From contig JAKOQZ010000011.1 in NCBI GenBank assembly GCA_029778105.1, positions 1 to 55,476 on the forward strand: a stretch of 55,476 nt of DNA, written 5' to 3'. Below are positions 1-55,476 of the stretch, in pieces. A model generated the notes under the pieces. That model saw only the letters and a program-made list of their open reading frames with translations, had not been told where the DNA came from and ran no database searches. The position numbers were made by a program, and so were the translations under genes. Every line of letters starts with the position of its first letter. Within the stretch, counting starts at the first letter, position 1. The stretch is from Pseudomonadota bacterium (GTDB lineage Bacteria > Pseudomonadota > Alphaproteobacteria > Micropepsales > Micropepsaceae).

Positions 1-191
1 AGCTGACGGTCCGAGCGGATCAGCGGGTGGATGTGGAGGATCGGGCGGGCTTCATCGAACTGTGCGCATACGGCCTGGGCATAGGCCTGCAGCGTCTCGC
101 CGGTGGAGTCCGACACCAGGTGGAGATGGAAATAGACATTGGTTGGTCCCCATCCATGGCTGAGCGCCGTCGCGGGGATCTCATCGCTCAT
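1..191 (-). CDS. Pyruvate phosphate dikinase / PEP synthetase regulatory protein (DUF299), 5' part; runs off the window
   Basis: Manual translation from ATG 191: MSDEIPATALSHGWGPTNVYFHLHLVSDSTGETLQAYAQAVCAQF. The HLVSDSTGET motif is typical of this family, and the gene is commonly divergent from hemE across alphaproteobacterial oriC. Not in the ORF track. Confidence 0.9.
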   Translation of the reverse strand, partial: MSDEIPATALSHGWGPTNVYFHLHLVSDSTGETLQAYAQAVCAQFDEARPILHIHPLIRSDRQ

Positions 192-428
192 GGGAAAACC
201 ATGTGGAGAAGTGAACCGGCAAGTCTGTGGAGGGCGCCCGGCCCCCGAAATTCTTCACGTCATGCGCTCCTGATGCACGCGGCTCAAGGATGTTTTTCAG
301 CGCGGTTTCGTGGCTGGGGAAACTTCAGCGCCCGAGGCGGGAAAGCCGGGGACGAAGGCGCGCCAGCTTAAGGATTCCCGCTTTCCCCAGATCCCACAGG
401 GTTCTCAACAGCCTTGAATCCGCGGAAA

Positions 429-444
429 TTAAGAGCTGATTAAC
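429..444 (+). promoter_or_regulatory. CtrA binding site
   Basis: TTAA-GAGCTGA-TTAAC is an exact TTAA-N7-TTAAC consensus within oriC. Confidence 0.8.
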
Positions 445-522
445 CTTTAGCCCCCGGAAACCGGAATCCGGCCGACGGTTCACAGGGGGGTGTGGACAGC
501 GTCGGCACGACATTGATCCCCC

Positions 523-560
523 TTGTTCACAGGCCCTACTACCAGCCTCCACCACTACCT
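523..560 (+). other. DnaA box + GC-rich motif + DnaA-trio-like tract (basal unwinding system)
   Basis: TTGTTCACA-GGCC-CTACTACCAGCCTCCACCACTACCT has the same layout as the B. subtilis unwinding element (box-GGCC-TACTATTAC...). Confidence 0.65.
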
Positions 561-615
561 TTCTCTTCTAGAGTCATAGATAGAGAAGAAAGAAAGCCCG
601 TCAGTCTGGTTCCCC

Positions 616-1641
616 GTGATGAAGCCGTTCCTGCAAGTCCTGCGTGGCGAAGCGCAGAAAGTCCCTCCTGTCTGGATCATGCGTCAGGCCGGGCGTTATC
701 TGCCGGAGTATCGCGAGATCCGGGCCAAGGCGCGTGATTTCGTCGATTTCTGCCTGACCCCGGACCTGGCGATCGAGGCGACCCTGCAGCCGATCCGCCG
801 TTACGGGATGGACGCGGCGATCCTGTTCGCCGACATCCTGCTGATCCCCCAGGCGATGGGACAAAGCCTCGCTTTCGTCGAAGGAGAGGGCCCCAAGCTT
901 GAGCCGATCCGGGACCGGGAAGGCTTGAAGCGGCTCACCGTGAACGGCGTCGCCGAACGCCTGCAGCCGGTCATGGAGACGGTGAAGGGCGTCAAGGCGG
1001 CGCTGCCCGGCACCGTCGCCCTGATCGGGTTCGCCGGTGCGCCATGGACGGTCGCCACCTACATGATCGAGGGCGGCGGCGGCAGCGATCACGCGCTGAT
1101 CCGTAGGATGGCGTGGTCAGATCCGGTTCTTTTCGGGGGCATTCTGGACGCCCTGACCGAGGCGACCATCGCCTATCTGATTGCGCAGATCGATGCCGGC
1201 GCCGAGGTCCTGCAGCTTTTCGACACCTGGGCCGGCAGTGTTCCGGCACCCTTGTTCGAACGCGCCGTCATCCAGCCCGCAGCGCAGATCGTCAAAGCGA
1301 TCAAGGCGCACGCGCCGCATGTCCCGGTGATCGGATTTCCGCGTGCCGCCGCCCCGCATCTGGCGGCCTATGCGGCGCGTACAGGGGTCGATGGCGTCGG
1401 GATCGACCATATGACACCGCTGAGCTTCGCCGCCGGGGCCGTGACCCCCGACAAGGCGCTTCAGGGCAATCTCGATCCGATCCTGCTGCTGGCGGGCGGC
1501 GAGACCATGACCGACGAGGCATCCCGTCTGGTACGGGCCATGACGGGGCGGCCCTATATCTTCAATCTGGGGCACGGCGTCCTGCCCGCCACGCCGCCCG
1601 AACATGTGGCGCAGCTGCTGGCTGCGGTGAGGGGCGCATGA
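616..1641 (+). CDS. hemE: Uroporphyrinogen decarboxylase
   Basis: PVWIMRQAGRYLPEYR, DAAILFADIL and FNLGHG motifs. Start may be ATG 619. Confidence 0.97.
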   Translation: MMKPFLQVLRGEAQKVPPVWIMRQAGRYLPEYREIRAKARDFVDFCLTPDLAIEATLQPIRRYGMDAAILFADILLIPQAMGQSLAFVEGEGPKLEPIRDREGLKRLTVNGVAERLQPVMETVKGVKAALPGTVALIGFAGAPWTVATYMIEGGGGSDHALIRRMAWSDPVLFGGILDALTEATIAYLIAQIDAGAEVLQLFDTWAGSVPAPLFERAVIQPAAQIVKAIKAHAPHVPVIGFPRAAAPHLAAYAARTGVDGVGIDHMTPLSFAAGAVTPDKALQGNLDPILLLAGGETMTDEASRLVRAMTGRPYIFNLGHGVLPATPPEHVAQLLAAVRGA

Positions 1642-2678
1642 GCCAGCGGGTCGGGATCGTTCTTTTCAACCTTGGCGGCCCTGATACGCTCGATGCGGTT
1701 AAGCCCTTTCTGCGCAACCTGTTTTCGGACAAGGCGATCATTCGCGCGCCATCGTTTGTACGCTGGCCGCTCGCGCGCCTGATCTCCAGCCGGCGTGCGC
1801 CGTATGCCCAGAATATCTATCGTTCGATCGGCGGGGGTTCGCCGATCGTGCCGGAAACCGAGCGGCAGGCCCGGGCGCTGGAAGCGGCGCTGGCAGCCGA
1901 GGGTGTGACCGCCAAGGTGGTGATCGCGATGCGGTACTGGCATCCCTTCGCCGCCGAAGCGGCCGCCGAACTGAAATCCTGGGGGCCGGACCGGATCGTC
2001 CTGCTTCCGCTCTATCCGCAGTTTTCGACGACGACCACGCAGTCCTCTCTGGACGATTGGGAACGATCGGCCGCAAAAGCGGGGCTCACGGCCCCGGCCA
2101 CAGCTTTGTGCTGCTATCCGACCCATCCCGGGTTCATCGCCGCTTATGGCGATCTGGTGCGTCAGGCGCTGGCGGACCTGCCTGCCGGCGCCACTCCGCG
2201 TCTGCTGTTTTCCGCGCACGGGCTGCCCGAACGGATCGTGACGGCGGGCGATCCCTATCCGCGCCAGGTCGAGGCGACGGCCAGGGAGATCGCCGTAGCG
2301 GCCGGCGCGGACGGCCTGGACTGGCGTGTCACCTATCAGAGCCGGGTCGGTCCGCTGAAATGGATCGGGCCCGATACGGATAAAGAGATTGAGGCTTCGG
2401 CCACGGCGAAGCTGGTGCCGGTCGTTGTCCCCTTGTCGTTCGTGTCCGAGCATTCCGAGACGCTTTACGAGCTCGATCAGATCTACCGTGATGCGGCGCT
2501 CGCGGCCGGGGCGCCGGCCTATATCCGTGTGCCGGCGGTCGGAACCCATCCGAAGTTCATCGCGGCGCTTGCCGATCTGGTCAGGCAATCACCGGCCCGC
2601 GGCAGGCTGGCTCCGGATTCCTCGTGGACCGGCTGCGGTGGCGCAGCCGGGTGTCCTTGCGTAAAGGCGGCAGCATGA
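1638..2678 (+). CDS. hemH: Ferrochelatase
   Basis: NLGGP, LLPLYPQFS, FSAHGLP, YQSRVGP and SEHSETLYEL motifs. The start overlaps the hemE stop (ATGA); the ORF-track start at 1113 is too early. Confidence 0.95.
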   Translation: MSQRVGIVLFNLGGPDTLDAVKPFLRNLFSDKAIIRAPSFVRWPLARLISSRRAPYAQNIYRSIGGGSPIVPETERQARALEAALAAEGVTAKVVIAMRYWHPFAAEAAAELKSWGPDRIVLLPLYPQFSTTTTQSSLDDWERSAAKAGLTAPATALCCYPTHPGFIAAYGDLVRQALADLPAGATPRLLFSAHGLPERIVTAGDPYPRQVEATAREIAVAAGADGLDWRVTYQSRVGPLKWIGPDTDKEIEASATAKLVPVVVPLSFVSEHSETLYELDQIYRDAALAAGAPAYIRVPAVGTHPKFIAALADLVRQSPARGRLAPDSSWTGCGGAAGCPCVKAAA

Positions 2679-3127
2679 TCGATTGGCTTGAAGGCGTCGG
2701 CTATGACTGGATCAAAGCTGGACACGTCATCTTTGTGATTTTCTGGATGGCGGGGCTTTTCATGCTGCCGCGCTATCTCGCCTATCACAGCGAAACGGCG
2801 GTGGGTTCGCCCGAGAGCGAGGCCTGGAAGGCGCGCGAGACCCGCATCCTGCGCATCATCCTGACCCCGGCCATGCTGGCGGCATGGCTCTTCGCGGTGC
2901 TGATGCTTGTCGGCCGGCCCGAGCTTTTTCAGGGTGGCGGCTGGCTGCACGCGAAACTTTTGCTGGTGGTGGGTTTGACCGGATTTCACGGTTTTCTGGC
3001 CGGTCAGGTACGGAAGTTCCGCGCGGATGGGGGAATCCGAAACAGCCGGACCTGGCGGATTCTGAACGAGATCCCGAGTTTCGGGGTTATCCTTGTGGTC
3101 GTTCTGGTCATCGCCAAGCCGTTCTGA
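2675..3127 (+). CDS. hemJ: Protoporphyrinogen oxidase HemJ (CopD-like membrane protein)
   Basis: WIKAGHVIFVIFWMAGLFMLPR, WLHAKLLLV, NEIP and KPF C-terminus. ATGA overlap with hemH. Confidence 0.9.
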   Translation: MIDWLEGVGYDWIKAGHVIFVIFWMAGLFMLPRYLAYHSETAVGSPESEAWKARETRILRIILTPAMLAAWLFAVLMLVGRPELFQGGGWLHAKLLLVVGLTGFHGFLAGQVRKFRADGGIRNSRTWRILNEIPSFGVILVVVLVIAKPF

Positions 3128-3132
3128 AAGGC

Positions 3133-3162
3133 TTGAAACCGCGCCGGAAACGGCGCTATAGA
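3133..3162 (+). promoter_or_regulatory. Putative sigma70 promoter of rho
   Basis: cTTGAAA-N17/18-gCTATAGA, typical alphaproteobacterial RpoD form. Confidence 0.55.
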
Positions 3163-3314
3163 GCGTGACAAGACAGCGCCCGCCGGGCGGTCGGCCCTTT
3201 TTCAAGGGCCCCTGGGACGGCGGCGCAATCTGGCGGGATCCAACCGCCGGACGCCTTTCAAAGCACCTCCTCCTTCACCCGCCGAACCTTTCCAGATCGA
3301 CGGCTGAATCGCGA

Positions 3315-4817
3315 ATGCCAGGCCTTTTCGGGCCACCCATCCGCAAATTTCCCGGTTCCATCGTCCAAGTTCAGGTTACGCCCATTCCTACGCCCACCCG
3401 CCCCACGCTGACCGGCCGCAAAAAGGCCGCGCCCCAGCCCGAACCCGAGGTCGAAACCGCAGCGGCCGAAGCGCCGGCCGAGGTCAAGGCCGAGCCCAAG
3501 CGCGCGCCGGAGCCCGAAAAAGCGCCGACCATGACCCTGGCCGATGTGCGCTTCCAGACCGTGAAGCTGCAGGATCTCAAGGCCAAGTCGCCCGTCGAGA
3601 TGCTGGCGTTCGCCGAGGAACTCGAGATCGAGGGCGCCGGCTCCATGCGCAAGCAGGAGCTGATGTTCGCCATCCTCAAGGCGCTGGCCGAGAGCGACAT
3701 CGAGATTTCCGGCGTCGGCGTGCTGGAGGCCCTACCGGACGGTTTCGGCTTCCTGCGTTCGCCGGAGTCCAACTACCTTCCCGGCCCCGACGACATCTAT
3801 GTGAGCCCGTCGCAGATCCGCCGCTTCTCGCTGCGCACCGGCGACACGGTGGAGGGCCTGATCCGGGCGCCCAAGGACGGCGAGCGTTACTTCGCCCTCA
3901 CCAAGCTGAACGAGATCAATTTCTCTGACCCCGAAAAGGCCGGCCACACCGTTCATTTCGACAATCTGACGCCGCTCTACCCGGAAGAGCGCCTCAAGAT
4001 GGAAGTGAACGATCCGACGCTGAAGGATCGTTCGGCACGCATCATCGATATCGTCGCCCCGCTCGGCAAAGGCCAGCGCGGCCTCATCGTCGCGCCGCCG
4101 CGCACCGGCAAAACGGTGCTGCTGCAGAACATCGCCAAGTCGATTACGGCGAACCATCCCGAGTGCTACCTCATCGTTCTTCTGATCGACGAGCGCCCGG
4201 AAGAAGTCACCGACATGCAGCGCACGGTGAAGGGCGAAGTCATCTCGTCGACCTTCGACGAGCCGGCGACACGTCACGTGGCGGTCGCCGAAATGGTCAT
4301 CGAAAAGGCCAAGCGCCTGGTCGAGCACGGCCGCGACGTCGTCATCCTGCTGGATTCGATCACCCGCCTCGGCCGCGCCTACAACACCGTCGTGCCCTCG
4401 TCTGGCAAGGTGCTGACCGGCGGTGTCGACGCCAACGCGCTGCAGCGTCCCAAGCGTTTCTTCGGCGCGGCGCGCAACATCGAAGAGGGCGGCTCGCTGA
4501 CCATCATCGCGACGGCCCTGATCGACACCGGCAGCCGCATGGACGAAGTCATCTTCGAAGAGTTCAAGGGCACGGGTAACAGCGAAATCATTCTCGACCG
4601 CAAGGTCGCGGACAAGCGCGTGTTCCCGGCGATGGACATCCTGCGCTCCGGCACCCGCAAGGAAGAGCTGCTGGTCGAGAAGGGTATCCTTTCCAAGATG
4701 TATGTGCTCCGCCGCATCCTCAATCCGATGGGCACGGTGGATGCGATCGAGTTCCTCATCGACAAGCTGCGCTCGTCGAAGCAGAACTCCGACTTCTTCG
4801 ACAGCATGAACACCTAA
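3315..4817 (+). CDS. rho: Transcription termination factor Rho (start uncertain, 3315-3531)
   Basis: [37 protein letters not shown] and EFKGTGN motifs. Confidence 0.97.
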
Positions 4818-4821
4818 CTCC

Positions 4822-5376
4822 GTGCCGGTCGATTTCGACGCCTATCAGGAGCCGCGGCTGGAAACGCCGCGGCTTTTGCTTGAGCCGGTCAACGCCTGGC
4901 ACGGCGAGCCGATATTCGCCGGTCTGAAGGACCCGTTGCTCTATGCCTACACGTCCGACGAACCGCCGCTTTCGGTCTCGGCGCTGAGCCGCCGCCTTGA
5001 AGCGCTGGAAGGCCGGCGTTCGCCGGACGGCGGCGAGCTGTGGCTCAATTGGGCGGTACTGGATCGCAGGCAGGGCTATGTCGGTCTTGTTGAGGCGACG
5101 GTCAGGCGTGACTCTACGTCACTTGTGGCCTGGCGTGTTTTCACGAGCGCCCAGCGTCAGGGTTTCGCGGCCGAGGCGGGCGCGGTCATGCTGCGGCACC
5201 TGGAAGAAATCGGGTGTTCGGAGGCGATCGCGTTCATCGACACGCGCAACACACCCTCGATCCGCCTTGCCCGGCGGCTGGGGTTCGCACTCGTCGCCAC
5301 ACATGACCGGCGGGAAAGGCTGCGAGGGCGCTGGGTCGACGATCACGAGTTCCGCAGGTCGCTGAATACCGCGTGA
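4822..5376 (+). CDS. GNAT N-acetyltransferase, RimJ/RimL-like
   Basis: LETPRLLL, QRQGFAAEA and NTPSIRLARRLGF motifs. Confidence 0.8.
   Translation: MPVDFDAYQEPRLETPRLLLEPVNAWHGEPIFAGLKDPLLYAYTSDEPPLSVSALSRRLEALEGRRSPDGGELWLNWAVLDRRQGYVGLVEATVRRDSTSLVAWRVFTSAQRQGFAAEAGAVMLRHLEEIGCSEAIAFIDTRNTPSIRLARRLGFALVATHDRRERLRGRWVDDHEFRRSLNTA
4850..4878 (+). terminator. Intrinsic-terminator-like hairpin just downstream of rho, inside the GNAT 5' end
   Basis: AGCCGCGGC-tggaaac-GCCGCGGCT followed by TTTG. Confidence 0.45.
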
Positions 5377-5465
5377 AGGAACCCGCTGCGGCGATGCGGC
5401 CAAATGCGGCGTTGAGTGCGAGGCGGGCGCGATGGAATTTCCGGGCCGTCACTCAGGGGTCGATC

Positions 5466-6338
5466 ATGCGTCTGCTCGTCTTGCCGCTTTGCCTTGGTCT
5501 CTCGTTTCCTGCGGCGCTGGCGGCGAGTTCGCCGGGCGCGTCCGACTCCTCCGCTCAGGCCCTGCTGGCCGGCGGTTGGCGATATGAGCCGGATGGCAGT
5601 GCGCCGCCGGCCTGCGATCAGGCGCCCAGCGAGATGGGGCAGGTCATCACCTTCGAGTTCGCGGTCACGGGCGGCCGGGCGCAATGGACCTCGCCGGACG
5701 GCGAAGGCATGAATCTGGCGGTCGAGGCCTCGCAGGACGGCAAGACCATTTCACTCCTCTCGCCGGATGGCCCGGGCCTGACCTTCGAGCTCAACGACGA
5801 CGGCACGCTGTCGGGCGCCAAGATGGCCGATTTCGCCGGCGACCTCGCCGGTATGCAGTTCCGCAAATGCTACGAGCCGGCCGACCGCGCGAAGATCGAT
5901 GGCAGCGCCAAGGCGCTCGCCTTCTTCGGCGGCGCGCCGGATGCGCCGCCGGTGCGTTTCGTCGACACGCGCTTCGCCAAGAAGGGCAAGGATCTGTGCC
6001 TGGAGCCGGAGGCGCAGTATCTGGAACTCGATATGGTCGGCCCGCTCGGTTTTTCGCTCGGCCGTTGGAACAGCGCGGCGATCGCCGAGAAGCTCGCGGT
6101 CGACGAGAAGGTGAAACTGCCGCTCGACGATCTTGGCAACTACACGCTGGAGTCGCTGACCGAAACGGGGCTCGGCTGGGAGGCGGCCCTCACCGAGCTC
6201 ATCCCGCCCAACGGATCGCGCGGCGACACGACCACGATCCGCCTGCAGGTGAAGGGCGATCATGTGACGATTCCCGAGTGGCAGCGCGACTACCTGCGCT
6301 GTACGACCGGTGAGGAGACCACGGTGGTCGCACAGTAA
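5466..6338 (+). CDS. Exported hypothetical protein
   Basis: Signal peptide MRLLVLPLCLGLSFPAALA, high-GC3 codon usage, AGGGG upstream of ATG 5466. Confidence 0.7.
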   Translation: MRLLVLPLCLGLSFPAALAASSPGASDSSAQALLAGGWRYEPDGSAPPACDQAPSEMGQVITFEFAVTGGRAQWTSPDGEGMNLAVEASQDGKTISLLSPDGPGLTFELNDDGTLSGAKMADFAGDLAGMQFRKCYEPADRAKIDGSAKALAFFGGAPDAPPVRFVDTRFAKKGKDLCLEPEAQYLELDMVGPLGFSLGRWNSAAIAEKLAVDEKVKLPLDDLGNYTLESLTETGLGWEAALTELIPPNGSRGDTTTIRLQVKGDHVTIPEWQRDYLRCTTGEETTVVAQ

Positions 6339-6353
6339 TCCGACAGGTTCGTC

Positions 6354-7139
6354 ATGCGTCTCCTTCTCGCCGTCCTTCTTGCATCCAGCGCCGTTGCGCA
6401 GACGCCGCCTGTCCTCGACAGAGCCGGGCTCGATCCCGTCTTGAGCCGTTCGTGGACGGCGGGAGAAGGCTGCGGGGCGGATCTTATGGACTTCGTCATC
6501 GACACCGACGGCCAGCCCTATATCCGCAACAACGGTTTCACGCCGCTGTCAGGTTTCACGCTGCAAGGCAGCGTTCTCACCACCACGGACGACGTCGGCA
6601 TCGGCCGGACCAGCTCGGTCTATCATCTTGGCGATGACGGCAGTCTGCGCCTTTGGTCGGAAATCTACGATCCGGCCTTTGGCGAAGAGGGCCAGGAGGG
6701 CGAACCGACGACCCAGCGGGTCAAGGACGGCATGGTGGTGATCGGCGATGACGGCCAGCCGCTGTCTCCCGGGATGCCCACGGCGTCGCTGAAGCCCTGC
6801 CCGGCACGAACCGCCCTCTTTCCCGCCGAAACCGTCGCGGCGCTCGAAGGCGCCTGGGCGACCGGGGACGGAAAAGGCGGGATCTGCGCCCGCGACGCCG
6901 ATAGCATCACCTTCCAGCTGACCCGCCCGGTGCCGCATGTCCTGCGCGGGCCGTTCGGGGGCGAAGCGGTCTCGACGTCCTATGCGCTGAACATCGTGAA
7001 GGACGGCGAGGCCTATGTCGTCACCGAGGGCAACGCTTTCGAGGCGGGCGACTATACGTTCACGCCTGACGGCAAAGGCGGTCTGGTGCAGGCGAACCCG
7101 TACGCCGATGGGCCGCTGGAGCTGCATCGCTGCCCGTGA
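6354..7139 (+). CDS. Exported hypothetical protein
   Basis: Signal peptide MRLLLAVLLASSAVA; two W..C...C modules. Confidence 0.7.
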   Translation: MRLLLAVLLASSAVAQTPPVLDRAGLDPVLSRSWTAGEGCGADLMDFVIDTDGQPYIRNNGFTPLSGFTLQGSVLTTTDDVGIGRTSSVYHLGDDGSLRLWSEIYDPAFGEEGQEGEPTTQRVKDGMVVIGDDGQPLSPGMPTASLKPCPARTALFPAETVAALEGAWATGDGKGGICARDADSITFQLTRPVPHVLRGPFGGEAVSTSYALNIVKDGEAYVVTEGNAFEAGDYTFTPDGKGGLVQANPYADGPLELHRCP

Positions 7140-7148
7140 GGGTGAGGC

Positions 7149-7177
7149 TTGTGACGCCCGCCGCACGCGCGTAGAAG
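7149..7177 (+). promoter_or_regulatory. Putative sigma70 promoter of asd
   Basis: TTGTGA-N17-TAGAAG. Confidence 0.4.
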
Positions 7178-7214
7178 GCCGGACCTTTTGTTCCAGCCTT
7201 TGAGGTGATGTGTC

Positions 7215-8222
7215 GTGACGGGTCCTGTCGTCGCGGTCGCGGGTGCGACCGGCGCTGTTGGTGTCGAGCTGCTGAAGTGCCTTGAGACGCGGAAATTCCC
7301 GCTCTCGAAGCTCAAGCTGCTCGCGTCCAAGCGATCGGCGGGCCGGACGATGACCTTCAAGGGCCAGGAGATCCCCGTCGAGGAGCTCACCGAGGAGAGC
7401 CTCAAGGGCGTCGATATTGCGCTCTTTTCGGCGGGCAGCTCGATCAGCAAGCAGTTTCTGGCGGCCAGCAAGGCGGCGGGCGCCGTGATGATCGACAATT
7501 CGTCGGCGTTCCGCATGGACCCCGAGGTCCCGTTGGTCGTGCCGGAGATCAATCCGGAAGCGGCCAGGACCCATAAGGGCGTCATCGCCAATCCGAACTG
7601 CTCGACCATCATCGCCGATGTGGCGTTGTGGCCGCTTCATCAGGTGAACCCGATCAAGCGAATCATCGCCTCGACCTATCAGGCGGCGTCTGGCGCCGGC
7701 TGGGCGGCGATGGAGGAGCTAAAAAACGCCACTCGTGCGGCGCTTGACGGCAAGCCGTTCCAGCAGACCGTCATCCCGCATCCTTATGCGTTCAACGCCT
7801 TCAGCCATAACAGCAAGGTCGATCCCGTCTCGCTCTACAACGAGGAAGAGACCAAGCTGCTGAAGGAGACGCGCAAGATTTTCGGCGACGATACGATCCG
7901 CATCTCCGCAACCTGCGTTCGCATCCCTGTGCTGCGCGCGCATTGCGAAGCGCTGACGGTCGAGTTCGAGCGGCCGATGACGCCGGACGCGGCGCGGGCG
8001 ATCCTGGCCAAGGCGCCGGGCGTGCGGGTCGTCGACGATGTCGCCGCAAACCACTTCCCGATGCCCAACGAAGCGAGCGAGCAGGGCGACATTCTGGTGG
8101 GCCGCATCCGGCCGGATTCGTCCGACCCGTCGGGCAAGTCGCTGTGCCTGTTCGTGGCGGGCGATCAGCTGCTCAAGGGCGCGGCGCTCAACGCGGTGCA
8201 GATCGCCGAGCTTCTGGTCTGA
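7215..8222 (+). CDS. asd: Aspartate-semialdehyde dehydrogenase
   Basis: GATGAVG, IDNSSAFRMD, NPNCST (catalytic Cys), YQAASGAG and KGAALNAVQIAE motifs. Confidence 0.95.
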   Translation: MTGPVVAVAGATGAVGVELLKCLETRKFPLSKLKLLASKRSAGRTMTFKGQEIPVEELTEESLKGVDIALFSAGSSISKQFLAASKAAGAVMIDNSSAFRMDPEVPLVVPEINPEAARTHKGVIANPNCSTIIADVALWPLHQVNPIKRIIASTYQAASGAGWAAMEELKNATRAALDGKPFQQTVIPHPYAFNAFSHNSKVDPVSLYNEEETKLLKETRKIFGDDTIRISATCVRIPVLRAHCEALTVEFERPMTPDAARAILAKAPGVRVVDDVAANHFPMPNEASEQGDILVGRIRPDSSDPSGKSLCLFVAGDQLLKGAALNAVQIAELLV

Positions 8223-8269
8223 TCTGCGCTTCCGGTCTAGGCTCTTCCTTAAGGATGAGGGAGAGCCAA

Positions 8270-8869
8270 ATGACCGGGACGCTCGGCGACGCCAAATTTC
8301 ACGCCATGACCGAGGGCACGAAGGAAGACTGGATGGCCATCGCCGGCCATGCAGCCGAATTCGGCCGCGGGCTGCCCAAGCGCATCCTTGCTCACCTGAA
8401 GCTTCTGGATGGGGATTTCGGCGGCTATGCCGTGGACCGGCTGACGCATTCCCTGCAGACCGCCACCCGGGCCCATCGGGCGGGGATGGATGAGGAATAT
8501 GTCGTGATGGCGCTGCTGCACGACATCGGCGACACGCTGGGGCCATCGAACCATGCCGATATCGCGGCGGCGATCATGCGGCCCTATGTCAGCGAGAAGA
8601 ACCACTGGATCGCCGAGAAGCACGCGATCTTCCAGGGCTATTATTTCTTCCACCATCTCGGTCTCGACCGCGACATGCGCGAACAGTATCGCGGCCATCC
8701 GCACTTCGAGGCCTGCGCGCAGTTCTGCCATCTCTACGATCAGAACTCGTTCGATCCCGACTATGACTCGATGCCGCTGGAGGCGTTCGAGCCCATGATC
8801 GGCCGTGTCTTCGCGCGCCCGAAGAACTCGATCTATCTCAGGAAGGACGCCGCGCTGGCGGCGGAATGA
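8270..8869 (+). CDS. HD-domain metal-dependent protein (PhnZ-related family)
   Basis: HSLQTATRA, ALLHDIGD, NH and KH..FQGYYFFHH motifs; AGGGAG RBS. Confidence 0.85.
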   Translation: MTGTLGDAKFHAMTEGTKEDWMAIAGHAAEFGRGLPKRILAHLKLLDGDFGGYAVDRLTHSLQTATRAHRAGMDEEYVVMALLHDIGDTLGPSNHADIAAAIMRPYVSEKNHWIAEKHAIFQGYYFFHHLGLDRDMREQYRGHPHFEACAQFCHLYDQNSFDPDYDSMPLEAFEPMIGRVFARPKNSIYLRKDAALAAE

Positions 8870-8872
8870 AAC

Positions 8873-9844
8873 CTAGGGCCGCAGAATGATGCTGCCCGTG
8901 GTGCGGCGGGCCTGCAGATCTTCATGTGCCCTGGCTGCGTCGGACAGGGCATAGACCGCCGGGTCGGCGATCTTCACCTTGCCCGACAGCACCACGTCGA
9001 ACAGAGCGGCGGCACTGTCGCGCAGTTCCTGCGTCGTGCCAACATAGGCGAAGAGCCCGGGGCGCGTGAGGTAAAGCGACTTCGGTGACAGGATGGCCGG
9101 CGAGAAGGGCGGGACCGGCCCCGAGGCGTTACCGAAACTGACCAGGACGCCACGGATCGCGAGGCTGGCGATCGAAGCCTCGAAGCTGTCCTTGCCGACG
9201 CCGTCATACGAGACCGGCACACCCTTGCCGCCGGTGATCTCCATGACGCGGGCCGCGATGTCCTCGCGCCCGGAGACGATGACGTGGTCGCAGCCGAATG
9301 ATTTCGCGAGATCGACCTTGGCGTCGGAGCCGACCGTTCCGATCACCGTCGCGCCCAGCGCTTTCGCCCACTGGCAAGCGACCTGACCGACGCCGCCGGC
9401 CGCTGCGTGAAACAGGATCGTCTCGCCCGCCTTCACCGGATAGGTGCGGCGCAGCAGGTATTCCGACGTCATGCCCTTCATGAGGATCGACGCCGCGATG
9501 TCGTCGGAGATGTCGTGCGGAATTTTCACCGCCCGGGCCGCCGGCAGGTTGGCGGCTTCGGCATAGGCGCCGATCGGGCCGGTGCAGTAGCCGGCTCGGT
9601 CGCCAACGGCGAAATCGATGACGCCCGCACCGATCGCATCCACGACACCGACCGCCTCCAGGCCAAGGCCCGACGGCAGCTTGACCGGATAGAGGCCCGA
9701 GCGGTGATAGGTATCGATGAAGTTGACGGCGATCGCCGTCTGCCGCAGCCGGATTTCCCCGGCCGCGGGTGGCGGCAGTTCGGCATCTGCAAGGCGCAGC
9801 ACCTCCGGTCCGCCTGTTTCGGAGAACCGGATCGCCCTGGTCAT
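8873..9844 (-). CDS. qor: NADPH:quinone oxidoreductase (zeta-crystallin type)
   Basis: GGPEVL, VNFIDTYHRSGLY, HAAAGGVG, FGNASG and TTGS motifs. Confidence 0.9.
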   Translation of the reverse strand: MTRAIRFSETGGPEVLRLADAELPPPAAGEIRLRQTAIAVNFIDTYHRSGLYPVKLPSGLGLEAVGVVDAIGAGVIDFAVGDRAGYCTGPIGAYAEAANLPAARAVKIPHDISDDIAASILMKGMTSEYLLRRTYPVKAGETILFHAAAGGVGQVACQWAKALGATVIGTVGSDAKVDLAKSFGCDHVIVSGREDIAARVMEITGGKGVPVSYDGVGKDSFEASIASLAIRGVLVSFGNASGPVPPFSPAILSPKSLYLTRPGLFAYVGTTQELRDSAAALFDVVLSGKVKIADPAVYALSDAARAHEDLQARRTTGSIILRP

Positions 9845-9860
9845 ATGATCAGCCTACGGA

Positions 9861-10553
9861 TTATTTCAGATGTGACGCGAAGAAGGCGCTGGTCGCTGCA
9901 TTCGCGGCAAGAGCCGCACCTGCATTGAAGTGTGCGCCGCCGATACGCGCGAAGGCGTGGTCCTGGCCCGCATAGGTCACCATCGTCGCATGCTTGTTGG
10001 CGCCGAGGACATCGGCCATCTGCTTCTGCGCTTCGGCCGGGACGAACTGGTCCTTCTCGGCGACGTGAAGAAGAATCGGCTTCGAAATCTTCGAGGCTTC
10101 GCCGATGAGGCTGGCGATATTGACGCCGTAATACGAGACCGTCACGTCGATATCCGTGCGGGCCGCGGTGAGATAGGCGAGCAGGCCGCCGAGGCAGTGC
10201 CCGACGGCGCCGACCTTGGTGACGCCCGGCATGGCGCGCAGCGCCTTGATGGTCGCGGCGATATCGGTGATGCCCAGATCGGCGTTGAACTTGCCGAAGA
10301 GGTCGAAAGCCTTGGCCCATTCGGCCTCGCTCTGGTCGGTGATGTCGACGCCGGGTTCGATGCGCCAGAAAAGATCGGGCGCCAGCGCGACATATCCCGC
10401 CGCAGCGAGCTCATCGGCGATGGCGCGCACATTGGCGTTCACGCCGAAGATCTCCTGGATCACGACGATGCCGGGGCCTGTGCCCGAGGCCGGCCTTGCG
10501 AGATAGGCGTCGAACGCGCCGCCTTCGGTCTTGATCTGGATTTTCTCGCCCAT
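9861..10553 (-). CDS. Dienelactone hydrolase family protein
   Basis: QEIFGVN, GHCLGG nucleophile elbow and HAFAR motifs. Confidence 0.9.
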   Translation of the reverse strand: MGEKIQIKTEGGAFDAYLARPASGTGPGIVVIQEIFGVNANVRAIADELAAAGYVALAPDLFWRIEPGVDITDQSEAEWAKAFDLFGKFNADLGITDIAATIKALRAMPGVTKVGAVGHCLGGLLAYLTAARTDIDVTVSYYGVNIASLIGEASKISKPILLHVAEKDQFVPAEAQKQMADVLGANKHATMVTYAGQDHAFARIGGAHFNAGAALAANAATSAFFASHLK

Positions 10554-10575
10554 GGTCTTCGCCCTCGCGGATTGT

Positions 10576-12684
10576 TTAGCGTGCGTTCGCCGCGCCGCCG
10601 CGCTGGGCGGCCTGCTGCTGCGCGATCATCTGCGCCTGGATCTGGAACGGGCGCGGCAGAAGCATGTTGGAGAGCTGCACCGGATCGTTGATCGGGGCCG
10701 AGCAGGTGGCGCCGACGCAGGCATAGGCCGTGGCCTTGCCGTTGGTCTGCCCCTTGCCATGTGCAGGGTGGCTGGCGGGCAGCTTCTGACCGGGCTTGAG
10801 CACGGTCATCATGCGGCAGGGGACCGAGCGCTCAAGCACAGCGCGGACGAGGGCCTGCGTTTCGGGGGCGCGTTCGTCGCCGATGATGACGATCTGTGCT
10901 GCCGCGACGACGAATTCCGTCGCGTTCAGGAGCGTCGGCACATTCGCGGCCTGGCGGATGACCTCTTGGCCGAAAGCGCCGACGGCGGCGTTGGCGCTTT
11001 GGCGATAGGTCTCGTCGCCGGTCAGGAAGTACAGGCGGGCCAGGCTTTCGACGATGACGCCGTTATAGTTCGGGGTCGCCTGATCGAGGCCGGTGCGGAT
11101 GCGGATGACCGCGTCGGTCGCATCGGAGCTGGTCAGGTAGTACCCGCCGCGGACCGTGTCGCGGAACTTCGCGTCCAGACGCGCCGTCCACTGGCGGGCG
11201 CGGTCCAGATAGCGGGCGTCGCTGCTGAATTCGAGCAGGATGAGTGCGGCGCGGATCATCTGGGCATAGCCCTCGGCCGTCGTCTCGAAGGCGCTGCGCC
11301 GTCCGTCTCGGGCCATGTGGTAGAGCTTGTCGCCCTCGCCGAGATTGTCCTCGATGGCGCGGAAGGCGCGCAGCGCCGCCATGTGCCATTCGGGTTTGCG
11401 GAACACGGCGCCGGCCTGCGCCAGTGCGGCGATCATCATGCCGTTCCAGTCGGCGAGAATCTTGTCGTCGAGAGCGGGCGCGACGCGCTTGGCGCGCGCC
11501 ATCTGGAGCATGCGGCGGCAGCGCGTCAGCACCGCTTCCTGATCGGGACGCAGGAAGCCCATCGCGTTCAGGCGGTGGAGGATGTTCTTGCCCTGCCAGT
11601 TGCCGCCGGCCGTGACGCCATACACCTGCTTGAAGAACGGGGCATCGTTCGGGCCAAGCACCTCATCGATCTCGGCCTCCGACCAGACGTAGAACTTGCC
11701 TTCCTCGCCTTCCGTGTCGGAGTTCAGCGACGAGGCGAACGCGCCTTCCTTGGCGACCATCTCGCGCAGCACCCAGTCGATCGTCTCGTCGACGCGCGCG
11801 GCATAAAGCGGCGAGCGGGTCATTTGCCACACCAGCGTCAGCAGCTCGATGGTGCCGGCGTTGTCGTAGAGCATCTTTTCGAAGTGCGGCACGAGCCAGC
11901 GCTCGTCCGTCGAATAGCGCGCGTAGCCGCCGCCGAGATGGTCGTAGATGCCGCCCTGGGACATGTTGTCGAGGGTCAGCGTCACGGCGTTGCCGAACTG
12001 CGGCGCGGCGGTGCGCATGAAGGCGCGCCAGACCAGCGTGAGGGCCGAGGTCTGCGGGAATTTGGGCGCGCCTTCGAAACCGCCGAAGAAGAGGTCGATG
12101 CGCTGGGTGAGGCGGCGCGAAACCGGCTCGACGATGTTCGGATCGACGTTGAGCGGCTGGTCGGTGTTCCACACACGCTCCAGCGCGTCCCGGACGCCCT
12201 GCACGGCGCGCGCGATGTCGTCCGGCCGCGTCTTATAGGCCTCGATGACTTCCGTCAGGGTGCGGCGGAACGACGGGCGTCCGTCGCGGTCTTCGGGCGG
12301 CAGATAGCTGGTGCCGGTGAAGGCGATGCCGTCCGGCGAGAGGAAGAGGTTCAGCGGCCAGCCGCCCGCCTGACCCAGGGCCTGGATCGACGTCTGGTAG
12401 ATCTGGTCGATGTCGGGGCGTTCTTCGCGGTCGAGTTTGACATTGACGAAGTTGGCGTTGAGCAGCTCTGCGATCGCCGGATCGGCGAACGTCTCGCGGT
12501 GCATCACGTGACACCAGTGGCACGACGAATAGCCCGACGAGAGATAGATCGGCTTGCCGGTCGCCTTCGCCTCGTCCAGGGCCGCCTGACCCCAGGGCCG
12601 CCAGGCGACGGGGTCGTCCTTGTGCGACAGCAGATAGGGGCTGGTTTCGTCGGCAAGCAGGTTGCGGGCGGCGAATTCGGTCAT
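10576..12684 (-). CDS. YyaL/SSP411-like thioredoxin-domain protein
   Basis: NLLADETSPYL, CHWCHVM, DREERPDID, GGWPL and VPHFEKMLYDN motifs. Confidence 0.92.
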   Translation of the reverse strand: MTEFAARNLLADETSPYLLSHKDDPVAWRPWGQAALDEAKATGKPIYLSSGYSSCHWCHVMHRETFADPAIAELLNANFVNVKLDREERPDIDQIYQTSIQALGQAGGWPLNLFLSPDGIAFTGTSYLPPEDRDGRPSFRRTLTEVIEAYKTRPDDIARAVQGVRDALERVWNTDQPLNVDPNIVEPVSRRLTQRIDLFFGGFEGAPKFPQTSALTLVWRAFMRTAAPQFGNAVTLTLDNMSQGGIYDHLGGGYARYSTDERWLVPHFEKMLYDNAGTIELLTLVWQMTRSPLYAARVDETIDWVLREMVAKEGAFASSLNSDTEGEEGKFYVWSEAEIDEVLGPNDAPFFKQVYGVTAGGNWQGKNILHRLNAMGFLRPDQEAVLTRCRRMLQMARAKRVAPALDDKILADWNGMMIAALAQAGAVFRKPEWHMAALRAFRAIEDNLGEGDKLYHMARDGRRSAFETTAEGYAQMIRAALILLEFSSDARYLDRARQWTARLDAKFRDTVRGGYYLTSSDATDAVIRIRTGLDQATPNYNGVIVESLARLYFLTGDETYRQSANAAVGAFGQEVIRQAANVPTLLNATEFVVAAAQIVIIGDERAPETQALVRAVLERSVPCRMMTVLKPGQKLPASHPAHGKGQTNGKATAYACVGATCSAPINDPVQLSNMLLPRPFQIQAQMIAQQQAAQRGGAANAR

Positions 12685-12826
12685 GTGAAACAAAGTCCGT
12701 TGGGGGCCGTTCGGGCGGCTTGGCGGCGGATATGAGCGTCCGCCGGGGAGGGCCGGGTGACTCGCATGTTTGCCGCTGCGAGTCCAGAATGGGGTCCGGC
12801 GCGAGGGAGCGCCCGAGGTGGAGCGG

Positions 12827-13087
12827 ATGAAGATCAACGTCGAGATCGATGTGACGCCGGAAGAGGCGCGGACCTTTCTGGGCCTGCCGGATCTTGAGCC
12901 CATGCAGCAGGCGATCCTCAAGGACGTCCAGGACCGCATCCAGAAGAACATCGCCCGTCTGGAGCCGGAGGCCCTGATGCGGCAGTGGTTCTCGCTGGCG
13001 CCTCAGGGGCTGGACCAGGTTCAGAAGCTGTTCGGCAATCTCGCCAGCATGGCGACCGGACGGCGTAAGCCCGCGCCCAAGGAATAG
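12827..13087 (+). CDS. Small conserved hypothetical protein (DUF6489-like)
   Basis: MKINVEIDVTPEEARTFLGLPD motif; usual position upstream of mnmE; GGAG RBS. Confidence 0.8.
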   Translation: MKINVEIDVTPEEARTFLGLPDLEPMQQAILKDVQDRIQKNIARLEPEALMRQWFSLAPQGLDQVQKLFGNLASMATGRRKPAPKE

Positions 13088-13095
13088 GGAATCCG

Positions 13096-14427
13096 CTGGT
13101 CGATTCGGATACGATCTATGCGCTGGCGAGCGCCGGCGGGCGCGCCGGGGTCGCGGTGGTGCGCATCAGCGGCCCCGCAGCGCCCCGCGTTCTGGGTGCC
13201 CTTGCGCCGGGGCTGCAGGTCCGGGCGCGCATGGCCCACCGGGTCCTTCTGGCCGACCCCGAAGACGGAGCGCCGATCGATGACGGGTTGGCCCTGCTTT
13301 TTCCGGCGCCGGCCAGCTTCACCGGCGAGGACGTGGTCGAGCTGCACCTGCACGGCAGCCCGGCGGTTCTGGAGCGGCTGTTCGCCGCGCTGAGCCGGTT
13401 GGGTCTGCGGGCGGCCGGGCCGGGCGAGTTCACCCGGCGGGCCTTTGGCAACGGCAAGATGGATCTGACGGCGGCCGAGGGGCTGGCCGATCTCATCGCG
13501 GCGGATGGCGAAGCGCAGCGTGCGCAGGCGCTGGCCCAGATGGGCGGCGCCTGGAGCGTCGTGATCGCCGATTGGCAGGCGCGGCTGATGGATGTGCTGG
13601 CCTTGCTGGAGGCAGGAATCGATTTCGTCGAGGAAGACGACGTGCCCGATGACGTCACGGATTCGGTTCCGGAACGGCTGGCGGCGATCTCTGCCGAGAT
13701 GAACGCCCATCTCACGTCCGGCCGTCGAGGTGAGGTGATCCGCGATGGGTTGCGGGTCGCGATCGTCGGACCACCAAATGTGGGAAAATCGACACTTTTG
13801 AATGCGCTGGCTCAACGGGAAGTCGCGATCGTATCCGACACGCCCGGGACGACCCGCGACATCATCGAGGTTCGGCTCGATCTTGAGGGCTATGTTGTCG
13901 TTCTGGCCGACACGGCCGGGCAGCGGGACTCGGGAGACCCGATTGAGCAGGAGGGGGTCAGGCGGGCCAGGGCGCGCGCCGGCGAAAGTGACCTGCGGAT
14001 CTTCGTCGCGGACTCCCAGACTCGAGTCGGACTCGAAACGGACGACACAGCGCGTCCGGGCGACATCCTGTTCCTCAACAAGGTCGATCTCGGGAGTTCT
14101 GACCTGGCGCCCCGCGAGGATGGCCTCTCGATCATCGTGGGATCGGCGCTGCGGGGTGGAGGGCTGGCCGATCTCGTCGGCCATATGACCGCCCGGGTGA
14201 AGGCTTCGGCCAGAGCCGGCAGCGCGCTCGTCACTCGGGTGCGACACCGGGAAAATCTGGAGGAGGCCCGGACGGCAGTGGTGCGGGCTGCAGAGATGAG
14301 GGACGCGCCCGACCTTGCCGCCGAAGATGTCCGGATCGCTTTGCAGGCGCTGGCGCGGATCATCGGCCGGTTCGACGTCGAACGGGTGCTGGACCGGATT
14401 TTCAGCAGCTTCTGTATCGGGAAATGA
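13096..14427 (+). CDS. mnmE: tRNA modification GTPase MnmE (probable CTG start)
   Basis: DTIYALAS..GRAGVAVVRISG, SFTGEDVVE, GPPNVGKS, PGTTRD, DTAG, NKVD and the C-terminal FCIGK. Confidence 0.95.
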   Translation: MVDSDTIYALASAGGRAGVAVVRISGPAAPRVLGALAPGLQVRARMAHRVLLADPEDGAPIDDGLALLFPAPASFTGEDVVELHLHGSPAVLERLFAALSRLGLRAAGPGEFTRRAFGNGKMDLTAAEGLADLIAADGEAQRAQALAQMGGAWSVVIADWQARLMDVLALLEAGIDFVEEDDVPDDVTDSVPERLAAISAEMNAHLTSGRRGEVIRDGLRVAIVGPPNVGKSTLLNALAQREVAIVSDTPGTTRDIIEVRLDLEGYVVVLADTAGQRDSGDPIEQEGVRRARARAGESDLRIFVADSQTRVGLETDDTARPGDILFLNKVDLGSSDLAPREDGLSIIVGSALRGGGLADLVGHMTARVKASARAGSALVTRVRHRENLEEARTAVVRAAEMRDAPDLAAEDVRIALQALARIIGRFDVERVLDRIFSSFCIGK

Positions 14428-14440
14428 TTCACGTGAAACA
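14425..14440. other. parS: parS site
   Basis: TGATTCACGTGAAACA, one mismatch to TGTTTCACGTGAAACA; overlaps the mnmE stop. Confidence 0.85.
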
Positions 14441-14453
14441 GCGCACGCCCTTC

Positions 14454-14469
14454 TGTTTCACGTGAAACG
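14454..14469. other. parS: parS site
   Basis: TGTTTCACGTGAAACG. Confidence 0.9.
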
Positions 14470-14526
14470 CTCGCGCATCTGGCGAAATTCTTGACTTCAC
14501 GACCCTGGCGAGTCCTTTGCGGGCGC

Positions 14527-16383
14527 ATGGGATTCGATGTGATCGTGATCGGCGGCGGGCATGCGGGGGCGGAAGCCGCCGCCGCTTCGGCGCGGCTCGG
14601 GGCGCGAACGGCCCTGATCACGCACAAGCGCAGCACGATCGGCGAAATGTCGTGCAACCCGGCGATCGGCGGGCTGGGCAAGGGTCACCTGGTGCGTGAG
14701 GTGGACGCGCTGGATGGGCTGATGGGCCGGGTCGCGGACGCAGCGGGGATTCAGTTCCGGCTGCTGAACCGGCGCAAGGGTCCGGCCGTTCAGGGGCCCC
14801 GCGCGCAGGCCGACCGAAAAATGTACCGCCAGGCGATGCAGGCCGCTTTGGCCGAGATCAACGGCCTGACCATTCTTGAAGCCAGCGTCGAGGACCTGAG
14901 GATCGACCGGGGTGCGGTCACGGGCGTCGTTCTGGCGACCGGCGAGGTGGTGGCGGCGAAGGCCGTGGTGCTGACGACCGGCACCTTCCTCAACGGCGTC
15001 ATTCATATCGGCGAACGGCGTATGCCGGCCGGACGGATGGGGGACGCCCCCGCGCTCGGGCTGTCAAAGACGCTGTATGGGCTGGGGCTGGCGATGGGCC
15101 GGCTGAAGACCGGCACGCCCCCGCGGCTGGACGGCTCGACCATCGACTGGGCGGCGCTGGAGATGCAGCCCGGCGACGAGCCGCCGGTGCCCTTTTCGTT
15201 TCTGACGCGCGCGATCACCACCCCGCAGATCCAGTGCGGGATCACCCGGACGACTGCGGCGTCCCACAAGGTTCTGACCGATAATCTGGCGAGGCTCCCG
15301 CTCTTCTCGGGTCAGATCGCCGGGCAGGGCCCACGATATTGCCCGTCGATCGAGGACAAGGTGGTGCGGTTCGCGGAACGCGACAGCCATCAGATCTTCC
15401 TGGAGCCCGAGGGGCTGGACGACGACACGGTCTATCCGAACGGCATTTCGACCTCGATGCCGGAGGATCTGCAGCACATCTTCCTCAAGACGATTCCGGG
15501 GCTCGAGCGGGCGGTCATGCGCCGGCCGGGCTACGCGATCGAGTATGATTACGTCGATCCACGCGAGTTGGCGCCAACGTTTCACGTGAAACGAGTCCCG
15601 GGGCTCTTCCTCGCGGGGCAGATCAACGGCACCACCGGCTATGAAGAGGCCGCCGCCCAGGGGCTTCTGGCGGGGCTGAATGCCGCGGCCTTCGCCGGCG
15701 ACGGCGAGGGCATCGTGCTCGACCGGGCCGAGGCCTATGCCGGGGTGATGGCGGACGATCTGGTGACCCGGGGGGTCAGTGAGCCCTATCGAATGTTCAC
15801 CAGCCGCGCGGAGTATCGTCTCAGCCTTCGAGCCGACAATGCCGACCAGCGACTGACGCCGCTGGGCATGAAACTAGGCTGTGTCGGGCCCGAGCGATGC
15901 CGTGTCTTCAGCGACAAACGAATGGCGCTGGAGACGGCGCGCGCCCGGCTGCAGGGGCTCAGCCTCAGCCCCAGCCGTCTGAAGACCTATGGGATCGAGA
16001 TTGCGCAGGATGGTGTGACGCGCACGGCGCTGGAGCTGCTGCGGTTTCCGCAGATCGATCTCGCGGTCCTGAAGGGCATTTTCCCGGAGCTGGGCGATAT
16101 CCGCCCGGAGATCGCCGAGCAGCTTCAGATCGACGGGCATTATTCGGCCTATCTGGCGCGGCAGGAGGCCGATATCGCGGCGTTCCGGCGCGACGAGGCG
16201 CTGAAGCTGGATGCCGGCTTCGATTATGGCGCCGTACCCGGCCTGTCGAACGAGGTCGTGCAGCGGCTGGGGCGGATTCAGCCGGCCACGCTGGGGCAGG
16301 CGGCGCGGATCGAGGGGGTGACGCCGGCCGCCCTGACCGCCATTCTGGCGGGCGTCAAAAAGCGGGATGCGCGGCGTGTCTGA
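14527..16383 (+). CDS. mnmG: tRNA uridine 5-carboxymethylaminomethyl modification enzyme MnmG/GidA
   Basis: [33 protein letters not shown] and [13 protein letters not shown] motifs. Confidence 0.97.
15578..15593. other. parS: parS site within mnmG
   Basis: Perfect palindrome CGTTTCACGTGAAACG. Confidence 0.85.
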
Positions 16384-17026
16384 GGGTGCGTTCACGCGTT
16401 CGGATTTCGTGACGCAGACGGGCGCCGATGCCGACGTCATGGCGCGGCTCGATGCCTATGCCGCAACCCTCGCCGCCTGGAACGAGACCATGAACCTCGT
16501 CAGTCCGGCGTCGATGGCCGATCTCTGGCGCCGGCACATGTTCGACAGCGCCCAGCTCGTGCCGTTGATTCCAAATGGCACACGCCGGATCGTCGACATG
16601 GGTTCGGGCGCAGGATTTCCCGGTCTGGTTCTGGCCGCCATGCGCCCGGATGGAGTCGGACTCGAAACGGTCCTCGTCGAAAGCATCGAGAAGAAGTGCG
16701 CGTTTCTGCGTGCCGCAGCCACGGCGATGGGACTGGACGGGCGTGTCCGGGTGATCCGGGGCCGGGCCGAAGAGGTCAGCGGCCTCAAGGCCGATATGGT
16801 GACGGCGCGGGCGATGGCGCCGCTGGAGACGCTGCTCGGCTATGCAAAAAGATTTGCGGATAAAGAGACGAAGCTGTTGTTTCCCAAGGGCAGAACGGCG
16901 GCCGATGAATTGACCGCCGCGCGGCGATCCTGGACAATCGAGTCCGAGATGATCCCGAGCCGGAGCGACCGCGAGGCGTCGATCATCGCTATCCGCCACT
17001 TTGCGCCCAAAGGCCGCCGATCGTGA
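16367..17026 (+). CDS. rsmG: 16S rRNA m7G527 methyltransferase RsmG/GidB
   Basis: [26 protein letters not shown] and FPKG motifs. Confidence 0.93.
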
Positions 17027-17838
17027 CCAGCGCCGCCGCAACCCCAGGCCGTCCCCGCATTCTCGCCGTCGCCAACCAGAAGGGCGGGGTGGGCAAGACC
17101 ACGACGGCAATCAATCTCGGCACCGCCCTGGCGGCGGTCGGCGAGAGCGTGCTGCTGATCGACTGCGATCCCCAGGGCAACGCCTCAACCGGGCTCGGCA
17201 TCGACAGGAACGCCCGCGCGCGCACCACCTATGAGGTGCTGATCGGCGAGGCGTCTCTGGCAGACGCTATTCTGCCGACCGCCATCCCGCGTCTTTTCAT
17301 CGCGCCCGCGACGCCCGATCTCGCCGGCGCCGAGCACGAGCTCTACACGGCCCCGAACCGCAATTTCCGCCTTCGCGACGCCCTGGCCAGCCTGTCGGCG
17401 CGCGGGCAGTCCTACAGCTATGTGCTGATCGACTGCCCGCCCAGCCTCAACCTGCTGACCATGAATGCGCTCGCCGCGGCCGACGGCCTGCTGGTGCCGT
17501 TGCAGTGCGAGTTCTTTGCGCTGGAAGGTCTCAGCCAGCTGCAGCGCACGGTGGAGCTGGTACGCGGCTCGCTCAATCCGACCCTGTCGATCCAAGGCGT
17601 GGTGCTGACCATGTCGGACAAGCGCAACCGTCTTTCCGAACAGGTCGAGGCGGACGTGCGCGCGCATATGGGCGACACCGTGTATAGGACTGTTATCCCT
17701 AGGAATGTTCGCCTATCAGAAGCGCCGAGCCACGGCCTGCCCGCGATCGTCTACGATATCAAGGCGCCGGGCAGCCAGGCCTATATCCAGCTGGCTTCGG
17801 AAATGATTCAGCGCGAGCGCGCGCTCAAGGCCGCGTAG
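17023..17838 (+). CDS. parA: Chromosome partitioning ATPase ParA
   Basis: NQKGGVGKTTT, DPQGNAS, IDCPPSL and IPRNVRLSEAPS motifs. Confidence 0.96.
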   Translation: MTSAAATPGRPRILAVANQKGGVGKTTTAINLGTALAAVGESVLLIDCDPQGNASTGLGIDRNARARTTYEVLIGEASLADAILPTAIPRLFIAPATPDLAGAEHELYTAPNRNFRLRDALASLSARGQSYSYVLIDCPPSLNLLTMNALAAADGLLVPLQCEFFALEGLSQLQRTVELVRGSLNPTLSIQGVVLTMSDKRNRLSEQVEADVRAHMGDTVYRTVIPRNVRLSEAPSHGLPAIVYDIKAPGSQAYIQLASEMIQRERALKAA

Positions 17839-17875
17839 GACAGATGTCGATTCGCTTTAGCAACGGAATGAAACG

Positions 17876-18760
17876 ATGACCGCGAAGCCCTCTTCTCCGC
17901 GCGGGCTGGGACGCGGCCTCTCGGCCCTGCTGGGCGACGCGCCTGTCGCTCAGGATAACGGCGCCAAGGGCAATGGCGGACGCAATGTGGCGATCGACCT
18001 GATCACACCCAACCCGTTTCAGCCGCGCCGCACCTTCGACGAACAGGACCTGCGCGAGCTCACCGATTCCATCCGCGCCAACGGCGTCCTGCAGCCCATC
18101 GTGGTGCGCACCGACCCCAAGGCGGCCGGGCGCTTCCAGCTCATCGCCGGCGAGCGCCGCTGGCGCTCGGCGCAGCGTGCGGGCCTTCACGAGATCCCGG
18201 TCGTCATCCGCGAGATGACAGATGACGATGCGCTGGAAGTCGCGATCGTCGAGAACGTCCAGCGCGCCGGCCTCAACGCCATCGAAGAGGCGCTCGGCTA
18301 TCACGCGCTTGTCGAGCGCTTCAACTACACCCAGGAAGACCTCGCCACGAATATCGGCAAGAGCCGCAGCCATATCGCCAATATGCTGCGCCTGCTGAAC
18401 CTGCCGACCGAAGTGCGCCAGATGGTCGAGGACGGCAAACTCTCGGCTGGCCATGCCCGCGCGCTGGTGACGGCGAACGACGCCGTGTCGCTGGCCCGCG
18501 AGGCGGTGGCGCGGGGCCTCTCGGTGCGCGAGATGGAGGCGCTCGCCAACGCGGCGCGCACCGAGCCCACGAAAGGCGGCCGCAAGGGCAAGCTGCCCAA
18601 AGACATCGATACGGTGCGGCTGGAGCGCGAGCTCAAGGCGGCGACCGGCTGCGCCGTCAGCATCGATGTCGAGGCGGGGCGCGAAGCCGGAAAGCTGGTG
18701 ATCCGCTTCGCCGATATGGACAAGCTGGATGCGGTGACGACCCGTCTGTTGCGCGGCTAG
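17876..18760 (+). CDS. parB: Chromosome partitioning protein ParB
   Basis: GLGRGLSALLG, QPRR.F, AGERRWR, ENVQR and GKSRSHIAN motifs. Confidence 0.96.
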   Translation: MTAKPSSPRGLGRGLSALLGDAPVAQDNGAKGNGGRNVAIDLITPNPFQPRRTFDEQDLRELTDSIRANGVLQPIVVRTDPKAAGRFQLIAGERRWRSAQRAGLHEIPVVIREMTDDDALEVAIVENVQRAGLNAIEEALGYHALVERFNYTQEDLATNIGKSRSHIANMLRLLNLPTEVRQMVEDGKLSAGHARALVTANDAVSLAREAVARGLSVREMEALANAARTEPTKGGRKGKLPKDIDTVRLERELKAATGCAVSIDVEAGREAGKLVIRFADMDKLDAVTTRLLRG

Positions 18761-19806
18761 GCGCGCTGGCGGCCGGCGCGGCGGGCCTGCGCCGCGATCA
18801 GCAGCAGGGCGCGGCCGGTGACGGCGTCCGCCGGAATCTCGCTGCGGCGGGTCAGGATTTCCGCCTCGGCCAGCTGTTCGATGGCGCGCATGGCGGTCGC
18901 CGGCGACCAGGCGCGGACCTGCCGCTGGATGGCGGCCTTGCGCTTCCACAAAAGGCGGGGGAAGGCCTTGTCGGCTGCGCGTTCGGGCTCAAGCCCCTCG
19001 TCGATCAACGCGGCCGCGAGATGCACTTTCTGCATGTGCATCATGACCGTCCGCAGAATGCCCGGCGCCGTCTCGCCTCCCGCGACCGCCCGCGCATAGG
19101 CGCTGTCGAGCGCTTCCAGATCGCCGCCGCCGCAGGCGTCCGCGATTTCCGACAGATCGGCCTCCGCCTCGACGCCGAGCGCCGCTTCCACGTCGTCACG
19201 TGAAACCTCGCCCCGCCGCGCTCCGTCCGGGCCTTTGAAGAGCGCGAGCTTGGCGAGTTCGCTCCGGGTCATCCTGCGATCGTCGCCAAGACGCGCCACC
19301 AGATCGGCCAGCGCATCGGGCGCGATGGTGAGGCCTTCGGCCTTGAGCGATCCCGAAATCAGCGAACGCAGATCCTCGCCCTCGTCGGGATAGCAGGCGA
19401 TCACGGCGGCTTCTTCGCCGGCCGCCTCGACGGCGCGGGTCAGCGCACCCTTGCCGATATCGCCCGCCTCGACGACGACCAGCGCATCCCCCGGCGGATC
19501 GTCCAGAAACGCCTCGATCACCTTGGCGGTGGCATGGTCGGCGTCGCGGATGCGGACCACGCGGCGGCCGCCCATCATCGAAATGGCGGCGGCCTCGTCG
19601 CCCAGACGCGCCGGGTCGGATTTGATCTCACCGGCCGGAAGATCGGCGATGCGGAAGGGATCGCTCAGGTCTTCGCAGACCTTGCGCGCGACCATGTCGG
19701 CCCGCTCGCGCGCCAGACCCAGATCGGGGCCGTAGAACAGCGCCAGACGCAGCTTCGCCGAAGGCCCCTTCAGGAAGGCTTCGATCTGGCGGCCCTTTAC
19801 TTCCAA
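18757..19806 (-). CDS. holA: DNA polymerase III delta subunit
   Basis: LFYGPD.GL..ERA, SMMGGRRVVRI, IACYPD and ELAKL motifs; position after lptE. Probable TTG start at 19806. Confidence 0.88.
   Translation of the reverse strand: MEVKGRQIEAFLKGPSAKLRLALFYGPDLGLARERADMVARKVCEDLSDPFRIADLPAGEIKSDPARLGDEAAAISMMGGRRVVRIRDADHATAKVIEAFLDDPPGDALVVVEAGDIGKGALTRAVEAAGEEAAVIACYPDEGEDLRSLISGSLKAEGLTIAPDALADLVARLGDDRRMTRSELAKLALFKGPDGARRGEVSRDDVEAALGVEAEADLSEIADACGGGDLEALDSAYARAVAGGETAPGILRTVMMHMQKVHLAAALIDEGLEPERAADKAFPRLLWKRKAAIQRQVRAWSPATAMRAIEQLAEAEILTRRSEIPADAVTGRALLLIAAQARRAGRQRA
19192..19207. other. Degenerate parS-like site in holA
   Basis: GTCGTCACGTGAAACC: one intact arm, and rare GTT-TCA-CGT codons on the coding strand. 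Confidence 0.5.
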
Positions 19807-20037
19807 AGATTTCGATCCGCAAACACGACGTGACTGCGCCAGCTTTAGCAAACCGCCGCCCGCGTGACGATCACCGCTTTGGCTGGAGGTGAACGGTTAA
19901 TTCGCAGCCATGTGGCGACGGAATGCGGCGGTCTGCGCCATTCAAGCCCCGTGTGAGCCACCCGGCCAGAACGGCCGCCTTCCCCTCAGGGCAGCGGTGG
20001 CGACGCACGAACCCCACTCCAACCCAAGGACTTGGAT

Positions 20038-20754
20038 ATGCGCAGATCCCTGCTCACTACGGCGTCGCTGCTGCTCGCCGCCGCCCCCGCGACGATGGCG
20101 TCCGCTCTGGCCGCGGAGGACGGCTGGTCCGGCGAGGGTCAGCTCGGCGTGTCGCTGACCACCGGCAATACGGAAGACACCGCGCTGCTGGCGGCGCTCA
20201 AGCTGAACTACACGGCCGACCGCTTCAGCCACAGCTTCAGGGCGTTGGCCGACTATCGCGACAGCTTCGACGTCACGACGAACGAGGAATATGCCCTCGG
20301 CTATCAGCTGAACTACGATGTCGACGATCAGCTTTACGGCTTTGGCAGCGTCGACTGGGAACGGAACGAATTCGCCGGCAGGACCAATCGCTGGACGGAA
20401 TCGGTCGGCCTCGGCGTCCATGCGATCGCCACGCCCACGACGCAGCTGGATCTGGAAGGCGGCATCGCCTTTCGCCAGACCGACTACACGCTCGGCGCCG
20501 GCAACGGCGAGACGGCGGCCCGCCTGCGCGGCTATCTGAGCCACGCATTCAATGAGAACGTGTCGGTCAGCCAGGAAGTGATCGGGATCATCGGCGAATC
20601 CAACACCGTCGACTCGATCAGCGCGGTGACGGCCAAGGTGACGGACGCGTTGGCTCTGCGGGCCTCGTACGAGGTGACCTACGACAGCGCGCCGCTGCCG
20701 GGACTGAAGGAAACCGACACGGCGACGCGCCTTGGCGTCGTCTACGGATTCTGA
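20038..20754 (+). CDS. DUF481/YdiY-like outer-membrane beta-barrel protein
   Basis: Signal peptide, WSGEGQLG...TTGNTE, amphipathic strands and terminal YGF. Confidence 0.8.
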   Translation: MRRSLLTTASLLLAAAPATMASALAAEDGWSGEGQLGVSLTTGNTEDTALLAALKLNYTADRFSHSFRALADYRDSFDVTTNEEYALGYQLNYDVDDQLYGFGSVDWERNEFAGRTNRWTESVGLGVHAIATPTTQLDLEGGIAFRQTDYTLGAGNGETAARLRGYLSHAFNENVSVSQEVIGIIGESNTVDSISAVTAKVTDALALRASYEVTYDSAPLPGLKETDTATRLGVVYGF

Positions 20755-21302
20755 ACGGACGGGGGCGCTGCGGCGCCCCCTTCACCCGGGCTTTTTTCAA
20801 TCAGAGCCACGGCCAGACGCAGCTTGATCTGTTCGGCGATCTCGCGGGCCGCGCGCTCCTCGGCATCCTTGCGCGCGATCTGGGTCGCGTATTGCGAATC
20901 CACCACGTTATAGGACGAGGTCGTCTCCGCGCGGCCGCTGGCGAGCGCGGCCGAACTGCCGACGGGCACCAGAGTCCAGTCGGCGGTCAGGCGGTAATTG
21001 TAGCGCGTGGTCGAGCTGTCGTCCTGGATCGACAGGCCGCGGCGCTCGTCGGCCAGCGCGAGCTTGAGCTCGTAACGCGCCGCTTCGTTGTGGCCGGGCG
21101 TATGCAGCGCATGATCCAGCGCGTCCGAGACGAGATAGCCGATGCGGTCGCTGTCGTTGGTCGGCGGGACCGGCGCGATGCGGATGGCGCCGAAGGCCGA
21201 CTCGGCCCCTTCGGGTATCGACGATGTGCCGTAGAGCGGCCGGAATCCGCAGGCCGAAACCGTCAGCGCCGCGACAACAGCGAGAGCGGCGCGCAATTTC
21301 AT
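20742..21302 (-). CDS. lptE: LPS assembly lipoprotein LptE
   Basis: Lipobox VSAC followed by GFRPLYG; between leuS and holA. Confidence 0.88.
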   Translation of the reverse strand: MKLRAALAVVAALTVSACGFRPLYGTSSIPEGAESAFGAIRIAPVPPTNDSDRIGYLVSDALDHALHTPGHNEAARYELKLALADERRGLSIQDDSSTTRYNYRLTADWTLVPVGSSAALASGRAETTSSYNVVDSQYATQIARKDAEERAAREIAEQIKLRLAVALIEKSPGEGGAAAPPSVQNP

Positions 21303-23884
21303 CAGATCACCAGGTTGACGATGCGGTTCGGCACGACGATCACCTTTTTCGGAGCCTTACCTTCGAGCGCACGAACGATGGAGTCCAGCGCCAGAACGGC
21401 GGCTTCCACCTCTGCCGCCGGCAGGTCCTTTTTGAGGGCGATCTCGTCGCGCCGCTTTCCGTTGATCTGAACCGCGAGCGTGACCGTGTCCTGCGCGACA
21501 AGCGCCGGATCGGCCTTGGGCCAGCCCGCGTGGACGATCATGGTGTCGTGACCGAGCAGCGCCCAGGCCTCTTCGGCCAGATGCGGCATCATCGGCGCGA
21601 TCATCAGCACCAGCGTTTCGTACGCTTCGCGCAGCGCCGCAGGCGCATCGGCGTTGAAGCCCGCCAGGGTATTCACCAGCTCGTAAAGCCGCGCGACGCC
21701 GCGATTGAATCGGAACTGTTCCAAATCGCCGGTGAGGCCATCCAGCGTCCGATGGACGGCCCGGCGCAGCTCGAGCGCCGCTCCGGTTTCGCCTCCGGGC
21801 GCGTTGCCGGCGGCGCCGAGACGCGGCAGCGCCTCGTTGAGCAAACGCCAGATGCGCTGGACCAGACGGGCGGCGCCGTCGACACCGCTCTGCGTCCATT
21901 CGCTGTCGCGCTCGGGCGGCGAGTCCGACATCAGGAACCAGCGCGCGCAGTCGACCCCGTAGGTCGCCGCGATGTCTTCGGGCGGCACCACGTTCTTCTT
22001 CGACTTCGACATCTTCTCGGGCGGGCCGACCGTGACGGGCGTGTCGGTGCCGCGCAGGAAGACGTGGCCGTCACGCCGCTCGATCTCTTCGGGCGCCAGC
22101 CATTTGCCGGCCGCGTCGCGATAGGTCTCGTGGGTGATCATGCCTTGTGTGAAGAGGCCGGCGAACGGCTCGGACAGCGAGAGATGGCCCGCCGCCTTCA
22201 TCGCGCGCACGAAGAAGCGCGAGTAGAGCAGGTGCAGAATCGCGTGCTCGATGCCGCCGATATACTGGTCGACCGGGAGCCAGTAGTCGGTGGCTTCCTT
22301 GTTGGTCGGCGTGTCGGTCGGCGTCGCGTCGCAGAATCGCGCGAAATACCAGGACGAGTCGACGAACGTGTCCATCGTGTCGGTTTCGCGCCGCGCGGGT
22401 TTGCCGCAGGATGGGCAGTCGACATGCTTCCAGGTCGGATGGCGGTCGAGCGGATTGCCGGGCTGATCGAAGCTGACGTCTTCGGGCAGCGTGACGGGCA
22501 GCTGGTCCAGCGGGACGCCGACCGGGCCGCAGGCCTCGCAGTGAATGATCGGGATCGGGCAGCCCCAATAGCGCTGGCGCGAGACGCCCCAGTCGCGCAG
22601 GCGCCAGTTCACCTGACCCTTGCCGACGCCGAGCTTTTCCAGCTCGCCAATGGCGCGCGTCTTGGCGGTTGCCGGATCGAGGCCGTCAAGGAAGGCCGAA
22701 TGCGCGAGCACGCCGTCGCCGGAATAGGCCTCGGCGCCGACGACATAGGTATCGGGGTTCTCGCCCGGCGGAATGACGACAGGTTTGACGGGCAGGCCGT
22801 ATTTGCGCGCGAACTCGCTATCGCGCTGGTCATGCGCGGGGCAGCCGAAAATGGCGCCCGTGCCGTAATCCATCAGCACGAAATTCGCGACATAGACCGG
22901 CAGCGTCCAGTTCTTGTCGAACGGATGGATGGCGCGCAGGCCCGTGTCGAAGCCCATCTTCTCGGCGGTCTCGATGGCGGCCTCGTTGGTGGCGCTGTGG
23001 CGGCATTCCTCGATGAAGGCGGCAAGGGCCGGATCGGTCTTCGCGGCTTCCAGCGCCAGCGGGTGATCGGCCGCGATGGCGACGAAGCTGGCGCCGAACA
23101 GCGTGTCGGGGCGGGTCGAATAGACCTCGACCTTGTCGAACTCGCCGGGGTCGGAGGTCAGCGCGAAGGAGAAGGTCGCGCCTTCCGAACGGCCGATCCA
23201 GTTCGCCTGCATGGCGCGGACTTTTTCCGGCCAGCGGTCCAAAGTGCCGAGATCGTCCAGAAGCTCCTGGGCGAAATGCGTGATCTTGAAGAACCACTGG
23301 GTCAGCTTCTTCTTTTCGACCAGCGCCCCGGAGCGCCAGCCACGCCCGTCCACGACCTGCTCGTTGGCGAGCACGGTGTGTTCGACGGGGTCCCAGTTGA
23401 CGGCGCTTTCCTTGCGATAGGCGAGGCCCAGCCTCACGAAATCGAGGAACATGCGCTGCTGGTGCTTGTAATATTCCGGCTCGCAGGTCGCGAACTCGCG
23501 GCTCCAGTCGAGCGAGAGGCCCAGCAGATCGAGCTGGTCCTTCATCGCGGCGATATTCTGGCGCGTCCAGGCGGCGGGATGGACCTTGCGCTCCATCGCG
23601 GCGTTCTCCGCCGGCAGGCCGAAGGCGTCCCAGCCGAAGGGGTGCAGCACATTGAAGCCGGCCATGCGCTTGTAGCGCGCGACCACGTCGCCCATCACAT
23701 AGTTGCGGCCGTGGCCGATGTGAATCTTCCCCGACGGATAGGGAAACATCTCGAGCACGTAATATTTTGGCTTCGAGCTGTCGGTATGGGCGCGGAAGAC
23801 ATCTTCCGCCTTCCAGCGCTTGCGCCAGCGGCTTTCGGACGCCGCGGCGTCATAGCGGATCGGCTGTTTGGGATCGGCAGACAT
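21302..23884 (-). CDS. leuS: Leucine--tRNA ligase
   Basis: [27 protein letters not shown] and C-terminal [11 protein letters not shown] motifs. Confidence 0.98.
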
Positions 23885-23914
23885 GAGACTCGCTTCAGCG
23901 CGCCGCAGGGCGCG

Positions 23915-24370
23915 TCAGTACATTTCCTCGTCGAGCGCGGTTTTGATCTGGCGGGCGCGCAGAAGGATCGCCTGCTGGACCGTGGCCGCAGTCTCGGGGT
24001 TCACGCCGGCGTCGACGCCGTTGACGCGGCGGTAGACCGAAACGGCGACCGAGCTGGCCGAGACCAGACCGGGATAGATCTGGACGATGACCCGCACCTG
24101 CTCGCCGGACCCGGCGGCGACTTCGCCCCATCCGGTCTCGATGCGGCCTGCGACCGGGTCGGCGGAGGCGATCGGCAGGAAGTTCAATGTTTCCTGCGCG
24201 CCGGCCCAGATATAGGGGTCGACGGTCAGGTTCTCCGGGGTGTTTTCCGGGATGAACGGCACCGGAACCAGACCGAGCGTCTCACAGGCCGAAAGCCCGG
24301 GCACCAGCGCCACGAGCGCTCCGAACGCGGCGGCGCGGAATTTCGAGGGAAGGCCGATCGACTTGCGCAT
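23915..24370 (-). CDS. DUF3576-like lipoprotein
   Basis: Lipobox LSAC, VDPYIW.GA.ETLNFLP.ASADP..G.I.T.W and ILLRARQ motifs; upstream of leuS. Confidence 0.8.
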   Translation of the reverse strand: MRKSIGLPSKFRAAAFGALVALVPGLSACETLGLVPVPFIPENTPENLTVDPYIWAGAQETLNFLPIASADPVAGRIETGWGEVAAGSGEQVRVIVQIYPGLVSASSVAVSVYRRVNGVDAGVNPETAATVQQAILLRARQIKTALDEEMY

Positions 24371-24491
24371 CAGGGAACCTTTGGCGGAGGGGCGCTTGTG
24401 GCCCTGTCCTGAGGAGAAGCCTCTTAACCGTGCCCGGCTTTTCCGGCAAGGCGAGGCCCGCACGCAAGCGTGACCGTGTGGGGTCGAGTTG

Positions 24492-24507
24492 GTAAATACA
24501 CATTAAC
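24492..24507 (+). promoter_or_regulatory. CtrA-like site upstream of the porin
   Basis: GTAA-ATACACA-TTAAC (one mismatch); a TTAACCG half-site at 24424. Confidence 0.5.
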
Positions 24508-24570
24508 CTTGTTTCGGCGATGAACACCGTCAGGCTGATTTTGCGCCCCCGACCCAGGAGTTCTCAGGTC

Positions 24571-25830
24571 ATGTCACGTCAGGCACTGCTCGGTGCGAGC
24601 CTTTTCGTCCTTGCCGGGACGGGGGTCGCTTTTGCCGGGGACGAGTTCAAGTTCGACGTTTCCGGCTTTCTCGACGCGGCCCTGTTCGACGACCAGCAGG
24701 ACACCAGCGGTTTCGCCGATCTCGATAATGACGGGTTCGGCGCGCTGGCGAACGGCAAGCTGCAGCTGCGCGGCTCTGTGCTCACCGATGGCGGCTGGGA
24801 ATTCGGCGGCCGGGCGGAGCTGCGCCTGCAGAGCGGGTCCCAGTCCAATTCCACGACCGGCGCCGACGATTGGCTGCAGCTGGAGAAGGCCTATGTCTGG
24901 GCCGAGAGCGGCCTTGGCCGGATCGAGTTGGGCGCCCAGGATGGCGCAGCCAAGCAGGCCCAGGCGGCGCCGCCCTCGATCACCAAGTCGATGCGCATCG
25001 ACAACCCGCTGATGATGCCGGTGGTCGATGGCGCGGGCGCCTATTACCGGCCGGCCGGGTTGATGCTGCGCAGCGACAGCTACGCCTCGGACCAGAGCCT
25101 GAAGGTGGTCTATCGCAGCCCGCGTCTGTTCGGTCTGCAGCTGTCGCTCTCCTACACGCCGGAGTTCTCGGCCAATCTGGAGCGGTTCGTGAAAACCGCC
25201 GCGACGGATTTCGACCAGCAGTCTGACATCTTCGAGGCCGGCCTCAACTACGACACCAATCTCGACGACGTGCGCGTCCGCGCCAGCCTGACCTACCTTA
25301 CGGCCCGGAACGAAGCGGAAAGCGATACGACTTCGACGCCGGCCTCGCCGTGGACCTCCGGCGACCTTTCAGAGTGGAGCGCCGCGCTCAATTTCAAGGT
25401 GCAGGGCCTCAGCGTCGGCGGCGCCTATCGTCATTCCAATGCGCGCGGCGGCTTCATCGATCATGCGCCGGTCGTGCTGACCGGCGGCGCGAGCGACACG
25501 GACATCTGGTCGTTCGGCGCGCTCTACGAATGGGAAAGCTGGAAGGTCGGCGCGAACTATGTGCGCGGCACGACCAACGTGGCCGTCGCCGATCTGCTCG
25601 GCGGGTTCGTCGGTGAACAAAAGGGCGATGGCTGGCAGATCGGCGCCGCCTATGCGTTCACGCCCGACATCCAGGTGTCGGCGGGCTGGCAGTCGTACGA
25701 CTTCGATGCGGGTGCGAACCTCAACCCGGCCGGTCTTGCGCAGACCGGCGTGTTCGGGGCGCCGGGATCGATGTATGCCGGGGATCTGAAGGCCGACATT
25801 GTGTACACGGAAGTCTCCTTCGGCTTCTGA
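24571..25830 (+). CDS. Outer-membrane porin (Porin_4-like)
   Basis: Signal peptide, G.IELG..DGA, KVVYRSPRL.G....SYTP and terminal FGF; CAGGAG RBS. Confidence 0.8.
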   Translation: MSRQALLGASLFVLAGTGVAFAGDEFKFDVSGFLDAALFDDQQDTSGFADLDNDGFGALANGKLQLRGSVLTDGGWEFGGRAELRLQSGSQSNSTTGADDWLQLEKAYVWAESGLGRIELGAQDGAAKQAQAAPPSITKSMRIDNPLMMPVVDGAGAYYRPAGLMLRSDSYASDQSLKVVYRSPRLFGLQLSLSYTPEFSANLERFVKTAATDFDQQSDIFEAGLNYDTNLDDVRVRASLTYLTARNEAESDTTSTPASPWTSGDLSEWSAALNFKVQGLSVGGAYRHSNARGGFIDHAPVVLTGGASDTDIWSFGALYEWESWKVGANYVRGTTNVAVADLLGGFVGEQKGDGWQIGAAYAFTPDIQVSAGWQSYDFDAGANLNPAGLAQTGVFGAPGSMYAGDLKADIVYTEVSFGF

Positions 25831-25838
25831 TCGCTCCG

Positions 25839-26384
25839 TCAGGCGAACGAAATGCCGGCGAAGCCGTGCGCGCCGGCGCCCTTGAGGCGGCCGAAGCGGC
25901 GCGCCGTCATGCCGCCGAGCGCGATGACCGGACGTGACGACGCATGCGCCAGGGCGGCGAAGCGCAGGGGGCCGAGCGCCGCCGCGCCCGGGTGGCTGGC
26001 GGTCGGGAATACCGGCGACAGGATGACCGCATCGGGCGCATGGCGCCGGGCGTTGACCAGCCCTGCCGCGCCGTGCGCCGCCAGCGTCATCAGCCCGCGC
26101 GGCATCAGTCGCCGCGCAGCCACCAGGCGGTGGGCGAGTGCTTCGGGCGCATGAAAGCCGTCGGCGCGAAGCCGCGCGGCAAGGCGCGGGTCGCCCGCTA
26201 TGAGAAAGACGAGCCCACGCTCGCGGGCCAGTTCGTGCAGCCGCGCTCCGGCAGCTTCGCGATCCGGCGCTCCGTAGTGACGGAAAATGACCGCCGCGCC
26301 GCGCGGCAATCTCATCATCGCGCCCGCCGCATCGCCGCGTGTCTCGTCCGTCATCAGCCAGATACGGGGCAGGAGGCTCGCCAT
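25839..26384 (-). CDS. Thiamine phosphate synthase-like (TenI family) protein
   Basis: WLMTD, IFRHY, LSPVFPTASHPG and IALGG motifs. Confidence 0.8.
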   Translation of the reverse strand: MASLLPRIWLMTDETRGDAAGAMMRLPRGAAVIFRHYGAPDREAAGARLHELARERGLVFLIAGDPRLAARLRADGFHAPEALAHRLVAARRLMPRGLMTLAAHGAAGLVNARRHAPDAVILSPVFPTASHPGAAALGPLRFAALAHASSRPVIALGGMTARRFGRLKGAGAHGFAGISFA

Positions 26385-26437
26385 GGCTCTTCCTCGCGCC
26401 TTGCGCAGAGGTGCGCAAGGTGGCTATGGGCTCGGCC

Positions 26438-27097
26438 ATGAGCATCGCCGACAATCTCGCCGAGACCAAAGCCCGGATCGGCGCCGCGGCGCGCGCGGCG
26501 GGCCGTCCCGCCGGCAGCGTGCGTCTTATCGCCGTGTCGAAGACGCATGATGCGGATGCGATCAGCCAGGCCATCGCCGCCGGCCAAACGGTGTTCGGCG
26601 AGAACCGCGTGCAGGAAGCCCAGGGCAAATTCCCGGCGCTCAAGGCCGCCCATCCCCAGATCGAGCTTCATCTCATCGGGCAGCTGCAGTCGAACAAGGC
26701 GCGCGACGCGGTGGCGCTGGCCGATGCCATTCACGGTCTCGACCGGCCGTCGCTCGCCAAGGCTCTCGCGGCCGAAATCGCGCGCCAGGGCCGCGCGCCG
26801 CGGCTCTTCATCCAGGTGAATACCGGTGAGGAGCCCCAGAAGGGCGGCGTCATGCCGGGAGCGGCGGGAGATTTTCTGGCCGAGTGCCGGGGTCTCGGCC
26901 TCGCCGTCTCGGGTTTGATGTGCATCCCGCCGGAAGCCGAAGAACCGGCGCTGCATTTCGCGCTTCTGGCAGCTCTCGCGCAGCGTCTCGGCCTCGCCGA
27001 GCTGTCGATGGGGATGAGCGGCGACTATGAGGTCGCCGTGAAGCTGGGCGCGACCTATGTGCGGGTGGGCAGCGCCATTTTCGGGGCGCGGACATAG
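26438..27097 (+). CDS. yggS: PLP homeostasis protein YggS
   Basis: LIAVSK, FGENRVQE, HLIGQLQSNK, GLMCIPP, LSMGMSGD and VRVGSAIFG motifs. Confidence 0.95.
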   Translation: MSIADNLAETKARIGAAARAAGRPAGSVRLIAVSKTHDADAISQAIAAGQTVFGENRVQEAQGKFPALKAAHPQIELHLIGQLQSNKARDAVALADAIHGLDRPSLAKALAAEIARQGRAPRLFIQVNTGEEPQKGGVMPGAAGDFLAECRGLGLAVSGLMCIPPEAEEPALHFALLAALAQRLGLAELSMGMSGDYEVAVKLGATYVRVGSAIFGART

Positions 27098-27107
27098 TCC
27101 GGCGGCC

Positions 27108-27620
27108 TCACGCGCCTTCCACCAGAATTTCAGTGCCGGGGCCGGCCAGCGCCAGCAGCTTCATCATATCTTCCAGCTGCACCGCGACGCAGCCGGCCGT
27201 CGGGCTGTAGTCGCTGCGGCTGAGGTGAAGGAAGATCGCGCTGCCTTTGCCATCGACGACCGGGTCGTCATTGTATCCCATCACGACGATGACGTCGTAG
27301 ATCGTGTCGGCCCGCCAAAGCTCTTCGTGGCTGGCGGGGTAGGGCAGGCGGACGGGGCGGTTGTAGTTGGCATCGCCCGGTGCGTCGCACCAGCCCGCCT
27401 GGGGATCGAGCGGCGTCATCTTCAGCCGTGTCTCGGGCTGCGGCATCCGGTCGGGGCGATAAAAGGCTTCGCGCAGCGGCCAGCGGCCGACCGGCGTCGC
27501 GCCGTCGCCTTCCCGTTTGTCTGCCCTCACGCCGGAGCGCCCGATGGCGCAGCGCATGGCGAAGCCGTCGGCTTCCAGAATATGGCCACCTTCGGGCCAG
27601 GCTCTCACGGTCCACTGCAT
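27108..27620 (-). CDS. L,D-transpeptidase (YkuD) family protein
   Basis: KREGDGATP, WCD.P....YN and GSAIFLH.......PTAGCVA (HxxC) motifs. Confidence 0.88.
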   Translation of the reverse strand: MQWTVRAWPEGGHILEADGFAMRCAIGRSGVRADKREGDGATPVGRWPLREAFYRPDRMPQPETRLKMTPLDPQAGWCDAPGDANYNRPVRLPYPASHEELWRADTIYDVIVVMGYNDDPVVDGKGSAIFLHLSRSDYSPTAGCVAVQLEDMMKLLALAGPGTEILVEGA

Positions 27621-27660
27621 GGGGGCGATGCTAAAGCCGTCGCAGGCAGGCTCAAGCCGG

Positions 27661-28284
27661 TCAGTTTCCACGGCGGGCAAGACCGCCATAGGCGCCGAGA
27701 TTGCGCTCCATCTGCTGCATGGCGCGCAGATAGGTATCGCTAGCGGTCATATTTGCCGTCGTCTGGGCGGGTTGGGCCGCCTGATTGATCGGGAAATAGC
27801 GCAGGTTGTCGTCCCGGCTCTGGGGGATCGCAGTCGCCGCCATTGCGGCGGCCGCCTGGGGCACCGCGGTGTCGATGGCCGGGTCCTGCTGCCCGAAGGC
27901 CGCCATGAGCGTCGACATCTGATCCTCCGACATCTCCGGCGCCGCGTCCTGCGACGGCGCGGCCGGCGCGGTCGGGGCGGGGGCCGTTTCAGGCGGCAGG
28001 GTCGTCCCCAGGCTGGCGGCGAGCAGTGCGGCTTGATCTGCGCTCAGCTGAGGCATGGCGGCCGGCGGCGGCGCAGGCGGTGTCTGTGTCGCTTGGCTGG
28101 TGGTGAGCGTGCGGACGGGCTCGCGCGGCGGACTCACCTCGGCCGCCGCCGGCACCTCTGCAGCCAAGGGGCCCGGCACGGCGAAAGCCTCGCCCGGCGC
28201 ATTCGGGGTTTCCGCCGCGCGGACGCGCGCGAGAATGCGGTGATGGCGCTCCAGGCTCATCGCTTGCATCTGCGTGTCGTTCAT
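27661..28284 (-). CDS. Hypothetical Pro/Ala/Gln-rich protein
   Basis: ORF fills the gap between ribA and the L,D-transpeptidase on the same strand; low-complexity middle with helical ends. Confidence 0.6.
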   Translation of the reverse strand: MNDTQMQAMSLERHHRILARVRAAETPNAPGEAFAVPGPLAAEVPAAAEVSPPREPVRTLTTSQATQTPPAPPPAAMPQLSADQAALLAASLGTTLPPETAPAPTAPAAPSQDAAPEMSEDQMSTLMAAFGQQDPAIDTAVPQAAAAMAATAIPQSRDDNLRYFPINQAAQPAQTTANMTASDTYLRAMQQMERNLGAYGGLARRGN

Positions 28285-28372
28285 GGGGTTGGCTCAGCAA
28301 GCTGCGGGCCATTCCCGAATCCCTGGAAAACCGGGCTTTGCTGTGTCGCGAACCCGGCAGGCTTTGCCGCTC

Positions 28373-29485
28373 CTAAAGGTCGTGACCGGCCTTGACGCGC
28401 TTGGTCTGCAAATATTGCGCGTTGTGACGGTTGGGCGGGAAGGCGTGGTGGACGCGCTCGGTCACCGTGATGCCGTGGGCGGCGAGCTGGGCGACCTTGT
28501 CGGGGTTGTTGGTCAGAAGCCGCACCGAGGTGAAGCCGAGAATCTGCAGCATCGTCGCGGCGGGCAGGAAGAGCCGTTCGTCGGCATCGAAGCCGAGGCG
28601 CTCGTTCGCTTCGATCGTGTCGAAGCCCTGGTCCTGAAGCTGATAGGCGCGCAGTTTGTTCATCAGGCCGATGCCCCGGCCTTCCTGCGCCAGATAGAGC
28701 AGCACGCCGCCGCCGTGTTCGGCGATGGTGCGGATGGCGCCGCGCAGCTGGTCGCCGCAATCGCATTTCAGCGAGCCGACGAGATCGCCGGTGAAGCATT
28801 CCGAATGCAGGCGGGCGAGCACCGGACCGGGCGGCGCGGGCGGATTGCCGTCCTTGTCGCCGATCAGGAAGGCGAGATGTTCGGGGCCGCCATCGCTGGC
28901 GCGGAAGGCGACGATGGAGGTGTGCTCGGCCCCCGCCAGCGGCACGCGGGCCTGAGAGACGGCCTTCAGGCTGCGGGCCGCTGTTTCGTCATAGGCGGCA
29001 ATGGATTCGGCCCCGACACGTTCCAGCCGTTGCGTCTCTTCCAGCGTGTGCGCGGCATCGCGGGAGAGGCCGGTCGCCGCGAGGGCAGGGAGCAATCCGG
29101 CAAGTTTGGCGAGCTTCACGCCGGCCTGATAGCCCTCGGGCAGCGTCTGGCGGAGGGCGGTAAACGGGCCGGCGAGCGGGCTGGCGAGATCGTTGGTCGG
29201 GTCCGCGAGGGTGCGCAGGCGCGCCAGCGGGTCGTCGGCGCCGAGGTCCAGAGCCACGACACCGTCGGTATAGAGCCGGGCCTTCAGGGTCATGGCGCGA
29301 GCGTGGGTGATGACGCCGTGGACCGGATTGCCCGATCCGGTCAAAGCGGCGAGGCGGGTGCGTGTCGCAGTCTCGGCGGCGAGGATGAGGACCGGGCTCC
29401 CGTCGGGTCCGTCGACGAGCACGGGCTCACCCCGGCGCAGGGCTGCAGCGGCGCGTTCGACGGCATTCAGAAGGACGAAACTCAT
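28373..29485 (-). CDS. ribA: GTP cyclohydrolase II with degenerate N-terminal RibB-like domain
   Basis: RLHSECFTGD..GSLKCDCG, QEGRGIGL.NK and LLTNNPDK motifs. Confidence 0.93.
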   Translation of the reverse strand: MSFVLLNAVERAAAALRRGEPVLVDGPDGSPVLILAAETATRTRLAALTGSGNPVHGVITHARAMTLKARLYTDGVVALDLGADDPLARLRTLADPTNDLASPLAGPFTALRQTLPEGYQAGVKLAKLAGLLPALAATGLSRDAAHTLEETQRLERVGAESIAAYDETAARSLKAVSQARVPLAGAEHTSIVAFRASDGGPEHLAFLIGDKDGNPPAPPGPVLARLHSECFTGDLVGSLKCDCGDQLRGAIRTIAEHGGGVLLYLAQEGRGIGLMNKLRAYQLQDQGFDTIEANERLGFDADERLFLPAATMLQILGFTSVRLLTNNPDKVAQLAAHGITVTERVHHAFPPNRHNAQYLQTKRVKAGHDL

Positions 29486-29618
29486 GGATTTGGTCCGGTC
29501 GCCAATGGAGCGCCTGTCACAGTTTGCCGGGGGCTTTGCCTATAAGATAGAACGTCTTGTCACAATGCCGGGCCGCGTCAGCCGTCCGGCCTCGCAGCCG
29601 CCGGAAGCCCATATCTCC

Positions 29619-30302
29619 ATGAGCGCAAAGCGCCGCCTCCTTCTCGTCGATGACGACAAAGACCTGCGTGAGGCCCTGGCCGAACAACTGGTCCTGACCG
29701 GCGAGTTCGAAACCGAGGAGGCCCAGACGGGCGCGGCGGGCGTGGAAAAGGCGAAAGAGGGCGGCTTCGATCTGATCCTTCTGGATGTGGGCCTGCCCGA
29801 CATCGACGGCCGCGAAGCCTGCCGGTTGATGCGCAAGGCGGGTGTGAAGACGCCGATCGTCATGCTGACCGGAGCTGGCGAGGAGGCCGACCAGGTTCAA
29901 GGCTTGGAGGCCGGCGCGAATGACTATGTGACCAAGCCCTTCCGCTTCGCCGTGCTGCTGGCCAGGGTGCGCGCCCATCTTCGCAGCCACGAGCAGAGCG
30001 AAGATGCGACCTTTGCGGTCGGACCCTACACGTTCAAGCCGGCGGCGAAGCTGCTGGTGACGGCGGCGAACAAGAAGGTGCGCCTGACCGAGAAGGAAAC
30101 GGCGATCCTCAAATATCTCTATCGCCAGGGCAAAGCCGTGGCGCGCGAAACGCTGCTGCACGAGGTGTGGGGCTATAACCCGGCGGTGACGACGCACACG
30201 CTTGAGACCCACATCTATCGCCTGCGCCAGAAAATCGAGCCCGATCCCGGCAAGGCTTCGCTGATCGTCACCGAGAGTGGCGGATACAGGCTGGCGCCGT
30301 GA
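29619..30302 (+). CDS. cenR: OmpR-family response regulator, CenR/OtpR-like (no kinase in window)
   Basis: Receiver LLDVGLPD, GANDYVTKPF, LTEKE..ILKYLY and VWGYN..VTTHTLETHIYRLRQKIE motifs; origin-proximal next to ribA and the L,D-transpeptidase. Confidence 0.75.
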   Translation: MSAKRRLLLVDDDKDLREALAEQLVLTGEFETEEAQTGAAGVEKAKEGGFDLILLDVGLPDIDGREACRLMRKAGVKTPIVMLTGAGEEADQVQGLEAGANDYVTKPFRFAVLLARVRAHLRSHEQSEDATFAVGPYTFKPAAKLLVTAANKKVRLTEKETAILKYLYRQGKAVARETLLHEVWGYNPAVTTHTLETHIYRLRQKIEPDPGKASLIVTESGGYRLAP

Positions 30303-31198
30303 GTGACGTTTCCGCCCCTGCCGGACGCGCCCGAATGACGGACGATTTCCTCATCCGCTTCTGGGGCGTGCGTGGCTCGATCGCCTGCGGCGGTCCCGAT
30401 TATGCGATCTATGGCGGCAATACATCATGCCTTGAAGTGCGGGTCGGCGGGCATGTGCTGATCTTCGATGGCGGCACGGGCATCCGCCCCCTGGGCGAAG
30501 CGCTGATGCGCGAGGGCGCGATCACGTCGGCGATCTATCTGTCGCACACGCATTTCGATCATATTTGCGGCCTGCCGTTTTTCGGGCCGTTGTTCGATCC
30601 CAAGAACCATTTCGACATATGGTCGGGCCATCTCGACTGGCCGTTGACGACGCGTGACGCCGTCGCCTCGCTGATGTCGGCGCCGGTGCTGCCCATCGAT
30701 CCCGATATCTTCCAGGCCGAGGTCAACTTCCGTGACTTCAAGTCGGGACAGACACTTTATCCGGCCGATGGAATCACGCTGAAGACAACGGCGCTGAACC
30801 ACCCGAACGGCGCGACCGGCTATCGCATCGAACATGCCGGGCGGTCGGCCTGCTACATCACGGATCTGGAGCATGAAGGCGCCGAGCCCGATCCCGCGCT
30901 GGTCGAATTCGTCCTCGGCACGGATATCCTGATCTACGACGCCTCCTATACGGAGCAGGAATATGCCCAGCGCCGGGGCTTTGGCCATTCCACCTGGAAT
31001 GCGGGCCTCGCTTTGGCCAAAGCGGCTCGTGTGGGGCTTTACGTGCCTTTCCATCACGACCCGGGCCATACCGACCCGATCATGGCCAAGCTGGAGGCAG
31101 AGGCGGTTCTGGCGGCCGAGAAGGTCGGTGTCGCGTGCCGTTTCGCGCGCGAACGCATGGAACTGGTGCCCGGACGGACCGAGCCGGTCCCGGCCTGA
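30299..31198 (+). CDS. MBL-fold metallo-hydrolase (RNase Z/phosphodiesterase-like); alternative start 30335
   Basis: FWGVRGS, YGGNTSC, HTHFDH, HPNG, TDLEH, GHST and FHHDP motifs. Confidence 0.88.
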   Translation: MSDVSAPAGRARMTDDFLIRFWGVRGSIACGGPDYAIYGGNTSCLEVRVGGHVLIFDGGTGIRPLGEALMREGAITSAIYLSHTHFDHICGLPFFGPLFDPKNHFDIWSGHLDWPLTTRDAVASLMSAPVLPIDPDIFQAEVNFRDFKSGQTLYPADGITLKTTALNHPNGATGYRIEHAGRSACYITDLEHEGAEPDPALVEFVLGTDILIYDASYTEQEYAQRRGFGHSTWNAGLALAKAARVGLYVPFHHDPGHTDPIMAKLEAEAVLAAEKVGVACRFARERMELVPGRTEPVPA

Positions 31199-31221
31199 TC
31201 ACGCATAACATTGCCTGGGGA

Positions 31222-31237
31222 TGTGATCCGGGTCACC
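31222..31237 (+). promoter_or_regulatory. TGTGA-N6-TCAC palindrome (CRP/FNR-type box) upstream of the DUF2807 gene
   Basis: TGTGA-TCCGGG-TCACC; a tgC-CAAGGT -10-like element begins 21 nt downstream. Confidence 0.45.
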
Positions 31238-31308
31238 GCTCACAAGCCCCGCTCGTGCCAAGGTTTGATGACACAACGGGCTAGGGGCGCCTTCGGATGG
31301 AGAGTTCT

Positions 31309-32205
31309 ATGCGCAAAAGCCGTCTTTTTGCCGCCGCCGCGCCGCTGGCCCTGCTCGGGTCGGTCGCGCTGGCCGAGGATCAGACGGTGACGCAGAGCTT
31401 CCAGGCCAAGCGGGTCCAGATCGACGCGCTCGCGGGCAATCTCAAAGTCATTGTCGCCCGCGACAAACCCTCCATCGACGTGACGCTCTCGGGCTCGTCC
31501 GAGATGATCCAGAAGATCCGCCTCTCTACCTCCGGCGACGCGATGGTGATGTCGATGGACGGCGTGGAAGGCGACTGGTGGGACGACATGTGGGACTGGA
31601 GCTCGGTCTCGCCCGAGGACCTCAACGTCACCATCACCGTCGCCACCGGCACGCCGGTGCGGGTGGACAACTATATCGGCGATGCCGACATCGGCGATAT
31701 CGAAGCGGCGCTGAAGATGAACACCAGCGGCGGCCAGGTGCGTGCCGGCCGCGTGACCGACGCCGACGTGTCGATCGCAGGGTCGGATGATATCGCGCTT
31801 GGCGCTGTGTCGGGCGAGCTGGATGCCTCGATCGCCGGCTCGGGCAGCGTGACCACCGGCGACACGCGCTCCGCCGATGTCGAAATCGCCGGCGGCGGCG
31901 AAGTGAAGGTCGGGGCCGTGAGCGGCGATTTCGATGTCGATATCGCCGGCTCGGGCGAGGTCTACGCCCTGTCGGTGAACGGCAAGGTGAATATCGACGT
32001 CGCCGGTTCGGGCGATGTGAAGATCGACGGGGGCGTCGCCGATCCGTTCAAGGTGGATATTGCAGGCTCCGGCGACGTGCGCTTCGGCGGCACGGCGAAC
32101 AATCCGGACGTTTCGGTGATGGGCTCGGGCGATGTGTGGATCGCCGCCTATACCGGCACGCTGTCGAGCGACGGCGCAGACATCAAGATCGGCAAGGCGG
32201 AGTAG
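31309..32205 (+). CDS. Exported DUF2807/GIN-domain beta-solenoid protein
   Basis: Signal peptide; repeated (I/V)AGSG(D/E/S)V units with about 19-aa period. Confidence 0.82.
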   Translation: MRKSRLFAAAAPLALLGSVALAEDQTVTQSFQAKRVQIDALAGNLKVIVARDKPSIDVTLSGSSEMIQKIRLSTSGDAMVMSMDGVEGDWWDDMWDWSSVSPEDLNVTITVATGTPVRVDNYIGDADIGDIEAALKMNTSGGQVRAGRVTDADVSIAGSDDIALGAVSGELDASIAGSGSVTTGDTRSADVEIAGGGEVKVGAVSGDFDVDIAGSGEVYALSVNGKVNIDVAGSGDVKIDGGVADPFKVDIAGSGDVRFGGTANNPDVSVMGSGDVWIAAYTGTLSSDGADIKIGKAE

Positions 32206-32230
32206 GCTTCGCGCCTTAGACCGAGTTGAG

Positions 32231-32257
32231 AAAGGCCCCGCTTCGGCGGGGCCTTTT
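32231..32257. terminator. Rho-independent terminator, probably bidirectional
   Basis: AAAGGCCCCGC-TTCG-GCGGGGCCTTTT. Confidence 0.85.
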
Positions 32258-32299
32258 CGTTTGCGCAGATGTGGTGTGGCAGGAGGCGCCGTCTGTCAG

Positions 32300-32505
32300 G
32301 CCATTCCGGCCTTCGGCCTCCCTCCCCTGCCACGGGAGGGCCTCGACCCTGAATTCAGTCGCGTGATGCTCCGCGCTTTAGGCCTCAACCCGCCGGTGAA
32401 AGCTCGGCGACGGCCGGGAAAGTGGGCGGGCAGCATGAGGTGCGTTTCCCCTCAGCTGCCTCAGGCATGGGTCCCCGGGTTCCGCTGCGCGGCCCCGAGG
32501 ATGAC
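32300..32505. repeat. Bipartite REP-like palindromic element
   Basis: Left arm GCCATTCCGGCCTT...GACCCTGAATTCA and right arm ATGGGTCCCCGGGTTCCGCTGCGCGGCCCCGAGGATGAC resemble alphaproteobacterial GTCAT...ATGAC repeats. Confidence 0.55.
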
Positions 32506-32552
32506 AGGATGGGACGCAAGCGCCTCTGGTTCGGCCGCGCGACGGTGGCAGC

Positions 32553-33749
<1,197 letters not shown>

Positions 33750-33753
33750 GACG

Positions 33754-34959
33754 CTACTCGAAACGCAACGCGTCGATCGGGTTCATCCGAGCGGCGCGGC
33801 GCGCCGGGAAGAAGCCGAAACCGATGCCGATCAGAGCCGAGAACAGGGTCGCGCCGACAATGAGGGGCGCCGAGGGCAGAAAGGCCCAGCCCAGTGCGCC
33901 CGTGACGAGGAAGGCGATGCCCAGACCCAGCGCGACGCCGACCAGCCCACCGAGCACCGCCAAGGCCATCGCCTCGATCAGGAACTGAGCCAGGACGTCA
34001 CGCTCCTGCGCGCCGATGGCGAGGCGGATGCCGATCTCGCGCGTGCGCTCAGTGACGCTCACCAGCATAATGTTCATGATGCCGATCCCGCCGACGATCA
34101 GCGAGATGAAAGCGACCGCGGAGACGAACATCGTGATGTAGCCGAGAACCTCGGACGATTCCTCGCCGAACGAAGAAACGTCCTGCATCGTGAAGTCGTC
34201 CGGCTTGCCCTCGGGGATGTTGCGCAGACCGCGCAGGACATTGCGGGCGTTCTCCATCATCGGGGCGACATCGCCCTTGCTCCCGGCCATCAGCTGGAGC
34301 GTGTTGATCCAGTCATCGCCGGTGAAGCGGCGCTGATAGGCCCGGAGCGGCACGATGATGCGGTCGTCTTCGTCGTCGCCGAAAGTGGACGCACCCTTGG
34401 GTTTGAGAAGACCGACCACCTCGCAGGAGACGCCGTCGACGCGGATGCGCTGGCCGACCGGATCGAGCGATCCGAACAGTTTTTCCCGCACCGTCTTGCC
34501 CATCACGCAGACCAGACGGCCGGCGTCGGATTCGGCTTCAGAGAAAAAACGCCCGCCATCCAGCGCCCAGAGGCGGATGTCGAAATAGTCGGGCGTGGTG
34601 CCGATAATCGTGGTGCGCGTATCGAGATTTCCGAACTTGACGGTGGTGCCGCCGCCGACAGACGGCGCGATCTTCACGACCTGCGGCACGGTGCGGCGCA
34701 CGAGATCGAGATCGCGCCAGGTGAACTTCTTGGCGTCGCGCTGCGGTCCGCGCTGGCCGTCGGCGCCGGGCCAGATCCAGACCAGGTTCTGGCCGATCGA
34801 AGCGAACTCGCGATTGACCGACGACGATACGCCCGCGCCGATGGTGAGCAGCGCGATGACAGCGCTGACGCCGATGATCATGCCGAGGCATGTCAGGAAC
34901 GTGCGCATCTTGTTGGCCCAGAGCTCGCGCAGCGCCAGTCTGAGGCCGGCGAAGATCAT
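33754..34959 (-). CDS. MacB/FtsX-family ABC permease (paralog)
   Basis: Same motifs as the adjacent permease. Confidence 0.92.
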   Translation of the reverse strand: MIFAGLRLALRELWANKMRTFLTCLGMIIGVSAVIALLTIGAGVSSSVNREFASIGQNLVWIWPGADGQRGPQRDAKKFTWRDLDLVRRTVPQVVKIAPSVGGGTTVKFGNLDTRTTIIGTTPDYFDIRLWALDGGRFFSEAESDAGRLVCVMGKTVREKLFGSLDPVGQRIRVDGVSCEVVGLLKPKGASTFGDDEDDRIIVPLRAYQRRFTGDDWINTLQLMAGSKGDVAPMMENARNVLRGLRNIPEGKPDDFTMQDVSSFGEESSEVLGYITMFVSAVAFISLIVGGIGIMNIMLVSVTERTREIGIRLAIGAQERDVLAQFLIEAMALAVLGGLVGVALGLGIAFLVTGALGWAFLPSAPLIVGATLFSALIGIGFGFFPARRAARMNPIDALRFE

Positions 34960-35699
34960 GACTGCGCAGCTTCCATCTGGGCCTCAAGCTCGGCCTTGGT
35001 GGTCGGCGGGCCGTCATAGGCGATCTTACCGTCCTTGAAGCGGATGTGGCGCTTGGTATAGGCGGCGACGTCGTCTTCGTGCGTCACGAGAATGATGGTG
35101 ATGCCGCGCTTCTCGTTGAGATCGCGGAAGAGACGCATGATCTCGTGCGTGCGCTGGCTGTCGAGATTGCCGGTCGGCTCGTCGGCCAGCATCACGGCCG
35201 GACTGGTGACGAGGGCGCGGGCGATGGCGACGCGCTGCTGCTGGCCGCCCGACAGCTCGGACGAGGTGTGGTCCATGCGCTCGGCGAGGCCGACAAGGCC
35301 CAGCGCCTCTTTGGACAGTCGGTGGCGCTCGCTGGCCGAGGTGCCGCGATAGACGAGGGGCAGCTCGACATTCTCCTGCGCGGTGGTGCGCTTCAGCAGG
35401 TTGAAGCCCTGAAAGACGAAGCCGAGATAATTCTGGCGGAGCAGCGCGCGCTGCTTTCGGTCCAGCGTTTCGACCGGCACGCCCATGAAGTCATAGGTGC
35501 CGGAGCTGGGCACATCGAGACAGCCCAGAATATTCAGCGTCGTCGACTTGCCGGAGCCCGAGGCGCCCATGACCGCCACGAACTCACCCGGCCAGATCTC
35601 GAAGTCGACGCCGTTCAGCGCGCGCACTTCCGTGTCGCCATGGCCGTAGACCTTGGTGACATTGCGGAAGGCGAGGACCGGGCCTTTGTGTTCGCTCAT
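34956..35699 (-). CDS. ABC ATPase, LolD/MacB type
   Basis: [33 protein letters not shown] and VTH motifs. Confidence 0.95.
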
Positions 35700-35710
35700 A
35701 TCCTCAGACC

Positions 35711-36988
35711 TCAGCCCTGCGCCCCGGACCCGGCGCGCTCGACATCGGTCAGCACTTCGTCGCCTTCCTTGATCTCGCCTTCGAGAATCTCGGTGGTGAC
35801 GCCATCGGTGACGCCGATCTTGACCTTGCGCTCGACCGGCTGGCCGTCATCGCCCTTCACGAACACGCGGCCGGCCGAAGGATCGCGGGGCGCGTTGGCG
35901 GCGGCGGCGTCGGCCGCGTTGCTTTCGGCTGTCGCCTCTTTCATCGCGACCGACTGCGGCACGAAGCGCAACGCGGCATTGGGCACGAGCAGCGCGGATT
36001 CCACGGTCTTCACCGTGACTTCGGCAGTGGCTGTCATGCCGGGTTTCAGCAGGCCGCTTTCGTTATTCACGCTGAGCTCGCCCTGATAGACCACGACGCC
36101 CTGCGAAGAGGCCGTCGTCTCCGACTTCTTGGGCGCGTTGCGCATTGAGCGGATCTGGGCCTCGAATGTGCGGTTGGGGAAGGCGTCGACGGTGAAATTG
36201 GCGCTCTGGCCCTCCTGCACCTGGCCGACATCGGCCTCGTCGATATCGGCGAGCAGTTCGAGCTTGTTGATGTCCGATGCCAGCGTGAACAGAACCGGCG
36301 TCTGGAACGAGGCCGCGACGGTCTGACCCTCTTCGACGCTGCGATAGAGAACGATGCCGTCGATCGGCGCGCGAATGACCGCCTTGCTGATGTCGCTGAC
36401 CGCGACCTGGAGATTGGCTTCCTGAATGGCGACCTGCGCTTTGGCGACTTCCAGCGAGGCGGCGGCGCGGTCGAAAGTCGACTGGGCGGTATCGAGATCC
36501 TGCTGCGAGACGTTGCGGCTCTTGGCCAGATCGCGCACCCGCGACAGGCGGCGCTGCGCATCGGACATCGCGGCCTCGGCTTCCTTGACGCCGGCTTTGG
36601 CGGCGGCGAGCTGGGCCTCGGTCTGCACACGGCGGGCTTCCAGCTGGGTCGTGTCGATCTGGGCGAGCACGTCGCCCTTCTTCACCGCCGAGTTGAAATC
36701 GACCTTCACCTCGACGACACGGCCGGAAACCTCGGCGCCGACATCGACCTGATCGACCGGCTGCAACGTGCCGGTGGCAGTGACCTTGACCGATAGCGGG
36801 CCGCGCTTCACCGCTTCGGCTTTATAGCCGACGGGACCGCCGTCGCCGCCGGAGAACACCATCACAAGGATCGCCAGAATGGCGACCGCGCCGCCCAGCC
36901 AGATGAACGCCTTCTTTCGGCCGGACATCTTCTTCTTGCCGACGCCAAGCGTCTTCTCGATGCCTTTCGGCGCAGTCATGTCGTTCAT
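35711..36988 (-). CDS. MacA-like periplasmic adaptor (membrane fusion protein)
   Basis: N-terminal TM segment, ATGTLQP..QVDVGAEVSG, IRAPIDG, GQTVAASFQTP and LKPGMTA motifs. Confidence 0.92.
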   Translation of the reverse strand: MNDMTAPKGIEKTLGVGKKKMSGRKKAFIWLGGAVAILAILVMVFSGGDGGPVGYKAEAVKRGPLSVKVTATGTLQPVDQVDVGAEVSGRVVEVKVDFNSAVKKGDVLAQIDTTQLEARRVQTEAQLAAAKAGVKEAEAAMSDAQRRLSRVRDLAKSRNVSQQDLDTAQSTFDRAAASLEVAKAQVAIQEANLQVAVSDISKAVIRAPIDGIVLYRSVEEGQTVAASFQTPVLFTLASDINKLELLADIDEADVGQVQEGQSANFTVDAFPNRTFEAQIRSMRNAPKKSETTASSQGVVVYQGELSVNNESGLLKPGMTATAEVTVKTVESALLVPNAALRFVPQSVAMKEATAESNAADAAAANAPRDPSAGRVFVKGDDGQPVERKVKIGVTDGVTTEILEGEIKEGDEVLTDVERAGSGAQG

Positions 36989-37061
36989 GGATAAGGTCCC
37001 CGCTGCGCCCCCGGCAGCGTTTCGTGCGGGCTTATACCTATGCTGACGAGCGATTTCAGTC

Positions 37062-37077
37062 CGTGACCAGGGTCACA
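37062..37077 (-). promoter_or_regulatory. TGTGA-N6-TCAC palindrome upstream of the MacAB-type operon
   Basis: Minus strand TGTGA-CCCTGG-TCACG; a TAGGTA -10-like element begins 21 nt downstream. Confidence 0.45.
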
Positions 37078-37092
37078 GTGACGTGAAGCCGA

Positions 37093-38265
37093 TCAGGTCT
37101 GAGCCCGATAAGGGTCGGCTGCGTCGCGCAGGCCATCGCCAAGGAAATTGAACGCGAGCACGGTGAGCACCACCGGAATCACAGGCAGAAGCAGCCAGGG
37201 CGTGACCGACAGCGCGGCGTAGCTTTGGGCGGCATTGAGCAGGGAACCCCAGCTGACCTGCGGATCGCGGATGCCCAGTCCGAGGAACGAGAGCGCGGTC
37301 TCGCCGAGAATCATCGCCGGAATCGCCAGCGTCACGCTGGCGATGAGATGGCTGGAAAAATTGGGCAGCAGGTGGCGGAAGAGCACACGTCGCGGTTTTG
37401 CGCCCATCAGCACCGCGGCTGCAGCGTAATCTTCCTCGCGCAGCTGCATCACCTTGGCGCGTACGCCGAGCGCGAGGCCCGGCCAGTCGAGCAGGCCGAG
37501 AATGACGACGAGACCGCAGAAAACCAGAATGGGCGGCCAGTCGGCCGGGATGGCTGCGGAGAGAGCGAGCCACAGCGGAAGTTCCGGCATGGCGCGCAGC
37601 AATTCGACGAGCCGTAGGATCAGCCAGTCGGTCCAGCCGCCGAGATAGCCCGCCAGGCCGCCGAAGAGGACGCCCAAAACAAAGCTGATCGCGACGCCGA
37701 CGAGACCCACGGTCAGGGAGATCCGCGCGCCGTAGATCACCCGGCTGAAGACGTCGCGTCCGACCGTGTCGGTGCCGAAGAGAAAGAGGGTGCCGCCCTC
37801 GGCGGCGCAGAAGAGGCGCGTGCGGGCTTCGACAAGGCCGAGCAGGCGATACGGTTCGCCCTCGCAGAACCAGCGCAATTTCTGTGGCCGGGCGCGGTCT
37901 TCAGTATAGACGCGCCGGAAGGCTTCCAGGTCCACCGTCATGGCGGTCGGATAGGCGAACGGCGCTGTGAGGCCTTTCTCGCCCCAGATGCGTGCCAGCT
38001 GAGGGGGGTGGCTGATGGCGTCGGGGAAGCGCTGGTCGCGACCATAGGGCGCGATGAACTCGGCGAAGGGCACGATCACCAGATACATCAGCGCCAGCAG
38101 CCAGAAGGCGGCATAGGCCAGCCGCCGCCGCCGGAAACGCCGCCAGAACTGGCCGAAGGGCGAGCGCGCGTCGCCTGCGGCCGGCGGCAGCGCCGGCGGC
38201 GGAAAGGGTCGCTCGTCCACCACATGAGGCGGATCGCCGTCACGCAGGGGCCGCGCGCCGCTCAT
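37093..38265 (-). CDS. Opp/Dpp-type ABC permease (OppC-like)
   Basis: FGTDTVGRDVFSR..YGARISL, HLLPN, ETALSFLGLG and FNFLGDGLRDAADP motifs. Confidence 0.92.
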   Translation of the reverse strand: MSGARPLRDGDPPHVVDERPFPPPALPPAAGDARSPFGQFWRRFRRRRLAYAAFWLLALMYLVIVPFAEFIAPYGRDQRFPDAISHPPQLARIWGEKGLTAPFAYPTAMTVDLEAFRRVYTEDRARPQKLRWFCEGEPYRLLGLVEARTRLFCAAEGGTLFLFGTDTVGRDVFSRVIYGARISLTVGLVGVAISFVLGVLFGGLAGYLGGWTDWLILRLVELLRAMPELPLWLALSAAIPADWPPILVFCGLVVILGLLDWPGLALGVRAKVMQLREEDYAAAAVLMGAKPRRVLFRHLLPNFSSHLIASVTLAIPAMILGETALSFLGLGIRDPQVSWGSLLNAAQSYAALSVTPWLLLPVIPVVLTVLAFNFLGDGLRDAADPYRAQT

Positions 38266-39287
38266 GACTTTGCCCCCTTGCCCAGCCGCACGCGCGGGTC
38301 GAGCCAGGCGAGGATCAGGTCGGAAACCAGCATGCCGGCAAAGGTGAGGGCCGCGGTAAAGGTGAGGATGAAGGCGGCGAGGAAGGTGTCCTGTCCGCGC
38401 AGGGCGGCGAGCAGGACCGGGCCCACGGTCTGTAGATTGAGGACGACCGAGACGATCACCGATCCCGAAACCAGGCTGGGCAGAAGATTGCCGATATCGG
38501 CGACGAAGGGCGCGAAAGCGAGCCGGAGCGGATAGCGCGTCATCAGCCGTGTTTCGGAGATTCCGCGCGCCCGGGCGGCGGCGACATAGGGGCGGTTCAC
38601 CTCGTCGAGCAGATTGGCGCGCAGGCGGCGGATCATGATGCCGGCGGAACCCAGTGCGATGACGAGCGACGGGATCGCCAGATGCGCAGCGATGGAGGCG
38701 AGCTTCTCGCCCGACATCGGCGCGCCCTCGAAGCGCGGGTCCATGAGGCCGCCGATGGAGAGGCCGAACCAGGCCTGTCCGGTGACGAGCAGGACGAGCG
38801 CGAGCAGGAAGCTCGGGATCGCCAGACCGAGATAGGACAGCGTGGTCGCGCTGGTATCAAAGAGGCCGCCGGGTCGCCGCGCCGAGATGAGGCCGATGGG
38901 GAAGGCGATCAGATAGACAAGAAAGACCGTCGCGACATTCAGCAGCGCGGTGAGGCCGATGCGATCGCCGAGCACGTCGCCCACCGGCTTGTTGTAGAGA
39001 AACGACCAGCCCCAGTTGCCTTGCAGCAATCCATCGAACCCGTGCGGTCCGGGCATCAACCCCGCCCAGATGGCGTAACGGGCAAGGAAGGGCTCGTCGA
39101 AACTGAACTCGTCGCGCAGGAAGGCGATGCGCGCGGCCCCGGCGCCCTCGCCCTGGGCGACGAGTTCCTGCATTTCGTTGGAGAGGTAATCGCCGGGCGG
39201 CAATTCCACGACGGCGAAAATGAGCAGGCTGGCCGCAAGAAGCGCGGGGATGATCGCCAGAAGCCTCCAGACCGTATAGCGCAGCAT
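38262..39287 (-). CDS. Opp/Dpp-type ABC permease (OppB-like)
   Basis: LPPGD, P.FLLAL, HL.IP, R.NLLDE...PYV.AARARG and SDL.LAWLDPRVR motifs. Confidence 0.92.
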   Translation of the reverse strand: MLRYTVWRLLAIIPALLAASLLIFAVVELPPGDYLSNEMQELVAQGEGAGAARIAFLRDEFSFDEPFLARYAIWAGLMPGPHGFDGLLQGNWGWSFLYNKPVGDVLGDRIGLTALLNVATVFLVYLIAFPIGLISARRPGGLFDTSATTLSYLGLAIPSFLLALVLLVTGQAWFGLSIGGLMDPRFEGAPMSGEKLASIAAHLAIPSLVIALGSAGIMIRRLRANLLDEVNRPYVAAARARGISETRLMTRYPLRLAFAPFVADIGNLLPSLVSGSVIVSVVLNLQTVGPVLLAALRGQDTFLAAFILTFTAALTFAGMLVSDLILAWLDPRVRLGKGAKS

Positions 39288-39294
39288 CAGGGCG

Positions 39295-41187
39295 TCACCG
39301 GTCGAGCCACAGCGCATCGAGGCGATAGATGCCGAACTGGGCGCCGGGGTCCCAGCCGAAGATGCCGGCTTGCGGCACGTTGCGCAGCGCGTTGGAAACA
39401 ACGACCGGCTGGAGGACGCCCGAAACGATGCCGATGGAGAATTGCTGATCGGCGTGAATGTCGAGCATCTCGCGCCAGATCGCGGCGCGCGCGGCGTCGT
39501 CGGTGGCGAGAGTCCAGTCCTTGTAGAGCTGAAGCAGGCGCTGGCCTTCCGGCAGGTCGACGGCTTCGCCCGATGCGCCCTTCGTGGCGATGTACTGACC
39601 CCAGCGCGGCCAGGCGAGGAATTCCTGATGAACCGGCGCCAGTTCGTCGGGGCTGGCGGACGGCGTCGGCACCCCGTTCTCGAAACCGGACCACACCGTC
39701 ATATGGCTTTCGCCGGCATAGGCGCGGTTGCGCAGCACGCTGCGCTCGTAAGGCCGCACAATCATGCCGATTCCCGCCTTGCGCCATGTCGGCGCGATGA
39801 GCTCGAGGATCGCCGCCTCCTCGCCGCTCTCGCCGGAGGTTTCGACGACGATCTGCAGCCCGCGTCCATCGGGCAGGAGGCGGATGCCGCGCGCGTCGCG
39901 CTGGGTGAGGCCGATCTCGTCGAGCAGGGCATTGGCTTTGGCGAGATCGAAGATTGCGTCGCGCACCGTGCGGGCGGGGTCGTAGAGCGGACTTTCCTTC
40001 AGCGCCGTGTTGTTACCGGCCGTCGCGAGCCCGAAGAACAGCGAGCGGTTGATATCGTCGCGGTCGATGGCGGCCGAAAGCGCACGGCGAAAACGTGCGT
40101 CGCGCATCAGGTTGCGCCAGACCGGATCGGCGGTGGTGAGGTTCGGGAAGAGCGCGACCTGCGCTCCTTTGGTGACGGGATAGAGCTTCACCTTGAAGCC
40201 GCCGCCGTTCTCGGCCGCCTTCAGCGCGCCGGCATCCGAGAAGGCGAGACCGCGGAACTGCAAATCGGCGTCGCCTGCCGCCGTCTTGGCTGCGATGAGC
40301 CCCGGTTCGACGATCGTCACGTCGATCCCGTCGAGATAGGGCAGCTGCATGCCGTAAGGGTCGAGGCGATGGAAATAGGGATTGCGCCGGAAGTGGAACA
40401 CCGGGCCGCCGCCGGGCTCGATGACGAATGGCTGCAGGCTGGGCATTTCCGAGTTGTCGTTATCGTACATCGAGTCGCGCCGGTTATGCAGCGCGGCCCA
40501 GCCCTTCACCTTCTCCGCCGCGACCAGCGCATCGATGTCGGCCTTGTCGCCGTACTTGATGTGGAAGCGCTTCAGATAGTGCGCGGGACGATAGATATAG
40601 GGCTCGCGCGCCTGTGCGAGCAGCGCGAGAAAGCGTGGGTTTGGCGTGGGCCACTCATAGCGGACCGTCGTCTCGTCGATGACGGTGAAGACGGGCGGAA
40701 CGCCATCGACGGTCAGTTCTTCAGGAATGCCGGCAGGCGTCAGCTCGGGATTGCTGGCGATATCTTCCCAGTAATAGCGGAAGTCCTCTGAGGTGAACGG
40801 CGCGCCGTCGGACCATTTGTGGCCCTTGCGCAGATGCATCGTGAAGATGCGATTGTCCGTGATCTCGATAGCTTTGAGGATGTCGGGCCTGATCTGCAGA
40901 TTCTCGTCGTAGCCGACGAGACGGGCATATCCCCAGACATTGAGCAGCCGGACGTCCTTGTCCTTGGGCAACAGCGTGCGCAGGCGTCCGCCGCTCTTGC
41001 CGGTGGTGCGCCCCAGCGTCTCGAAGCCGCCGACGAGTGGCTCCTGCGGCACACGCCCGGCTGCAGCCGGCAGCGCGCCGGCAGCGACATCTGCCGCAAG
41101 CGATGGCGGATCGATGGGCGTGGGCGTCGCGGCGGCGGCCTGCCCCAGCAGCGCGAGCGCGAAGACCGCTTTAAGCAGCTTGCGCAT
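39295..41187 (-). CDS. Family-5 ABC substrate-binding protein
   Basis: Signal peptide, LRKGHKWSDGAPFT.ED, RNPYFH..D..G.QLPY.D and D.RFRRALS.AIDR motifs. Confidence 0.9.
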   Translation of the reverse strand: MRKLLKAVFALALLGQAAAATPTPIDPPSLAADVAAGALPAAAGRVPQEPLVGGFETLGRTTGKSGGRLRTLLPKDKDVRLLNVWGYARLVGYDENLQIRPDILKAIEITDNRIFTMHLRKGHKWSDGAPFTSEDFRYYWEDIASNPELTPAGIPEELTVDGVPPVFTVIDETTVRYEWPTPNPRFLALLAQAREPYIYRPAHYLKRFHIKYGDKADIDALVAAEKVKGWAALHNRRDSMYDNDNSEMPSLQPFVIEPGGGPVFHFRRNPYFHRLDPYGMQLPYLDGIDVTIVEPGLIAAKTAAGDADLQFRGLAFSDAGALKAAENGGGFKVKLYPVTKGAQVALFPNLTTADPVWRNLMRDARFRRALSAAIDRDDINRSLFFGLATAGNNTALKESPLYDPARTVRDAIFDLAKANALLDEIGLTQRDARGIRLLPDGRGLQIVVETSGESGEEAAILELIAPTWRKAGIGMIVRPYERSVLRNRAYAGESHMTVWSGFENGVPTPSASPDELAPVHQEFLAWPRWGQYIATKGASGEAVDLPEGQRLLQLYKDWTLATDDAARAAIWREMLDIHADQQFSIGIVSGVLQPVVVSNALRNVPQAGIFGWDPGAQFGIYRLDALWLDR

Positions 41188-42988
41188 CGCGGCCTCCAAT
41201 GGCGGCGCGGTGACCGGGCGCGATTTCGACGAGCGGGGCCTGGTCATCGCCCATATCGCCCGCCGCGCGGGCGGCGACGGCTGCGAGGTCGAGGCGGTTC
41301 ATACGGTCGGCATCCGGCGCGGCGGCGATGAGGGCGCGCGTGTAAGGGTGAACCGCGCGCTCGAACAGCTCGGCGGCGGGCGCTTCCTCCACGATGCGGC
41401 CGCGGCGCATCACCGCGACGCGGTCGGCGACATGTTCGACGACCGCAAGGTCGTGGCTGATGAAGAGATAGGCAAAGCCCAGCTGCGTCTTGAGATCGGC
41501 GAGCAGATTGAGAATCTGCGCCTGCACCGACACGTCGAGCGCCGAGGTCGGCTCGTCGAGGATGAGGAGATCGGGACGCAGCGCGAGGGCGCGGGCGATG
41601 GCGATGCGCTGGCGCTGACCGCCGGAGAAGGCGGGCGGAAAGCGGTCGAGCGCGCTGCGCGGCAGCCCGACGAGATCGACCAGCTCGCGCGCGCGGACAT
41701 CGCGCCCCTTGCGGCCGGCGAGGCCGTGAATGGCGAAAGGTTCGGTCAACGTCTCGCGGATGCTCATGCGCGGGTTGAGCGCCGCATAAGGGTCCTGGAA
41801 GACATAGGCGACGCGGCGGCGGAAGCGTGAGAGCGCGCTGCCGGCGATGGTTTTCAGATCGTGCGCCGCGCCTTTGGCGTGAAAGACGACGCGGCCGGTA
41901 TCGGGTTGGTCGGCACGCATCAGCAGGCGTGCGAGGGTGGACTTGCCCGAACCGGACTCGCCCACCAGACCGACGCTTTCGCCGTGGCCGATGGCGAGCG
42001 AGACCCGGTCGAGGGCCAGCGCCGGCTCGCCGCCGCGTCGTGCGCCGAAGGTCTTTGATACGTCGATCGCCTCGATCAGTTTGGCGCCGGGGGCGGCATC
42101 CTCACGCTTGCGCGCGGGGCGGGCCGCATAGGCGGTTGCGGCGTCGTCGCCCGCTTCGCCGCCGATGACGGCCAGCCGCGACGTGCGGCGATGCAGGCTG
42201 GGGTTCGCGCCCTTCAGCGCCTGAAAATAGGGATGCCGGCTCTCGGCGAAGACGGCGTCGGCAGGGCCACGCTCCATCACCCGGCCGCGATAGAGCACGA
42301 CGAGATCGTCAGCCAGCGCGGCGACGAGGCCGAGATCATGGGTGATGAAGAGGACGGAGAGGCCGAGGTCGTCTTTCAGCCTTTGCAGCAGGGCGAGAAC
42401 CTGCGCTTGGATGGTGACATCGAGCGCGGTGGTGGGTTCGTCGGCGATCAGGACGGACGGACGCGCGGCGAGCGCGGCGGCGATCATCGCGCGCTGGCGA
42501 AGGCCGCCGGAGAGCTCGAAAGGATAGGCGTCGAAGCCGCGAACCGGGTCGGGAAAGCCGGTCAGGCGCAACATCTCGGTGGCGGCAGCGCGCGCGGCGC
42601 GTTTCGAGACGTTGTCATGCGCGCGCGCGGCCTCGGCGATCTGGCTGCCGACGGTGTGGACCGGCGAGAAGGCCGAGAGAGGTTCCTGAAAGACGAGACC
42701 GATGCGCCCGCCGCGCACAGCGCGGAAGGCGGGGTCGGCAGGGTTCAGCTTCACAAGATCGAGGGCGGGACCCTTGCCGTCATCAAGCAGGATGGAGCCG
42801 CCGAGTTTTGCGCCCTGGGGCAGCAGGCCCATGGCGGCGAGAGCGAGCGTGCTCTTGCCCGAACCGGATTCGCCGACCAGCGCCGTTATGCGCCCCCGGC
42901 CCGCATCGAAGGTGACGCCGTTCAGCGCCTGCACCGGCGGGCGGCCGGCGAAGCTGAGCGTGACATCTCGGAACGAAAGAACCGGCAT
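41171..42988 (-). CDS. Fused double ABC ATPase (OppD/F type)
   Basis: Two GESGSGKST motifs, [16 protein letters not shown] and DEPT.ALDV. Confidence 0.93.
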
Positions 42989-42997
42989 GAGAAGACC

Positions 42998-44134
42998 TTA
43001 GCCGCCCGCTGCGATCTCTGCGAGACGCCGTGCGGCGGTCTCAGCGCCGTTCATGAGCAGGGCGCCGGGGTCGGTGGCCGGCGCGGCCAGCGCGGCTCTT
43101 GCGGCGGCGGCCAGCGTGTCGGGCGTGAGCCTGTCTTCGGGGAGATGCGTGACCAGACCGAGCGCGGCGAACCGCGCGGCGCGCAGCCTTTGCTCCGGTT
43201 CGCCGGGTGGGGCGAAGGGAATGATGAGGGTGGGTGTGCCGGCGGCGACTGTTTCGGCCATCGTGTTGTAGCCGCCGCGCGAGATGGAGAGCCGGGCGGC
43301 GGCGATGCGGGCGGGGAGATCGCTGGCGGCGTGAAGGATTTCGCCGCCGAATTGGCGGGTTATCGCGGCGCTGAGGGCCTCGTGCAGGCCCTCCGGCGCG
43401 TGCTGGCCGGTGATGAATGTCCACGGCTCTTCGGCCAGAAATCCGGATTTCCAGGCCCTGACGGCGGCGGTCAGAAGCGGTGCCGCATCGCCGCCGCCGC
43501 CGGCTGACACGATGACGCCGCGGCGTGCCGGTTGCGGGACGGGCGTGGCGTGCGAGGCCACATAGCCGGTGAGCGTGGCGGGCACGGGGATCTCGCCCGG
43601 CCAGACGTCGTTCAGGGGCGTCACGGCGGGATCGCCGTGGATGAGGACGGCGTCGTAGTGCCGGACGAGGCGATCGGCGCATTCTGCCAGGCGCTTTTCG
43701 TCGGCGGGCGGGGTGGGCAGATCGCGGATGGAGGCGACGATCCTGGCGCCGGCGGCGTGTGCGGCCTCGATCAGGGGGAGGATTTCGCGGGCGAGTTTGC
43801 GCCGGCCGAAGGGGAAGGTCTCGGTGACGACGACGTCCGGGGTGGCTTGGCTGAGGGTTTCCGCGACGATTTCGGCGCGGCGGGCCCAGATGTCCTCGGT
43901 GACGGGCCAGCCCCCGGCCGTGACGAGGCGGGCATAGGTGGTGTCTTCGGCGCGGATCGCAGGCAGGGCGACGAGCGTGACGGCGGGATCGAGACGGCCG
44001 GGAACGGGCGTATTTCCGCTGAGAATCGTGGCCGAACCGCCCGCCGCGACGACGGCATTGGCGAGGGCCGCGGTGCGGGTGAAGTGCCCGACGCCCCATA
44101 GATGGTTCACATGGAAAAGGACGCGGAGGGTCAT
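42998..44134 (-). CDS. Predicted GT-B glycosyltransferase (COG4671 / GT28-C-like)
   Basis: HLWGVGH..R, ETFPFGRR, SIRD, VSAGGG, S.GGYNT..E and EQ..RA motifs. Confidence 0.8.
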   Translation of the reverse strand: MTLRVLFHVNHLWGVGHFTRTAALANAVVAAGGSATILSGNTPVPGRLDPAVTLVALPAIRAEDTTYARLVTAGGWPVTEDIWARRAEIVAETLSQATPDVVVTETFPFGRRKLAREILPLIEAAHAAGARIVASIRDLPTPPADEKRLAECADRLVRHYDAVLIHGDPAVTPLNDVWPGEIPVPATLTGYVASHATPVPQPARRGVIVSAGGGGDAAPLLTAAVRAWKSGFLAEEPWTFITGQHAPEGLHEALSAAITRQFGGEILHAASDLPARIAAARLSISRGGYNTMAETVAAGTPTLIIPFAPPGEPEQRLRAARFAALGLVTHLPEDRLTPDTLAAAARAALAAPATDPGALLMNGAETAARRLAEIAAGG

Positions 44135-44718
44135 GCGCGGGCCGGGAGGGCCAGATTGGCGGTTTCCAGCCTCAAATGCCCGCTTTCCCACACGAAAATA
44201 TGGGCGGCGCGCCATTTCAGTTTGAAGGGCGGCTTGTCGCGCATGTCCCAGCCGAGCGCCAGCGACAGCGCGGCGCGGATGATGCCCTTATGGGTGACGC
44301 AGACGGCGAAATCGGGGCCGTTGCGTTCGAGATTTGCGAAGAACCGGCAGAGCCTGTCCTGTGCCGCCCGGGGGCTTTCGCCGCCCGGGGGGCGGAAATC
44401 GAGCCCGGCCAGACCGCGTGCCGCGATGCGGTGGCTGAGGGGGGTGGTGACGGCGCGGGTGAGCCCTTCCCAGGCCCCCCAGTTGGTTTCGATGAGCAGC
44501 GGCTCGATCTGCGGTTCGTGCCCCAGCAGGCGCGCCGTTTCCACGGCGCGGGTGAGGGGCGAGGAAAACCATGTGCCGCCCCGAAGCTCGGGCGGCGGCG
44601 CGAGGCGGGCGAGTTCGGCCCGGCCCTCGGGCGAGAGGGGTGTGTCGGCGTGACCCTGGATGCGGCCCTCGGCGTTCCAGAAGGTCGCGCCGTGCCGGAT
44701 GAGGGCGATGCGGGTCAT
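44131..44718 (-). CDS. Histidine phosphatase (phosphoglycerate mutase family)
   Basis: LIRHG.T.WN..GRIQG, SSPL.RA.ETA, E..WG.WEG, PGGES and THKG motifs. Confidence 0.9.
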   Translation of the reverse strand: MTRIALIRHGATFWNAEGRIQGHADTPLSPEGRAELARLAPPPELRGGTWFSSPLTRAVETARLLGHEPQIEPLLIETNWGAWEGLTRAVTTPLSHRIAARGLAGLDFRPPGGESPRAAQDRLCRFFANLERNGPDFAVCVTHKGIIRAALSLALGWDMRDKPPFKLKWRAAHIFVWESGHLRLETANLALPARA

Positions 44719-45806
44719 GGCGCGAGGGGGGCGAGGATGGCCCGAAGGCGTGCCGCCGCGTGGGCGATGTCGCGCTCGCCATGGACGAATTCACCCGCCA
44801 CCTCGCCCATGATGTCGCGGGTCTGACGGTTCAGCAGCAGGATGCGCAGCGACTGGGCCAGCGCCTCGGCATCGCCGGCCGGCGAAAGGAGCCCGCCGCG
44901 GCCCTGTTCCACCACGGCCGGCACGCCGGCCGTCTGGCAGGCGACGACGGGAAGGCCGCTGGCCTGGGCTTCCAGATAGGAGAGGCCATAGGCCTCTTTC
45001 AGACCCGGCCAGAGATAGAGGTCGGCGCGGGCGTAGAGGGCGGGCATGGCCTCGGGCGGGACGGCGCCCATGAAGGTGACGCGGTCCTTGGGGAAATTGG
45101 CGAAAGCGGCCCTGGCCTCGGCTTCGCCGGCCCCGCCGCCCGCGACGACGTAGAACCATTTGAGGTCGGCGATGCGGGCGAGGGCCGAGGCGATGAGCGG
45201 GAAGTTCGCCAGCTTCTTGCCCGGCCGCAGCATGGCGACGGAGAGGATGAGCGGGGTCAGGCCGCTCTTGCGCGCCAGCCCCCGGAAGCGCGCGGCGTCG
45301 ATGAAGGGCGGCAGGCGGTGCAGGCGTTCCGGCGCGACGACCTGCTGCAGCATGGCGGCGTCGTGGTCGGTCATGGCGATGACGGCGTCGGCGGATTCGA
45401 GGGCGAATTTTGCTGCAGCATAGGGCGCAGCAAAATCGCCGATCGCGCGCTTGGGCGCGTGGCTGGCCTCGACGATCACATAGGGGATGCCGAGCGCCTT
45501 CGCGACGTGAGGCCCGAGATGATCGGGCGATTTGTAGTAGCTGAGATAGGTGAGCCAGAGGGCGGGCGGATCGGCGCGGTGGCGCGCGATGAGCGCGGAA
45601 ATCTCGGGCTTCGCCGCTTCTGCGATGGCCGATTGCTGCGCCGCATCGCCCTTGCCCTCATAGGCGCGCAGGGGCGAAGCGGGTTCGGCGCGATAGCCGA
45701 TGGTTTCAAGCGCCCGGGCGAGGAGGCCGGTCATGGCGCGGTCGCCCGATGGCGGCGCGCCGGGGACGAGCGGGTTCATCGGGGCATAGAGAAGGACGCG
45801 CTTCAT
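44715..45806 (-). CDS. GT4 glycosyltransferase
   Basis: PSGDR.M, TY.SYYK.PD and EAYGLSYLEAQASGLPVV (EX7E) motifs. Confidence 0.88.
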   Translation of the reverse strand: MKRVLLYAPMNPLVPGAPPSGDRAMTGLLARALETIGYRAEPASPLRAYEGKGDAAQQSAIAEAAKPEISALIARHRADPPALWLTYLSYYKSPDHLGPHVAKALGIPYVIVEASHAPKRAIGDFAAPYAAAKFALESADAVIAMTDHDAAMLQQVVAPERLHRLPPFIDAARFRGLARKSGLTPLILSVAMLRPGKKLANFPLIASALARIADLKWFYVVAGGGAGEAEARAAFANFPKDRVTFMGAVPPEAMPALYARADLYLWPGLKEAYGLSYLEAQASGLPVVACQTAGVPAVVEQGRGGLLSPAGDAEALAQSLRILLLNRQTRDIMGEVAGEFVHGERDIAHAAARLRAILAPLAP

Positions 45807-47035
45807 GCTGCACCCGCAGCCCCGTCCATGCTGCGCAGCATGGACGCGATGGCGTCGGCGGTGGGCGCGGCGGCGAAATCGGCGGCGACGCGGGCGCGCC
45901 CGGCCCGGCCCATGGCGGCGCGCGTGGCGGGTTCGGCGATCAGCGTTTCGAGATGGGCGGCGAGCGCGGCGATCCGGCCCGGCGGGGCGAGCAGTCCGTT
46001 GAGGCCGGGCGTCACCAGTTCGCCGACGCCGCCGACCCCTGTGGAGAGAACGGGCAGGCCCTGCGCCTGCGCCTCGACCAGCACGTTGGGCAGACCGTCG
46101 CGGTCGCCGTCGGCGGCGATCTCGGGCGTCAGGGCGAAGAGATCGGCGGCCTGCATCGCGGCGCGGACCTCGTCTTCGGAGAGGCTGCCGCGCCAGTGTG
46201 TGCGCCCGGCGATCCCGAGGCTTTCGGCCTCGCGCTTCAGCGCATCGCGCAGCGGCCCGCCGCCGATATGAACAAAGCGCCAGTTGAGCGTCGCCGGCAG
46301 CGCGGCGAGCGCGCGCAGCAGGGCCGGATAGCCCTTTTTCTCCACCGCCCGCCCGACCGAAAGAACGATCACGGGGTCGGACGGGTCGCCGCCGTCGCGC
46401 GGCGGGCGCGGCGGGGCTTCGGGCCAGTGTGCGAGATCGAGCCCGTGGCGGCCGAGATGTGGCGGTTTTCCGGGCGAAAGAGCGGCAAGGCGGGCGTGGC
46501 CGTCGGCGGTGCAGCAGGTGGTGAAGCGGGCGGCGGCGAGCTTGGCGGCGAGATCCCAGTCGGGCGTCGTCCAGATGTCGCGGGCATGGGCGCTGACCGC
46601 GAAGGGCAGGCCGGTGAGGGCGGCGGCGTAGCGGGCGACGGACGCCGGCGTATGGATGAAATGGGCGTAGAGCGCCCTGGCGCCGGGGGGCAGTTCGGCG
46701 GCGAGCACCAGGGCCTGGCCGAAGCGGCGGATGCGGTTGCGGGTGCGGTCGCGCGACCAGTCGGCGCGGAAGAGCGCCTTTGCGGCGGCATAGCCGGGTG
46801 TCCAGCGCAGCTTGCGCCAGGCGCGGATCACGCGGCCCGGCTCGTTATGCAGATATTCCGGCAGGTACGCGACGGCGGCCTTCACGCGGCCATGGACGGG
46901 ATGGGTTTTCGTGTCGGTCGGGTGGCGCAGCGACCAGAGGGAGAGCGCGAGGCCGCGGGCCTCCAGCGCCTCCAGCTCGCGCGCGATGAAGGTTTCCGAC
47001 AGGCGCGGCCAGCCCTTGAGGACGACCGCGATCAT
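45803..47035 (-). CDS. GT4 glycosyltransferase (WcaL-like)
   Basis: GWPRLSETFI..E, HF.H.PA, VGRAVEKKG and DRDGLPNVLVEA motifs. Confidence 0.88.
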   Translation of the reverse strand: MIAVVLKGWPRLSETFIARELEALEARGLALSLWSLRHPTDTKTHPVHGRVKAAVAYLPEYLHNEPGRVIRAWRKLRWTPGYAAAKALFRADWSRDRTRNRIRRFGQALVLAAELPPGARALYAHFIHTPASVARYAAALTGLPFAVSAHARDIWTTPDWDLAAKLAAARFTTCCTADGHARLAALSPGKPPHLGRHGLDLAHWPEAPPRPPRDGGDPSDPVIVLSVGRAVEKKGYPALLRALAALPATLNWRFVHIGGGPLRDALKREAESLGIAGRTHWRGSLSEDEVRAAMQAADLFALTPEIAADGDRDGLPNVLVEAQAQGLPVLSTGVGGVGELVTPGLNGLLAPPGRIAALAAHLETLIAEPATRAAMGRAGRARVAADFAAAPTADAIASMLRSMDGAAGAA

Positions 47036-48219
47036 CGGCCGAGCCAGAGCGTGGCGAGGCGCACCACCTCGTCGAGCCCGTCCATCATGCCGGGCGTGAA
47101 GGCGGCGGAGGGCCGGGGCTGGTGCATGACGGCGCGGATCGCATCGGCCATCACCGCGATGTCGCGCGACCCGCCGCGTTCGGCGGGGTCTTCCAGCATG
47201 CGGGCAAGGCCCAGCTCCTCGGCCCGGGCCGCCCTGATCCATTGTTCGCGGCGGGGCTTTTCGCGCGGCACGATGACGGCGGGTTTGTCGAAGGAGAGGA
47301 TCTCGCAGAACGTGTTGTAGCCGCCCATGGCGACGACGCCCCCGGCGCGCTCGACGATGCGCTCCATCTCGGCGTCGAAGACGGCGCAGGTGACCTCGGG
47401 CAGCGCGGCGGCGCGGGCGAGAAAGCGCTCCTGCGCGGCGGGGTCCATGAAGGGGCCGAGCATGACGACGGCGGGCGGCAGATCGCCGAAATGTTCATAG
47501 GCCGACAGCGCCCAGTCGATCAGGCCCTCGCCGTCGCCGCCGCCGCCCGTGGTGACGAGCACATAAGGATCGGCAGGCAGGGCGAAACGGGGCTGGCCGC
47601 GCCCGATGGCGGCGGTGTCGCGGCGCAGATAGCCGGTATAGCGGGTGCGCGCGTCGAGGCCGGGCGGCAAAGTGAGGCCGGCGAGGGGATCGAAGATGTC
47701 CCGGACGCCGTAGATCCAGATCTCGTCGTAGAGATCGGCGAGGGCGGGGCCGACATTCTTGCGGGCCCATTCCTGATCGAGCGCCTCGGCGTCGTCGAGC
47801 ACGTCGCGCAGGCCCAGCACCAGACGCGCGCCCTGGCTCTTGAGCATGCCGAGGGTCTGGGTGAGCTCGCCCCTGAGCCCCAGCGGTTCCTTGTCCACGA
47901 TCACCAGATCGGGGCGGAAGACGCGGGCGGTCTCTTCGATGATCTCGGCGCGCAGGCGGAAGGCGTCGGCGGTTTCGACCGTGAGCTTGGTCGGCGTGTA
48001 GGCGCCGTCGCGCAGCTTGATGACGCCGGGCACGCGGACGAAATCGACCCGTTCGGGAAACTCGAAGGCGCCGATGATGGGCGAGCCGGAGATGATGAGC
48101 GTGGTGAGGTCGCCCCGCGCAGCGGTCAGCGCGCCGCCCAGCGCCCGGCAGCGCCGCAAATGGCCGAGACCGAAACTGTCATGACTGTAGAGCAGGACGC
48201 GGGCGGGCGGGGGCGTCAA
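47032..48219 (-). CDS. Predicted GT-B glycosyltransferase (COG4671)
   Basis: LLYSHDSFGLGHLRR, VDKEPLG, GLRDVLD, TTGGGGDG, MGGYNTFCEIL and PR.EQ.IRA motifs; TTG start. Confidence 0.82.
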   Translation of the reverse strand: MTPPPARVLLYSHDSFGLGHLRRCRALGGALTAARGDLTTLIISGSPIIGAFEFPERVDFVRVPGVIKLRDGAYTPTKLTVETADAFRLRAEIIEETARVFRPDLVIVDKEPLGLRGELTQTLGMLKSQGARLVLGLRDVLDDAEALDQEWARKNVGPALADLYDEIWIYGVRDIFDPLAGLTLPPGLDARTRYTGYLRRDTAAIGRGQPRFALPADPYVLVTTGGGGDGEGLIDWALSAYEHFGDLPPAVVMLGPFMDPAAQERFLARAAALPEVTCAVFDAEMERIVERAGGVVAMGGYNTFCEILSFDKPAVIVPREKPRREQWIRAARAEELGLARMLEDPAERGGSRDIAVMADAIRAVMHQPRPSAAFTPGMMDGLDEVVRLATLWLGR

Positions 48220-48321
48220 ACGGGCGCTCCGGGCAATGGCGGGACGGGCGGAGATTGCATGGCGGGGCCGGGGTTGTCAGCCTCTTGAATGGGGGACGGC
48301 GATCGCGGCCTGCCAGGGCAT

Positions 48322-48345
48322 GACAATCCCTGCGATGTGATTGTC
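48322..48345. promoter_or_regulatory. Inverted-repeat operator candidate in the divergent promoter region
   Basis: GACAATC-N10-GATTGTC, directly upstream of TTGCGT-N17-TAACCA (48351-48379). Confidence 0.5.
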
Positions 48346-48387
48346 GCGCCTTGCGTGTAGGGGCGGCGACCCCTAACCATCGGCGCG

Positions 48388-51018
48388 ATGGAGCGGCGGC
48401 TTTTCAGTTACATCTGGCGGCACAGCCTCGGCGAGCAGATCCGCGTGCTGGCGGTCATCGCCGCGTCGCTGCCCTTCTATTTCTTCGCGCTGAACCTGCC
48501 CAAGCTGATCGTCAACGGCCCCATTCAGGGCGACGGGTTCGAGAACGGTGCGAGCCGGACCTATCTGACGGTGCCGCTGCCGGACTGGCTGGGCGGCGGG
48601 CATCTGTTCGGCGGGTTTTCGCTGGACCAGATGAGCGCGCTGTTCGCGCTGTCGTTCACGTTTCTGGGCCTCGTCTGCATCAACGGGCTGTTCAAATACC
48701 GCATCAACGTGATGAAGGGGCAGATGGGCGAACGCCTGCTGCGCCGGTTGCGTTACGAGCTGGTGGACCGGGTGCTGCGCTTCTATCCGGCGCGGCTGAA
48801 ACGCACGAAACCGGCGGAAGTCGCGTCCATGGTGAAGGACGAGGTGGAGCCGTTGGGCGGCTTCGTCGGCGAGGCCTTCGCCACGCCGGTCTATCTGGGC
48901 GGACAGGCTGCGACGGCGGTGCTGTTCATCATGCTGCAGAATCCGCTTCTGGGCCTGGTGGCGGTGGGCGTCGTTTCGATCCAGGCTTTTCTGATCCCTT
49001 ATCTGCGCAAGCCCATCCTCGCGTTGGGACGGCAGCGTCAGCTGACGGCGCGCGAATTGTCGGGCCGGGTGGGCGAGATCGTCGACGCCGCCGCCGACAT
49101 TCAGGCGAACGACACCTCGAACTGGGAGCGCGCCGATATCACGCGGCGGCTGGGGCGGATCTACGACATCCGGTTCGAGATCTATCGCCGCAAGTTCTTC
49201 GTAAAGTTCCTGAACAACTTCCTCGCGCAGGTGACGCCGTTCTTCTTCTATCTGGTGGGCGGATATTACGTTCTCAAAGGCGAGCTTTCGATCGGCCAGC
49301 TGGTGGCGGTGATCGCCGCCTACAAAGACCTGCCGGGGCCGATCAAGGAGCTGCTGGACTGGTATCTGGAGAAGCAGGACGCGCAGATCAAATACGAGCA
49401 GGTGATCGAACAGTTCGGCGCCGAGAAGCTGATCGATCCGGCGCTGCACGAACCCGCCGATCCCGCGCCGCTGACCACCGGGATCGAGGTGCGCGAGGCG
49501 ACGGTCGCCGACGATACCGGCGCGCGGCTGCTGGACGCGGTGAGCTTCACCATTCCCGCCGGCGCGCATGTGGCGCTGGCCGGGCCGCCGGGCGGCGGCA
49601 AGGAGACGGCGGCGGCGCTGATCGCGCGGCAGGCGAACGCGCGCTCGGGCCATGTGCTGATCGACGGGCAGTCGATCGAGACGCTGCCGCAGGCGGCGAC
49701 CGGGCGGCGCATCGCCTATGTCGGGCAGGACGCCTATCTGTTCGGCGCGAGCCTGAAGGACAATCTGCTCTATGGCCTGAGGAACCAGCCGCGCCGCCCC
49801 GCCGAGCGCCACGGCCCGGCCGCCGCGCTGGCCCGGGCGCGCCATCTGGAAGACGAGCGCGCGGGCAACGCGCCCTATGACGCGGACGCCGACTGGGTGG
49901 ACTATGCCGCGCTGGGGATCGACGACGCGCGCTCCGTGGATGCGAGCCTGATGCGCTTCATCGCGCTGAGCGGGCTTGAGGACGACGTGTTCCGCTTCGG
50001 ACTGCAGGGCCGCTTCGACCCCGACGACGCGCCGGTGGTGGCGAGCCGCCTGCTGCAGGCGCGCGCGCTGTTCAAGGCGCGCGAGATGAGCGGCGATATC
50101 GACATCGTCGAGCCGTTCGATGCGGCGCTCTATAACAACCAGGCGACGATCGGCGAGAACCTGCTGTTCGGCGTGGCGGTGGGGCCGGCCTATCAGCCGC
50201 ATAATCTGGCGCGCAACCGCACGGTTTCGAGCCTGCTGGACGAAACCGGCCTTGGCCGTCCGCTGTTCCAGCTGGGCCGCGGCATCGCCGAGACGATGGT
50301 GGAGATCTTCCGCGGCCTGCCCGCCGACCACCCGTTCTTCGCGCAGTTCAGCTTCATCGCGGCGGCGGACCTGCCCTACTTCGAAGCGCTGCTGGCGCGG
50401 CTGGACGCGGGCCAGCCCTCGACCGCCGAGCAACGGGCGCGGATGCTGGGCCTCGCCTTCGACTATTCCGAGGCGCGCCATCGTCTGGGCCTGCTGGACG
50501 ACAGGCTGCGCTCCATGCTGCTGGTGGTGCGGCGGCTGTTCAACGAGCGGCTGCCGGCGCATGAGCGCTCGAAAATCGCGTTCTACGATGCGGCCGAATA
50601 CAACGAGGCGGCGTCGGTGGAGGACAACATCCTGTTCGGCCGCATCGTCTATGGCGCGCCGGACGCGCAGGCGCGCATCCAGCACATCCTGCACGAGGTG
50701 ATCGGCGAGCTGGGCCTTGAGGACGACATCGCGCGCATCGGGCTCGGCTTTCATGCCGGTGCGGCCGGCAAGCGGCTGACGCCGTCGCAGCGCCAGCGGC
50801 TGGCGCTGGCGCGCGCGCTGGTGAAGAATCCCGACATGCTGGTCGTCAACGGCGCGCTGGCCGTGCTGGACCCGCATGCGCAGGGCGAGATCCTGAAGCG
50901 CGTGATCGCGGCGCGCGCCGGCAAGGGCTTGGTGTGGACGCTGGCGCCCGGCCAGGACAGTTCGCCGTTCGACAGCGTGATCGCCTTCGAACATGGCCGC
51001 ATCGCAGGCGCGGCATGA
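48388..51018 (+). CDS. ABC-exporter-like protein (TMD + degenerate NBD with large internal insertion)
   Basis: Exporter-type TMD (GERLLRRLRYEL), Walker A GPPGGGKE, Q-loop IAYVGQD, signature LTPSQRQRLALARAL, Walker B MLVVNG. Confidence 0.85.
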   Translation: MERRLFSYIWRHSLGEQIRVLAVIAASLPFYFFALNLPKLIVNGPIQGDGFENGASRTYLTVPLPDWLGGGHLFGGFSLDQMSALFALSFTFLGLVCINGLFKYRINVMKGQMGERLLRRLRYELVDRVLRFYPARLKRTKPAEVASMVKDEVEPLGGFVGEAFATPVYLGGQAATAVLFIMLQNPLLGLVAVGVVSIQAFLIPYLRKPILALGRQRQLTARELSGRVGEIVDAAADIQANDTSNWERADITRRLGRIYDIRFEIYRRKFFVKFLNNFLAQVTPFFFYLVGGYYVLKGELSIGQLVAVIAAYKDLPGPIKELLDWYLEKQDAQIKYEQVIEQFGAEKLIDPALHEPADPAPLTTGIEVREATVADDTGARLLDAVSFTIPAGAHVALAGPPGGGKETAAALIARQANARSGHVLIDGQSIETLPQAATGRRIAYVGQDAYLFGASLKDNLLYGLRNQPRRPAERHGPAAALARARHLEDERAGNAPYDADADWVDYAALGIDDARSVDASLMRFIALSGLEDDVFRFGLQGRFDPDDAPVVASRLLQARALFKAREMSGDIDIVEPFDAALYNNQATIGENLLFGVAVGPAYQPHNLARNRTVSSLLDETGLGRPLFQLGRGIAETMVEIFRGLPADHPFFAQFSFIAAADLPYFEALLARLDAGQPSTAEQRARMLGLAFDYSEARHRLGLLDDRLRSMLLVVRRLFNERLPAHERSKIAFYDAAEYNEAASVEDNILFGRIVYGAPDAQARIQHILHEVIGELGLEDDIARIGLGFHAGAAGKRLTPSQRQRLALARALVKNPDMLVVNGALAVLDPHAQGEILKRVIAARAGKGLVWTLAPGQDSSPFDSVIAFEHGRIAGAA

Positions 51019-51028
51019 GGAGCGTGTT

Positions 51029-51502
51029 ATGAGCATCATCGACGAGGTCGAGGCGCTGCGGCGCATTCCCTATTTCGCGACGATGGATTCGGCCAAGCTG
51101 AAGCTGCTGGCCTTCGCCAGCCACCGCCTGCAGCTGCCGGTGGGCGGCGTGCTGTGCCGCGAGGGCGAGCCGGGCGATGCGGCCTATATCCTGCTGGACG
51201 GCGAGGCCGAGGTGATGGTGCGCACCGCAGAGGGCCACGATGTCGTGGTCGCCAAGGTGCCGAAGAATGCGTTCATCGGCGAGATCGCGGTGCTGCGCAA
51301 CGTGCCGCGCACCGCGACGGTGGTGGCCTCTTCGCCCATCGTCGCGCTGAAGGTGGGCAAGGACGCGTTCTTCCAGCTGCTGCGCGACGTGCCGCAATTC
51401 GCCTTTGAGGTGATGCGCGAACTGGCCGAGCGGCTGGAGGATACGACCGGGCGTCTGCGCGAGGCGCAGGGGCGGCTGGACGCGGCGGGACTGGGGAACT
51501 GA
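51029..51502 (+). CDS. Stand-alone cyclic-nucleotide-binding domain protein
   Basis: EGEPGD.AYILLDG and phosphate-binding cassette GEIAVL..VPRTATV; no HTH domain; GAGGAG RBS. Confidence 0.9.
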   Translation: MSIIDEVEALRRIPYFATMDSAKLKLLAFASHRLQLPVGGVLCREGEPGDAAYILLDGEAEVMVRTAEGHDVVVAKVPKNAFIGEIAVLRNVPRTATVVASSPIVALKVGKDAFFQLLRDVPQFAFEVMRELAERLEDTTGRLREAQGRLDAAGLGN

Positions 51503-51507
51503 CGGAT

Positions 51508-52167
51508 ATGGGCCCGCTCACGGTCTGGGGTGAGGGGCGCGGGTTTCGCGTCGTCTGGCTGCTGGAGGAGCTGGGGCTTGCCTATCGCCTGCGCGATGTC
51601 GATCTGAGGCCGGGGGCGGACAGCGACCCGGCGTTCCTGGCCGTCAATCCGGGCGGGTTCATTCCGGCGCTGCAGGATGGCGAGACGATCCTGGTGGAGT
51701 CGATCGCGATCCTGGAATACCTGCTCGCGCGCTATGGCCGGGGCTCGGCGCTGGCGCCGGCGGCGGAGGATGAGAGCTTTGCGCTCTACCAGCAGTTCCT
51801 GCATCTGGGCGAAGCGGGGCTGGCGGGCACGATGTTCTTCGCCGCGATCCCGCCGCGGATCGCGCCGGACGGACAGGGCGACAACTGGACGTCGCGCTGG
51901 GCGGCGACGTTGTTCGAAGGCCGCCGCCGTCTTGTGGCGCGGCAACTGGCGCGCGCGCCCTATATGGCGGGCGACGCCTTCACCGCCGCCGACATCTCGG
52001 TCACCTATGCGCTGGATTTCGCGCGCCGTGTGGGCGGCGTGGCGATGAGCGCCGACGAGGCCGCGTATGTCGCGCGCACGAGCGGGCGGGACGGCTACAG
52101 GCGTGCGATGCGAAGCTGCCACGCGACAAGGGGCTGGGTGGAATCGCTGGGCGAAGGACCGTTCTAG
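51508..52167 (+). CDS. Glutathione S-transferase family protein
   Basis: RVVWLLEELG, NPGG.IPAL.DG, ESIAILEYL and GDAFTAADI motifs. Confidence 0.9.
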   Translation: MGPLTVWGEGRGFRVVWLLEELGLAYRLRDVDLRPGADSDPAFLAVNPGGFIPALQDGETILVESIAILEYLLARYGRGSALAPAAEDESFALYQQFLHLGEAGLAGTMFFAAIPPRIAPDGQGDNWTSRWAATLFEGRRRLVARQLARAPYMAGDAFTAADISVTYALDFARRVGGVAMSADEAAYVARTSGRDGYRRAMRSCHATRGWVESLGEGPF

Positions 52168-52249
52168 CGCGGCGCGCTGATACGCGGCGCGCGCCGGCCG
52201 GTTTCATAACGACCGCGTGAGCGCGCGAAATAAAGATTCCGGCGCGGAG

Positions 52250-52274
52250 TCATCCAGCGCCCGGCGGCTTCGTA
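52250..52274 (+). promoter_or_regulatory. ECF sigma promoter candidate for the fasciclin gene
   Basis: TCATCC-N15-CGTA, resembling RpoE/SigK-type ECF promoters. Confidence 0.5.
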
Positions 52275-52319
52275 GGACTCTGCACGCGGCCACGACGCCG
52301 CATCATACGAGGAGCCCCC

Positions 52320-52889
52320 ATGAAGACCGTTTCGCGCGGCGTCGTCGCCGCGATCGCCCTGTCCTTGTCTCTTTCGGCCGCGCCGGCCGCCTTTGCGTCG
52401 ATGGACGAGAAGACCGTCGAGGTCGGCGGCGCTGCGATGTATCCCTCCAAGACGATCGTGGAGAACGCCTCGGCGGCGGCGAACCTGACGACGCTGGTTG
52501 CCGCCGTGAAGGCGGCGGGACTTGTGGAGACGCTGTCGAGCGAAGGGCCGTTCACCGTCTTCGCGCCGACCAACGATGCTTTCGCCAAGCTGCCCGCCGG
52601 CACGGTGGACGATCTGGTGAAGCCCGAGAACAAGGCGACGCTGACCAAGATCCTGACCTATCACGTCGTGGCAGGTAAGCTGACCGCCGCCGATGTGGTT
52701 GCCGCGATCAAGGCGGGCGGCGGCAAAGCGGTGCTCACGACCGTCGCGGGCGAGCCGCTGACCGCCGAACTCGACGGCGACAAGGTCGTGCTGACCGACG
52801 CCAAGGGCGGCAAGTCGACCGTCACGCAGACCGACGTGCTGCAGTCGAACGGCGTGGTGCACGTGATCGACACCGTGCTGATGCCGTAA
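52320..52889 (+). CDS. Fasciclin (FAS1) domain secreted protein
   Basis: [35 protein letters not shown] and [12 protein letters not shown] motifs. Confidence 0.95.
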
Positions 52890-52934
52890 CCCATCCGGCG
52901 CGATCCGAGCCTCCCCCGCTCTCCGGATCGCCCC

Positions 52935-52977
52935 GGCGCCGCAGCTCCTCCCCTCAGGAGCTGCGGCGCCTTTTTTT
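52935..52977 (+). terminator. Rho-independent terminator
   Basis: GGCGCCGCAGCTCCT-cccctc-AGGAGCTGCGGCGCC followed by TTTTTTT. Confidence 0.9.
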
Positions 52978-53792
52978 CAGGCGCGCTCGATCGTGACGAC
53001 GATAGGGACGTGGTCGGAGGGCTGCGGCCAGTCGCGGGCGTCGCGCAGGATGGAATGGGCGGTCACGTGGCCCTTGAGCGCGCGGCTGGCCCAGACGTGA
53101 TCGAGCCGGCGGCCGCGATCGGAAATCTTCCAGTCGTGATTGCGGTAGCTCCACCAGGAGAAGACCTTCTCCTCGATCGGCACGAACTGGCGCGTCACGT
53201 CGATCCAGTCCCAGCCGGCGAGGATCGCCTTGAAGCGGTCGGTCTCGGGCGGCGTGTGGCTGACGACATTCAACAGCTGCCTGTGGCTCCACACATCGGT
53301 TTCGTGCGGGGCGACGTTGAGATCGCCGACCACGACGACGCGCTCGGTATTCTTGCCCCGGCGTCTGGCCCACCAGGCTTCCTTCTCGTCGAGGAACTGC
53401 AGCTTGTGGGCGAACTTCTCGTTCACCGCCGGGTCGGGCACGTCGCCGCCGGCGGGGATGTAATAGTTCTGGATCTCCAGCCCGTCGGCGAAACGCACGG
53501 TGAGGTGGCGGCCGTCATCCTTGCCGCACCATTCGACCTTTGAGACCTTGGCGAAGGGCTCACGCGAGAGAATGGCGACGCCGTGATAGCCCTTGCGGCC
53601 GTTGATGGCGCGATAGGGAAAGCCGAGCGCTGCGATGGCGTCGTGCGGAAACAGCGGGTCGTCGACCTTGGTTTCCTGAAGGCAGATCACGTCGGGCTGC
53701 GTTTCCGCCACCAGCCGCGCCAGAAGCGGCATGCGCAGCCGGACCGAGTTGATGTTCCAGGTGACGAGCTTGAGCGGCGGCGTGACGGACAT
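52977..53792 (-). CDS. xth: Exodeoxyribonuclease III
   Basis: TWNINSVR, CLQETK, GYHGVAILS, GDLNVAP, WWSYR, GRRLDH and PSDHVP motifs. Confidence 0.93.
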   Translation of the reverse strand: MSVTPPLKLVTWNINSVRLRMPLLARLVAETQPDVICLQETKVDDPLFPHDAIAALGFPYRAINGRKGYHGVAILSREPFAKVSKVEWCGKDDGRHLTVRFADGLEIQNYYIPAGGDVPDPAVNEKFAHKLQFLDEKEAWWARRRGKNTERVVVVGDLNVAPHETDVWSHRQLLNVVSHTPPETDRFKAILAGWDWIDVTRQFVPIEEKVFSWWSYRNHDWKISDRGRRLDHVWASRALKGHVTAHSILRDARDWPQPSDHVPIVVTIERA

Positions 53793-53919
53793 GCACCGGC
53801 TTTAGGGCGGGTGGACGGCGGGCGTCAATTCGACGCATCGCAGCGGTCTTGTTGCCGTGCGGCTGCAGGGTCTCCCATGAGCCGATCGCCGGGGGGCGAC
53901 ATCCCCTGAGGAGGCCGTC

Positions 53920-54390
53920 ATGGCAGAACTCGACTCCCAGACCATCGCGCAGGATTTCGCGCGCGACGGCGCGTTCCACACGATCAGAACCTACATCGCC
54001 GCGAGGAGGATCACGCCGGAACAGGCGTCGGCCTGGACCGCGCAGCTGTTCGCGGTGTTCGAGGAGAAGATCAAGGAAGCCCAGAAAGAGGTGCAGCATC
54101 TGCAGACGGTGCTGATGCGGCTGGCGGCGGTGGCGGCGCGCGGCAAGCGCAAGCACCCCTACAAGGAGGTCGACCCGCACGTGGTGAGCCTCGCCCATGA
54201 GCTCACCACCTTGGATAACTGGGTGATGAGCCTCTATGAAACCGATCTCACCATGATCAGCTATGGCGCGCCGGAACGGGCCCGCGCCAAGCCCGGCGAG
54301 ATGGCGCGGGCGATGGAGGCGCTCTATGCCAAGCGCCTCGCGGAGATGAAGTTCACGCTGAACGCGCCCGAGCTGTTCACGCGCGGCTGA
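53920..54390 (+). CDS. Hypothetical helical protein
   Basis: GAGGAGG RBS and strong GC3 bias; no recognisable motif. Confidence 0.7.
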   Translation: MAELDSQTIAQDFARDGAFHTIRTYIAARRITPEQASAWTAQLFAVFEEKIKEAQKEVQHLQTVLMRLAAVAARGKRKHPYKEVDPHVVSLAHELTTLDNWVMSLYETDLTMISYGAPERARAKPGEMARAMEALYAKRLAEMKFTLNAPELFTRG

Positions 54391-54460
54391 AAAACGCCGG
54401 CGCCATCGGGCGTGAGCCTTGCGCCCCGAGGAGGCGCGTTTTCGACGGCCGTGCTGCGCT

Positions 54461-54985
54461 TCAGAGCGGGCGCAGCGAGCGCACCGTCGTCTCGAACACG
54501 TCCTTGAATTCGTCGAACTTGGCGGTCTCGGCGAGGCAGGCGCCGATATAGACGACGCCGGGCGTCGCGGAGACGACGATGCGTGCGCGGGTCTCGAAAG
54601 GGATCGATTCAAAGCCGGCGCCGAGCTTCAGCGTCGCGATCTGAACCTTCAGGCCGTTGGCGTCGATGATCTCGCCGCCTTCCAGCGTGATGAGGTTGAT
54701 GTCGGCGCCGAGGACGTTGGCCCAGTCGGCCGCCCCGAATGGCGTGGCGAACAGCTGGGTGTTGATCTGGTCCTGCGTGAGGCTGGCGAAGCCAGCGACG
54801 GGCGCCGCCTTGACGCCGCAATTGGTGACGTTGTCCGGGGCGTGGGCGAAGGTGAAGCCTTCCGCCGATGCGGGGGTGGTGGTCCAGCCTTCCGGGAAGT
54901 CGACGGTGTAACGGCCGGCCGGATCGTTGAAGGCGCTGAGACCGACGAAAGCGGCAAGGACGAGGGAGAGGCGGGCGAGGCGCAT
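54461..54985 (-). CDS. Exported hypothetical protein (possible PsbP/DcrB-like fold)
   Basis: Signal peptide MRLARLSLVLAAFVGLSA, FNDPAGRYTVDFPEGW and C-terminal F...V.SLR; AGGA RBS. Confidence 0.6.
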   Translation of the reverse strand: MRLARLSLVLAAFVGLSAFNDPAGRYTVDFPEGWTTTPASAEGFTFAHAPDNVTNCGVKAAPVAGFASLTQDQINTQLFATPFGAADWANVLGADINLITLEGGEIIDANGLKVQIATLKLGAGFESIPFETRARIVVSATPGVVYIGACLAETAKFDEFKDVFETTVRSLRPL

Positions 54986-55206
54986 GAGGGATGTCCTGTT
55001 GGAAAGTCCCGATGATCCTAATCGGCGGCGTGGCGCCCGGTCGAGAGCCGGTGGCCCGGCTGCGCCGCCGTGACGCGGCACTCAGGGCGGCGAAGCGTCG
55101 CAGCGGAACTCTGGCGGAGGGCTCGCCGCCCTGCGCCGTATGCCGACCCTGATCGCCTGCGCCGTGCGGCAGGACGACCCGGACGCTGGTGCGTGGGCCT
55201 CGCGCG

Positions 55207-55476
55207 CTAAAGGGCCGCCTTTTCGATCAGCCACGCGGCGGCGCGCTTTTCGAAGAGATCGCTATGCGCGCCTTTCATCAGGTTGGGGAAGCTGTCGGCG
55301 AGGGTCGCGTGGGCCGTCATCGTGTGATCGAGGCCTGGGACGGTTTCGAAGGCCGCCTTGCCGGGATTGTTGGCGTTGACGATGTAGGCGCTGAGCGCGT
55401 CGTCATACGCCTCCGATACCCAGTCGAACTCGCCGTGCAGCGCGAGCAGTTCGCCGCGATAGGCCTGCCAGCCGGC
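55207..55476 (-). CDS. Alpha/beta hydrolase, 3' part; runs off the window
   Basis: Manual translation ...LLALHGEFDWVS...VPGLDHTM...AWLIEKAAL*, containing catalytic Asp and His motifs. Not in the ORF track. Confidence 0.7.
   Translation of the reverse strand, partial: AGWQAYRGELLALHGEFDWVSEAYDDALSAYIVNANNPGKAAFETVPGLDHTMTAHATLADSFPNLMKGAHSDLFEKRAAAWLIEKAAL

Follow-up and report, generated by a model that had tools for sequence, protein, structure and literature searches.

A co-inherited locus of glycosyltransferases, an ATPase-degenerate ABC-fold protein, a cNMP-binding partner and an importer, with a possible role in making an envelope glycan

What does a locus make that joins four glycosyltransferases (GTs) to two transport modules and a cyclic-nucleotide (cNMP)-binding protein, and where does its product go? 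Such a locus lies at 37093..51502 of the window, by which we mean the whole 55,476-nucleotide stretch analysed (JAKOQZ010000011.1 positions 1-55,476; GCA_029778105.1; Micropepsaceae). We see a slightly better than even chance that it makes a short envelope glycan, which would be exported without ATP hydrolysis under cNMP control and then salvaged.

Gene content and layout

The family calls that the preliminary description had made for all 11 genes agree with Pfam. Nine genes lie on the reverse strand. The first encodes a COG4671-type GT-B glycosyltransferase (47032..48219), the orthologue of Sinorhizobium meliloti redA (SMb21264; Pfam, 49% identity, fold). It is followed by two GT4 enzymes, GT4a (45803..47035; Pfam; 52% identity to redB, SMb21265) and GT4b (44715..45806; Pfam; 41% identity to SMb21252; Ex7E motif), by a branch 1 histidine phosphatase (44131..44718; His_Phos_1, alignment) and by a second COG4671-type GT (42998..44134; Pfam; 37% identity to SMb21266). 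The importer genes come next: an ATPase with two nucleotide-binding domains (NBDs) (41171..42988; double ABC_tran plus oligo_HPY), a family-5 solute-binding protein (SBP) with an N-terminal signal-like segment (39295..41187; SBP_bac_5), an OppB-like permease (38262..39287) and an OppC-like permease (37093..38265; both BPD_transp_1). Across a divergent intergenic region of 168 bp (48220..48387), previously given as about 170 bp, the forward strand carries an ABC exporter-fold protein (48388..51018; SMb21269 orthologue; ABC_membrane plus partial ABC_tran) and a stand-alone cNMP-binding protein (51029..51502; SMb21270 orthologue; cNMP_binding). The COG4671 label does not come from the libraries used here; Data Set S1 of PMC10128002 gives it to SMb21264 and SMb21266, the orthologues, and both window proteins are GT28_C-type in Pfam.

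All five ATGA overlaps of the preliminary description (47032-35, 45803-06, 44715-18, 44131-34 and 38262-65) were found, as were its short gaps and overlaps between the remaining genes: 9 bp between the second COG4671 GT and the ATPase, 7 bp between the SBP and the permease, a 17 bp overlap of ATPase and SBP (SBP start set at 41187) and 10 bp between the ABC and cNMP genes (cNMP start set at 51029). A linked metallo-beta-lactamase-fold (MBL) hydrolase, which that description had proposed to look for, is present outside its coordinates (30335..31198, forward strand; 43% identity to the MBL hydrolase of the S. meliloti cluster) and is a candidate cyclic-nucleotide phosphodiesterase. We found no CRP-like palindrome within the divergent gap, and a promoter scan of it returned 0 sites. 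Contigs from four RNA-labelled runs independently span gene junctions (e.g. 42422-47314). They cover the region evenly, flanks included, and therefore show neither transcription nor operon structure. The co-oriented GST gene at 51508-52167 was considered as a member and left out of the system because it occupies that position in only 1 of 18 relatives.

No polymerase, flippase, initiator or glycosidase was found among the 11 genes by Pfam, as had been claimed; the S. meliloti cluster has a polysaccharide lyase. Traits of Wzx/Wzy or Wzm/Wzt systems (initiating transferase, polymerase, flippase, export protein) were likewise absent from the 11 genes in the annotation from 30 kb on, and no recurring ORF cluster of such genes was seen in 80 loci kept of at least 599 matches.

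Co-inheritance and published genetics of orthologous clusters

The cluster is a real, widely conserved bacterial system. In 39 loci with full 10-kb flanks, among 80 kept of at least 599 matches, the first GT was accompanied by GT4a (39), GT4b (38), the second COG4671 GT (38), the ATPase (34), the cNMP-binding protein (30), the phosphatase (29), the ABC-fold protein (28) and the SBP (28), the importer counts being lowered by the 10-kb flank limit; a deacetylase was present in 35. Orthologues of the GT, the full-length ABC and the SBP occur in an identical set of 22 of the 300 sampled genomes of the phylum, even where the genes are unlinked. Left out of this count were weak GT matches (G038, G046, G187; G046 also has a partial ABC match), partial ABC-only matches (G078, G213, G242, G251) and a weak SBP-only match (G260). 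Among 30 relatives the GT was found in 18, the ABC in 18 and the SBP in 17, and one genome (G002) has no GTs beside the ABC gene but carries them about 30 kb away. The co-occurrence across genomes that the preliminary description had suggested examining was thus found by both counts, which describe one co-inherited system. The MBL hydrolase orthologue occurs in 14 of the 22 core-bearing genomes. Mechanosensitive-channel genes adjoin the cluster in Ruegeria and S. meliloti.

The locus is orthologous to S. meliloti 1021 pSymB SMb21252-SMb21271, with SMb gene numbers tied to coordinates for the assignment: 10 of 11 genes match at 37-53% identity, and the MBL hydrolase is shared. The identities are 44-53% for the ABC, 50% for the cNMP-binding protein and 46-52% for the importer (SMb21260-63). 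Both versions have the same degenerate ABC and cNMP protein; the window adds the histidine phosphatase and has a different gene order. The label 'uncharacterised' given to the locus therefore did not stand, since the orthologous cluster has published genetics as PPP, redA/redB and opt. SMb21252-71, with redA/redB, is the proposed 'phazolicin-protecting polysaccharide' (PPP) cluster (Travin et al. 2023, PMC10128002), although PPP is called speculation by its own authors. No product of the cluster, in the window or the S. meliloti version, was identified in the literature searched, nor was a transport assay found.

In the phazolicin Tn-seq of S. meliloti at 0.2 µM (PMC10128002), insertions were strongly depleted (log2FC) in the GT genes SMb21252 (-4.9), SMb21264 (-4.8), SMb21265 (-4.8) and SMb21266 (-3.8), in the ABC gene SMb21269 (-4.0) and in the deacetylase (-3.7), nucleotide-sugar dehydrogenase (-4.3) and lyase (-4.7) genes. 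Importer insertions (SMb21260-63) were neutral (between -0.14 and +0.53): in these orthologues, loss of a GT and loss of the ABC have the same effect, which is not seen on loss of the importer. Insertions in the MBL gene likewise had no effect, and the cNMP gene gave values of opposite sign that were not significant (+1.1/+1.5/+3.1; 5 TA sites). The MIC fell eightfold in two GT mutants (PMC10128002). In Agrobacterium tumefaciens, the GTs, UDP-GlcNAc dehydrogenase and ABC exporter of the 'uncharacterised glycan' cluster Atu2577-Atu2592, orthologous according to statements in the two papers, behave as one genetic group with ratios of 4.8-7.3 (Gilmore and Cava 2022, PMC9790009).

The Rhizobium etli opt-red operon and R. 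leguminosarum pRL110046-56 (gene numbering verified by gene order) hold the importer, redA, redB, the second COG4671 GT, the ABC and the cNMP gene in one run, as the window does. Unlike in the window, an adenylate cyclase and a nucleotide-sugar dehydrogenase adjoin, the importer carries an oligopeptide-transporter label, and the R. etli stretch examined has neither GT4b nor the phosphatase. In R. leguminosarum, life in nodules requires the ABC and the dehydrogenase, whereas on roots bacteria without the importer are favoured.

The antibiotic hypersensitivity that follows gene loss is known for orthologues only. The deacetylase (SMb21253 type) was found in 0 of 4 genomes of the family, two near-closed genomes of the genus included (profile search; control G026 6e-99), and the PF14099 lyase in 0 of 5 genomes (control positive in Bacteroides). 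A nucleotide-sugar dehydrogenase close to that of S. meliloti was not found in the genus (best 28-30%), nor were FkbM and DUF3095 in the window's own 89%-complete genome. The phenotype may consequently not carry over, as the deacetylase, lyase and close dehydrogenase are essential to it in S. meliloti. The genus, being without the deacetylase, methyltransferase and lyase found elsewhere, therefore has a minimal variant of the cluster, and the 11-gene version of the window shows which genes make up the core.

Features of the enzymes and the two transport modules

No membrane segments were found in the GTs. The first COG4671 GT has an invariant His20, and its fold is closest to GT1 natural-product GTs (CalG1, Z 27.8, rmsd 3.6, 339 aligned), with MurG below (Z 23.2). 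The two COG4671 GTs are 29% identical to each other and both match the GT28 C-terminal domain, MurG's family. The best PDB sequence match of GT4a is a phosphatidylinositol mannoside mannosyltransferase. The nearest named solved relatives of GT4b include BshA, and its scores lie below the curated NCBIfam cut-offs for sucrose-phosphate synthase (42/576 bits), MshA (64/462) and BshA (69/274). In the histidine phosphatase, R8, H9, R57, E77 and H143 are invariant in 64 of 64 sequences. The two-step GT4/phosphatase logic to which the locus had been likened is not universal in it: the phosphatase is absent from 10 of the 39 full loci (80 kept of at least 599 matches) and from the rhizobial clusters examined. 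The likeness to the sucrose, mannosylfructose, glucosylglycerol and mycothiol pathways consists of a GT4 beside a phosphatase, together with a deacetylase in most relatives of the locus; the differences are NCBIfam scores all far under cut-off, three further GTs and two transport modules.

All Foldseek matches of the ABC-fold protein (model pLDDT 83.5) were ABC exporters (TM287/288, TmrAB, P-glycoprotein). Its designation as a pseudo-exporter holds family-wide, none of 70 homologues having an intact ATPase motif set (GK[ST] in 3, DE in 2, SGGQ in 0, both Walker motifs in 0; His at the switch column in 19). The protein carries an insertion of about 300 residues (480-790) with a thrice-repeated xxENxL[FY]G motif and no sequence match in the PDB. 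The invariant basic residues of the membrane domain include R217, R262, K269 and K273. By contrast with the NBD, 15 membrane-domain positions (9 Arg/Lys) show no change across 20 of 22 system rows and 3/3 unlinked fusions with an eroded NBD, and they are lost in 4/4 paralogues, which were separated with a quick tree that carried long-branch warnings and served only this purpose. The paralogues have an adenylate cyclase or an MBL hydrolase as neighbour and no GT match in the vicinity, which fits a signalling role. In a distant subtype, a canonical ABC exporter is encoded amid the GTs, next to either a heparinase-like lyase or a UDP-sugar dehydrogenase.

The cNMP-binding pocket is intact (G84 in 71/72, E85 in 70/72 and R94 in 72/72 of the phosphate-binding cassettes), and ligand binding is predicted from it. 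The proposed tie between this protein and the ABC gained support from fusions of the two in several lineages and from a weak complex prediction. The latter scored 0.58 against 0.00 for the best control, with at least 91% of contacts shared between runs and a partner pLDDT of at least 84; in a benchmark of the score, only 18 of 157 solved complexes passed with values no higher than 0.60, and both of the mismatches that passed (2 of 215) lay in that range too.

Both NBDs of the importer ATPase keep Walker A, signature and Walker B. The idea of a sugar-binding SBP is favoured by its closest characterised solved relatives, which bind sugars: the pectin-binding SPH1118 (E 2e-68) and an alpha-galactoside binder (E 3e-27), with peptide binders at E 2e-9 or worse. 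Its top PDB match (5IPW) is labelled a putative oligopeptide binder. The sugar-stacking Trp of SPH1118 is kept (W594 = W612; Trp in 44/48), while its key Arg57, Arg438 and Arg496 are all replaced in the window protein. The SBP scored below every Opp/Dpp/Nik/Yej curated cut-off (best Opp4A, 79.7 bits vs 650).

Proposed working of the system and its alternatives

In the reading that we favour, the four soluble GTs would work in the cytoplasm, extending a small acceptor with a short sugar chain. One GT4 may first add sugar to the acceptor in a phosphorylated form, to be unmasked afterwards by the phosphatase, in an MshA-like logic. The ATPase-degenerate ABC-fold protein would pass the product to the periplasm or envelope, where it would be cell-bound and protective; the cNMP-binding protein, predicted to dock on the ABC, would probably throttle it, and the linked importer would salvage the product or its fragments. 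In the genus of the window, the product would be free of the deacetylation and methylation added elsewhere. The wider proposition is tentative, its chances being rather below even: an unrecognised envelope oligosaccharide of many Proteobacteria that leaves through an ABC-fold channel without ATP, gated by cyclic nucleotide via a docked CNB protein, and is recaptured by its own importer in a closed cycle controlled by a second messenger, with the genus making the simplest, undecorated form.

Since the usual pumping cycle needs the catalytic motifs that this NBD has lost, the ABC may not transport at all. It could instead activate the GTs, as a scaffold in the membrane or a cAMP-linked sensor, without moving anything, the product being a protective glycoside in the cytoplasm or at the membrane, mycothiol-like in its GT4, phosphatase and deacetylase. 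The motif loss in 70/70 homologues, the GT-free paralogues near adenylate cyclases or MBL hydrolases, the weak GT4b scores against the BshA and MshA models, the deacetylase in 35 of 39 full loci (80 kept of at least 599) and the pyocyanin sensitivity of Agrobacterium orthologues (as cited in PMC10128002) are all in keeping with this. We nevertheless consider it improbable, as the membrane-domain residues are exact in GT-associated copies and lost in paralogues, the distant subtype has a canonical exporter, and the required lyase of S. meliloti has a signal-like N-terminus. A lipid-linked product (a glycolipid, or a glycan carried on a lipid), with the ABC-fold protein as an ATP-independent flippase, has a better though still minor chance. 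A lipid anchor would account for the cell-autonomous phenotype, and a phosphate headgroup would be well matched by the basic residues of the membrane domain; the GT28 match and the closest PDB match of GT4a point the same way. However, the first GT's fold is nearer the GT1 small-molecule enzymes than MurG, no initiating transferase or acyltransferase recurs in the 80 loci (kept of at least 599 matches), and a co-inherited importer with a periplasmic binding protein better suits a soluble ligand.

The two readings of the preliminary description fared less well. It had proposed that the locus makes a small soluble molecule, an osmolyte or a signal, which cNMP control lets out into the medium and which is then recaptured. 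In a pooled library, mutants should be rescued by a released product that all cells share, and their strong depletion argues for a cell-retained product; importer loss, moreover, is neutral or beneficial, and GT4b falls far below the sucrose-phosphate synthase cut-off. Soluble GTs co-inherited with a phosphatase and an importer, the mechanosensitive-channel neighbours and the osmotolerance of opt mutants, which is reportedly reduced, would fit such a molecule, which we think quite unlikely. It had alternatively proposed that an acceptor is imported and glycosylated. As considered here, the import would be a peptide, a toxin or another acceptor, which the GTs would modify as CalG1-/OleD-type enzymes do. 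This is the least probable reading and has only a slight chance: disrupting the importer fails to reproduce the effect of disrupting the GTs, a dehydrogenase, a lyase and a deacetylase are required along with the GTs as for glycan building, and the SBP lies far below every peptide or nickel model, even though natural-product and macrolide GTs have the folds nearest to that of the first GT, the importer's annotation is that of an oligopeptide transporter and opt mutants are said to be impaired in oligopeptide use.

The envelope-glycan route proposed here resembles that of cyclic beta-1,2-glucan (NdvA/NdvB, ChvA/ChvB), a cytoplasmic glycan with passage through an ABC exporter fold, an envelope role, and stress and symbiosis phenotypes. 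The locus differs in having no NdvB-type synthase, four separate GT-B enzymes, a cNMP partner, a dedicated importer and an ABC that scores 86.6 against a chvA cut-off of 585 and is without ATPase motifs. A precedent for ATP-free transport by this fold, likened by description, is SbmA/BacA, an ABC exporter-type membrane domain; SbmA/BacA import peptides and have no NBD, whereas the window ABC has retained an NBD, enlarged and degenerate, and has a cNMP partner. If the proposal is right, glycan exit that needs no ATP and is gated by cNMP would put the ABC fold to a new use.

The locus has already been flagged in print: three Tn-seq studies struck the cluster independently, in antibiotic tolerance, cell-wall recycling and nodule life, and one of them states that the polymer's role remains to be seen. 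A literature search, thin on subscription papers, found no paper on the ABC motif loss, the cNMP-sensor link or the importer's co-inheritance. ATPase-motif loss in a genetically required ABC, the cNMP link and an importer that is dispensable in the laboratory yet strictly co-inherited offer concrete tests of the mechanism proposed here. Regulation by Clr was considered and set aside: the Clr-activated polysaccharide cluster is nodP2-smb21248, which adjoins these genes and excludes them.

Synechocystis sll1722-26, reported as an EPS gene cluster, may be a homologue of this cluster and plays no part in the reading given here.

Gene content and conservation of the cluster

The eleven ORFs reported at 37093..51502 in the preliminary description were recovered at the same positions, the five ATGA overlaps claimed between them are exact, and the gene labels agree with Pfam and NCBIfam assignments. 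The remaining junctions are gaps of 7, 9 or 10 bp, one 17 bp overlap and one 168 bp divergent gap. Among the matches listed, the NCBIfam cut-off was reached by no glycosyltransferase (GT), phosphatase, solute-binding protein (SBP), permease, exporter-like ABC or cNMP protein. None of the four GTs contains a hydrophobic segment, and the same holds for the phosphatase and the cNMP protein. The gene block is not an assembly artefact, since contigs of independent runs extend across the GT and importer junctions.

A full ABC orthologue was present in 18 of 30 relatives, the first GT in the same 18 and the SBP in 17 of those. GT genes adjoin the ABC gene in 17 of the 18 fetched loci, and the cNMP gene follows it in all 18. 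The proposed co-conservation of GT, SBP and ABC was borne out in 300 genomes drawn evenly across the phylum: GT (E <= 1e-140), full-length ABC (E < 1e-190) and SBP (E < 1e-160) occur in an identical set of 22, with thresholds chosen after the score gaps were visible and with kin among the genomes that are not independent. The co-occurrence persists in genomes where the genes stand far apart (G054, G182, G236).

Eighty GTDB loci, Beta- and Gammaproteobacteria included, were retained from at least 599 matches (39 with full 10-kb flanks). The usual order is methyltransferase, cNMP, ABC and, divergently, GT, GT4, GT4, phosphatase, GT, deacetylase, small membrane protein and importer. tblastn placed orthologues on S. 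meliloti pSymB, R. etli p42e, a Ruegeria megaplasmid and an Azospirillum plasmid. Azospirillum and Agrobacterium plasmids also carry genes like redA, the R. etli counterpart of the first GT, unaccompanied by the other cluster genes (L014:13974-15218 and L135:19977-21188).

Common elsewhere are the deacetylase (35 of the 39 full loci), Methyltransf_17 (17/39) and the small membrane protein (41/80). A search that included a positive control detected neither of the first two in the window's genome or in near-closed genomes of its genus. No small membrane protein turned up in the own genome or the genus loci. The PF14099 lyase was likewise not found, and the closest dehydrogenase shares only 28-30% identity. 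The window therefore carries a minimal version. In the S. meliloti 'phazolicin-protecting polysaccharide' (PPP) cluster the deacetylase, lyase and nucleotide-sugar dehydrogenase are required, and no close counterparts were found in the window's genus; because these genes were searched for and not found, we do not class the window cluster as a full PPP member. The cluster is real and conserved, and is a minimal variant of one already flagged in print.

Around the cluster, MacA/MacB-like efflux genes (adaptor, ATPase, two permease-like ORFs; 32553-36988, minus strand) immediately follow the importer downstream and share its strand, and such an adaptor adjoins the cluster in 7 of the 18 relatives' loci. 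An exodeoxyribonuclease III gene (52977-53792, minus strand) lies near the cNMP gene, as in 29 of the 80 distant loci, probably a long-standing chromosomal neighbourhood and not a sign of shared function. ORFs at 53920-54390 (plus strand) and 54461-55081 (minus strand) have no Pfam or NCBIfam match. By eye, GTGA-N8/9-CTTGC was seen ahead of the ABC start (about 48336-48375, plus strand) in the window and six genus relatives, and could represent a -35 promoter element plus a half-site upstream of it.

The ABC exporter-fold protein and the cNMP protein

The ABC protein (48388..51018, plus strand; model pLDDT 83.5) matched only ABC exporters structurally. Among 70 homologues, Walker A ends in GK[ST] in three, Walker B retains DE in two and the SGGQ signature is found in none; none has both Walker motifs, which justifies the earlier label 'pseudo-exporter'. 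The importer ATPase of the same locus has intact motifs. The nucleotide-binding domain (NBD) is interrupted by about 300 residues. The motif xxENxL[FY]G, which we take to mark the NBD helical subdomain, occurs three times, and repeats 2 and 3 match at 31.5% over 73 residues (E 8e-6).

The membrane domain retains numerous invariant Arg and Lys residues. Fifteen of its positions form a set shared unchanged by 20 of the 22 system rows (the exceptions are one diverged sequence and one fragment) and by three unlinked cNMP fusions with an eroded NBD; four paralogues, of which three lie beside MBL or cyclase genes, have lost this set. A distant GT-cluster subtype has a fully canonical ABC exporter, accompanied in one genome by a heparinase-like lyase, kinase and deacetylase and in another by a UDP-sugar dehydrogenase and epimerase. 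Together, the motif loss, the kept membrane-domain residues and this canonical exporter favour a ligand-handling membrane protein that would have lost ATP hydrolysis.

This second GT-cluster subtype (L120:1-10806, L121:3028-11466, L134), in which the canonical ABC exporter is joined by a heparinase-like lyase, APH-type kinase or UDP-sugar dehydrogenase, showed no importer in these loci, and a related set occurs in Nitrospirota. The paralogous family (L115:7473-10025, L116:7635-10589, L122:6948-9704, L131:8453-11296) shares the inserted degenerate NBD and has a diverged membrane domain. It sits beside MBL hydrolases or adenylate cyclases, with no match to the cluster GTs nearby, and is possibly a separate cAMP-signalling module.

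The pocket residues of the cNMP protein (51029..51502, plus strand) are nearly invariant. Fusions of its domain with the ABC occur in A. lipoferum, in L039, in three copies in G162 and, by sequence, in L069, L086 and L094; those in L039 (15388-18951), L069 and L094 carry an extra GGDEF-like domain. Because such fusions exist, a pairing is likely a priori. The predicted complex (0.58, against 0.00 for the best control; contact agreement at least 91%, partner pLDDT at least 84) hints weakly that the two proteins are partners, its score being graded weak: the mark was reached by 116 of 157 solved complexes and 2 of 215 mismatches, and at 0.60 or below by only 18 solved complexes and both mismatches.

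Linked adenylate cyclases or MBL phosphodiesterases had been suggested. A putative MBL-fold hydrolase orthologous (43%) to that of the S. meliloti cluster lies at 30335-31198 (plus strand), 6 kb from the importer; no adenylate cyclase, a gene present in 7 of the 80 loci and in rhizobial clusters, was seen in the annotated part of the window, from 30 kb onwards. The hydrolase and the ABC are no more than about 30 kb apart in all five relatives checked. The hydrolase gene occurs in 14 of the 22 system genomes (within 1.5 kb of the ABC in five) and also in many genomes without the system. A response-regulator-like ORF was seen by sequence just upstream (29292-30302).

Sugar-handling proteins and the probable product

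The first GT (47032..48219, minus strand; His20 invariant) resembles GT1 natural-product enzymes in fold (CalG1, Z 27.8; GtfA, 26.8; MurG, 23.2), which says nothing of its substrate. GT4b (44715..45806, minus strand) has the Ex7E motif and weakly resembles BshA and MshA, and the histidine phosphatase keeps its full catalytic residue set. The nearest solved relatives of the SBP (39295..41187, minus strand) are 5IPW (putative), the pectin-binding SPH1118 and an alpha-galactoside binder. SPH1118 had itself been annotated as a peptide binder yet scarcely bound peptide mixtures (PMC9314435). Its stacking Trp594 corresponds to SBP W612, retained in 44 of 48 sequences, but the main arginines of SPH1118 are not conserved. 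A sugar is the likely ligand; a polyuronate is unsupported.

The system had been called uncharacterised, a label that no longer fits: its S. meliloti orthologues, SMb21252 and SMb21260-70 (assigned through published coordinates), have published genetics. The name PPP comes from Travin et al. 2023 (PMC10128002), who describe the polysaccharide as a speculation. Under phazolicin, insertions in the four GTs, ABC, deacetylase, nucleotide-sugar dehydrogenase, PF14099 lyase and FkbM methyltransferase were depleted about 4-5 log2, and those in the four importer genes, MBL and DUF3095 had neutral effects; for the cNMP gene the sign was reversed (+1.1, +1.5, +3.1; adjusted p 0.26 at best, 5 TA sites) (PMC10128002). 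In R. leguminosarum, pRL110047 and pRL110056 were required in nodules, and loss of pRL110053-54 (optAD) was advantageous on roots (Wheatley et al., bioRxiv 2020.05.07.082560); the pRL11 mapping onto the cluster is backed by gene order. SMb21252, 21265 and 21269 were counted as symbiosis genes (Flores-Tinoco 2020, PMC7268258). Gilmore and Cava 2022 (PMC9790009) described a putatively orthologous 'uncharacterised glycan' cluster in Agrobacterium, where a yejABEF mutant gained fitness by losing three GTs, a UDP-GlcNAc dehydrogenase and an ABC exporter. No identification of the product was found in the literature searched.

Depletion in pooled libraries implies that the product stays with the cell, so the released osmolyte or signal of the preliminary description is improbable. 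Its alternative, an imported acceptor that is then glycosylated, is more improbable still, as importer insertions were neutral. The co-requirement of lyase and dehydrogenase points to a glycan outside the inner membrane, and four GT-B enzymes with no polymerase in the locus, as originally noted, make a short chain likeliest. On balance we lean towards an envelope oligosaccharide: the GTs would make a short chain, the ATPase-dead ABC fold would pass it outward under cNMP control and the importer would salvage it, the product working much like periplasmic glucans. A lipid-linked product has perhaps one chance in a handful, and an ABC serving as scaffold or sensor for an internal product is rather unlikely.

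In the S. meliloti 1021 record (L015:36685-39436), the ABC lies in two overlapping frames, SMb21269 being the C-terminal part; either a genuine split or an error in the sequence could account for this.
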